A DNA stretch of 63,063 nt, the filler included, from Folioceros fuciformis (Eukaryota), in the NCBI GenBank assembly GCA_049999805.1. It is 3 parts of 3 records of this genome, joined end to end, with 100 filler letters (N's around TTAATTAATTAA, not from the genome) between each part and the next. Parts side by side here need not be neighbours in the genome. Positions count along the whole stretch, not along the records: positions 38,653 to 63,063 come from JBNGIO010004200.1; 2 more parts are not named here. One strand, written 5' to 3'. Every line of letters starts with the position of its first letter. The stretch's first letter is position 1. Below, one piece after another: positions 1 to 63,063 of the stretch. A program made the position numbers and the translations under genes. The notes below the pieces were generated by a model. That model was not told the origin of the DNA and searched no databases. It worked only from the letters and a program-made list of their open reading frames with translations.

Positions 1-3000
1 TCCCCCCTCCACTCCACTGCAGCTCGCAGCATTCACCAGCAATCCGAACCCGGCTCAAACACTTTACCAGCCTGGCAGCGCTGGCAAACCCTGCCACCAT
101 GTTTATACTTCCTCCCTGCCCGCAACGAGGACCCGGCCCATGTCGGGCCGCCCACTGGGTAACTTTTCTCCTGCCCCGCAGAATATCCACCCATACTCCC
201 CCCTCCTTCGCCCGCTCTCCCGGGACCGCTGGTCGCCGCCCGCTGGTCGTCCGCACCCGATACCGGCATCCCGGGTCGATTCGCACCGCGCCCCGAATAT
301 CTCCCTACCGGTCTGCGCCCGGACACCGTCTGCCACGCGGCTTGCCAAGTCACGGTGGTGAAATCCCCAGTTACCCAGACGCACGCTCGCGACGCCGCGT
401 CACCGCCTGCCTTGCATGCGCCGGTCGCCGCGTAGGGCGTGACCAGGCCTGGCGCTTCCTCTGACCGTACCCGACCCCGGCCCCGCATCCGCATGGGCAC
501 GTTGCGGCCCGTGCCAGGCCTGGTGCTTATCCGGTTAAAATCGACCGGCCCCGACCCGGGCTGACTCATCACGCCGGTCCTCATCGCTCCCCTTTTTTAC
601 CACGTTTCACCCTCCTTCGTCACACGCGATTGCGTACATGTACAGTACTCTGTAGACCGTAGGACGCCACATATGTACCGAGTTATGTACATATGGTGGC
701 AGAATGTCGCCACGCCTGGACCGCCATGCGGCCATGCGCCATCGTGTCGTCATCGTCCAGGGACTATCACATACGCGACCTTCCTTATCGGGGCGCGTTC
801 AATGCACATGGTCTCCCCGACGCACAGATGCCTGCACCGGGGTTAAAGACCTTCACCTCGTCCAGGGGGAGTGCACCTGGGAAGGCGGCTGCGGCCCGTC
901 CAGATGCAGCCCCCCGAGGGAGGACCAGGTGCATGGCCCCGCACGGCCGGGGTGGGGAGGGGTTCAGCTGAAGCCCGGGCTCCAACCGTCAACTGGTCAA
1001 GACCTGCTCTCCCCAGTGCGGTTAGGGCGGGAGGCCGGGACGGAGCTGGCAGGCTTATCCGGCTCCGGGCAGGACTGCAGCGGGGGAGAGGACGGGCCAA
1101 CGTGGCCCGCGAGCCGCTGGAAGCGACGGATTGGAGGGAGCTGGGGAGATGGAGGAGGTTGGGATCGTCTGCGCGTGCGGCAGGCTGCAGCTGGGCATTT
1201 GCATGGCAGCGTGGGAGCACATGGACGGGGGTTTGGTGACACATCGTCGACTGATGAGAGGCCTGTGCCTGTGCTTGCGCCTGTGACGTGGTTCAGGACG
1301 GTGATTAGGCTTCTGCTTTGAGGAGTGAGTATCGTGGCAGGAAAGCACGGATTTGCACGCGCTGCCGGACGGATGTCGGTGTGGCCGGCTGTGCTCGGCA
1401 TGTGGACGCTTAAGGAAGCTCGTACCATGGCATGCGCCGGGGAGGGTTACGAGTACACTAGGTTGGAGGTGGAGTGGAGTCGAGTCGAGTACAGCTGCTG
1501 ATGAGTTTTTGGAGCCCGGTTTTCGCGAGGCTGCCTGGCATCCTTCTCAATGGCTCATTACCCTAGTCTGGCCAACGGGCAACATGGCGTGGCCTCCGAC
1601 GAGACGGGGTTGCTGTAGTACAGAGACGGGTTGATGAGGATGCTGCTGGCTGGTTTCCAGTGGTACGTAGATGTCTGCGTGTGCTTCTTCCACTCCCCTT
1701 CCTCTGGGTGACATGGTGGAGCTGCTTTTTATCAATCGAAGCTGCTTCGAGTCCGTGCATATCACACACCATAGCTGCTTCCTGCCTGAAATGAAGGAGC
1801 AATCAGTCAGGAGTGCTTTTCTGCCACTTGTTCCTCGTCACGATGGCGGTGGAGTGGAAAGGTGCTTCTTCCGTAGAGCACACCTGCTGCCTGGCCCGCG
1901 AGCATGTCTGACACTCAGATTCCTTGTCCTCTTCACTTCTCATCCACATACATCTGTACAGACAAGTGTGGCACTCGTTGTGACGTATGTATGTGTATCT
2001 GCTCGGCACCTGAAATGTACGTAGAAGTAGGAAGTAGGAGATGCTTTGGGAGTTGCCACGAAGCTGCTCCTCCCGTCTACGGTACTTCCTGTGCAGTTAA
2101 CTGGGGCCATCCTCGCAGTTGAAGGGCAGTCAGTACAAGGCTTGCACCACACTCCAGCGGCTGCAACGTCCGTCACTAATTATGGTAATCGGCCCAGCGA
2201 CCGAGAAAGCAAGTGGCATCCCGATTCCCACAGCTACAGCCGCGACGCCCAGGGGCGCGCGAGGCTCCATTCGGGTCCAGGAGACAACCTAGCGAGGTGA
2301 AAGGAGAACAAGGGTACCGACTGTCCAACAAAGAACTTGCCAGGGATTAATGAAGATGGTCAAATTTATCCTCCCCATATGGACAATCTGGATGTCTGGC
2401 AATTTGGCAACGGATGAGGGCACTGGAACCTGACCGGCAGCTGTGTCTGCTGCAGCGGCGTCACCAACAGGACCAAGCATCGTGGGGCCTATCCCGAGCT
2501 TGCTGCCAAAGCTTTGTCGATTTTCCCGCAAGTTTAGGCCTGAAAAAAGAATCCTGGGCACCTTTCCTCGGAAATCAGACATACTGGCGGTGGTCACCCG
2601 GATGTGCTCCATATGTACATGTCAGCACCTCATGCTAGCTCCTGTAATCTCCTGCCAAAATATGGATCCTCACCTCCTTGGCTGTGAGGTGGAAGGGCAA
2701 GGGCTCCTTGTCACAGTCTACAGTACATCCGCTCAAAGATCGCCCTTATCAACACCTGCTCAATCCTACCCTCCATACCAGCGAGTGAGGTAGCCGGGAC
2801 CACAAGGGCACTTTGTGAATGACGTGCTTTCCAAGTTGGATACCACTCACGCCTGCTCACAATCGCCAACTGACAAGTGACACCTAATGATTTAATCACA
2901 CAGTGCCGGGATCAGAATGACCCAAGGAGAAGGCAGTCACATGGATGAACAGGGGACGACAGTACGCACATGACAAGACGTAGATATCAAGATTAACAAT

Positions 3001-4219
3001 GTTGCGCGTAAAAGAAGTTGACACTGTGCTACAATGACATATCTGTGAGCACGGCACTGGAGGAGCCCGCGTTCTGCCTGGTCCACCTACTGCTACATAC
3101 TCAGGTGATTGCGGGTGGAGCATCTGAGGTACCATTGGCTTGGCGGTAGCCTGTTGGACAACCAGCGTTAACACGCTGTAGAGATCAAACATCCCAAACA
3201 TTTTGCGTGCTTGCATGTGGCCTGGGCATCATAGTAAGACAAAAGGGGTGAAAGACTTGTGGTGCATTAGGAGTATGAGTTCGACACTCCAACAACACCA
3301 ACCAACCTAACACAAGGTTGAGGGCACTGCAAGCCATTGAAGCACCCTCTCCAGTCACCGAAGCCCACTGTGAAGATAGCCCCACGTGAACATGTCCATT
3401 TCTGGTGACCTGGATGTGGGGTGGGGATCCATTGAATCGGCACAGAAGAGTTGCCAGCTCTACCCTCTTTTTGCATTATCAAGTCTCACCTAAACAGTTC
3501 CTCACACACCAAAACAACAATGTGTGCGCCGAGCCGAGACTGTGACGGCCCAGGCCCCGGGCCCGGGCCCGTCTACTGTGAAAAACAATGTTATCAGCAC
3601 AGAAAAGTCATCATCCAGTATTAGGCTACCATGAGTCAACATGCAGCACTGCGGTGAGCAACACACAGAAAGCTCAACACATCACCCTCGGGGGACTGCC
3701 AAGTCCGACTTTGCCACAGTATCTCCATGGTACAGACGGCACGGATCATTCAAGGAGATTGTTGCGTACAAGCTGCAGGTTGGATGACACCCAACGCCTC
3801 CGTTGAAATCGATGTTCTCTCAACGCAACGTCCGAACAAACGCTTCCTCATCACAACTTCCAAAACCCTAGCAACGTTGCCATCAGTACGTCTGCTCACC
3901 AGCACCTCGTCTCACCATCTGCACAAACCACTGGTGTCCATGTCCTTCTCGAATTCCTCCTCCTCCTCCCACGCGTCGCAACGACCATTCGCAAACACAG
4001 CGTCATCCCATCAACAGTTGCCTTCTCCAACCTCCCTCCTTCACCATCCCGTCTCCACCGGAACAAACCCCTCCCCCAATCAAACTTACCACGCGCCGCC
4101 GTCAATTTTGGAAAAAATAAAATGAAATAGAAAACAGGGCATAAAGTGAGAGAACGTAAAAGTACAAACAAATCACGAGATCACGACAGGGAAAAGTGAA
4201 GCAGCAGCGCTATCCGAGC

Positions 4220-4256
4220 CTTATCTTTTGCTCGACGCCTATAGGCTGGGTCCAAT
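4220..4256 (+). promoter_or_regulatory. Possible light-responsive promoter motifs (I-box GATAAG on minus strand, CCAAT) upstream of Lhcb
   Basis: CTTATC at 4220-4225 and CCAAT at 4252-4256, 150-180 bp before the ATG; short motifs that could occur by chance. Confidence 0.3.
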
Positions 4257-4399
4257 TTTGCCCTGCTCCGCGTGTAGCCATGGCGTCATGCAGAGCTCTA
4301 TAGCCTCCCTCGCTTCAAATGTGTATATTATGCGTCTTGCGCCTGTGGCCTTCGACAGCTCCCGCTCTTGCCTGCCCGACTAGCTGAGCAGCCCTAGCC

Positions 4400-5471
4400 A
4401 TGGCGTCCGCCACAGCATGCGCCTCCAGCGCTGCCCTGGCCGGGCAGAGCGTCTTCAGGCAGCGCAGTGAGATCCTCAGCGCGGCAGGCAGCAGCGACTC
4501 GAAGCTGCAGATGAGGAAGACCTCCTCTGCGCCATCCAGCATCTGGTAATCTACGATCTGTGAATGCCAGCAAATTTTGTGTCAAATTGCGTGCAAATCT
4601 AACCTCTTCGTGCTTCTCTGTCGGATGTAATCGTGAAGAAGGTTACCATGTACAGCGATGTGCAGCTCTTTTTTGTTGAAGCTGGATTGAAATGTATGGG
4701 AGTCTAGAATGCAAAGCAGGTCCTTTGTGTTTCTATGCTGGATTCGAGTGTTGTAGGAGTTCGGTTTGCGTAGCACATCCCTCTGTTTTAAGCCGGATTG
4801 GAATGTGGAGGAGCTTACGATGTGACGGAAGCTCTTTGGTTCAAAAGCTGCATTCAAATTATGGATGCGTAGCAGGGCTTGTTTTTCTACGCCGACTGAA
4901 ACCTTGAGGTCTTGATCCGGTTTGTTTGCGGGATTGGAAAGTGGAGGAGTACTCGACACTTCTCCGGATCTTGCTTATCTCTCGTTCTTTTGTTTTGTTT
5001 TCGTCATCCAGGTACGGCCCTGACCGTCCCAAGTGGCTCGGCCCCTTCTCCGCCGACACTCCCTCATACCTGAAAGGAGAATTCCCCGGCGACTACGGCT
5101 GGGACAGCGCGGGGCTCTCCGCGGACCCTGAGACATTCGCCAAGAACCGAGAGCTGGAGGTGATCCACGCCCGCTGGGCCATGCTTGGAACTCTCGGGTG
5201 CGTCACTCCCGAGCTGCTGGCCAAAAACGGCGTGAGCTTCGGGGAGTCGGTGTGGTNNNNNNNNNNNNNNNNNNNNNNNNNNNNNNNNNNNNNNNNNNNN
5301 NNNNNNNNNNNNNNNNNNNNNNNNNNNNNNNNNNNNNNNNNNNNNNNNNNNNNNNNCTTCCAGGCCATTGTCACCGGCAAGGGCCCCATCGAGAATCTGT
5401 CTGATCACCTGGCCGACCCCACCGTCAACAACGCCTGGGCCTACGCGACCAACTTCGTCCCCGGAGCCTAG
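4400..5471 (+). CDS. Lhcb: Major LHCII chlorophyll a/b-binding protein (Lhcb1/2/LhcbM type); exons 4400-4545 and 5012-5471, middle lost in the N-gap 5257-5356
   Basis: Transit peptide [17 protein letters not shown]...MRKT; GT-AG intron 4546-5011 splits the Trp codon of [39 protein letters not shown] and C-terminal [33 protein letters not shown] motifs. Confidence 0.96.
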
Positions 5472-5693
5472 ACGTCCCAGTGCGTCAGGCTTTAGATCCC
5501 AGCGCAGCGCTTGGGGTGTACCATACTTTCGTAGTTTACCACGTACAAGGGGCTGTCACTTTTCTCGTTCTCGGGCATTTTCTTGATCTTTCTTTGGGCC
5601 CGATGTGCTCACTCTCGTCTAGTCATCGTACCTTGTGGTTCCCATCTGTTTAGATTGGTCCCCTCATCGTCGCTGAACGTTGCAATGCAGATT

Positions 5694-5846
5694 TGTATGC
5701 AACAACTCACTGGCTAAAGCCAATCAGGCCAAGCAACAATTCCCTTGTATGCAACAACTCACTGGCTAAAGCCAATCAGGCCAAGCAACAATTTCCTTGT
5801 ATGCAACAACTCACTGGCTGAACCCAAATAAGGCCAAGCAACAACT
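5694..5846. repeat. 52-bp tandem repeat, ~3 copies
   Basis: TGTATGCAACAACTCACTGGCT... starts at 5694, 5746 and 5798. Confidence 0.9.
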
Positions 5847-6200
5847 CAAATGTTCCGATTCCCCCCTTCCAGTACACGGAGAGTATAAAGCCATGTGGAT
5901 AATCCTGAGGATATAATCGACATCATAACTGATTATAAGATAAAAAGCATAATCCTGAGAAAGTAATCGAAATTATAATTGATCATGGTTGTTATGCGCT
6001 TTGTGCACGGTCGAGCTCATTGTGGAAGAAAAGTGCATTCTTGAGTTCAAGCCTGAAAGTTGAAACTTGCCCAAACGCCCACGAATGATGCACTTCATCG
6101 CAGAAGTGCAGCTTGGGCCAAACTGAAAATATATATGCAAATACATATAGATCTATAGATATGAATCTACATGTAGGGTACCAGTTTAGGTGCAAATAGG

Positions 6201-6249
6201 GCAAACAAACTCTTGGGCCTTCGCCACCAACTCTATACCCGAAGCTTAA
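6201..6249 (+). pseudogene. Decayed duplicate of the Lhcb C-terminus; its 3' UTR continues at ~12870-13028 beyond the Copia insertion
   Basis: TGG GCC TTC GCC ACC AAC TCT ATA CCC GAA GCT TAA (WAFATNSIPEA*) versus [11 protein letters not shown]; ~12870-13025 aligns to the Lhcb 3' UTR at 5475-5632. Confidence 0.8.
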
Positions 6250-6430
6250 ACGGTCCGGTGCATAAGACTTTAGATCCAAGGTCGGTGGTTGAACGTTCTA
6301 GTGCGCCAAGCTTTAGATCCAAGCACTATGCTTAAACATCCCAATGCATCAGGCGTTAGATCCAAGCACTACGCTTGAATGCTCCAGTGCCTCATGCTTC
6401 AGATCCAAGCACTGTGCTTGAGCGTTCCAG
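6250..6430. repeat. 43-bp minisatellite derived from the Lhcb 3' UTR; continues at 12784-12900
   Basis: (T/C)AGATCCAAG at 6271, 6314, 6357 and 6400; same unit resumes after the 3' LTR; a single copy follows the Lhcb stop. Confidence 0.88.
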
Positions 6431-6806
6431 TATAGAAAAATATAAAATTAGGAGTCAATTTTATATTAAATAGCCAACCTTAGATGAACGTTCCGGTATA
6501 GAAAAATATAAAATTAGGAGTCAATTTTATATGAAATAGCCAACCTTAGATGAACGTTCCGGTATAGAATAACTCCTAATTTTATATTAAATAGCCAAGC
6601 TTAGATTTATTTATTAAATTAGGCGAAACGTTATAGGTATGAAACGGTATGCCGTTTCATACCGACGTGGCCGAACCCTACGCGACGTGTTCACTCACGT
6701 GAACAGTCGCACCTCACAGACCTACACGAAGCTGCCTTAAGGGGCAGCTCAGTCACAGCAATAAAAATTCATTCTTTCCTCTATGCCTATTGATCAACCT
6801 GCTTAA

Positions 6807-6818
6807 TGGTATCAGAGC
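6807..6818 (+). promoter_or_regulatory. Primer-binding site (initiator tRNA-Met) of element 1
   Basis: TGGTATCAGAGC directly after the 5' LTR. Confidence 0.92.
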
Positions 6819-7004
6819 ATGGAGTCTGTCACGTCTCCTAATCCTTGCGCATTCTGCCCCAACAAAGTCTGCATCAGAAATTTCTCTCATAAGAATTTTT
6901 CGCAGCTTCATTGCTGTCCACAAACTTGCGCTTGTTAGATTTGGAAACATGGCAGAACATTTCTTGGCTGATGCTGGTTTTCACTTCTACCCACTCTAGG
7001 CGTC

Positions 7005-8033
7005 ATGCCGAGAGGTAGAGGAAGGAAGTCGAACCCGCTTGCTGATCCAGTTGCTAAGTATCCTGGTCAGACTGTAGCAGAACTTAGTAGAAACCTCAAT
7101 GGCTTCTTCTCCAAGGTCGTAGCAATTGTTCCCAATCACGGACAGGGCACTAGGCACGCGTAGCCAACAATCAAACCTGACCTTTTGAGGCAACTTAGAA
7201 GGCAAGTTATTGAGATCATCAGCCAGGCACAGCGCAACCAGGTCGCTAGATCCCGCGCACTCACAGAGAGTCGGTTAGCAACCTGCAGCCAGTGCATAAA
7301 TGCTAGCAATCCCTCCCACGCAACCAGCAATTAGACCCTTGCATAGGTTTGCGACCTCACAAATGCACAAAGTTGCAAAACACAAGCAAGGATTGCGGAC
7401 TTCACTGACAGGCAGAACGCTTCAGATATCAATATCGTGGCTTCAAATATCAATATCGTGGCTCTCACGAGGCAAGTGGAGGCACTTGCGCACGGCGTCG
7501 CCGCTTTGCATACAGCCATGGAGAAATCTCATGTCTCAAGATCAGGCAATCCTTGGGCCAGGAAGGCATGCTAGGTGCGGCTGATGTCAAATAGCGGACG
7601 GGGAGGAAGAAACCCTCATCCCCGTGGCTGTGGCAGAGGGACGCATCAGTCTCCACGCTGGTTGAATCCTTTGGAAAATCCAAACTTTGCTGACACCTCT
7701 TCTGAAGATCGCGTGTCTGTGCTTGATCTTGCATCACAACTTGAGCACGAAGCCTCTTTTGAGTCATCTCAAACTAGTTCCGTTTTTTGTCCGTCTGCTG
7801 AGTCTATTTTAAATGCACAATTAGCACAACTAGCTCAAGCAGTTGCAGCGTTCACGTTCAGCACGTTTTACCCAATCTACCCTTGTTTCTCAAACCCTTC
7901 AAGCCGTCTTAGCATCCCAAGTAGTTCACTCCATGGCCAATCCAAACCCTGTTGGCACAGTCAACAACACCACCATCAACAACTTGAAGATCGACTTCAA
8001 GGAGAGAGACAGATTCTCTGGATCTCAGTTTGA
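7005..8033 (+). pseudogene. Decayed extra ORF (or long gag N-terminal extension) between PBS and gag of element 1
   Basis: One frame from ATG 7005 (MPRGRGRKSNPLADPVAKYPGQTVAELSRNLNGFFSKVV...) to 8033 with only four internal stops, all TAG; heptad-like LTRQVEALAHGVAALHTAMEK. Confidence 0.6.
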
Positions 8034-11000
8034 CATCTGGGCCATGCAAGTCAAGACCATTCTTTGAGAGAATGGTTTGTGGGATGTTGTGACGGGTACC
8101 ACCCCAAAACCTGCAGCGACTGCACCAGTAGCTGATCAGGATGCGTGGGCCATGAAGGACCTGCGTGCATTAGTGGTGATCCAGCCAGCCCTGGACGGGT
8201 CAATGATGCACTACACACAGGATGTCGAAACTACAAAAGCAGCTTGGGATGCTCTCACACAATCCTACCAGGTGGTGAATGGGGCAGGCAACCTGACAGC
8301 CACACGACAGTTTTACAATTGCAAGATGCGGGAATCTGACCCAATTGAGCAACATGTGAGCAAGTTCCGAACACTTCGTTCAAAGCTTACATCAAGTGGA
8401 ACTCCCACAATGGAAATGCAAGCAGCCACAGCCCTGCTTCTTTTCCTGCTTGATAGCTACCGGACCTTCGTGAGCAACCACAGCACGAGGCTTCGCCAGA
8501 TAGCTCAAGCCACACTTGCAGGACAAGTACTAGCCATGTCCCTTGCAGATCTAATCGGAGCTCTTCTCGAGGAGGAGTCCTCCAGACAAGCAAATCGAAG
8601 TGGACCCTCCCACAGGGGAGAAGCCTCAAACAGAGTACTTTATACAAACAAGGGTACTCGACGACCTCCACCTCGTCAAACCTATCAAAGGGACAACAAC
8701 GGAAGTAAGAAGCCTGCAGCTAGCACGAGAACCAAGAAGAAAGGTCCGTGCAATTGGTGTTTGATACCTGGACACTGGGAGGCAGACTGTCGGAAGAAGA
8801 AGGTAGGTGAACCTCATCGGGTAGCACCTCCAGAATCAAATGTGGCTCATTGCACGGTGAACACGTTGCTAGCCGTCTACATGGTAGCAACCCCTCAGTA
8901 CAAGCATTCCTGGTACTTAGACTCTAGAGCTTCCTCACATGTCTGTCATACTTTCAAAGCTTTTTCAGAGTATAGGAAGATGCCACGAGGTCAAGTTGTG
9001 TTGCTTGGAGATGACCGTGGTCTCCCCATAGCTGGTATAGGCAAGGTCCCTGTACAGCTCATGAATGGGACCACAATAGACCTTATTGAAGTTTTACACA
9101 TCCCAGCAATGGTTAAGAACCTTGTATCTATACATTTGCTTGACACCCAGCACATGCTGGACGTAATGTTTGCTGGAGGGGAGTGTAAGGTGCTAGACCC
9201 CGCATTAAAGGACAAGGTCGTCATTCGAGGCACACCTGTCTATAACCTGTACAAATTAGACATCACATACAAGTTAAGTGTTCAAGCTGAAACACATGTA
9301 GCTAGTCTAAGTCAGGAGAAGCTAGCTGAGAGAGAGACCCTGTTGTGGCACTACCGGCTTGGACATGCCAACTTTGACAAGCTGAAGTCTATGATAGCCA
9401 GCAACACTCTCTACAGGGAAAAATTCATGATAAGGTTTGCAGACAAATAGTTCTACAAAGCCTGCGTGTTTGGGAAGCAGCATCGCCAACCCTACACTGA
9501 CAAGAACCCAACAAGGGCCACACAGCTGTTAGAATTGGTGCATACTGACATCTGTGGCCCCATGTCAACAGCAACCTTTGGGGGAGCCAAATACATGTTG
9601 TTGTTTATAGATGATTGGAGTAGGTACACAATGATCTATCTAATCAAGCAAAAGAGTGATGCTCTAGGGTGCTTCCAGGACTACGTTACCTTTGCTCAAA
9701 GGCAGACTGGTCAGCTTCTAAAGACGCTGCGGAGTGACAATGGTGGGGAATTTTGCTCACATGCCTTCAATGACTATTGCAGTAGTCTCGGGATTGCCCA
9801 GTAGTTGACCACACCCTACACTTCGGCACAAAATCCAATTGCGGAGCTCAGCAACAGGCATGTTCAAGAGTCGGCTAAATCAATGATGAAGGTGGCAGGC
9901 CTATCTAGAGGCTACTGGGGAGAAGCTGCAGCAACAGCAGTGTACCTCCGAAATCGTCTACCCACAAAGGCCTTCATTGGAGCTACACCATTTGAGCTGT
10001 GGACATCTCACAAGCCTCGAATCTCACATCTTCGAATATTTGGTGCACCTGCGTATGCGCACTTATCCAAAGACCAGAGGGTGAAGCTAGATTACAAGGC
10101 TCGTAAGTATGTCTTTGTGGGGTATATAGAAGGCATAAAAGGACACAGCGTCCTCCAGCCACACAGCACCCGAACCACAAGATGAGTTCGAACAGGGCAC
10201 TTTCGAGTCCCTGAGCTTGCCACCTACACCTACACCTGCACCTCCTGCTGCTGATCCAGAGGAGGAACCGAGCTCATTCCTGTCTGACGATGAGGACGAA
10301 GCCCCAGAAGCTGAAGAACCTGAACTGGAAGAGTAGGAACAAGAACAGGAGGTCCCTACTCAAAGTTAGCAGCCATTTGAGCCTTCTTCCCCACAGTTTC
10401 GAAGGAGCACGAGGAGACACACCTCCTCTCCATCTGAGTGGGTAAATCCACCCTTCACTGCTTCCTCTTTCTTGGTGCAAGAGGATGTTGATCCAAAAGA
10501 CTTAGGCGAGCCACTCTCCTACAAGGAAGCTCTTAGCTCGCCCGAAGCAGCAAAGTGGATTGAGGGCATCAATTCCGAGTACAAGTCCCTAGTAGACAAT
10601 GGAACATGGGAGCTTGTTGACTTACCAGCAAGGAGAAAACCAGTCACATGCAAATGGGTTTTCAAGAAGAAGCTAAACTCTAATGGAAGTGTCTCCCGTT
10701 ACAAAGCAAGACTAGTTGCAAGAGGGTAAGTGGAAGGCTTGGACTACACTGAAACATTCTCTCCAGTGGTATGTTCCACATCAGTACACTCCCTGTTTGC
10801 TATCGCAGCACAACATGATTATGCAATGGAGCATATGGATGTGAAGACAGCTTTTCTCAATGGTACCTTGGAGGAGACCATCTACATGCGCCAACCGGAG
10901 GGCTTCGAAGATCCTAGACACCCAAACAAAGTGTGTAAGCTCATCAAAACTATATATGGGCTTAAGCAATCACCTAGGGCATGGTACAATAGAATAGATA

Positions 11001-12084
11001 CTTATCTAAGGAAGTCAGGATTCGTGCAAAGCGAGGCTGATTCCAATGTGTATCTCCTGAGAGAGCAAGAGGGTGTAGTGTTTCTTGCTCTCTATGTGGA
11101 TGATGCAATGTTGATTGCCAGGAGTCCCAAGCTTATGTCAATGGTCAAGAAAATACTTACCTCAAAACTTTCAATGACTGACCTAGGCAAGCTCACATGG
11201 TTCTTGGGCATTCAAATAGTCCAAGATCTGACTACACACACTGTGGAAATCCATCAAGCATAATATATTAGTCACATTCTATCTAGATTTAGAATGGTTG
11301 ACTACAAACCTGCACCAACACCAATGGCTGCAGGGGAGAAACTTAGCTTAGAGCAATCTCCTAAAACAGAGGAAGAAAGGATACAAATGGACAAAGTCCC
11401 GTATAGATCAGCTGTTTGCACTTTAATCTACTGTAGAAATTGGACCCGGCCTGACTTGTCACATGCAGTGCGAGTCACTGCTCAATTCTTGACATGCTAT
11501 GGAGCACCCCATTGGACAGTTGTGTAGCGGATTATTCAGTATCTAAAGGGTACTCCCAGACTTGGACTAATCTATAAGAAGAGGCCAGAAGCACTCACAC
11601 TTACCTACTTCTGTGATGCTGATTGGGCTTCGGACTCAGACACCCAGAAGTCAATCTCAGCAAACTGCTTGCTTTTGGGCTCCAATGAGTAGACTCAACT
11701 GTCATCTCTTGGTACAGTAAGAAACAACAAGTTGTTGCATTGTCCTCAACCGAGGCTGAATATGCAGCAATTGCAACAGCAGCACAGGATATTGTGCATG
11801 TCAGGGAGTTACTTGCATCACTAGGAGAAGAGCAAGCTGCACCCACATTGCTACTATGTGATAATCAATCAGCTATAGCACTTGCTCAGAACCCTATAAT
11901 GCATGCTAGAACTAAGCACATAGAAATAAAGCATCATTTTATAAGACAAGTCATACTTAATGCACAGGCAAACTTACAGTATGTCCCCACAAATCAGAAT
12001 GTAGCGGATGTCCTCACTAAAGCACTAGCTAAGGAAAGGCACGATAGATTCTGCAAGGCTATGGGGCTAGCAGAATGTCCCTAA
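7933..12084 (+). pseudogene. Copia gag-pol polyprotein with stops, frameshifts and small deletions
   Basis: Zinc knuckle CNWCLIPGHWEADC; protease WYLDSRASSHVC; GAG-pre-integrase LWHYRLGH; integrase LVHTDICGP and LRSDNGGEF; RT YKARLVARG, DVKTAFLNG, LALYVDD; RNase H SSTEAEY, HARTKHIEIKHH, ADVLTKAL. Confidence 0.95.
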
Positions 12085-13028
12085 GTCCTACAACACCCCC
12101 ATAGACAGCAGAGTGCATGCAAAGTTGTTTGTGCAGCTCCTTAAGGAATTCAGTCTTCACTTAATTTTTGAGTGAGCATCACCATGGTGCACCTACACCA
12201 AGGCTCTACAAGGAATGGAGAACATCAGCTCATGGCAGCAAGGGAATACAACAGGCAGTGGGAGCAATTCTCACCAACACCCGACTTACCATAACATATG
12301 ATAAGGCAGCCCTGGTCTTTGAATTTTGAGCCCGTTTACATGAATTTGTTCATACAGTTGGGGGGCATTCTATAGGGCACATCACGCACAAGGCAAGGGA
12401 ATCCTTGCAACAATCTCCATACCTCCAAATTCTGCTTCAGCAAATCAGAGCTTGGCACATGAAGACCGAGTGGGAAGAGTGAAGATTCAAAACGCACGAA
12501 AATTTTACTAAGTCTGTCTAAGTGGGAGTATAGAAAAATATAAAATTAGGAGTCAATTTTATACTAAATAGCCAGCCTTAGATTTATTTATTAAATTAGG
12601 CAAAACATTATAGGTATGAAACGTTATGTCGTTTCATACCAACGTGACCGAACCCTAAGCGACGTGTTCACTCACGTGAACAGTCGCACCTCACAGACCT
12701 ACAGGAAGCTACCTTAAGGGGCAGCCCAGTCACAGCAATAAAAATTCATTCTTTCCTCTATGCCTATTGATCAACCTGCTTAATCCGGTGCATCAGGCTT
12801 TAGATCCAAGCACAGCGCTTGAAAGTTCCAATGCATCAGGCTTTAGATCCAAGCACTACACTTGAACATTCTAATGCATCAAGCTTTAGATCCCAGCGCA
12901 ATCCTTGGTGTATCATACTTTCATAGCTCACCACATACATGGGACTGCCACCTTTTTTGCTTCTCTAACATTTTCTTGATCTTTTTATGACCCCCATGTG
13001 ATCACTCTCATCTAGTCATCGTGCCTAG

Positions 13029-14445
13029 TGATAATGTAGATTACCCACGTAGCAATTGTATGTGCAGCATAAGATTGTAGTCTTGTGTCAAGTTACACAC
13101 GTTGTCATACACGCCGGACAGACGGTTACCAACCGTAAACTACTACTAACCTAAGACCTATACACCTAACCTACATTAGGGTTAGACATACCTATTATCA
13201 CTCCCACTCAGGTCTAGAGTTAGTGAGTGTATAATGTTTATAGTTGTATAGTTGTTTGTTTATTTATTCACTAAAGAAACGTAAACCTAACTAGTGAAAC
13301 GTAAGATCTAACTAAAGAAACTTCGATGCTAGGAAAGAAACTTGTCAGTCCCTCAATTAGTGTCGCCAATCCTTCAGTCTTCGTCGTTTCGGCTTGTTCT
13401 TTGATCTGCCGGTGTTGCACTCCACCTCAGAGGTCCGCCAGCTGCTCATAGTCCCACGTTGCTGGCGCATTCATAGTGCTTGATGCGCCCAATTGCCTTC
13501 ATTAATATGTCTGCAATCATCATCTCAATGGGGCAGTATGAGAGTCTCACCAAACCTTGAGCAACGGTCTGCCGGATGTCGTGATGTTTGATCTCGATGT
13601 GTTTCGTCTTGGCGTGGAAGCATGTATTCATTGTTAGCGATATTGCGCTCTGGTTGTCACACTGTAGATTGATTGGAAGCTCTTGCTGGATGCCAAGCTC
13701 CCTTAATGCTCCCACTGACCAGGTAAGCTCCTTGCATGCCTCCGTTAAGCTTTTGTACTCTCCTTCAGTCGATGATAGGGCGATTGTAGCGAGAACAAAA
13801 CTTGGACGATTGCCAGCCTACCTGCAGACAGAAAGCAAGTAGTCAGCAAGTGGGTGTTTAAAATCAAGCTCAAAGCAGACGGCAGCATTTCAAGGTATAA
13901 AGCACGGCTGGGTTGCCAAAGGGTATTCTCAAATACTTGGTGTCGACTACGATGACACATTCAGCCCGGTGGTCAAGCTTAATACCTTGCGCATGTTCGT
14001 AGCACTTGCTGCTGTTAACAATATGGAGTTGGAGCAACTGGACGTCACCACGGCATTCTTGTACGGAAACCTGCAGGAGGAGATCTTTATGCAAGTTCCC
14101 CTAGGAGTCGAAGTGCCTGAAGAGATACCTCGTCCGGTATGCAAGCTCCAGAAGACTCTGTACGGAATTAAACAAAGTCCACGAGAGTGGTATGAAAGAA
14201 TAGACACCTACTTAAAAGAGTTAGGCTATATAAGCCTACATGCTGACAGCAATGTCTACCTGAAAAGAGAAGGTAAAGACTTCTTAGCTTTAACCATTTA
14301 TGTGGATGACATTATCGTCCTTAGTAGTTCCTTGCGAATGATATTTGACCTCAAAGAGCATCTGTGATGAGTATTTAAGATCATAGAGGCTGGAGCACTT
14401 ACGTATTGTCTGGGCATACAACTGCTCCGTAACAGAGGTGAGGGC
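13029..14445 (-). mobile_element. Copia element 2 fragment: 3' LTR 13029-13200, RNase H 13446-13790 (minus strand), inverted RT segment 13791-14445 (plus strand)
   Basis: TIR TGATAAT...ATTATCA followed by CTCCCACTC (minus-strand PPT); ATIALSSTEGEY...KTKHIEIKHH on minus abuts ENKTW...YKARL...IYVDD...LGIQL on plus. Confidence 0.88.
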
Positions 14446-17404
14446 AGTTAGAATTGCTAACGTGGAAGCAGATGCATCGAAGATGATCTATTAGCAACTG
14501 AATAGGTGGATACAAAGGTAGGCCTTAAATAGCGGTTTACGAAGGGGTGCGTTCTATAACTAGCCTGCCAGTTAACTAACTGCACTTATAACTAGGTCTA
14601 GTTAGACAAACCAACGTGATACAGAACCACATGGTCTGCCTTATATTCTAACTCTCCCTCTCAGACACGTGCTGGTTGCTGTGAACTGAGAGCTCCTAAA
14701 TACAAACAGAGATCACCGCCGTTGACGCCAAGCTTCAAACATCTTCAAATCAGCTATCACCAAGAGTCGGTCATCCTCACTCTTGCAGAGCCTGTAGCCT
14801 ACAGGACCTCTCAAAGTAGAACACCACTCCAGAGACCAGAAGAGAAGCATGCCGTCTGCTTCGAAACACCAACCCAAGTGACGGAACATAGGTGTAGTGA
14901 AAGGTCCTACCAAATGAGTGACTTATCTAGTGTCATGTAACTACTACAATCCACCAATCCAAGCCCTTCCCTGTGGTAACAGTGTTTAAACTTGGGCAAG
15001 GACTTGGTCAGCACATCTGCTGTGTTGTCGTCGGTAGGTATATATTGAACCTTGACGATACCTCTCTCAGCAGCATCCCTGATATAATGATGTTGTATCT
15101 CTATATGCTTGGTGTGTGCGTGGAAGACGGGGTTAGCAACCAAAGCAATTGCTAACATGTTATCACAATGCAAAATAGTTGGCCCTTCCTGCTTCATACC
15201 CAAGTCTTCGCATAGCTTCCTTTCCCATTCAGCCTCCTTTGTAGCTTCGGTGAGTGCCCTGTACTCTGACTCTGTGGAAGATAAAGAGATGGTTGCTTGT
15301 TTTCTACAAGACCAATAAACTATGGAGGAGCTGGCGAGAAAGCAAAAGGCTGATATACTTTTGCGGGTATCAGCGTCAAAAGCCCAATCTGCATCTACGT
15401 AGCAGGTGAGTTGCAGACGCTTCTTCCCGCTGGGTTTATAGCAAAGACCATAATTGGGTGTACCCTTGAGGTACCTCATGATACGCTTGAGGGCTATCCA
15501 GTGAACCTTTCCTGGGTTCTCAGAGAACTGAGCAACTGCATTTGCAGTGTTGGAGATATCAGGCCTTGTTTGATTACTCAAGAACATAAGAGTACCTACG
15601 GCCATACGGTAAGGGATATTCTCCATTTCTTTCTTGTCTTCTTTAGATTGTGGACATGAGGCAGAAGAGAGCTTGACGCCAAACGCACCTGGTGTGGTTG
15701 ACGCCCTTGCATTATCCCTGTTGAAGCGTTTGAGCATACCAGCTACGTATCTACCCTGGTGAAGGTAAATAGTACCTGTACTATCTCTGTGTACATGCAT
15801 GCCAAGAATATACTTAACCTTCACCAGGTCCTTCATCTCGAATTCCCTGCTGAGGTCAGCCTTGATCTTGTTGACTAGGTCTACGTTGTTCCCTGGAATG
15901 ACCAAGTCATCCACATAGAGAGCGACTAGCACAAGAGAGCTATCCTTGCGTAGAACATAGATGTTAGTGTAGCTTCACTTTGGAAAAACCCTATTTTCTT
16001 GAGATAAGAGTCCATCCTCTCATACCACAAACGTGGGCTCTGCTTGAGTCTATAAATGGATCGATTGAGTTTACACACCTTGTGTGGGCACGCCTTGTCT
16101 ACGTAGTCCTCAGGCTGATCCATGTAGATCTCTTCCTGTAAATAACCATAGAGAAAGGTCGTGCACACATCTAGCTGATAAATCTCTAAGTTTAGTTCAG
16201 CACATAAAGCAAGGAGCATCCTTACGGACGCAGCTTTAACTACGGGTGAGTAGACCTTATCGCCCTGATAATCAACTCCCTCTTTTTGACTATACCCCTT
16301 AGCCACTAATCTCGCTTTGTAGCGGATTCTAGGTTCAACTTCCTGGAACTTAGTCTGAAGAACCCATTTGCATTTGATGGTAGTTCTACCCTTAGGCAGG
16401 CTGACAAGAGACCAGGTATTGTTTTTGATTAATGAGTTATACTCATCATCAACGGCCAGCTTCCATTTAGCTGCCTCAAGTCTGGAGTAAGCCTCCTGTA
16501 AGGTTAAAGGATCTCCCTCTGCAATAGCAACACTTAAGGCATAGAGAGCATCCACAGAATCACCATAGGTTAAGTGAGCTTGATTAAACTCAATGTCAAA
16601 TGGTAGGTCCTTCCAGAGATGCCTAGTCTGACGCACACGAGTGAGATATCTACGCTCGGGAGCAGCCAATGGCCTAGGAGGAGATGGAGGAATATCATGG
16701 GGCACCACTTGATCAAAACCAACATGTTCAACATCACCTTGTTCCATAGGAGGGTCCTCTGCTACTGCCTCGTGGTCTATCTCCATGTCCCCCTCTCGAG
16801 CAGGAACAAGGGGCGCAGGAGCGGGCTACATGTGAGGAGCAAGACCAGCAACTGGCGGCACCGGACCTGCTTGAGGGATAGGAGCCACAGGAGGAGGAGG
16901 AGGAACACTAATAGCCGGAAAAGTAAAGGGCTGAACAATGTGTTCAAGAGAGATGTCACTAGGGGAGCGGGGAGTGCTCGAGCCAGAGGAAGCACCATCA
17001 GAGACATCAAGAGGAAGCTTCAAGGACGTCCTGAGAGCATGCACTATCTTGGCTTCATCAAAGGTGACAGTGCGCGCATAGATTAGAGTCCGAGTGGCGA
17101 TGTCCACGAGCTTGTAGGCTTTGCGATCATCACCATAGACCACAAAGACCAGCTTCCGAGCACAAGCATCCAGCTTGTCGCGGTGCTGCGAAGGGACAAG
17201 AGCATAGGCAGGGCAGCCAAAAACACGAAGATGTGAAATTAGAGGCTTGCTCCCATGCCAGCACTCGTAGGGTGTACGGCCCGAAACCGCCTTAGTAAGG
17301 ACCCTATTCTTAATGTATGCCGCAGTAGACACAGCCTCAGCCCAGAAGGACTTGGGCAGCTGAGACTGAGTCAGCATGGCACGAGCCATGGACATCAAAT
17401 CGCC
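14446..17404 (-). mobile_element. Copia element 3 (3' LTR 14446-14653, pol 14907-~17400) nested in element 2; runs into a gap
   Basis: 9-bp TIR AGTTAGAAT/ATTCTAACT, PPT complement CTCCCTCTC 14654-14662; INT FWAEAVSTAAY, RT YKARLVAKG and LYVDD, RNase H YVDADWA and SSTESEY. Confidence 0.92.
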
Positions 17405-17615
17405 NNNNNNNNNNNNNNNNNNNNNNNNNNNNNNNNNNNNNNNNNNNNTTAATTAATTAANNNNNNNNNNNNNNNNNNNNNNNNNNNNNNNNNNNNNNNN
17501 NNNNAGAATCACCTGCACCGGAGCGCCCCTGATAATCTACACATAACAACAAACATTTATAGGTCAGCAATCAGCACCAGCGGCAAAATCCGGCACCAAT
17601 CAGCGTGGAGCGCCG

Positions 17616-17720
17616 TGTGCAGGCGCAGCGGGATCAGCACTGAGGTGTGTTGGCGTAGCGGGATCAGCGCTGAGATGTGTTGGCGTAGCGGGATCAGCGC
17701 CAAGGTGTGCAGGCGCAGAG
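17616..17720. repeat. 30-bp tandem repeat, ~3.5 copies
   Basis: GTGT(G/T)...GGCG(C/T)AGCGGGATCAGC repeated every 30 bp. Confidence 0.85.
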
Positions 17721-18123
17721 CATAGGAACCTGCATTCTTCCTGTGGGGGAGCGGTTCACAGCCCACAACAGGAGCGGCCGGCGAGCCGGTCAACTACCAT
17801 ACTGGCCACTCGCACCCGCCAATTGGGTAGCAGGGGACGGATAAGCCAGGCACACCTTCACAACTTTATTATCATCAAAACTCTTAGCAAGTCCCGCATC
17901 TCGATACTAATCCGGGCATGGGATGCTTAACTCTGGAGTTCTGATGGAGCTTTGTACATCGGCACTATCTCACCAAACCACAACAATAAATGTGCAAGGT
18001 TTTGGATATATTAGTTTTTCCAGGTTCTCAATTTTACTTGGGCTAATATCTTTTGATCTAGTGGGAGTCTACTAGCCTAAGTAGACTCATTTTGAAGCTG
18101 ATTTTCACCCCTACATTCATAGT

Positions 18124-18192
18124 GAGTGGGAGTGATGAAATATATCTAGTTTAGGGCACTATTCATTAGGGCTACATCACTTTAAATTCATC
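18124..18192 (+). mobile_element. Possible PPT and start of a 3' LTR of another Copia element
   Basis: GAGTGGGAG followed by TGATGAA at 18133, the same PPT as elements 1 and 2; LTR end not determined. Confidence 0.4.
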
Positions 18193-19098
18193 CCCCGACA
18201 CTTGGTCTTGCCACCGATTTGCCCAAAGTACCATGGTCCAAGGAGACTTTGGGTATAAATACCCAAGTCTTATTCTCAACCTAGGCCGTTTCACTCGCAC
18301 TTCCACAAAAAAAATCAAAATCCACCAAATTCGTCACTCAGAAAGAGGTTCGCGAATATTTTATTCCTCTACAAAAACCAAAGTCTTCCAAGATCCGGCT
18401 TTGAGGAAGATTTATTTGCCATCCACCCAGCCCAAGGCACTGCTCATTGCGCCAATTCCCCTACCGGTATCAAACACTTTGGAAGACGACCGCAACGCAA
18501 GACCGAAGTCACCGCCCATGGTCCCTACTTGGGTTCCCAACTCTCCTATTAGCCCTCCAAAGCGGAAGGTGGACGCGCCACTAGCACAAGCAACACCCCC
18601 GCCCAAGTGGAGAAATATTCAGCTGATGTCCACGTCACGCCAACAGATCCCTCTTTGGAGCGCCCCACCTCCCACTAGCCTGGAACTTGAGGACTTCTTG
18701 GCTCTGGTACTAAAACCCAAATGCGCTCTTAGCACTAGGTAGGAAGTGGACCACATGGAGTTGGTTCGGTTGGTCGCACAGTTGGACTACAACAAACGGC
18801 ATGGGATAGGTCCATTCAGGGTAAAACGACCTCCCTCACCACATGGGAAGAAGGGGAGAGGCCCTCGCTCTCCCAATCCACCACCGGCCGGAGTAATTCC
18901 ATCCTCAGCCCCCACACTTGCCGAAGAGGAGCTCGACCACCATAAGGCCCTATTGCAGTCCATAGTCCTGGAGAACCTCATCGAAGGGGGATTTATGGAC
19001 CCAAAGGCTACGTGGAGGGCTATCTAGATGTTATCAAAGGGCCCGGTTGCCTCCCAATTACCGGTTCTACTCTAGTACCATAGCGGAGGGGGCAACAC

Positions 19099-22000
19099 TG
19101 TTGTATTTTTGAGGTGTGAGGCAAGAGCGCGAGAGACGCTTACAAAAAAGGTGTTGTATATTTTGGCGAGAACAAGTTACGTGTACAATAACTGTCAACC
19201 GTTCCTACCTTCATGCGCGCGCACACGCGGCCACGACCTAAACTAATTAACCGTTCAAGTTGCCCTAACGTAAACCTAACTAGGACTATATATGCGTGAG
19301 TATGGGTTGCATTACGCTCCCCAACACCCCCACTCAACACTCACTCACATCTAAGCCGCCATTCGCTGTGGATCAACTTGCAAATCCGCCTTCTGAGTGT
19401 CTCCAGCAAGATCCTCCGTGCTGCTCACCTCCGCCACGCAATCTCTGAGACACCGCTGTAGCTGCGAGCTGGGTCGACAGTCAATTGTCCTACTTTGACT
19501 GCCACTACCTGTCTCTTGAGCGCCGCAAGTTGTTGCCAATTGGTCGCCTCGATGGGTGTTCGCTTTTTTGCATAGGAGAAGATTGGGCGCCGAGTAGCTA
19601 CTTGTGTCGGCGAAATGGGTTGCGGATGAAAAGCACCTCCAAGCACACCAATTCGCCTCCACGAGTGACCACCTTCTATGGTAAGCTCCCAAACCCTCTC
19701 TTCTGCAGTTTGTCAGCTTGTGTGTGTCTCATGGGTCTTTCTTGTCCAATGCCAGACTTGCAGCTGTAGCCTGCCGACTCAATCTTGGAAGACAAGTATG
19801 TTTTGACTCTCAAGAAAGCAGTTCAAAGCACGCAATTCTGTCTAGCACACTAACTTCCTAATTGTTCTCCTCAGGCACAAGGCCTAGCATCCTGCAGTGC
19901 TTCATGTGGGCTTCACTTGGCAGGGCCTTGGTGAGGATATCCGCCAGGTTTTCACTTGTATTGATGTAGCTCAGAACAATTTCCCCATGCGCCACCACAT
20001 CTCGGATGAAGTGGTGGTGCACATCTATATGTTTGGTGCGAGCATCGAACACTGGATTGCCCACAAGGGCGATCGCTCCCTGGTTATCACAATGCAAGCA
20101 AGTTGGTACCTCTTTTGTCTGTCCGATGTCCTCCAGGCACCTTCGATCCCACACAGCCTCTTTGGCAGCTACTGTAAGGGTTTTGTATTCTGCTTCCGTA
20201 CTGGAGAGGCAGATGCTTGCATTTCTTTTGTAGGACCAGGCTACAGGGCCTCTAGCAGGCGTGAAGACATACGCTGCAATCGACTTGCGGCTGTCGGGGT
20301 CGGCAGCCCAGTCGCTGTCGCAATACCCTTCCAGCAATAGCACCTTCTTTCCTGACCTCGTGTAAGTGATGCAGAAGTCCATTGTTCCTTTGAGATAGCG
20401 AAAGATTCGCTTTACCTGAGTCTAATGCTCTCTCCCGAAGTGCGCAAGAAACTGGGAAACAAGGTGGACAGGGAAAGCGATGTCCGTCCTCGTCAAGCAG
20501 GTAAGGAAGATAAGAGTGCCGACTGCATGTTTGTCCGGCACCTTTGCCATGTCTCTAACCTCCTCCTCTGTGCTTGCAGCTTGATCCTTCGTAAGCTTGA
20601 TGCCGGTTGTCAAAGGTGTTGCTACTGCATGCGCATCTACCAAATTGAACTTCACTAGGTTGTTGAGGATATACTTTCGTTGTGACAAGGTAAGTATCCT
20701 ATTTTTCTTGTCATGCTTAATCTCAACGCCCAAGCACCAGGTCAGCTCACCAATATCTGTCATGTCAAATTCTGCTTTCAGAAGATTTTTCACCATGCCC
20801 ATCAAGCTGCCAGGACCATGCGTTCTTGCCATGACTAGGTCATCAACATACACCAGGAGCATGAGATATGCTCCGCCTTTCCTCAAGATATACAGGTTTG
20901 TGTCTGCCATTGACTTCTGAAACCCGCATTTGCTAACCAGGAAACCATCCAGACGAGTGTGCCAAGCCCTGGGGCTTTGCTTCAGCCCATACAAAGTCTT
21001 GTGGAGTTTGCACACTAAGTTTTCTTTGCCTTTCTGGATGTAACCTTCAGGTTGCGACATGTATATTTCCTCTTCAAGCTGCCCGTTGAGGAAAGCGGTA
21101 CGGACATCCATCTGCTGCAAGTCGAGATCACAATGTGCACCCACAGCAAGCACCATGTGTAGTGTTGGGAACTTGATCACCGGGGCAAACGTTTCAAAGT
21201 AATCTTCGCCTGGTTTCTGTGAGAACCCCCGAACCACTAGCCGTGCTTTATGCTAGAATAAATTCTTGTTCTCACTTATGGTCGTTTTTAGTCTAGATCG
21301 AATAATCACACCTCTTCGTAATTAAGACTATAAAAGCTATGTCACTCAACCCTATTAATTAATCTTTTCTCATTCATCGATCCTGATCTTCCTCGTACTT
21401 TACACCTCTCTCGATAGATCCATCCGCTTTATACTTTGTTTTAAATACCCATTTGCATGAGATGGCCCTTCGGTTTGGTGGTAGAGGCTGCAGTGACCAC
21501 GTCCCATTCATGATCAGGGAGTCGTACTCCTCCTTAACAGCTTCCTTCCACTTGCTTGAGTCAGGACCAGAATAGGCTTCTTTCATTGTTAGTGGGTCTC
21601 TAGGGTCCACTTGTGCCACTGCCAGGGCTTGCTCAACTTCTTTTCCAACAGAAAAATCTGGAACACCAAACTGTAACATGGCAAGCAAGGATGCATCACC
21701 ATTTGTGTCCCCATCCCCCACCTTCATTCTTAGAGTCCCCCACTGTAGCTGGCATCGAGTCCACCACCTCGCCAGTTGTCCAGTAAGTGTGACTGTGACT
21801 GGTCCATTTGCTGGGGACAAATGGCACGGGAGCGGCCCGGTTCCTAGAGGGATGCCGTGATGTGGAAGCAGCTTGCTCTCCTGCAGTCTCGGGTTGCACA
21901 TCCATGTATGCTTGTGCCTCCAGGTCAGCTTCAGGGAGGTCATTTACTGCCATCTCGTCTTCACTAGCAATGGTTGCAGTGTCATCTTCAGCATCCATGG

Positions 22001-22649
22001 AAATGCTGCTTGTTGACATGACATCTGGCCCATCAAATTAGCAGTGGATGGGTTTCTAGGTGTCAGCCCCAAGGCAAAATCTTCAGAAAATTCTAGGTAT
22101 GCTTCTTCCTCTGCCTATTCAGGTGCTGACTGGTCATGCCTAGGTGTAAAAGGAGGCTGGCCTCGTCAAAAACAAAGCTTCTAGCATACTGTGCACTTTG
22201 AGTCTTTGGATCGAAAAGTTTATATGCCTTAATGCCGTCGGTGTACCCAATGAAAATCAGCTTCTTGGCATGGTCTGACAGCTTCGAGTTAGCTAGCTTC
22301 TCCTTTGGAATATGGGCATATGCTAGTGAGCCAAATGTGCGCAGGTGTTGTACAGACAGTTTCCTTCCACACCACACTTCATACGGAGTCTTCCCTTGAA
22401 GGGCCTTGCACCGTAAGCGGTTGTACAAATTAGTTTGCTGTATAAACTTCTTCTCCCCAGTAAGCTAACTTGCCGTTAGCTTGCTTAAGTAATGTCCTGG
22501 CTATGTCCCGTGCAGACCTATTCCGACGCTCAACCACTCCGTTCTGGGATGAGCTGTATGGCACTGTAAATTGCCTCAATATGCCCAAGTCACCGCAGTT
22601 CGAGTTGAATGCTTCAGAATCAAATTCTCCTCCATTGTCAGTACGCAGG
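19099..22649 (-). mobile_element. Copia element 4 (3' LTR 19099-19326, decayed pol 19858-22649), truncated in the integrase by a nested insertion
   Basis: TGTTG...CAACA TIR, PPT complement CCCCCACTC 19327-19335; LRTDNGGEF, DVRTAFLNG, LVYVDD, YCDSDWA, SSTEAEY. Confidence 0.93.
21251..21404. mobile_element. ~154-bp AT-rich solo-LTR-like insertion interrupting the RT of element 4
   Basis: TG...CA-bounded block inserted between DGSIER and (Y)KARLVVRG; no clean TSD. Confidence 0.5.
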
Positions 22650-23819
22650 TGTGGAGTGGTTTCTTGCACCCAAGAACCACCAAAGGGCCACACTTTCCCT
22701 TATTGTAGTTGTAGTCCTATTATTCGCTCCCAAGGGAGTGAACTAGTGTCAAGGAACACCTATAGCTATCTACCTATCAGCCGATCTATAGGCCTAACCA
22801 CACACACACAACAAAGAGGCCAGAAGCCTAGCCTATCTTTGAGTCAGCTCACACAACTCACACTCCAGATCTTCAGTCCTTCAGCTCTTCATGATTCCCA
22901 CTTCAGTCTTTCCTTCTTCACTTCAGCCCTTCACTCTTCACTTCAGCCCACACTCTTGCATCTCAACAACTCACTCGTCACTTCTATGCACTTCACTCCA
23001 ACTCTTCCTCTCTTTGCTTTAACTATCCCTTGGAAATTGGGACACAACAGCTTCACTCCTTGCAGCCTTCAAGCGTAGTATGGGTACTAGGACTGGATAG
23101 CCCTCCTGGCTCACGGTCCTGTCACTTCACTGCAACCAGCCTGCGAATCATTCAGCCCTTGTGGATCCGGCCACACGGATCTTAGCAGTCTTGGGATCCT
23201 CCACGTTCCCCAAGTGGCAAGGGAAATCAGGACCTTGGTTCAGTCTCAACCGGCTCAGCGCCCTAAGCCAGGAGTTCTGCACACAAGGTCCAGGGAAATC
23301 GCACCGTAGACAGCCCCTCCTCAATGGCAGGTTTGCCCTCTTACACTGCCTTCACCCAACCCCTCATCTCTGTCTACTAGGGTTAACCCCAATCAACCCC
23401 TAACAGTCTCTCTCTGACCTTAGCTGCACCTAACTCTGACCCACACCCAGGTCTGATCTAAACCTAACCTAAGTCTAACCTAAACCTAAGCCAAGTTTGA
23501 CCTAAACCTAAGCAGACCTAAACATAGTCAGACCTAGTTCTCACCCCAACCTAACCCAAGAATAACTCTAACCTAAGCCAAGTCTGACCTAAACCTAAAC
23601 AAACCTAAACATAATCAGACCTAGTTCTCACCCCAACCTAACCCAAGCCTAACTCTAACCTAAGCCAAGTCTGACCTAAACCTAAACAGACCTAAACATA
23701 GTCAGACCTAGATCTCACCCCAACCTAACCCAAGCCTAACTCTAACCTAACCCTGCACTTAATTGCCCGTTACCCCCTTGGACACCGCTGCTTCCCCTCT
23801 ATCCCAAATTGTCAACCTC
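22650..23819. mobile_element. Nested non-coding insertion, probably the long LTR of another retroelement; runs into the gap
   Basis: Integrase homology stops abruptly at a TG start (22650); low-complexity CTTCA-rich tracts and tandem repeats follow. Confidence 0.5.
23485..23752. repeat. 87-bp tandem repeat x3 rich in ACCTAA(A/C) telomere-like motifs
   Basis: CCAAGT(T/C)TGACCTAAACCTAA starts at 23491, 23578 and 23665. Confidence 0.88.
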
Positions 23820-24769
23820 NNNNNNNNNNNNNNNNNNNNNNNNNNNNNNNNNNNNNNNNNNNNNNNNNNNNNNNNNNNNNNNNNNNNNNNNNNNNNNNNN
23901 NNNNNNNNNNNNNNNNNNNCCTCCCGCCTCTCTCGGGTCAGATCATCCCCTCCCGCCTCTCTTGCGTCAGATCTTGTTCCAATGACATCTCCGAGCCTTT
24001 GCAGACCACCGCTAAAAAGGCTCAGTATTGACGACAGACTACATACTCATGCCTGCAGGGACAGCCTCCCTGTCCCCATTCTTTCCAATTATGGGCCCCC
24101 AAAACCAACTTTACCAATACCATCACTGCAAGGGACCACCCTCATGGAGTAACCCTGTTCCTGCCCGTGTCCCCCGTTGGTCCAGTCCTGCAGGTTGGGG
24201 TTTCTCCCACCAACCCAACCAACCGCTTCCCACACGTCCCTCAACACCTGTGATCGCCTGAGCAAAGGGCTGGCCACAACCACCCCACTCAAGGGAAATA
24301 CGCACCGACATCCCAAGCCTTGTGGTTCCTCTCGCTATCTAATTCCATAGGCAGAGCAACATGAAAACCTCTAGCCCCAGCCCCCTCGAGGCAGCAGCTG
24401 CCTGCAACCTGCCTGTCCCTATCAACATGAGAGTTGTCTTTTGCAATGTGAAGGCGCAAGGGCAGCATGGCCGCGTTAGGCCAGTCGCCCTCCTCCTTTT
24501 GCTCCGCAACCCGCCCCCTATCAGCCTTCTGGCTAGGCCGCTGACTAGCTGGATTGCAGGTGCCCCTAAGATCAGCTAGGGATTGTCTTTCTTCTTGCGG
24601 GGGTACTATGCCTTAATTTCCATATCTTCTTGCTGCGGGGATTCGGGGGCTCCAAGCTTCTCTTCTCGAGAAGGAATACAAGTAGGTGCAACTCAGTCTT
24701 TGTCGAGATCCTTCTATCCCTAGGCCTATTTGAGAGCGGTTGTGTTCGTACTCAAGAAAGGGTAGAAGT

Positions 24770-25450
24770 TCTTGACTCTTGGCTCGACCTTGTATCTAGG
24801 CTTTCATAATCGCTCCTACTACATTTTCTACTACGATGAGTTTTGCCTTGGTTTGGTCCAATCTTTAGCTTGCCCTCTCTCCTCTTGCAGTTGTGGGGTG
24901 CGATTAAACAACCCTAGTACTCATCTGGCTCGTTGCGGGGTGCGAGTAAACAACCCTGGTACTCATCTTGCTCATTGCGTGGTTGTGGGTTAATAGATTG
25001 CTTTGCACAACACTATGCGAAATATCATGTTTTCGTTGGCCAAGGAGGCTAGTTTTTTGCCCTACAGGGAGTGCCCTTATACTCTATTTAGCGGCATTTC
25101 TCTTCGAGTTGACCTTTTCATCATCCAAGGAAACATTACGTTTTCATTGCTTATGTGGTCGTAATTGACCCTACAAAGGTCTTGGTCTGTGCGCATATAT
25201 GTTGTCCTCAACTCCCTAGGTTGGGCTGCAAAGAGGAGTGCATCCGCCAAGATTCACAAGTACACCCTCTAGAGTCTAAACACACCTTTGTCCCCCTTGC
25301 CATTGAGACCCACACAGCTATGTGCCAAGCATTTTCCAAGGTTTTGAAGTCTAGTGCCAAGGCGGTTCATAATAGGAAAATGGGATTGGTCTTCTTCTTT
25401 TGTGTATTGTAGTGTTCTTTCAGCAAAGGGTTGCTCTACTGCGAGCTTTA
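24770..25450 (+). mobile_element. Decayed 3' end of a non-LTR retrotransposon with restriction-like endonuclease (CRE-like)
   Basis: CSCG..L...GTHLAHC knuckle, LHNTMRNIMFSLAKEA, VVIDPT, AKIHKY, HTFVPLAIET and FQQRVAL motifs spread across frameshifts; homologous to 47637-47960 on the minus strand. Confidence 0.65.
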
Positions 25451-25831
25451 GGTATTGTTGTATAGAGAATGACGGTATTAACATCGGTAACGGAAGGGGC
25501 GAAGTTAGCAACTCTAGAGGTAGGTAGACTCTTTCTCGTTTTGGACCTCTTCCATTAGATTTAGAAAGTATATTTTTTGAAATAATGGTATCACTGGATT
25601 TATCCCCATCACCCTTCATAATAGGGTAATAATATTCTAATTTAGTTTTATAAAACTATTCTCATTATTGACAAATCTTGGTACAAAAGATAACATCATT
25701 TGGTCATGTTATGGTTACAAATAGCCCTTACAAGAACTAGATTGAAAAAAGGTTTATTCTAAGAATTGAGATAGATTACTCCACCAATGAACTTTTTACA
25801 CAAAGACTTCAAGTAGATTGCTCGATTGGTT

Positions 25832-26626
25832 TTAGATCTTGTCTTCCATTTTTTTAGCCTTGATAAGGGGATTGGCCTTAATAATCTCAAGTTTACCTGC
25901 CTCCTTGAAATCAAAGGAACAAGTGTGGTCTTCAGGCAAGCGATGAGTGGGGCAAAACAACTTTTGGCATCGACATTTCATAGTGGTTAGGCTTAAACGT
26001 TTCTTGCACAGAAAGCAAAGGCTCCGTTTATGAAGTGGAGCTAAAATGGTAGCGGGCTCTTGGGCCACACTGACCTCTTCACTTATTGGAACCTCCTTTG
26101 TGTTTGGAAGTTGTGTGAGGAAGCAACGAGAGCACATACCGTTTGTACTTTTATCTCTAAAGAAGCCACATTGCTTGATGCAAAGTGTGCTCACAAAGAG
26201 ATTAGGGGAAGTGATCATTTGTTCATCTTTGCTTGGAACTGCAGCACTATTCTTGGCTTCTTGTGTGGAGGTGGTGCTAGATGATGTGGATTTTAAAGTC
26301 ATTGGCTCAACAATATCTTCAGCTCCAAGCGCAATAGACTTCTCCACTTCTTGCTTAAAGGTGTCCACTGCAATTGCTGCTTGCGAAGCCTCTAGCTGGG
26401 TAATGGCTCCACGATTAAGTGCCACTTCTTGCTTGTAGCTAACAACCGCATTTGTTGAATCTTTGTTGAAGACAACATATTTTGTTGTCAATTTTAAGTC
26501 TTGAGACTTGGCTAAAGCTTTGAGTTCTTGCTTGTAGCATATTGAGCACATGTTACTAGTCTCAACCCGTCCAAAGAATCCACATCCCTTCACACAAAGT
26601 CTCGGCTCTTCTGTCCTCCTATCCAT
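25832..26626 (-). CDS. SAP: A20/AN1 zinc-finger stress-associated protein with two A20 domains and one AN1 domain (264 aa, intronless)
   Basis: LCVKGCGFFGRVETSNMCSICYK; LCIKQCGFFRDKSTNGMCSRCF; CFLCKKRLSLTTMKCRCQKLFCPTHRLPEDHTCSFDFK...IIKANPLIKAKK. Confidence 0.9.
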   Translation of the reverse strand: MDRRTEEPRLCVKGCGFFGRVETSNMCSICYKQELKALAKSQDLKLTTKYVVFNKDSTNAVVSYKQEVALNRGAITQLEASQAAIAVDTFKQEVEKSIALGAEDIVEPMTLKSTSSSTTSTQEAKNSAAVPSKDEQMITSPNLFVSTLCIKQCGFFRDKSTNGMCSRCFLTQLPNTKEVPISEEVSVAQEPATILAPLHKRSLCFLCKKRLSLTTMKCRCQKLFCPTHRLPEDHTCSFDFKEAGKLEIIKANPLIKAKKMEDKI

Positions 26627-26652
26627 GGTAAGAAAAGAGATACTCACAAGTG

Positions 26653-26820
26653 AAAGGTGATTATGACTATTTTTGAAATGAGTGCTAAGTAGATATGAAT
26701 GGGTGTACATAAAACCTACGGACACACTTATAGCGGAAAAGGTGATTAAGACTATTTTTGAAATAAGTGCTAAGTAGATATGGATGAGTGTATATAGAAC
26801 CTCCCTACACACTTATAGCT
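26653..26820. repeat. ~85-bp tandem duplication in the SAP upstream region
   Basis: AAAGGTGATTA(T/A)GACTATTTTTGAAAT...ACACTTATAGC occurs twice. Confidence 0.85.
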
Positions 26821-27103
26821 ATGAAATGCTATGTTATGTTTTTTAATCTCGGAGCTTATTAAATCTACTAAGAAATATGTTAAATCGTTAACAATGTTTC
26901 CTTGAACTATGGTACATTCATGTCATGAAATCTAACCACCAAGTTATCGGGTAATGTTATTTATTCTAAATGCCATTACTATTGTAGGCACTTCACTATG
27001 ATTTTAAATGATATTTTAAGCACCATATCAAGTGGGCTAACTCAACTAAGTTATACTATACTAAAACCTTTTTGTCCCTCCCTTAGAGCAGGGTTTCTAA
27101 TAT

Positions 27104-27300
27104 GTTTTTCTTTTAATTAAGTCTTTGCAAGTTATCTATTAGTTTTTAAGTTTCATAATTATAATTGATGACATGAATTTACTATAGTTTAAGGAAATAA
27201 TCTCTTTTCTTTGAATTAAGTCTTTGTAACTTATCCATTAGCATGTAGTTTTCATTATTATAATTAATGACATGAATGTACCATAGTTCAAGGAAACATT
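27104..27300. repeat. ~99-bp tandem duplication between the SAP copies
   Basis: AATTAAGTCTTTG...ATGACATGAAT...ATAGTT.AAGGAAA occurs twice. Confidence 0.8.
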
Positions 27301-27433
27301 GTTAATGAAGTAGCATATTTCTTGGCATATATGTGTATAGGGGTTTAATGTATATTTAGTTATAACTACTCGGGCACTTATTTGAAAAATAGTCATAATC
27401 ATCATCTACCTTTGAATATTTTTTTCTCATAGC

Positions 27434-28191
27434 ATGGATAGGAAGGAAGAGCTCTTCAGACTTTGTGTGAAAGGATGTGGATTCTTTGGATGGATTGAAA
27501 CTCTTAACATGTGCTTAGTTTGCTACAAGCAAGAAATTGAGGCTTTAGCTATGAAAGGATGTGGATTCTTTGGATGGATTGAAACTCTTAACATGTGCTC
27601 AGTTTGCTACAAGCAAGAAATTAAGGCTTTAGCTGAGCCTCGAGCTCTAAAATTGACAACATCCACTATCTTCAAGGAATATTCAAGAATTGCGGCTGCC
27701 ACCACGAAGCAAGAAATGGACCCCAAGCTTGTAGATTCTATGATAACAACTACCTCTCAGCATGAAGTAAGACAAAAGGCGACACTTAATATTGGAGGTA
27801 TGACCCCCTAGTCTTTCAATACCCACACTTTGTATCAAGCAATGTGGATTCTTTGGAGATCAAAGTACAAATGGTATGTGCTCTCATTGCTCCTTCACAC
27901 ACCTTCCAAACACAAAGGATGTTCCAAAAAGCAAAGGGGTTAGTGTGGCCCAAGAGCCCACTGCCATTTTAGCTCTACTTCAAAATCAGAAACGAAGGTT
28001 GTGCTTTGTGTGCAAGAAGCATTTAAGCCTAACCGCCATGAAATGTCGGTGTGGAAAGGTGTTTTGCCCCACTCATCGCTTGCCCGAAGACCATGATTGT
28101 TTCTTTGATTTCAAGGCAGCAAGCAAACTTGAGATTGTAAAGGCATTTAAATCCCTTTATCAAGGCTGAAAAAATGAAAGACAAGATCTAA
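27434..28191 (+). pseudogene. Inverted SAP pseudogene copy (first A20 duplicated in tandem, frameshifts, premature stop)
   Basis: MDRKEELFRLCVKGCGFFG with an 84-bp repeat of the A20; stop at 27811; LCIKQCGFFG in another frame; AN1 intact; frameshift before KAEKMKDKI*. Confidence 0.88.
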
Positions 28192-29926
28192 AACCAAGGG
28201 GGGAATGTACTCAAATTCTATATGTGAAGGGCTGATTGGCTAAGTAATCTGTGTGCAGTCTTAGAATAAAGAGTTTATTAATCTAGTTCTTGTAATGGTT
28301 GTAAGAATAACATGACCAATGATGTTAGCTTTTGTAGTAAATACAAATAATATGAATATTGTTTTAATAAAACTAAACTAGAATAAGATTGCCTTGATTT
28401 CAGGGGTGATTCGGGGTAAATTAATTAAAACTTGTGAATATAAAATAAAAGAAATTCATACAAGGAAAACTACACCCTCACATTGTTCTAGGGTTGGAAT
28501 AAGGAAGACATCCCCACAAACCAGCCTCTAATTGAATGACCTCCTGGTGGTGCAGCGAGCACCTTCTAAGGGGGCAATAACGACAGAAGAGGTGGATAGG
28601 GCAAAGAACTCCTAGTTGGGTTGGCCGTCCACTTGGACTACAACGAAAGGCACAACATTGGATTGTCCAGAGTGATGGGATGACAATTGTCATGGCATAC
28701 AAGAGAATGAATAAGTTAGAGGTAAGGGAGACACCCATGAAGATAGAGATGCCTCTTGCGATTGGGAGGAAGGTAATGGAGAAGAAGAAGAAAATTCTTT
28801 AGGTAAGAGTAAGGAGCCATGCCCTCTCCTTAAAGGATGTGTAGATGGATCATCCAATGGGATCATTGTGGAGGGTGAGATCTTAGAGGTGAGAGACTCA
28901 TCAAAGGAAAAGAGGTAGCAAGCAAGACCTCTATTAAGTTTGGGGAGCAAGGGGCCTTTACAGAGCAAGCAGAGAGTGTAGAGTCCTCATATAATGTGCT
29001 CAGTTCTTATTATGGTTAAGGGAGGTTCCTATTGTCGCATGCAATATTCTTAAGGGGGGTAGGAAGGGACCTACCCTCTTAGATTTGAAATAGTTGGAGC
29101 AAAGAGCATGGCAACTATGGGGAGGCAAGGGCTAATGGGCTTGGTAAGGCAGGCTTTAGAAAAAGGCCTATCTTTACAGAGTAGAATGGTAGCCTTGAAT
29201 GAAGTATTGCTAGGGGTGTATAGTCGTAAGGAGTAGGGGCCATGTGGTGATGGATGGCTATGGTTAGGTTTAGTTGGTGGGAGTAGTAGATAGGGCTACA
29301 AAGGCCAAGAAGGGTTGCTAAGCAATAGATAGGGCTAGGAAGGCCAAGAAGGTAGCTTAGCAACCATTAGGCGATGGTAGGAAGAAAATGTCCGTATGTC
29401 CGCAGAAATTACATATTCCCCATTGCTGAAGGTAAGACAAGGTACCCGCGTACTCGCTCACCAAAGGAAACCGGTATAATATTCGGCTGCCAAACTTGTT
29501 CGGGATGCAAAAGGTTATGCCCTCAACCTAGACTACATATGTAGTTGAGTTTACGTGTGGTTGCACACAGTCGCAAGTTTGTTTTCGTACAGTGGAGGGT
29601 AGCTGGACCGGTGCTGCTGACGAGTGGTGCGTGTTTCCTTATTATTCTGATCTTCTCGGCAGCTGAGCGTACAGATTTTGCTGTTCATGTCTCGTCGCAA
29701 GGCGAAGATGTCCAGGCCGCTAGCCTGCAGGCGCGTGGTCGTGGCCGTGAATCTTGTCCCAAGCATTGTGGAAGGATTGGAGTGACCGCTTCTACCCCTA
29801 CAGGCATGCATCAAGTGCTGAGCTACTCTGCACTGGTGTCTAAGGGCGAGGGGCATGGAAATTCAAGCCACAGCCGCACAAGGACACTTATGATCAAGCG
29901 TGAGGGCCCTGCGCGCAAGAGATTCA

Positions 29927-30936
29927 ATGCAGGCACTGGCTTCCCGTCCTCTTCAGTGTGAGAGCGGGGCCATCTGGGCGGGGCAGTGGAAGCAGGCAAT
30001 TTGCCGCCATACCCTAGGTGGGTCACTGCCTCACGTGAGCCGCGGTCTTGCCGCAATGCATGTGCTGACACTCGCTGATGGCAGCAGCGTGGAGTGGGAG
30101 GAAGAGGACGAGAGTTCTGCTTCCAGTGCGATCCGAGGCCTCTTCCTCCAGCGGGTTCCGAGTGCGCCGTCCCAACGCTTTTTCCAGCAAGCAGATCGTC
30201 ATCCGGGAGCCCAAATTTGCGGAATTCTGGGAAGTCGCGGACCTGCACTGCTGTTCCTTCTTCCCTGATCTCACATTCCCGATGGACGTGGTTCTGCGGA
30301 GTGACAGGTCAGATTGCTTGCTTGCTGGCAGTCCCGATTCCGGGTCTGAGTCCGAGTCCGGTTGCTGGTTGGGATAACCGACTGACGGGGGCGGGCCCGT
30401 GCACAGGGTGATGAGCATGCTGGGAGGTTTTTACGCACCGCCGGGTCTGAGGAAGGAAAGCCTGGTGGCCGTGGAGAGCGGCCTGAGCTCTGGTCCTGTC
30501 ATCTCTGGAGCCGCCACAGTCGACACCTTGGCCGACTTCCTGCCTCGTCGCAGACCTTTCTCTCGCCGAAGGTACCATGACCATGACCCTGGCCATGGCT
30601 ATGTCGGTGCTGGACGTCGGCAGATGTCTCCAACCCATGGCTTCAATGTGCAGGGCCGGCATTGCATACCTCTCTAACGTGGCTGTGAGGCCCAGAAGGC
30701 GGCGGCGGGGCATCGCCAGGCAGCTGGTGAGAGAGGCCGAGCGGAAGGCAAGAGCGTGGGGCTGCCGGTCCATCGCGCTCCACTGCGACATGAAAAATGC
30801 GGGAGCGGCTGCGCTTTACCTCACGGAAGGCTACAGGGTTGTTCCCATACCCAAGGGAGCATCGTGGCCCCAACCCAAAGCGATACCGGGCTCTGACTTC
30901 CAATTGATGTTAAAGTTGCTGTCCGGCAGCGGCTAG
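29927..30936 (+). CDS. GNAT10: Plastid GNAT-family acetyltransferase, Arabidopsis GNAT10-like; exons 29927-30017 (tentative), 30085-30307, 30407-30571, 30654-30936
   Basis: WEVADLHCCSFFP..FPMD.VLR.DR, TVDTLADFLPR, GIAYLSNVAVR..RRRRGIARQL, WGCRSIALHCD, IPKGASWPQPK; GT-AG introns keep the frame; alternative start at ATG 30078. Confidence 0.88.
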
Positions 30937-33342
30937 GGCGCGCTGCTCTACCTACTACCCTGGCCTCAATGTGCCACCGGCAACTTCACATGACACCGAC
31001 CAAGAAGGTGACCAGCTCTCACAATCTGCCTCTCACCCACACACCTTTCTTGTGAAGCAGGCAACTTGTGTGCACTTGATTGACACTGGCCAGGCAGGGA
31101 CTTGGTCACACAATCCAAGTTGGTCACGCTCTGGTCAGCCTGCGGGGCTGCCATGCCACTAAGTTCATACAGAATCTGCAGTTCCAACACCGGGCCGAAC
31201 TGAGGACACCTCAGGGCTGCAATCCCAAAAGCATTCTTTGCGAGTCTGGCAGCACTCTTGTGAATCGAGAAAACATCTGTTAGGTTTCGCTGAAGCATGT
31301 CCTCCTCCCAATCGGTCGGCTTGGTCGCCGGGGCCGAGCTGGCCCCTAGTGTCTCTTCGCTTCGGTATTGGAAGTGGGAAATGGACAGGTTTCTGGGCAG
31401 GAGGGCGACCGTCATGTTACCTGCCGCTGGGCTGCAACCCGGCTTATTTCTTTCAGCTTTTAGTGGGTGGCGTAGCTGATAAAGCCTAGCCTGGTTGTTG
31501 GCCCCTGTACAAGCGTGGGAAGTACATGAAGTCTGAGTCAAAGTCACCGACGTTGCCGCACGGGTTACAGCTTCCTCGACGTCTTCTTGAAACAAGACGG
31601 AAGTAGGAGTCGTCGTCCGACAAACGCCATCCGTACATGTACACGGTACATACATTCAGGAGTGTGTAGCGAGTCAAATTCCGGAAATATCTAACCTAAC
31701 CACGACGAACCACAGGCGACAATGGTGTGACGAAAGATCGCGCCTCCTGTTGGAGTGTTTATTTTCGGTCGGGCAGCTAATGTGAAGATTTGTTTATTTT
31801 TGGTCGGGCACAGTGCAGTTGATGGTGGCTAAGTGCGCTGCAGTGAAGGCAAGATTCAACAGTCAGTGTTGCGCTTTTTCCCCAATAGCATGTCTTCTGC
31901 GCTTGTTGCCCAGTAGCATGTCTTCTTCAACTAGAATTATTTGAAACTCACTAAGGCAATAGGAACACAATCTTAGAACAATTTTAACGGTGGGTGGAGT
32001 TTGGACTTTTGGGTAGTAAGGACATTGCTGGAGATAGCTTGAGCGTTTTATTTGCGGTGTGTTTTGCATAGATATGGATGTTTGTGGGGTGGGGTGGTGC
32101 TGATTGATCAAGGCAAAAAGGTTCTAGGGTGAACTTTTAAAATTTCTTGATCTGAGCTACATACACCATAGGTAAACATCGCAAGACCATCTACAAGCCA
32201 TGAACTTTCAAAAGCTACATAGACCAGAGATGGACATCTAAGATAATCTGTAAGCCCATGAATTGCAAAGGGCATGGTGCAAACTTCCAAGGATTGCCTG
32301 GGTAGGTATAGCATGAAGGTTGAGTAAAGTTATTGCCTTAAGTTACAATTTGTATAACATCACTTGTAGTAGAAATGTAATGCTATCGACGACATTTGCA
32401 AACACATATGTAGCATACAAGGGCTACAAATTGTGAGCAATGTCTTCAAGAATTGCGATTTGGAGAGAATAGCAAAGTTGATTCAATGAGTGTTATGATG
32501 CCTGTGGATAACTTAGGCAGTTGTACATCATGATATGACCTCCCATAGACACGTTAAGACTTGAAAGTTAAAAAAAAAAAATTTGAAGTTGGAGATTTTA
32601 TTGAACTACGCTTTGAGGGTGGGAAATGTTGGGAGCAAGGATTTATCGGGCAAGGAAGGGCGGCGCATGTTGGGTATGGGAGCAAGGAGTTGTGGAGTTG
32701 GAGGAGCACGATGGTTGGCCTTGCCAGAATCTTGTGCGTCACTTGGCACCTTGGATACTGCTTAAACTCAACCTCGAGCCTAGAAACCACCAATCGATCT
32801 TCCTTGTGAATGTCGTGGACTGATCTCGAAAGGATGCTTCTATGCCACAATACGCAACCAGCACCGTCTCACTGACTTTTTTTTTTTTTTTCCCAGCCAC
32901 CACTTCAAACGATTCCCCAAGACGAGTGGGTTTTGCCAATGACGTGAGATGCAGGCGACAGGACTCACGTTCAAGCGAGCTGGGGGGACTCAGTGTGAAG
33001 TGCAGCAGCAGTGCAGGGTCCCCCACTTGAGGTTCGCTGAGTTCAATGCGATGCCACAAGGGCCCGACTTCGATGCACTCGGAGGCTGGCAACAAGAAAA
33101 GCACCGACAACGTGATCGAATCATGCAATGGACCAACCGTAGCTCGGAGAATTGGTTGTAAGAAAAGCGCATGTGAGGCCCGCTGACGCCGAGTGCAAGG
33201 GGGATGCTTCTTGACTTACTAACGGGCCCTAGTAACAGTTCAACGGAAGAACGGTTTGCGATGTAGATGGAAAGCACAGTGGGTGGGCGGGCGAGATGCC
33301 GCTTGAGAGATATGTGTATGAAATTATTAAACCAAATGGGCA

Positions 33343-33409
33343 TGTGCATGAATTGAGTGGTTTCAAAACGATGGTGCATGAATTGAGTGGTTTCAAAACG
33401 ATGGTGCAT
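33343..33409. repeat. 30-bp tandem duplication
   Basis: GTGCATGAATTGAGTGGTTTCAAAACGATG x2. Confidence 0.85.
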
Positions 33410-36373
33410 GCGGTAAGTATGAAAACGAATTCGCCTGGGGCTTCATCTGGCAATTTCACTTTCCGGTTTACACGATCACAAGTGGTGCCTTCCATCACTT
33501 TAAACGCAACTGCAATTCATTGCCAACAGAAAGACGGTGGCCATAGACGTGAGAGATGTCACCGCTATCACTGGCAGTTGGGGTGCCAAGCCAATCAGAG
33601 TCGGCGTGCACCGCAAGCAAGTCTGTGCCCGATTCGGTCCAAAAGGCTTCAGGCTACTAAAAGAGTGCTGAACAGCAAGAGAGCCAAGCCCCTCGATACC
33701 GTACTAGGGTGAAGCCAGTTCTGCGACAGTGAAGCGAGAGCGCTGGTGCAAGTGGTGTGGATGAGGTGAGCAGCAACGCCAGTGACGGAGTATCAGAACA
33801 AACTTCAAACTACGGTGCTGTTGTAGTTGGTGCTTCGTGACCCAACATGCTCGGATGGTTGAGTCTCGGGACTTTTGCAGTTTATAAATCTAACAGTAGC
33901 TTCCCGTTTGTCACAGATCAACTCACAGACTTGCTTCAAGCGTGTGGGTAGGCGTGTTTCTCGGTTTCCCGGCGGACCATGGGAAGATAAATGAAACCCC
34001 CCTCCCCCGCCCTCCCGTATATTACTCACGTATCAACCAGTAAGCCGGAACGTACAGAATTGTTTTTTCGGCTGCAGGCTCACCTAGATATCAACTAGGA
34101 AGCCAAAGCGTATTGAACAGATATCTTTCTTTCTGGCGTTATGTCAACTAGTAAGACAAATGGTTCATAACATGTTCTGGAGCCCCGGGCTTTCCCCTGA
34201 AACCAGCTATCTAGTGTTCTACTTATGCATCACCTGCTGGATCATTGGCTTAAAGAAGGGTTGTTGTTGTGTAGAAAGAAGGAAAGGAGAAGCATCCAAA
34301 TTTGAGAAGCTTAAAGGTGTGGCTTAGCGACTTTTAAAGGGAAAAGGTAGGGCGTTATGTCATTGGCTACTCGTGCTTTATATATGCCTTTGCTTGTTTG
34401 AGAATTGGTTAGTTGGTGTGTTATGAGCCATGGTGGGGTGGAATTATAACAAATGAATGTACAAAGTGATGTGTTTTTTTATGGTCATACATTTTGTGGA
34501 GCCCCAAGGATGTGGAAGGAACATCCCATCACTATTGTTTATGTGGTGCGAACATCACATTACAACATGTTGCAACAATGTTAGTATGTTTGTTAGCAAT
34601 CTTATTAACCATTGACAAGTAATAATCAACTATGTCCATCATCTTGCTATGGTTTTAATCTTACAGTGAAAGAAAGATTTGTGAAGTGTAGTAGAGAACT
34701 ACATTTTATGAATGCAAAGTTGCAAACACCAAAATTATGAAAACGATAGGGAGGTGTCATATACGCATTAGGGGGAGTGCACCATTTCATTGCCTGTTAT
34801 GTGGAGTGTATTGAGTTTCCTTTTGTGTATAGTGTCCTCGTCCAACGATCTATCATATTGGTTGTAACTTGTACGCGATGAGTACATGCATAGAAACTAG
34901 GTTTAGCATATAGGAATGAGTTTCTTAACAAGATGAGATGAAAAAGACATGTATAACTTAAGTTTGAGATTGAGAAAGAGATGGAGAGGAGAAACTCATG
35001 TGTGCAAGTCCATACCATTCCGAGCTTGAGAAAGAGATAGGGAAGAGAAAATCTTATGCCCTAATCCAAGCTCTAGAAAGAGAAAAGTCATGTACTGAGA
35101 TGAGAGAGAGTAAGAAAGTTAAGCAGCAAAGGTAATGCATCTTGCAGGCTTAATAAAGAGAAATAGAATAAAATTTTCTTGAATTCTTGTGTGGATAAAG
35201 AACCATAGGCCTACAATTTTCTTTAAGGAGTAGGGAGAGCTGTTTGCGGCTGTTATGGGGGTTGGTTACTTATAAAGGCGTAGGCGTAGGCGTAGGCGTA
35301 GTGGTAGCGTGTGGTTTGCTGTTAACCGCGTGTGTGCCTGTGTGCCGAGTTATATGGGTTGTCGCTCCTGATCTAGGGTATTGGATTTTGGATTTGGCTT
35401 TTTTCTGTATTTCTCATTTTGAATTTGCGTGATATACAGTACCTGGAACAGACACTAATTGTGGGCAATACCTGCGTACTGTATGTATGTGTGTATGTAT
35501 AGGTTTGTGCGTGTGCAAGAAAAAGAAAAGAAAAGAAAAGCGTAGCGGTGGGTCCTGAGTGCTACAGACAGACGCTGTCTCCTGGCTCCCCGGCCCCAAC
35601 CCTTGCTCTCCCGACGAGGCCGTGTGCGTTGATGTTCCAGGGAGCGGACGATGTGTGCTGGAGGGGGTGATGAACGGCTTGCGCGGTCTAGGCAGCGGCA
35701 TCTGCTCCACCGCCGTTGCACACCGCTACAAGCTGGCGAGGCTTGGCCTCGCGGATGGGCTTGCCACCGCCACGGCATGAAATCGCAGAGCTAGCTGGTG
35801 AAGGACACAGGCCCTTGGCCTACCGCTGCCGCCGCCCTCCCGATCCAAACCTGGGACGCCGTTGCCGCTGGGAACCTTCTGAGGCTCCGCCTTTTCAGGC
35901 CTCGCCCTCGCTCTTTCCTTCACTCTACCAGGCCACTACTTGGTGGCATTCGCTACGCCCTGGAGGCTAGTGTTGTGCGCTCGGCTCGGCTCGGCTCAAG
36001 GGTTTTGCGGGGTGGCCGCCTCGGGGACCCCCATCGCCATCCGGCTGCGCGGGAGCCATCTGCGGCTCACAGCCTTTGAAAGTTTTGCTTAAGCTTGTGC
36101 GAATGCTGATGCTCGTGGGGTGCGGCTCTTGTCCTCGCTAGCTAGCTTTTCACATCTCCTCGACGAAGGTCTGCTTCTATCTCGGCGTGTTGGCTTTCGG
36201 ATTTCCTGCTCGCTGTGGCTGTGGTGGATCGGAGGGTGGAAGCGGAGGGAGAGGGGCCTCTTATGATGCTGCTGTGAGGTTGAGGCTCTGAGGTTGGTAT
36301 CTCTTGTTGTGCGCTGGCCCCTTTGTGAACACGTCCGCTTCTTCGAGTTTCAGGTTTCAGAGGAGGGGTCAAG

Positions 36374-37690
36374 ATGCCGAAGGATCCCAGCAGCCGAGCT
36401 ATGTCCTCCAAGTCGAGGGGGCTTTACAAGCCGTACGCCACCAGCCAGCAGGGAAAGGAAGAATCTCAGGACAGCTCACCTGATAAGGACGTGGAGGACG
36501 CCGCGTTGCAGAAGGAATGGGATGATGCTACATGTCCGATTTGCATGGAGTGTCCACACAACGCGGTGCTCTTGGTTTGCACTTCTCATGACAAAGGATG
36601 CCGCCCTTACATGTGTGACACCAGTTACAGGCACTCCAATTGCCTGGACCAGTACAGAAAGGCCTCCGAGTCGGACAAGAGTGGAGGAGGAATTACTGCC
36701 GCCGTCTCCGATGTCACTGTGGATAGTGTCGCGGTTCAGGTGCCTCGGGAGAGAGTGGATCAGCGGCGTGCTCGGCAGCGAGTGGCCAGGAGAGGCGACG
36801 CAGGGGCGTCTGTGTCTGGAAGCCGGCCTGACCAACCTGTGGAAGATAGGGTTTCCGATAGAGCAGGTCCAGTGAGGCATGAGACCTCAGGGCCTTTGCG
36901 CCTTGATTCAGAGAGAATTCGTAGCGTGGATGAGGGAGACTCGCATACGGACAGATCCGAGGACATGGAGCTCTCTAGGGCGAGCTTGGACGGGAGGGAA
37001 GTTGCGGACACGGCGGTGTTTGGGAGTGCAGGGGACGCGGATCTGAAATGTCCGTTATGCCGCGGCAAGGTTAAAGGGTGGAAGGTGTTAGAGCCTGCTC
37101 GGCAGCACCTGAATCACAAGAAGCGCAGTTGCGCACATGAATCATGTCCCTTCAGTGGCACTTACGATGAGCTGAGGAAGCACGCTCGGGGAGTTCACCC
37201 TCTGGCGCGACCCTCGGATGTGGACCCTGCTCGGCAACGGGACTGGCGCAGGCTGGAGCGACAGCGCGACTTGGCAGATGTGTTGAGCACTTTCAGATCC
37301 GCCATGCCCGGGGCAACAGTTTACGGCGACTACATGATCGATGAGGATGGAGAAGAGCACGAAGAGGACGGCGAGATCGAACTTCCTGGGGATGGTGAGA
37401 ATTGGTGGACCATGATCCTTTTGTTTCAGGTTTTTGGTCCTGCTGCCAGCATGAGCACCGGTGGTCGCCCAATAAACCGCGTGAGGGGTGGAGGCGTGAG
37501 CAGACCTTCCCGCATCCGTCAGTCCAGTGCTGTGTTGTCGAGGCAGACACTTTGGGGGGAGAACTTGCAAGGCCCCGGCGGAGGAAGCGCGAATGCAGGG
37601 GCGAGTGGGAGTGGCAGTCCGGGAGAAACCAACATATCTTCCACCAGCAGAAGACGGAGAACTCGAAGTCGTAGGGGTGATCCGCAATGA
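36374..37690 (+). CDS. DUF1644 family zinc-finger protein (438 aa, single exon)
   Basis: WDDATCPICMECPHNAVLLVCTSHDKGCRPYMCDTSYRHSNCLDQY; LKCPLCRGKVKGW; KKRSCAHESCPFSGTYDELRKHAR..HP..RPSDVDP; GDY motif. Confidence 0.9.
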   Translation: MPKDPSSRAMSSKSRGLYKPYATSQQGKEESQDSSPDKDVEDAALQKEWDDATCPICMECPHNAVLLVCTSHDKGCRPYMCDTSYRHSNCLDQYRKASESDKSGGGITAAVSDVTVDSVAVQVPRERVDQRRARQRVARRGDAGASVSGSRPDQPVEDRVSDRAGPVRHETSGPLRLDSERIRSVDEGDSHTDRSEDMELSRASLDGREVADTAVFGSAGDADLKCPLCRGKVKGWKVLEPARQHLNHKKRSCAHESCPFSGTYDELRKHARGVHPLARPSDVDPARQRDWRRLERQRDLADVLSTFRSAMPGATVYGDYMIDEDGEEHEEDGEIELPGDGENWWTMILLFQVFGPAASMSTGGRPINRVRGGGVSRPSRIRQSSAVLSRQTLWGENLQGPGGGSANAGASGSGSPGETNISSTSRRRRTRSRRGDPQ

Positions 37691-38652
37691 GTTTTACATT
37701 GGCTGTGATCCTTGTCTAAAGAAAGCTCTGCAACTCGATTCGGGTATGGAACTCCCATGTGAAGCAGGAAGGCAGCATAGCTTTTTACCCAGTTGCTGCG
37801 CATTGTAGATGTTGCTTGGGTTTGTCAGCATCCCCTGTGGCGCACGGCAGCTTCACGGGTTGGGAGGTAGTAAGCTATTTATTATTACGTAGACGGAAGA
37901 AGAGATTCTTTTTGTTGTAAAAACAAAATGATTCCGATCGCCTGCTGTTCTGTTGGTTCATCTTTTCCCGCGTACCTTTGTTGCTTGATTTGCGTAGGTG
38001 ATATCTACTCATGTATTGTGACAGGGGTTTTAAGGATGTGCTTGAATGGATACGATTTTTGCGAGGGTTGGAAGTGGGCAGGCGTGCAATGGATGGCGTT
38101 GCGGTGGCGTCACGCCGTGATTGCCGTGCCGTGAAGCCCGTGACGGGAGAGAGGTGGGAAAGTCCATTATCGTTTCCATTGTGTACAAATGTACAGGACA
38201 GTTAGGTGCTGCTTTTTACAGTACGAATAGCAAACACTTGTATGGATTAGTGATTGAAATCCCCGGTTGAAATTTTTTTCTTCCTCAGCGTAGCCTACGA
38301 CATAGCTGTCCTGCCTCTCCTTTCTTTCATCACGCAGAGGGTGTAGTAGTAGTAGTAGTACTGCGTACTGAGTGTACACAGCCCTCCCTACTGGGCCGCA
38401 CACCTGGTGGCCTGCCCTGAGGCTGTACTGAGTGAGTGTACACAGCCCTCCCTAGGCCGCAGACTTGGTGGTGGCCTGCCCTGCAGCCTCAGGATTCTGG
38501 TGGGCCGTTTGGTCTCCCGCTGGGGCTGGGGCTGGGGCTGAGGCTGAGACAGNNNNNNNNNNNNNNNNNNNNNNNNNNNNNNNNNNNNNNNNNNNNTTAA
38601 TTAATTAANNNNNNNNNNNNNNNNNNNNNNNNNNNNNNNNNNNNNNNNNNNN

Positions 38653-41600
38653 GATGGATCTATCGAGCCACACACGAAGAACCAGTCAATATCTTATTGC
38701 CTGGTCCTCCCTATGTGCCCGGACAGACCCCTCCCCTACATTAGATCGGGTTAGCTCACAACACAAGACGTAAGGCAGCATACTTCATACCTCTTGCCCT
38801 TCTCAAGGTCATAACCTTCAAGAGGGGGCTCTTGCGTATGTTAGACAGCTCTACGTCCTCACAAGGTAGTGGTGATATAGCGCATCTTAGCGGTTCAGAC
38901 ACAGATCACATTGATCCCCAAGACTTCATTGAAGATCAACTTGTAGAACAGTTACAGGCACTTACCTTAGTATTGAAGATGGGCACTATGCCACCACCTC
39001 CCCCACCTCGGGTTTGGCAACGGTCTGCACTCGTCCCCACTTTCACCTCAGACATGAAGGAGAAAGATCAATTTAATGGCACAAAGTATCTAGTTTGGAA
39101 GGTGCGCATGCGATCTGCCCTTGAAGCCCAAGAGTGTGGCGAGTTGTGGACCAATCAATTCCAGAACCGGACCCGAACAGCACACCCCCACCATTTGCTC
39201 TCGTAGTGGAGCGTTGGCTGTCCCTCAACTCTATTGCACTAGCTTTCCTTATCAACGGCTTGGATGAAGACCTTGTACCCACTATGGAATTCTTGACACA
39301 CGCACATCAAGTTTGGGATCAGCTTGCTAGCACATACCAAGTTAAAAATTTGATGTCACTCTGTGCTGTAAGACAAAAATTCTATACGTTGAAGATGAGG
39401 GAGGGGGAGAAGATAGCCGCCCACGTCAGCAAATTTCGTCAAGTCAGATCTCAACTACTGAGCATGGGCACAAAAATGGACAAATTGGATGTGGCAGCTC
39501 ACCTCCTCATAACGTTACCACCCTTGTACCAAAGCTTCATCACCAGGTAGAACACTCCATACCTAGCAGCCTCAGCTGGACGAACTTCAACCTATACAGT
39601 CGACATCCTTGTGGGTGCCCTGTTGCAGGAAGAACAAGCTAGAAACAACTCATCTGGAGGCTCTCATTCCAGGGGAGATAAAATTCTGTCTGCAAAGCAC
39701 ACACCCAACAGACGAAAGGGTAAATCTCAAAACAATCAGACTCCCAGCTCTTCTCACGCAACCAGAAGAACTGGTTTAGGGTAGCTGCAATTGGTGTGGG
39801 ATTGCTGGCCATTGGGCTCATGAATGTAAAAAGAAGAAGGCTGGTGAGCCACAGAGAACTCCTAAGAATTTGGCTAGTGTTGTTAAGGAAAAACCCAGTG
39901 ATACCAAAGGCGTAATTAATATACTTACAGTATGCTTGACTAGCTCTTGCCAGGACAGTGAGAGGTGGTACTTAGATTCAGGTGCCACAGCTCATATTTG
40001 TCGAAACAAGAGTCAATTCAGCTCCTTGAACTTGTGTTGTGAGAGCAACAAAGTCCTTCTTGGAGATGAAGAGACTGACAGCATCCTGCAAGTCAAGGGA
40101 CAAGGCAAAGTCATTTTCAAGCCGAAGGACGGTTTAGATCTTATTCTGGAACGCATCCTGTTCGTACGAGCTATGGCGAAGAATCTATTGTCCATGAACT
40201 AGCTCTTGAAGCTAAGGACCCTCGAGATGAAGGCCACTGGTGACATGTGCAGCTTCTACAGGAAAACAACTCCAAACATTTGCATTTTCAAGGGCCTACT
40301 TGATAATGATTTGTATCGCCTTGACCTACTGCCTGTGACGACTGCCACAATTCACAGCACTGGGTTAGCTAACATGGACACCAAGCAATTGGCTTTGTTA
40401 TCGCACACAAGACTTGAGCATCCCAACAGGCAGAAACTAGTTGACATGTCCTTGAAACAATGTCACAGGGAACCACTTTCCTGTTGTTTCAAGGAATAAC
40501 CATCCTGCGAAGCGTGCATAATTGCCAAGCAAAAGGAATCCGTTCCCTTCCACTCCAGCAAACAGGGCTACCTCTGTGTTGGACCTCATTCACGCTGATA
40601 TATCTGGAAGGATACAGGTTCCCTCCATAGGCGGTTCCAACTATTACCTCACCTTAACAGACGACTACAGTCAATACAGTTGGACCTTTCCCATGCAGCG
40701 GAAAAGTGATACCTTCGAACTGTTCAAAGAGAGCTATGGCTTCCTGTAGTACAATGCTAAACAGGTTCATTGCTCAAGTACCTACATACAGACAACGGAA
40801 CTGAGTTTGTCAATATTGCTTTCGATGATTACCTCATTGCGGAAGGCATACAGAGACAACTGACTGTACCATATACACCCCAGCAAAATAGGGTGGCCGA
40901 GAGGAAGAACCAGACCCTTCTGGCCATGACTCGGAGCATGCTTCTCTGGTCTGGACTTTCTCGAGCATATTGGGTTGAAGCTATTGTCTCTACAACTTAT
41001 GTCTTGAACAGAATCCTTACGAGTTCTGTTCCTGATCAGACACCCTATGAGGTTCTCTACAAGAGGAAGCCGAGCCTACTGCACTTGCCTGTTTTCGGCT
41101 TTCGAGCATATGCACTTGTTCCCTCAGAGAAACGTCGTAAGCTAGACCCCAAAGCCCAAGTCTTAATTTTTGTAGGGTACAGTGAACAGTCTAAGGCTTA
41201 TCGACACTATGACCCAACTAACAGGAAGATGTCCCTCTCATGTAGTGTCACTTTCATTGAGCCAAAACACCCTCTACATACATGTGTTTCAGACTCAGAG
41301 GGAGTTACAGTCCCCGATGACCTAGAGGGAGCACCTGCCCTCCCTACATTTGATGGACAGGTCACCTATCATGTTTATCCCCAAGACACTGAACCTTTAG
41401 CAGTTCCACCAGATGTATTATTGGAGGACGATATGTTACCTGCAGTTCCCCCACCTGATGTTGCTGCAGATACAGACCTTGTGCTTGAGAGAGCAGACCC
41501 AGGTCATCTTGAGGAACCCGGATCACATGTCCACTCACAGGCTAGTGAAGGGCCCCACGATGACTTTAACTGGTTTGAACAAGACCCAAACCTTGCAGCT

Positions 41601-43563
41601 CATGAGCACCCGATGGAGGACTTGGTCCCACCAGCTCCTGCGGCCCCTGATCCTGTCCCTGAGGAGGTGGCTCCTCGACGTTCTGGATGCCATCGACCAC
41701 CTCCTGAGCAGTGGGCAGAACCTAGATATCAATCTATCGACTTCAAGAACAAGGCAGCTGCAGCAACAACAACACATCCTCTCCTTCTGATATACCTAAT
41801 GAACCACATACATTGACTGAGGCATATCATGGACCTGACAACCAGTAGTGGCATGGAGCGGTGGAGGATGAGTACCAGTCACTGATTAAAAACAAGACTT
41901 GGACTCTTGTCGACCTACCACCTAGCCGCAAGCCCATCTCTTGCAAATGGGTTTTCAAACATAAACTGAATGGTGAAGGCAAGATGGCCCGATACAAGGC
42001 CAGACTAGTGGCCCATGGCTTCACCCACGTAGAGGGCCTGGACTATCAGGAGACATTCTCCCCTGTCGTCTAAGCCCAATCAATTAGTATGCTCCTTGCA
42101 CTAGCCACTGAGTTCGATTTGGAGCTATGACAGATGGATGTCTGCATAGCATATCTCTATGGCTCTTTAGACGAGGAGCTCTACATGCAACAACCAGAAG
42201 GTTATGTTAGCAAGAAGCACCCAAATCAGGTCCTTGAATTGCTAAAATGCATTTATGGGCTTAAACAGTCTGGCAGGGTTTGGTGTTTTACAATCCAGGT
42301 TTACCTGCTGGGACTATCCTTTGTCCAAAGTGCTGCAGATACTAACGTCTACAGGTTGGCTAGAGGCTCATCTTTTGTCGTGCTTGCATTGTACGTAGAT
42401 GACATAATTCTGGTCACAAACAGCAAACCCCTGTTAGCTGAGGTCAAACAGATGCTTAGCAATAAATTCTAAATGAAAGACATAGGGGATCTCAAGTTCT
42501 GTCTAGGGATTCAAATCCTTAGAGTCCGCAAGGAGGGTCTCTTGATTATCTACCAGCATAAGTATATCTGTGAGATCTTGCACAAGTTTAGGTTGGATCA
42601 GGCTCGTCCGGCAGTTACCCCATCAGCTTCAGGCATCAAACTAACAGTTGCACAATCCCCTACCTCCATTGAAGCTAAAAGGGATATGGCAAAGGTGCCA
42701 TACAGACATGCTGTTGGTAGCCTCATATTCATATCCAACTGGACTCGTCCTGATATTCAATACTCCGTTAGCACTGTCTCACAATTCATGGAGAATCCTG
42801 GGTGCCCCCACTAGGTAGCTGTGAAATGCATCTTCAGGTACCTGCAAGGAACTCACATGTATGGCTTATTTTACAAGAGCAATGGCACAGGAAGTTTTCA
42901 CTTATCAAGCTTTACAGACGCTGACTGAGGCTCCGGCAGTGATGGACGTCGCAGCCTGTCCACATATTGTTTTCTTCTAGCCAACACGTCTGTGAGTTGG
43001 AGCTGTAAGAAACAAACATCTATCGCTCTGTCTTCAACTGAAGCTGAGTATAAATCACTTGCAGAGGCCTCCAAAGAGGCAGAGTGGGAGCGCCAATTTC
43101 TGAAGCACCTTGGCTACCCACAACCTGAGCCTACCCTCATCGTATGTAATAACACAGAAGCTCTTGACCTTATTGCCCAACCACGATATCACGCCAGAAC
43201 GAAGCATATCAAAATCCAGCACCATTATATACGAGATGCGGCTACAAGAGGAGTGGTCAAAGTCGATTATGTTGATACAAACCTCAACACTTCTGACATT
43301 TTCACCAAGCCTCTACCTAAGTTCAAACACAATGCTCATATGGCAAGACTCGGACTACACGACTATGTTGCTTATTTCGAACAAACAACACTATGAGCTT
43401 GAGAACTTATCTGGATTGGGAGGGGGGGGGGGGGGTGGTGTGGGAACCTTAGTTCCCTTATAATTTAGTTTGAACCTCCCTTCTCCTGACAAGGGTTCTC
43501 TGCAAACAGTCAGTCGCGTTAGTCCTCACACACAAGAACAACACACAATCTTGCTAGCCTACA
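38653..43563 (+). mobile_element. Decayed Copia element 6 (gag-pol ~38979-43396; 5' LTR lost in the gap; putative 3' LTR 43439-43563)
   Basis: FNGTKYLVWK gag, CNWCGIAGHWAHEC, WYLDSGATAHIC, IHADISG, HTDNGTEF, YKARLVAHG, LYVDD, SSTEAEY; G-rich PPT then TGTGG...CTACA (LTR end tentative). Confidence 0.9.
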
Positions 43564-44839
43564 AGTGGATGAAGCTCAACAGACCATCAAATCACACTAC
43601 AGCAGAAGCCACAGGATTCCCTTCACCTTCCTCATTGGCAAGAAAAAATTCCATTGGCAAAGACACCTTGGCGGCCATCTTCAACAGCTCGAAGGCATGC
43701 TTAACACTAGTATCTTCAGGCCGGTTGAGGATTTCCTCGGCTCGCCTAACCCTGGCTACAGCAACCTCTGCTGACCACCTACCATCCCACCCAGCAAACT
43801 TGATGAGCTGCTCCACCCTGAATGGCGTCCAGCTGGTACTACCCTACTCTGCCCTAATCTTTGCCGGCGGAGCTGCTCCCTTCATCCTTTTTCTCTTTTC
43901 CTTTGTCGAGCGAGCGCAGCTGTGAGTATCCATTCCATACCTTCGACCGCTGCGTGTCGCCATGTCTCAAAGGTGAGTCACAACGATGAAGGCGGTCGCC
44001 GCGACAAGAAGCGCTGCCAAAGCTAGTTTTCAACTGAGGATTTGGCTGCCTGTTGAGCCTGGAGCTCAACAGTGTTGCGCAAGATGGCGCTTCCGCTTCT
44101 TCACTAAACGGGACGCAATGCCGAATACCTTTGGTGCCGCCATTAGTTGACGCCGTTAGGTTAAGAAGGAGTGTCAAAAGGGTAACCCTATACTGGTCAA
44201 CTAAAGAGACACATTAGGGTTATGTGACACACATGATACTTAAAAAATTTTTGCTCATTAATCAATATACACTTTTGGTATCCTGTAAGCATAAGGGGTC
44301 TTTGCTCTCCTGGCTCTCACCCTTTGCTACCTCAAGATTTACATCACATGTTCCAGCTATTTCAGCTCACACAGGAGAGATACGCAAAAGGAAAGGAAGC
44401 ATCACGGCTATGCTTTGATTGCATGACAGCGTGCAAGACAGCGGGACTTCTTGTTCAGCGATGACGTGAATGTTCAAGATGATTGTGAAACACTTTGTGC
44501 ATTGTCCTTATGCCAAGCTTTCTAAGCGAGCTATCAAAAGAATGTTCAATTAATCCATTATGATCACTATGTACCTACAGCATTCCGTTACCAACCACCT
44601 GGATGGTCATTCCTGAACCGTTGTCAACTGTGCACAAAGTTAACCACCAAAACCCGTAGTCCCCAACTGTTCCTTCGTGAGAACTTTTCATTCGTTAACT
44701 GCCTCTTTAGTCAAAACGCAAGCAATTTATCCCTTTCTACGCACATATCTGCCATGAGTGAATAACTTATGTAGTCACAATTTGCACAGCAAGTTCACAC
44801 AGATGCAAAACTCCAATAGACTTTCTAAGTCATAACAAC

Positions 44840-45160
44840 GGGCTGCGGTTGCAATGTTCCAAGAGCGCGGGATGTGCTACGTTTGCAATGTTCCAAGAGC
44901 GTGGGACGTGTTGCGGCTGCAATGTTCTGAGAGCGTGGGACGAGCTGCGGCTACAACGTTCCAAGAGCGCGGGATGCGGTGTGGCTGCTATGTTCCAAGA
45001 GCGTGGGACGCGGTGCGGCTGCAATGTTCCAAGAGCGCAAGACGGGTTGGGGCTGCAATATTCCAAGAGCGCGGGACACGTTGCAGCTGCAATGTTCCAA
45101 GAGTGTAAGATGCGATGCAACTGCAATGTTCCAAGATCACGGGACTTGTTGCGGACATGG
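44840..45160. repeat. 34-bp minisatellite, ~9 copies
   Basis: GCAATGTTCCAAGAGCG core at 44851, 44885, 44919, 44953, 44987, 45021, 45055, 45089 and 45123. Confidence 0.93.
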
Positions 45161-46142
45161 CTCTTTTAGGTAATCAGTGTTTTTGGTAATGGAGTTTAAG
45201 ATCCCGGGATATGTAACGGAACCAGGGCCTGCACCCGACATGCACCCTGCTTAATGTGAGGCTATTTACAACCACATGATGCTACGGAAGGCGTAGTGAG
45301 AAGCTTGAGTTGCATGGAGAAAGAAAGCTTAAAATAAGGTATGAGCGTTCTTTCAAAAGTCACTTGGAATAGCGCAATGACTCTTGTCGGCTGTGATGTG
45401 AAAGCCTCATCAGCACTTTCATCGCCATCTCCACGAGTTAGTACTGGCCGACATCGGGATGAATGTGAAGGGGGTGGGCCACCTGGTGATAGTGCTACAG
45501 GCCAACCTAGCCACCCGTTCCTCTGGCTGGTGCTGTCGAGGAACTAGGTTGGTAGTAGTGGCCCAGGCGGATGCTCCGTGCATCAGGTAGCACTCCTCCC
45601 TCCTAGTGTGTGCCCTAACTTGCGGTACCTTGGAATGGCTTACAGTGGGCTAGATGTCAATGCAACCTTGTACTAGGCTGTATCTGGAAGGCTCGCCAAT
45701 GGTAGGACAAGCTCAACCAAGGAGAATCAAATGAATCAACTGTGGAGAAAGAAAAGATCCCACTCAAGATCCATCAATTGTGGAGAATTAAATGAATCAA
45801 CTCGTAATTTATTTATTTGAGAAAAACAAGATGGAAAACCCCATATACTCCTAGGGAGGGAGATAAACTGTGATAGGAATAGTAGCGGCTAACCCTGAAG
45901 CCTAAAAACTACCAACAGCACAAAAAACATCATGTTATGGGTTAAGAAATGCTCTAGTAGATCCCAGTGGTATGTACTAGCTACCACTAGGGTTGCCGAC
46001 GCTCCCACTCTTGCCCAAGTTGTCGTTTGTATATGGAATTAGCCAATGCTCACTATAGAGCAATAGAAATCCTTGTCAAAAAAATGCTACATATATGAAA
46101 GAAGAAGACCAAGTCCAGTTTTTCCTGTTGTGACCAGCTGTG

Positions 46143-46856
46143 CATCCATCGGGAGTGATACCCAAGCTAGTCAACGTGGTGGCAAGCACCACGCTTCACG
46201 TGCGATTCGACTTGACTCACTTGGCTCTCCACCTTTCCAACGTGGAGTACCATCTTGAGCAAAACGGTGGAGCCATGGCAACGGTGAGGGTGCGACTCAG
46301 CGGGCCCTCAAGGCCTTACTTGACGTTGCGCGTGTTAAGGACAGGGCGTGTGGTCGTGCTAGGACCAGCATTGCGCGAGTAGCAGAATGGTGTTTGTGAG
46401 AAGCTTGTCGCGATGGTGAAGAGGCTGGGGTATGATGCACACTTTGATCCCAACGACCTCAAGGTCACTGACATTATGGTGCATGCCGCACTGCTTGAAG
46501 ACGACGCGGATGCGAACGCAATCGACTTGGCAGGGCTTCACACAACCCTAGCTGAGGGCATGAGCGCACTCAAGTTGAAACTAGTGCGCTTGGACCCTTC
46601 AGCATTGAGAGGGTTCAGTGGGTTGACAGTGAAGTTCGAGGGCAGCACCGAGATGTCCGTCACAATCTTGCATTCGGGACGCCTCCACATCGCTGCCAGA
46701 GAAAGCACCATTGCACCACTGTACAACTTGTTTGAGCAGTTGCATCCCATCATGGCGGCACACCGAATGAAGAGGAGGGCGCTAGCGAACCCCCGCGCGC
46801 CTCGGAGTGTGCGATCGTGGGCGGTCGGGGCCCCGCGCAAGAGAAAGCAGTTGTAG
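46143..46856 (+). pseudogene. Divergent TATA-binding-protein-like gene, copy 1: both core repeats, one in-frame TAG at 46380-46382, N-terminus missing
   Basis: HPSGVIPKLVNVVASTTL..FDLTHLALHLSNVEY...TGRVVVLG...VKRLGYDAHF..LKVTDIM...IDLAGL...FSGLTVK...SGRLHI...LFEQLHPIM parallels plant TBP HPSGIVPTLQNIV...SGKMVCTG...KLGFPAKF...FPGLIYR...SGKIVL...FENIYPVL. Confidence 0.85.
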
Positions 46857-47242
46857 GCTAGGGGCAGTGAGTTAGTTACGACAGGCGCGGCCCGCCAATG
46901 TAATCATGCTACTTGCGATAGACCATGCATGGCCCACGTCGGCCTCACATTTTGATCCGTTTGGTCGGCCGCGCAATTGGTGGTTATACGGGGTTATGAG
47001 TAGTAAACAAAAGAAGGAAGAAGATTTCATGGAAGCAANNNNNNNNNNATACGTGTGTTGGCGTGCGGTGTATGCATATAGAGCTAGTAGTTGCTAATGT
47101 GGGCCGGTACTAACGTGCTCCTGCGGCGGAATCCAAAAGATGTCCCTGCGCGCACTTGGAATCGTTTCCGCGTGTGCCAGCGATCCAACGAAAAGGATGA
47201 CGCCGTGCGGCACTCGGGATCGCTCCCGCGCACGTGTACGTC

Positions 47243-47636
47243 ATGTCGGGCCCGACCGATGTGGAGATGCATGACCCGCGCGAAGTGGCTGCCACAGCCG
47301 AGATGAGCCGGACGAGGACCATGGCGCGGTATGTGTATGAAGACACGCCCACGGGATTAGCATTGGTCGACGCTAACGAGGACGCGTGCGCACTTCGAAG
47401 AGAGCATCCATCGGGGGTGATACCCAAGCTAATCAACGTGGTGGCAAGCACCACGCTTCACATGCAATTCGACTTGACTCACTTGGCTCTCCACCTTCCC
47501 AACGTGGAGTACCATCCTGAGCAAAATGGTGGAGCCATGGCAACGGCGAGGGTGCGACTCAGCGGGTCCTTGGGGCCTTACCTGACGCTGCACTTGTTCA
47601 GAACAGGGCGTGTGGTCGTGCTAGGACCTGCATCGC
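47243..47636 (+). pseudogene. TBP-like copy 2: N-terminal extension plus first core repeat, truncated by a LINE remnant
   Basis: MSGPTDVEMHDPREV...RREHPSGVIPKLINVVASTTL...LHLFRTGRVVVLGPAS; 47405-47636 closely matches 46143-46374. Confidence 0.82.
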
Positions 47637-47960
47637 TTCAAAAACGTGCAAAATGCCTTGCACATGGCCTTGTGGATCTCAATGGCAAGGGAATTAAAGG
47701 TGTGTCTAGCCTGTAGAGGTTGTACTTGTGAACCTTGGCCGATGCACTTCCCTCTGCCACTAAACCTAGAGAGTTGAGGATAATATGCTCGTAGACCATG
47801 TCCTGTGTGAGATCAATTATGACCATGTCAGCAAGAAAAACTTATTGATCTCCTTAGATGAGGAAAAGGTTAGCACGAAGAGAAACACCAATAAGTAGAG
47901 TGTACGAGCACTCCTTGAAGGGCAGAAAGCCAATTTCCTTGGCCAACAAAAATATGACAA
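47637..47960 (-). mobile_element. Second remnant of the RLE/CRE-like LINE
   Basis: Reverse complement aligns by eye to 25020-25350 (GCCAAG.TTCACAAGTACA, CCCTTGCCATTGAGA, TTGGCCAAGGA). Confidence 0.7.
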
Positions 47961-48878
47961 AGAAAACTCAACTCTAGAAAAGAAAGGATAATAATCGAGA
48001 TCCTCATTCTAGGAATTGTAAGTAAGCATCAAGGATTTAGCCAATCAAGCTAAGTTTTGCATCCTCATGATTACCTCTTGTTCAACATTCACTAAGCTTG
48101 CTTGATTTTGTTTTTGCTTAGCCTGTTTGAGTTTAATTAACAACAAAAAGCTATGACAGCTTATAATATTAACAAGAAGTTTAAAGATGAATTAAAATAT
48201 TGTTAAAAAAACTATTTGTTAAGCTTTATTAGAGGACTAGTGTTCCGATCACCTTAGGTGGTTTGTCCCACCTCTTTAGCTATAGATGGTTTTGTATTTT
48301 AATTTTCTATCTATTGTCAAATCTCATTTAAGATTCCTTCCAAAAAATCATAAAAAAAGGTAAAAATTTTAGGCATAATTAATTTATTTTACTGAAAATG
48401 ATGATGTGAAGACTTTATTAAAGAAGAGATGAAGAATCATTTACCCTTAAGCCAAAGAGAAACAGCTGGCTGAAGGATAATAAAAAGTGGGGAAACTAAG
48501 TTATGGGATCACACCTTTCGAAATCACGAATCAGATAAAGGACTTTGAATAGTCTATCACAGGAGCTAAAGAAGCAAGCTTCTCCTAGGCTTACTAAATT
48601 TATAACACATTGGCCGTTTGCCAGCGCCCTTAGGTGAAGCAACGATATGACCTGCAGAAAGAAAATAACTATACAGAAAAAAAAAGACTGAAAAGGGCTT
48701 TGGCATAAAAAAATAGATATTTCTCAAACAATATCCATAAAATCTACACCTGGAACTCTGCCGTAAGCACTGAAGAATCCGGTTTCGTAAGGCACGGATT
48801 TACATTTTTGAGAAACCATGGTATTCCGCGGGGAAGCTTGAACGAGGAGAGTTGTGCATCTGCAGCTGCTCAGGAAAC

Positions 48879-49391
48879 ATGGAGACGAGCCTGAGAGTAG
48901 ACTCCAGTAGGCGCTCCCTGGCGCTCTACTTCACAGAGCGCTTTGTGCATCCACCGAGCAATACTGGAGTGAGGCTATCGGGCCTGCTCAACACCAAGGA
49001 TGGCACTGTGGACGGGGAGGTGCAGGTGCGGAAGCGTTTTCTTCCAACGGTCCTGGACGCCGTGGACACGACTCTTCGCTATGGCACAGATTCTTGGGAG
49101 CCTTTGCGGTGCTCCCTGTCGGCCAAGAAGTCGTGGCCGCTCACTGACGACGGCCTGCTGACCGTGGACGTCAAGAGCCGGTTGAGCTATGGCTATAGCC
49201 GGAAGGAGGTGAGCGCTAGGGCCTGCCTTGAGCTCAGCAGGAAGATCTACTATTTTACCGAGGGCCAGGACCTCAAGATGATGCTCGGTTATGATATTGT
49301 GAACCGCCAAGTTTATGCTAAGCTGCGAGAAAACAATTGGACTTTCAACACGGATTTTCGAGGCAACTGGATGCTGCTCTATGATCTCTGA
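48879..49391 (+). CDS. OEP21: Chloroplast outer envelope pore protein 21 (170 aa, intronless)
   Basis: METSLR N-terminus; G.LNTKDG; AKK.WP.T.DGLL; ELS.KI..F...QDLK...GYD; RENNWTFNTDFRGNW...YDL C-terminus. Confidence 0.9.
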   Translation: METSLRVDSSRRSLALYFTERFVHPPSNTGVRLSGLLNTKDGTVDGEVQVRKRFLPTVLDAVDTTLRYGTDSWEPLRCSLSAKKSWPLTDDGLLTVDVKSRLSYGYSRKEVSARACLELSRKIYYFTEGQDLKMMLGYDIVNRQVYAKLRENNWTFNTDFRGNWMLLYDL

Positions 49392-49606
49392 ATGCGGCAG
49401 TTGCTTTCGATTCATTCTATGGTGTCTTCCGGTCGTGTCAATGAACGTCAATAGCACGTGACGACTTGATGCAGGGTGGTCAGAGAAACATTTTTTGGTT
49501 CATCGTCAGAAAATGTCGTCTCCCTCATTTTTGAGCCAGGGGGATTGTCGTTCCATTTCAACTCAAGGATCTTTGCCACCACTTTCTCGTACTCGACAAA
49601 AGAATC

Positions 49607-49910
49607 TGGACTTTCGACACGGATTTTCCAGGCAACTGGGTGCTGCTCTATGATGCTTGGATGCTGCTCTATGATGCCTGGATGCCGCTCTATGATGCCT
49701 GGACGTAGCTCTATGATCTCTGAAAGCAGCATTGGCTTCTGGTTGATTCTATGTTGTCGGATTCGTTCCATGTTGTCTTCTGCTCATGTCAATGAAGGTG
49801 ACGACTTGATGCAGAATGATCAGAGAAACAATTCTAGATTCTCGGAGGAATGTGTTCTTGCTCACTTTTGGATCAGGGGATCGCTGTCTCATTGTCTACA
49901 AACTCGAAGT
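49607..49910 (+). repeat. Tandem duplicate of the OEP21 last ~17 codons and 3' UTR, with an internal 21-bp unit x4
   Basis: Aligns to 49338-~49570; reads WTFDTDFPGNWVLLYDAWMLLYDAWMPLYDAWT*LYDL*. Confidence 0.85.
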
Positions 49911-50360
49911 GTTTTTGATTCTTCTCGTCCTGGATTATGAATTTGGATTAAGAAGGTAATGGAGTAATACGAATGTGGATCATGTCTCTCATGTCAAATC
50001 CAAGACAACAGATCATGAGCCAGTGGAAAGAATGGCTTTCCAATCAATTTCAATAGATCTTATGATTACAAATTTGTTGTTCCCATTGACAGGGATCACA
50101 CCTAGATTAGCTTGGTACATGTACAAGGAACAGCGATGTCCTGGAAGAATCATGTAGGGTTTTACCCTAAAAACTACGACAAAACAATAAGCTAAAAAAA
50201 AATGGATCTTACTACCTCCTAAATCGCCTGTGGTCGATTAAAACTTCCGTGTGCCTGCTTGTTCCGCAATGGAGGAAACTTTTGATCACCTCAAAGGACA
50301 AAGCGGGTGTTGAGCAACTCTGCAGCGAGAAACTTCATTAAACCTTCTTTCAGTGACGCA

Positions 50361-54988
<4,628 letters not shown>

Positions 54989-57900
54989 GCGTCTCCTTCT
55001 CTTCCCACCTCACGGCTGCGTCCCCAGGAACCCTCCACCCTCGCTCGCGCTCCTCTTGCTGCTGCACAGCAGCACTGGGATGGCGCACGGGAGGACGGAC
55101 ACGCAGCACCCGCTGCCTTCGCTTCTGGGAGCGATGGCGCACCCGAACGCCTTTCTACCCCGGACGCCGGGCGGAAACCCCGGAGCGAGATCCAACTCCT
55201 TCCTTCCTTCCCCACCAGCCAGCAGCCCCGGCCCAGCAGAATTCCTGCTCTGCACTGCCAGTCCTGGCCCCGCTCCCGGGGCCTCCGAACTTTGATCAAT
55301 CCGCTGCACAGCGAGCCGCAATTCCGACTCGCAGTCTGTCTCCCAGTCCCAAGTGCGAGATCGCGCGCGTCTCACGGTAGCGCGTCACGACCAACCCGCG
55401 ATTCTGCTCACCACTCCTGCTCTGCTCTCTGCTATGTTGCTTGGCCCCTGCTTCTTCTCCCTGCACAAGGAAGGCCCCTTTTTGCACGCCGGAGAAAAGG
55501 TAGGTAACTTAACGCGACTGCCTGGTTATCGCCAACCTGCATGCGCAAGTGGCCAATTGCGGCTCCGCCTCTCACAACCCTCCGCTGCTTCTGTAACTCA
55601 ATCACACCCAATGCGGCTCCGTCAGGCTGTCACGGACTAAAACCATATCTCACCACACAGCAATATTTGATTTCCGATTTCGCCTACCACTTGTGCCACG
55701 GATTTCAGCACCGTCTTCCACTCTAATGTTAAGAACATGCGAAGGTCGCTGCGTAGCCTCTACCTAGCACTTCTAGACGCCACCACATCTTTCCGATTAT
55801 ATTATGGCCGTTAGGAATGGATTACCGTAGCAGTGTTAGTCTAGCGTCATACGAACTCTATACCGGGGTTGTACACTACGCACGCATTCTATACGTATAC
55901 GACGAATCTGTTTAGGTAGGCAGAAGAAAACAAAGAAAAAAGGAAAGACGGAAGGTGAGTCGTTGCGGCGGCGGCCCGATTGGCTCGCGTCCCGCGAGGC
56001 CTGACTCTCATAGGCCGCGCATTGCCGGGACTGTGCAAGACTTGCGCGATTCTGGCCCGCCAGCCACGGCCCCTGCCACACCATCGGCTCCAACCGGCAG
56101 GGCCAGGACTCCACTTGCATCTGCCTGCCACCTGTGTCGGGTGTCTGATTGAATTTGGTTGGCGATTTTATGCGCCGAAGATTGGGCGACTTGGCGTGAG
56201 GAGACCAGATGGGACCACAATCCAACCCGCGCCACATGAGGTTACAGCGGGGCTCGGGGCTGGAAACCGGATCCCTTGGTGGGAGAGAGAGGACAAGAGG
56301 AATCAACAGAAGGACAACATCTGATCAGAGTACATACAGTAAAACCAGTTGTCGTTGTGAGGTGTTGTTTGGTCGTCGGTCATAAACACAGGGTGGATCC
56401 AGTTCACGCACAATGACGGATGATACGTTGGCGTGAAGGGCACTTTTCACGCGCCCAGCAGCCATGGATGCTTCGTGAATGCACACTGCAGCAGCCAAGG
56501 ACAATGTAAGGCCCCCATCTCCAGTGCTCGACGTACATTGCAAGGACTGGAGAGGGAAGCGGTGACCTGCTTGTTGCTGTGAAGTCTGCATCTCAAGAGG
56601 GTTTCGGAGTTCTTGCTTGACCTGCCAGTTCGCAAGTCACAAGGCGTGAACCAACCGGTGAATGCAGTGCAGTGTAGTGTCAGAGTGCCTGACTGTGTAC
56701 AGTCGTACCTCAAGTCTTGTGTTCATGTGCAACTGCTTGGCAGACGGGTTGCGGTACTGTGGCCTTCAGATTCTGCTCGGGTGAGTTTGCTCAACTTGTG
56801 CTTCAGTCCGCATGGAGGGGTTAGATGAGGAAAACAGCCATGAGAGTAAGTAGCCGACGGGCGTGACGGAAGGTACAGAAAACCAGGTGGCAAATGAGGA
56901 TGTGGAATAGAAACGAGAGAGACGTCCAATCTTGCTTTACCTTCTAGTTGCTCGAGGCTTGTGACGGGGTTGGTTCAGACACTGCTCGGTTGTTTGTGCT
57001 CCGCCTAGAGAAGGAACTAGATTTAAGCATGAAACGAGCGGTGCGAGGGGAATGGCCTCACAAATACTGAACACCAGGTCAGAGGTCATGGAAAGTAAAA
57101 ACACGACGACATGCCACCTAGAGTCTTACTGACCCTCGACATCCTGGAGAAACCACTTCAATAACCATTTTTTGCATCCACAAGTGCTGATGTCTCTCAT
57201 CAGCGAGACACCAGTCCCGTACTTGCTCATCCCCTGGACATTGACAAGGAGGCCCGACACGCTTGGCAAACCTGCCCTCCTACCTATTGCAAACCTGCAC
57301 TACCTGGACTGTGTATCGTGGCAACTTGCTTTCGAGAACGAAGTGACAGACTTCCCGCACCCGTTTTGACCCGAGATGACAATTAAGCTGCGAGTCCTGA
57401 CAGACTACTTTGGTGTACCTCCTTGAGCTCGTAGGTCCCTAGAGGTGTTTGAAGAAAACTGACAACCTGTCTCTGTCAATTTTCTCATGAGGAGGGCTCC
57501 GGGAGTGACGAGATTTCACAATCATCGATAAGCAATTGAACAACAATCAACGACGATGTTAGTTAGCTACGAGTGTCTGAGACATCCCTAACATTCTCCA
57601 CAAATAAACAACACAAGTCCCCCAGGCTCTGAGACCTATCGACCTAGCACGACTGAACATCGCAACCGAAAACAACGAAACGAGGAATCGGAGCAGCAAA
57701 CAATGCTCCAAACTACTTGGCCTCCAAGCCAAGCTCAGCAGAAGGTTAGGCAGGGGAGGGCAAGATCTAGGCTACAGGAGGCTATGTACGCCGAATGCCA
57801 CCGAATTTGTGTAGAGAGGATGTCATGCAAACCCCGCCGTGATGCGCACGGATCGTTCCCATGGATTCTCGGCATTGCTCCACATCCAGGCAACGAGCGT

Positions 57901-58225
57901 CGTGGAGAGACGTGCAGAATCTTTATCTTTGCACAAATTCACTACGATAAAAATCCTTCTCCCTTGTACCCCCATTGCAACGGAGCTTGAGTCCACGGCT
58001 CCGCGGACGGACGGAGCCGCTGGGAAGTGGCAGAGGCTCGATTGCGGAGCCCGCGAGGACAACCTCGCGGGCTCCGCAATGGGACCTGAGACGCGACCCG
58101 GGCCCGTGCGTGCCCTAGAGTGAAGAAGCTCAGCTCAGCTCAGCTCGCTCTCCTGTTTCACTATAGAAAGCTCCGACGACACTCATGTCGTCTCATCTGC
58201 CTCCGACTTCGCTGCTGTAGCACGC

Positions 58226-60111
58226 ATGGAGAAAGGGCCAGACGTTGAAGAGAAAGGGTCAGTGAAGGAAGCTGAAGGGCAGGCGGATGATGGGAGCAAG
58301 GGTGGGGGGCGGCCATTGGGAACGCCCGCCTCCAAGAAGGTATCCAGTTTTGTGCGCGCGGACCTCCTGGACCTAGCCAACCTGGATGCAGCTTTAGAGA
58401 AGCACTTAATTCGGAGCCTTCGGAGCACACCTCCCAGGACGGTGGAAGAATGGGAAATAGACCCCACCAAGTTGGTGCTCAAGAATGCGATAGCTCAAGG
58501 CACCTATGGCACCGTCCACCGAGGAGTGTATGATGGCAAGGACGTTGCAGGTTATTGCTTGCGCCATAATTCAGCTCGTAGGAGTTCCGCAAGTAACAGT
58601 AGCCACACGAATCCCTTGCTACATCCATAATCTGTTGAATTTCACCTTTTTTTCCGCACCTGTTTTGGTCAGTGAAGTTGCTTGATTGGGGGGAAGAGGA
58701 TACCATGACACGAGCTGAGATTACTGCCTTGAGGAACGCTTTCAAGCAAGAAGTTAAGATTTGGTACAAGCTGGACCATCCGAATGTCACCAAGGTTATC
58801 CTGTACCTTCTCTCCTACTACCATGGATGTTTCAGAGTGTTCTTGTGGACCCTGTTCAACATGCCGGGTGTGTTTGAATTATGTTTAGGCGTCTTGCTTA
58901 TACGTAATCCATACTCAACTCTGCATGCTGAACAAAATTGACCGCTTCTAGTGTTTTTTTATGAAAAGTGAAGTCTAAGATAACATGGGAAGAGAGTGTT
59001 GAAGAGTGCTAGTCTTGGAGAGATGATGTCACTTACAGGCTTCACTGTCCTTGAAAAAGTCGCAGTTTGTAGGTGCTTCAATGGGCACTACCGACCTGCA
59101 AATCCCCTCGTTTGCTCCAGGACATGATGGATTTATTCATTTGGCATCAAACATCTGCTGTGTTGTTGCTGAGTACCTTGCCGGGGGCACTCTCAAGGAT
59201 TATCTTATTCGAAATCGGCACAGGAAGCTGGCATTTAAGATAGTCATCGAGCTGGCTCTTGATCTTGCGAGAGGGTGAGATTTGCTTGCTGGAGCTTAGT
59301 AAAATGCTTACATCTGCATCCGCTGCAGTGCTTAAGGTCCTGTGGTCCTATTGTGATTGTTCAGACTTGCATATCTACACTCCAAGAACATTGTCCACAG
59401 AGATGTGAAGACAGAAAATATGTTACTGGACTCGGGAAGAACGCTCAAGATTGCTGATTTTGGTGTTGCCCGAGTTGAAGCCAAGAATCTGAAGGACATG
59501 ACTGGTGAAACTGGAACTGTCGGGTATATGGCTCCGGAGGTATGCAGAGGTCTACCCAGTGAGGCTTGTGTGCAGACTGTATTTCTGAGATGCTCATGAA
59601 ATGCTCTCTGCTCTGTAGATACTGGTTTTGGTTTCAGTGGGAAGACTGGTGTGTGCAGGTGCTTGACGGCAGGCCATATGACAGGAAGTGCGATGTCTAC
59701 AGCTTTGGTATATGTCTCTGGGAAGTTTACTGCTGCGACATGCCTTATCCCGACCTGAACTTTGCAGACCTGGCAGCGGCCGTGGTACAGCAGGTACACC
59801 CGGAACCTACCGGTGCTAAGAGTGTCGGTGAGTTGTTTCTGTTTTTTTTCCTCATGATTCAGGACACTTCTGCATGCTAAGCTGGAGTCTTGCTTCCACA
59901 GAACCGGCGACCTGAGGTGCCGAAATGCTGCCCAAGTTCTCTAGCAAACGTTATGAGAAAATGCTGGGATCCAAATCCTGAAAAGAGGCCGACCATGAGC
60001 GACGTGGTTCAGTATTTAGAGTCAATCGATACCGCTAAGGGAGGCGGAATGCTTCCTCAGGACGCCGAGCCTAAAGGTTGCCTATGTCTGTTCAAGGCGC
60101 GAGGCCCGTAG
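58226..60111 (+). CDS. Group C Raf-like kinase (CBC1/CBC2/ATMRK1-like); exons 58226-58550, 58673-58794, 59066-59274, 59365-59539, 59659-59793, 59902-60111
   Basis: [78 protein letters not shown]-terminal RGP*; GT-AG junctions keep the frame. Confidence 0.94.
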
Positions 60112-60571
60112 TACCGGGATTCACATTTCCAGTTGGCTGATCGTGATCGGAAGGCCAAGCTGCTCTCTACCAAGGTGCAAGATGGGTTACCAACTCCAGA
60201 CCCTCGTAGTGCTGTTTTCCGGCCTGATTTTTCCCTGTAAGAGGTTCTGATAATGGATTGGAACGCTAAATTATCCATAGGCTTCATAATGTCCGTTTGC
60301 CTGTCTACTTACTTCGCTCACAAGCCCGTGCCCTTTGGATTTGTTAATGAAGAACGATTGTAGAGCCTGAGAATTAATTCATTGCTGCAAAGAGACAAGC
60401 TAGTTGTATTTTTCTGTACTTTGATGTTTTATTACTGTCCTCCTTCAAAATCAATGTAATATTAGGATTGGTTTAAGTGTTGAATAAGCCCACAATCCTA
60501 TTTGGAGTGGGAGGAAGCCCCTCACTTTATCTAAGATCAGCACCGACTTACAAGTTCAACAATCGATTTCC

Positions 60572-62490
60572 ATGGCATCAAACAGATGCAAGCTTCGAAG
60601 GCCATCCAGCTTACTCAATAGAAACAAACAGTTCTCACAAAAAAAGGTAAAGTCTTCTTTGCTAGATCTTTGCCAAGACGTAGAGAACATGGAGTTAGAG
60701 AGCACACACGAGCTGGAAAACGATGTAGAGCTTTCCCATACAAAAAGTGATGTAGAGCTTTCCCATACAAAAAGTGGAGCATCACTGGCCGACCTCTGTG
60801 ACGATGACAAGCATAAAGTTTCAACTCTAATCCACAAGGTAAGGCTTGGAGTGTAATCTTAAAATCACTAATGTTTCTTTCACATTACCAATGTTGTAAA
60901 CATCTTTCACTAATATGATACCTTTCTCCTTTCTTGGAACCACACATATGAATCAAATCTTTGTAGGACATGCAATATTTTTACAAATATTTCATGACTT
61001 CAGGTAATGGCTGCTTACAAAGAAATTGATCATCTTAAAAGTATCAGAGAAGACGAATTAGCAGCACATGTCTCCCTAGTTGCAAAATTAAGAAGTCAGA
61101 ATCAGGAAGTAGCTGATGAAGTTGCTCATATCCTTTTTGTAAAGAATGAATGAACTTACAAAGGCATGTATAGTGTGCCAACCAATTTCCTAAACTTCAT
61201 TGTTTTCCTTTCCAATGTTTGCTTAAAGGAATGCATTTGACAATTAATGCTGTGGTTTATTTTTCAGCTAATAAACTTTTTCTTAACAAGATTAATGTAT
61301 ACATCTTCGTCTAAAGGTGGCTCATCTTCAAGCTCAAATTCATATGCAAACGAAATCGTCTTCTCCAATGGTTTGAACTTGGTCTCTTTCAATGGATTCT
61401 GTTTTGCATGTTAGTTGTTGCACGTCTTTTCTTGCATAACACGTACATGTTCTTGGTTTTGTAGGTATGTGCTTTACCGATGGGTTATGCTGTTTCACCT
61501 TTGTCTCCGATACAAGAAGATGGAGAACACGAAGATGAAGATCACAAGCAAGCTGAATGCCCAAGCAAATGTGATGCAAAAACGTCATCCCTAGCCAAGG
61601 TCAAGAATGCAAATTGTAGTTCGTCAAAGCAAGTATCTAATCGTAGTAACATGGACGTGATTGACGATGAAGCAGTGAGAAAATATTCTTGTGAAAGTGA
61701 GAATGAACAACCACTTGATAGAGCAAAGACTGCCCACAAAGATGCATTCCAAGACAAAGTTAAAGATGTTGGGCATGAGGATTCCTTGGACTTGAAACGT
61801 GCTAGGGAAGATCCTCGGCCTTTACCTAATTTCCATTTGATAATGCCACTTAGCAATCCTGGAGGGACATCAAGTCTTCAAGGCTTTAAAGATGAATCAG
61901 TCTCCAACTTCAGAGACAAAGAGGCAACATGTTCTTATGGTTCTTCTGACAAAGATACAAGCGCAAATACTCACTACTATTCCACCATGAGTAACAGTAG
62001 AAATATGCAAAATGAAAGACCACCTTGGAACTCCAGTTTTGTGTGTGATACTCAGAAGACTTCAAGGATATTAACATGGCCCAACCAAGCTACATTTGTT
62101 GAAGTGAACGGAGCTGGATACAAGGTATGTATTTCAGAGAAAGGATTCTCTGCACCAGCAAAAAGGTGTAAGAGGATGAACAAGATGAAGGAAAAGTTTT
62201 CGAAATGCCCTAAGTGGCCATTGAAGAGTGAACGAGCTATGATCAAGTGGACACCAACAAAAATGGAGGGAACACCATGTGATACTGATCTTCCTCATCA
62301 TAATTATTTTACACAAGAGTGTTTTGATAATTTCATAGATTGTTCGAACAGAAAATATGTAGCTTCCAAAACTATGGGTCATTGGAATTCATATGACATT
62401 TCTCTATTAGATCTTGTTAATGAACTTGAAACTGATAGGGTTATGTTTAAATACACATTGCAAACTCAAGATGAGTCCTTTTTACCCTAG
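60572..62490 (+). CDS. KIAA1328/hinderin-like coiled-coil protein (~494 aa); exons 60572-60838, 61004-61127, 61303-61370, 61465-62490
   Basis: Spliced SLADLCDDDKHKVSTLIHKVMAAYKEID...KLRSQNQEVADEVAHLRLK resembles the KIAA1328 motif SLKDLCxEDKxxIANLI...LEEQN (recalled, not searched); all junctions are in frame, including an AT-AC intron. Confidence 0.7.
61128..61302 (+). other. U12-type (minor spliceosome) AT-AC intron
   Basis: 5' splice site ATATCCTTT, branch TTTTCTTAAC about 16 nt before the terminal AC; removal restores an open frame. Confidence 0.85.
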
Positions 62491-63063
62491 CAAGATCTTG
62501 ATTATTCCATCCTTAGGGCAAACTCAAGATGACTCTTTTCTCCCCAAGTGGGATATTAAATAAAATGAATAACCATTCCATAAAAACATGCCATCAGGAA
62601 CATTGTTTAAGCAATTAATCTTAACTATTATGAATACTTATTAAATAAAAAAGGACCATAATAGCCCCCTCAAGAGAGATACAAAATCCATAAAAGAGAT
62701 AGGTTCCAAAGTACACTCCAATGCTATGAAAATTTGAATCACTTTTAGTGACTCAAATTTTGAAGGTATTATGAACAAAGGATGATTAAACACGTAGTCG
62801 AATCTACTTTGAGATATGAAAATATGAAGTCTTACAAGTAGAAATGAAGAATCTAATAGAAAGATATAAAAGTAAACTCCAAGGAAGAAAGAAAGAAAGT
62901 CAGAGATAACAAAGTTGATTATTTAATTTTAGAAAAACAAGATGAAAAACCCATCTACCCCTAAAGACGCAAAGATGTGAGACAAATCACCAAAGAGATA
63001 CTAAATGGAACCCTCAAAATGTGCACCTCAACCTAAATATTCAGAAGAGATCATGTACTTACT

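Follow-up and report, generated by a model that had tools for sequence, protein, structure and literature searches.

The window, a stretch of 63,063 nucleotides of Folioceros fuciformis DNA (filler included), carries between positions 46139 and 47635 a segment with two incomplete TBP-like coding sequences. The locus is dead, not a gene. It probably consists of two dead, complementary fragments of a lineage-specific, highly divergent family of TBP paralogues, which descended from a cellular TBP and was coding for a long time. The multi-copy gene family behind the dead locus looks real and is apparently undescribed. Few eukaryotic proteins are as conserved as TBP, and in animals its divergent paralogues, TRF1–3, enable separate core-promoter programmes. 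The preliminary description had treated the locus as an intact or near-intact factor, a view that is abandoned here in favour of two truncated, permuted fragments lying within a repeat and bearing the marks of CpG decay.

Organization of the locus

The features of the locus, with their coordinates, strand, and the evidence used, are the following:

45990-46138 (+), left flank, belonging to the same dispersed repeat as the right flank and collinear with its empty copy (junction alignment)
46139-47635 (+), inserted segment with both TBP-like fragments (junction alignment to the empty repeat copy; X1 and X2 contigs without the insert)
46134-46856 (+), fragment 1, TBP-like frame with both lobes and a basic tail (translation, Pfam TBP, AF2, Foldseek)
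46380-46382 (+), internal TAG (CAG, Gln, in paralogous contigs; T>C at 46380 in every covering contig)
46857-47039 (+), 3' non-coding part of the unit, multi-copy, with a purine-rich end at ca. 47003-47030 before the gap (depth 65-258 vs ca. 7-14 for window-identical contigs)
47040-47049 (no strand), scaffold gap, 10 N, of undefined true length (sequence)
47050-47242 (+), region upstream of fragment 2, presumably a 5' leader with the remains of a promoter (sequence, paralogue indels)
47243-47636 (+), fragment 2, comprising ATG, an N-terminal region of 53 codons, and codons 1-78 of lobe 1 (translation, Pfam TBP)
47636-47957 (+), right flank, dispersed repeat, 77% identical to 25345-25025 (-) (blastn within the window)
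25025-25450 (-), empty copy of the flanking repeat, running across both junction sites (blastn and junction alignment, 25450-25290)

The frame of fragment 1 has 240 codons and a terminal TAG (46854-46856); it is truncated at the 5' side, has no ATG, and is immediately preceded by an in-frame TGA (46131-46133). The motifs on which the first reading of this DNA was built, i.e., HPSGVIPKL, EQNGGAM, LRVL, VTIL, TDIM, and the tail RKRKQL, are all found exactly in its translation, and LHLF, quoted for copy 2, is present in the second copy. Fragment 2 is truncated at the right junction after 131 codons, its frame continuing for 26 codons through the flanking repeat up to a TAG at 47714-47716. The two fragments overlap by 233 nt (47404-47636 and 46142-46374, 91% identity). 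A complete start-to-stop reading frame is absent from the locus, copy 1 having no ATG and an internal TAG, and copy 2 ending at codon 131.

Alignment of both junctions revealed that the insert substitutes for ca. 12 nt of the dispersed repeat, with no target-site duplication, and contigs of runs X1 and X2 of the same organism contain insert-free joins (46125 to 47640 and 46069/46073 to 47636). The order of the fragments is permuted, the 3' part being followed by the spacer, the gap, and the 5' part, and together they make up ca. 1.2 units of a ca. 1.26-kb unit, a length and a tandem reading that are unproven since the 10-N gap conceals the join between the fragments. The loss of ca. 12 nt, the lack of a target-site duplication, and the permuted order would fit an insertion by end-joining repair with a tandem or circular donor, and not by transposition. 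The locus is situated in a repeat-rich stretch adjoining a degenerate copia element; it is surrounded by copia fragments and host-like ORFs, with no viral genes among them, and the neighbouring ORFs point to a streptophyte. Rfam gave no matches across the window.

Relationship to TBP and the DNA-contacting residues

The profile search and structure prediction proposed in the preliminary description both led to TBP. Lobe 1 of fragment 1 matches the Pfam TBP family PF00352 with 40.5 bits (E 2.5e-10, residues 10-97) and copy 2 with 42.6 bits (E 5.6e-11 to 9.2e-11), so the first repeat lies above the gathering cut-off of 22.9 bits in both copies; TBP chains of the PDB were matched from E 3e-10. 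Lobe 2 alone (residues 84-240) matched no Pfam family, and phmmer against the PDB returned no TBP for it, but hhalign against a TBP-only profile aligned it over 107 collinear columns with a probability of 74.8% (E 2.6e-5), and 8 of the 90 phmmer hits span both lobes (e.g., P0006 at residues 8-238). The AF2 model of the fragment 1 frame (pLDDT 84.2, pTM 0.75), which favours the TBP fold as its input alignment was made of TBPs, has Arabidopsis TBP, 1qn3_A, as its top Foldseek match (E 1.6e-13, TM 0.72, 212 columns, 23% identity). TBP chains in general align to it with TM 0.62-0.76 over 200-212 columns, and the predicted protein would thus have the two-lobed saddle fold. The two-repeat core proposed earlier is retained with a qualification, lobe 1 being recognized by Pfam and lobe 2, a probable second repeat, by profile comparison and fold, not by Pfam or PDB sequence search alone.

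The Pfam match, the AF2/Foldseek fold, and the 23-37% identity bear out a TBP-fold sequence distant from every ordinary TBP. Among 1.84 billion representatives, phmmer found 90 hits at E<=0.001 and none at E<=1e-30, the best scoring 61.3 bits. Hits over at least a lobe-length stretch are 24-37% identical, and identities of 48-49% occur solely on stretches of 45-62 residues. All the hits examined are ordinary TBPs, the named clusters among the ten top ones being the Acer and Blattamonas TBPs. No family member or relative closer than ordinary TBPs was found among ca. 15 billion predicted proteins, none at E<=0.001 among 1363 candidates in a search for homologous proteins, and none in scans of viral and metagenome contigs. 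The HPSG start, proposed to mark a plant-type TBP, is also present in the oxymonad TBP of Blattamonas (P0015) and for this reason is not diagnostic of plants. No published account of such a TBP family was found in the main texts of the open-access papers searched, and the portions consulted of a TFIID evolution review (PMC6672047) and of Ravarani et al. (PMC7221094) mention no plant TBP paralogues.

A passage in PMC3142196 names four phenylalanines of human TBP that kink DNA, Phe193, Phe210, Phe284, and Phe301. At these sites the window copy reads M, L, F, and L, i.e., one Phe in four, with Met replacing the first Phe according to HMMER's alignment; the major paralogue of the same organism, described below, has Phe at sites 2 and 4 as well (three of four), and copy 2 has it at site 2. 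The full set of four is found neither in the window copy nor in the major paralogue. The idea of a remodelled DNA-binding saddle therefore stands only in part: the motif changes are present in the window copy, but some of them are copy-specific decay, the Phe of the ALIF site being retained in the major paralogue and in copy 2, and that of the LLIF site in the major paralogue.

Paralogues, the internal TAG and decay of the window copy

The major variant of the unit has a depth of 111 in the contigs of run X1 and of 56-72 in those of X2, as compared with 8.4-13.7 and 7.2-7.3, respectively, for window-identical contigs. It is thus ca. 8-10 times the single-copy depth, although contig depth, which pools everything alike within a run, does not equal a strict number of copies. 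Contigs of this variant differ from the window at ca. 6% of sites (15/267 and 32/544). The entire unit is multi-copy, the spacer and the upstream region included, and the family also holds older, diverged copies beside the near-identical ones. The indels found inside the frame comprise one clean insertion of 3 nt and one 33-nt skip, between the ends of which further letters may exist; those in the spacer and upstream region (47050-47242) measure +4 and -1, neither being a multiple of three. In a paralogous X1 contig (depth 111.7) the motif TATATATA is located immediately before the position corresponding to 47050, upstream of the ATG. Run X3 is bisulfite-like in look, with 64 of the 91 listed changes being C>T. 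Contigs of run X4, guessed to be RNA, lie over the right-hand flank alone and have no bearing on expression either way.

The intact paralogues expected earlier were met halfway: multi-copy paralogues with Gln in place of the TAG exist, but no complete open family member was found among the contigs, which span just 239-551 nt, and the 40 of ca. 240 variant rows covered. The TAG does lie at a Gln-equivalent position, as had been proposed, since the paralogues have CAG and Gln occurs there in 27 of 85 aligned TBPs. Position 46380 is C in all six covering contigs (two each from X1, X2, and X3). These contigs mismatch the window at many further sites, which identifies them as paralogues, i.e., other copies, and leaves the TAG of the window copy unconfirmed; among the contigs listed, none identical to the window covers 46185-46763, the stretch that includes the TAG.

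Of 28 listed sites at which the window departs from the major variant, 20 have T or A in the window where the variant has C or G (12 of them at CpG), four are the reverse, and four are transversions. This pattern of CpG-to-TpG-type changes is as expected for silenced repeat DNA, to judge from the sequence. In the 14 alignable columns in which the two differ, the residue commoner in TBPs is found in the paralogue in ten and in the window in one, with three ties. Conserved residues kept by the paralogue and lost in the window are P41 (83/84 TBPs), F68 (83/85), and F179 (62/68), with S80, A87, and V115 as further window losses of residues kept by TBPs and the paralogue. Comparison of the two window copies over a 231-nt overlap gave a dN/dS of 0.65 (13 non-synonymous changes, 7 synonymous); relative to the major variant, the window has 19 codons with a non-synonymous difference and 7 with a synonymous one. 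Both figures are uninformative on selection, since the counts are small and mainly reflect how the window copy has decayed; they are compatible with neutral decay of the window copies and silent on the live lineage.

Origin of the family and comparison with known systems

The frame 46134-46856 contains one internal stop, and the remaining five frames contain 4-17; only 10 of 5000 dinucleotide shuffles had one stop or fewer in this frame (P ~0.002). Moreover, all the length differences between the TBP-like frame and TBPs are whole codons. A single stop at 23-37% identity to TBPs, together with the whole-codon length changes, upholds the long-lived coding lineage of the preliminary description, since such divergence with the frame kept points to prolonged existence as a coding gene. 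The G+C contents at the three codon positions, 0.60/0.44/0.67, are similar to those of a neighbouring ORF (0.54/0.42/0.72). In the history that we consider probable, a cellular TBP would be the ancestor of the family, and long evolution as a coding gene would have produced a very divergent two-lobed TBP-fold protein of ca. 290 residues. Its stirrups would be longer, lobe 2 would open with an acidic loop, and the basic tail would resemble an NLS. An intact member is predicted to be a nuclear TBP-related factor that contacts DNA in an altered way or competes for the partners of TBP. A bolder version, which we regard as doubtful, is that the 8-10 near-identical copies are intact, transcribed TBP-related factor genes of the green lineage, of independent origin and amplified as a ca. 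1.3-kb unit (array or circle) with its own TATA promoter, and that the longer stirrups, the acidic loop, and changed minor-groove contacts give them a promoter or partner specificity unlike that of TBP.

It is rather unlikely that the family is the cargo of a mobile or self-amplifying ca. 1.3-kb unit (a tandem amplicon, an extrachromosomal circle, or an unclassified transposon) with its own promoter, the frame being kept for the unit and not for the host. Several near-identical copies beside older ones, the multi-copy state of the whole unit, the TATATATA motif 5' of the ATG, the position next to a copia element in repeat-rich DNA, and a permuted piece of 1.2 units that requires a tandem or circular donor would all suit such a unit. 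On the other hand, no transposase, reverse transcriptase, or Rep was found within the unit, no LTR-like direct repeats, terminal inverted repeats, or long terminal repeats around the insert, and no target-site duplication, and the codon-position composition resembles that of the host-like ORF nearby. The TANTATTAC origin motif (with at most one mismatch) is likewise missing from 46126-47639, where the sequence at the gap (47040-47049) is unseen. A rolling-circle replicon (geminivirus, nanovirus, or satellite) was considered and rejected, as apart from the unseen gap there is no TANTATTAC, no Rep, and just two short inverted repeats.

Very improbable is a neutrally decayed retrocopy of an ordinary TBP, with no selected divergent lineage ever in existence. 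The apparent lack of introns, the in-frame stop and missing start codon of copy 1, an inter-copy dN/dS indistinguishable from 1, and the purine-rich stretch (ca. 47003-47030) ca. 150 nt beyond the stop are what it would lead one to expect; a poly(A) tract and a target-site duplication at the junctions are nevertheless absent, the major paralogue keeps near-invariant TBP residues, and neutral decay to such low identity would have scattered stops and frameshifts over a frame that has a single stop. Slightly less credible still is that fragment 1 belongs to a live gene, its TAG being an assembly error or a strain variant and an upstream exon being spliced to the AG at 46136-46137. The C at 46380 in every covering contig and the pyrimidine-rich stretch ending in AG just before the frame agree with this, but the contigs reading C come from other copies, the acceptor-like stretch is part of the flanking repeat, and the six residues listed above, from P41 to F179, have been lost from the window copy. 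Integrated genomes of giant viruses (NCLDV) occur in green algae, and a remnant of one with its own TBP, the least credible of these origins, would account for the match of the fold to viral TBP-like models of BFVD (69 at E<=0.001, best 6.1e-9). These matches are, however, weaker and only 9-16% identical, as against 23-24% for cellular TBPs, the viral contig scan gave no relative, and the neighbouring genes are not viral, so that the viral origin raised earlier has no support.

The paralogue family, taken as a divergent branch of cellular TBP, shares with canonical TBP (PF00352; Arabidopsis 1qn3/1vok) the two-lobed saddle over ca. 205-212 aligned columns, the same order of strands and helices, and, in the major paralogue, three of the four DNA-kinking Phe. 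It differs in being multi-copy and only 23-37% identical, whereas 40 aligned TBP rows are 45-75% identical to the reference, in its stirrups, which are longer than those of TBP by 4+3 residues (lobe 1) and 3 residues (lobe 2), in the 14-residue acidic loop with which lobe 2 begins, in the basic tail, and, in the window copy, in Asp replacing Asn of the lobe-2 QNIV.

According to passages of Duttke et al. 2014 (PMC4180970), TRF2, which arose before bilaterians, has three TATA-contacting Phe changed and does not bind TATA, and protists and plants as well as animals have TBP paralogues. The family resembles animal TRF2/TBPL1 (TLF), as portrayed there, in being a TBP paralogue with the fold kept and DNA-contact residues changed, but only one of the four Phe is changed in the major paralogue. 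The three-Phe pattern of TRF2/TBPL1 is not that of the family, as two of the three replacements in the window copy are copy-specific losses. The green-lineage host would make any likeness convergent, and the neighbouring ORFs that point to a streptophyte suggest an origin independent of bilaterian TRF2. The protist paralogues (dinoflagellate, trypanosome) covered in the same passages of PMC4180970 are also independent duplicates with altered Phe outside animals, but they are single host genes of known expression, while the present family is multi-copy and known from fragments and short contigs. Giant-virus TBP-like proteins likewise have a divergent TBP fold with insertions, at an identity far below that of cellular TBPs.

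If real, a green-lineage multi-copy family with the saddle fold, so distant from any TBP, would be an independent counterpart of the animal TRF experiment and would supply naturally occurring saddle variants with which to ask what contacts determine TATA binding. Should its copies be intact and transcribed, it would be an amplified TRF-like 'system factor' and the first one beyond animals and protists. The contribution of the locus itself is limited to one decayed, dated copy and to a clear case of a permuted piece inserted into a repeat. As a promoter-less, truncated coding piece in a repeat, with site sequence lost and no target-site duplication, it resembles a processed pseudogene or filler DNA at a repaired break, but it differs from a simple retrocopy in being permuted, in exceeding one unit, and in carrying the upstream non-coding DNA of the next unit.

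Reading frame and relationship to TBP

The TBP-like sequence is present in two fragments:
46134-46856 (+), TBP-like frame, copy 1
47243-47636 (+), second TBP-like fragment, copy 2

The copy 1 frame translates into 240 codons, interrupted internally by a single TAG (46380-46382) and closed by another, and contains all the motifs quoted in the preliminary description (HPSGVIPKL, EQNGGAM, LRVL, VTIL, TDIM, and the tail RKRKQL). The first 233 nt of copy 1 recur at 47404-47636 with 91% identity, 1262 nt from start to start, and the LHLF reported for copy 2 is found on translation. The copy 1 frame has one stop and the remaining five frames have 4-17; at most one stop was obtained in 10 of 5000 dinucleotide-preserving shuffles (mean 7.4), and a chance origin of the frame is remote. 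Its G+C content at the three codon positions (0.60/0.44/0.67) is patterned as in the neighbouring ORF (0.54/0.42/0.72).

Judged by its matches, lobe 1, the first TBP repeat, is TBP: Pfam PF00352 is found in copy 1 at residues 10-97 (40.5 bits, cut-off 22.9, E 2.5e-10) and in copy 2 (42.6 bits, same cut-off), and the top PDB matches of copy 1, starting at E 3e-10, are chains of TBP that all align with residues ~3-115. Lobe 2 searched alone (residues 84-240) gave no Pfam family and no TBP by PDB sequence search. The claimed two-repeat TBP core thus stands for lobe 1 by Pfam and PDB, while the much weaker case for lobe 2 is supported by hhalign, phmmer alignments spanning both lobes, and the modelled fold. 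Against a profile of 40 TBPs, the query left out, hhalign aligned lobe 2 over 107 collinear columns (74.8% probability, E 2.6e-5), which span lobe 1 helix 2 to the C-terminus, and 8 of the 90 phmmer matches cover both lobes unbroken, e.g., proteins P0006 at 8-238 and P0014 at 6-237. The AlphaFold2 model (86-row alignment; pLDDT 84.2, pTM 0.75) shows strands and helices in the same order as in two TBP lobes, and its first-ranked Foldseek match is Arabidopsis TBP 1qn3_A (E 1.6e-13, TM 0.72 normalised to the target, 212 columns, 23% identity); being conditioned on TBP sequences, the model supports the fold but does not prove it independently.

A multi-copy family and the inserted piece

Logan contigs of this organism from three DNA runs (X1, X2, and X3; one sample, one study) were aligned to the window at a likeness of at least 85%. 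Window-identical contigs have a depth of 8.4-13.7 in X1 and 7.2-7.3 in X2, while contigs of the TBP-like unit differing by ~6% (15/267 and 32/544 letters) reach 111 in X1 and 56-72 in X2. This major variant, including the spacer and upstream region, lies at ~8-10 times single-copy depth, contig depth not being a strict copy number, and further contigs, 12-13% different from the window, are at single-copy depth; the depth and divergence classes therefore indicate several copies of a near-identical major variant together with older ones. None of the contigs holds a whole gene of the family. The internal TAG had been placed at a Gln-equivalent position, and all six covering contigs indeed have C at 46380, giving CAG (Gln). 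In a comparison resting on 40 of ~240 variant rows, the listed paralogue indels within the frame include three extra nt (+3) behind 46553 and, at 46792-46826, a skip of 33 nt, with intervening letters possible, while a 5-nt insertion at the stop retains a stop and those in non-coding sequence include +4 and -1. In the high-depth contig (111.7), a TATATATA motif immediately precedes position 47050, falling inside the window's gap ~190 nt upstream of the ATG. Run X3 shows C>T at 64 of 91 variant places over 45800-47800 and looks like a bisulfite library, which could reveal how the TBP-like copies are methylated.

Both copies in the window are non-genes. Copy 1 is directly preceded by an in-frame TGA (46131-46133) and has no ATG before residue 48; copy 2 lies within an ORF at 47201-47716, in which ATG 47243 opens an N-terminal region of 53 residues, with 78 codons of the core after it, its likeness to copy 1 ending at 47636 and the frame continuing for 26 codons into unrelated sequence. 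The order is permuted: the 3' part, the stop, a 183-nt spacer, a 10-N scaffold gap (47040-47049), a 193-nt upstream region, and the 5' part. The piece reads as ~1.2 units of a head-to-tail unit, whose length and tandem order are unproven because the gap hides the join. Immediately before it, 47003-47039 is purine-rich, and the two longest listed contigs crossing this part end at 47007; the stretch could represent a variable tract rich in A, or what is left of a poly(A) sequence, which bears on RNA-mediated spread of the copies.

The insertion is defined by a dispersed repeat:
46139-47635, insert with both TBP-like fragments
47640-47957, right flank, 77% identical to 25345-25025 (-)
25450-25290 (-), empty copy of the flanking repeat

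Both insert ends sit within one member of this repeat, and the two fragments represent one insertion because their flanks match the same repeat. The second, minus-strand repeat copy crosses both junction sites unbroken; on alignment to it, ~12 nt are replaced by the insert and no target-site duplication is seen at the junctions. In X1 and X2, insert-free contigs connect 46125 with 47640 and 46069/46073 with 47636. The piece has neither LTR-like repeats nor inverted terminal repeats at its ends. It was probably inserted via end joining, its source being a tandem or circular donor from which it was either copied or excised. The window locus amounts to ordinary repeat debris; what makes the finding of interest is the family.

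Decay of the window copy and coding history

Among 28 listed sites at which the window copy and the major variant differ, the window copy has T or A for C or G in 20, 12 of them at CpG, with four in the reverse direction and four transversions; the pattern is that of methyl-cytosine deamination, and the internal TAG is itself a CAG to TAG change. At the 14 differing columns with a residue in at least 40 of 85 TBP rows, the commoner TBP residue is kept by the paralogue in 10 and by the window in one, with three ties. The window copy lost P41 (P in 83/84 TBPs), F68 (F in 83/85), S80 (S in 68/85), A87 (A in 76/85), V115 (V in 72/80), I165 (I in 46/71), and F179 (F in 62/68). By alignment, F68 corresponds to the second DNA-kinking phenylalanine and F179 to the fourth, the sites being taken as defined in PMC3142196; the four sites read M, L, F, L in the window copy and M, F, F, F in the major variant. 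The remodelled saddle of the preliminary description is hence partly recent decay (loss of F68 and F179), and most of it belongs to the family, because a protein divergence of 65-75% from TBP is more than a ~6% difference in nucleotides could produce. At the family level, Met replaces the first kinking Phe and Asp the lobe-2 Asn; the loop insertions and basic tail noted earlier are also family traits, comprising stirrup insertions of 4+3 and 3 residues, a 14-residue acidic loop, and the tail.

A long-lived, selected lineage had been proposed. Direct tests of selection are weak: dN/dS between copies 1 and 2 is 0.65 (13 non-synonymous, 7 synonymous; 231 nt), and the listed differences from the major variant (19 non-synonymous, 7 synonymous) are near the neutral expectation; both figures chiefly reflect how the dead copies have degraded. 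Indirect arguments for prolonged existence as a coding sequence are stronger: the frame is kept at such a distance, length changes of copy 1 relative to TBPs are in whole codons only, and the major variant retains core TBP residues.

Origin, proposed role, and surroundings

HMMER searches of all 1.84 billion cluster representatives of ~15 billion proteins gave 90 matches at E<=0.001, of which a single one reached E<=1e-10; the top score was 61.3 bits, and nothing attained E<=1e-30. Identity is 24-37% over lobe-length or longer stretches, the only higher values (48-49%) being confined to 45-62 residues, and each of the 12 matches inspected is an ordinary TBP, a TBP duplicate, or a fragment. A word-indexed protein search found no relative, and no annotated protein in the searched libraries is of this lineage. 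A factor carried by a virus, as once suggested, is disfavoured: viral TBP-like models do match the fold of copy 1, more weakly than cellular ones and at 9-16% identity, and scanned viral (IMG/VR) and metagenome contigs hold no relative. No rolling-circle origin motif is present in the unit, and no RNA families in the window. The HPSG start, taken as plant-type, is shared by the TBP of the oxymonad Blattamonas (P0015) and is not plant-specific. A cellular TBP is the simplest reading of the ancestor.

According to the text of PMC4180970, TBP paralogues are known from protists, plants, and animals, and identity with TRF2 was rejected, TRF2 being bilaterian and defined there by three changed Phe. 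Searches of open-access full texts turned up no account of a divergent TBP-like family amplified in plants or algae, although the supplements of PMC4180970 may contain plant cases. In our reading the family works like canonical TBP and descends from it, but its sequences lack the full set of four Phe, and the window locus holds no intact gene. An intact member would be ~290 residues long and start with an acidic N-terminal region, followed by a saddle that keeps three of the four kinking Phe and has altered minor-groove contacts and enlarged stirrups; a basic tail resembling a bipartite nuclear localisation signal would close it. The stirrups of TBP are its TFIIA and TFIIB sides. Such a protein would most likely be a nuclear TBP-related factor, binding DNA by its concave face with a changed preference or competing for TBP partners; alternatively, the family may serve only its own amplifying unit and not the host.

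The window is nuclear DNA from the green lineage, and its features point towards a streptophyte with sparse coverage in the libraries. A small number of host-like ORFs lie amid what is mostly debris of nested retrotransposons:
8068-9450 (+), 14907-16825 (-), and 20422-21252 (-), copia gag/pol debris (gag, protease-barrel, integrase, and RT fragments)
25835-26812 (-), A20/AN1 zinc-finger ORF, AT-rich and CpG-poor (GC 0.42, CpG o/e 0.36)
36329-37687 (+), DUF1644 ORF (GC 0.58, CpG o/e 0.82)
38745-43925 (+), degenerate copia-type element in several broken frames (gag, zinc knuckle, protease barrel, integrase SH3, RT)
48879-49391 (+), uninterrupted 170-codon ORF, 2 kb downstream

No matching LTR pair for the 38745-43925 element was found in 28000-63063; between its end and the insert lies a tandem array (44838-45145; 34-nt unit, 9.1 copies, 78% matches). 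The A20/AN1 and DUF1644 ORFs, 10 kb apart, contrast in GC and CpG, and the empty flanking-repeat copy begins ~400 nt past the end of the former. The 170-codon ORF contains no Pfam family; its best matches are at 77% (a Logan protein), 46%, and 45% (Chlorokybus, a EukProt name), with two angiosperm matches at 32-34% identity, and it presumably resembles the chloroplast outer-envelope protein OEP21. Its final ~60 nt recur 269-340 nt downstream (in the stretch 49607-49760), beside a 21-nt tandem repeat at 49636-49717.
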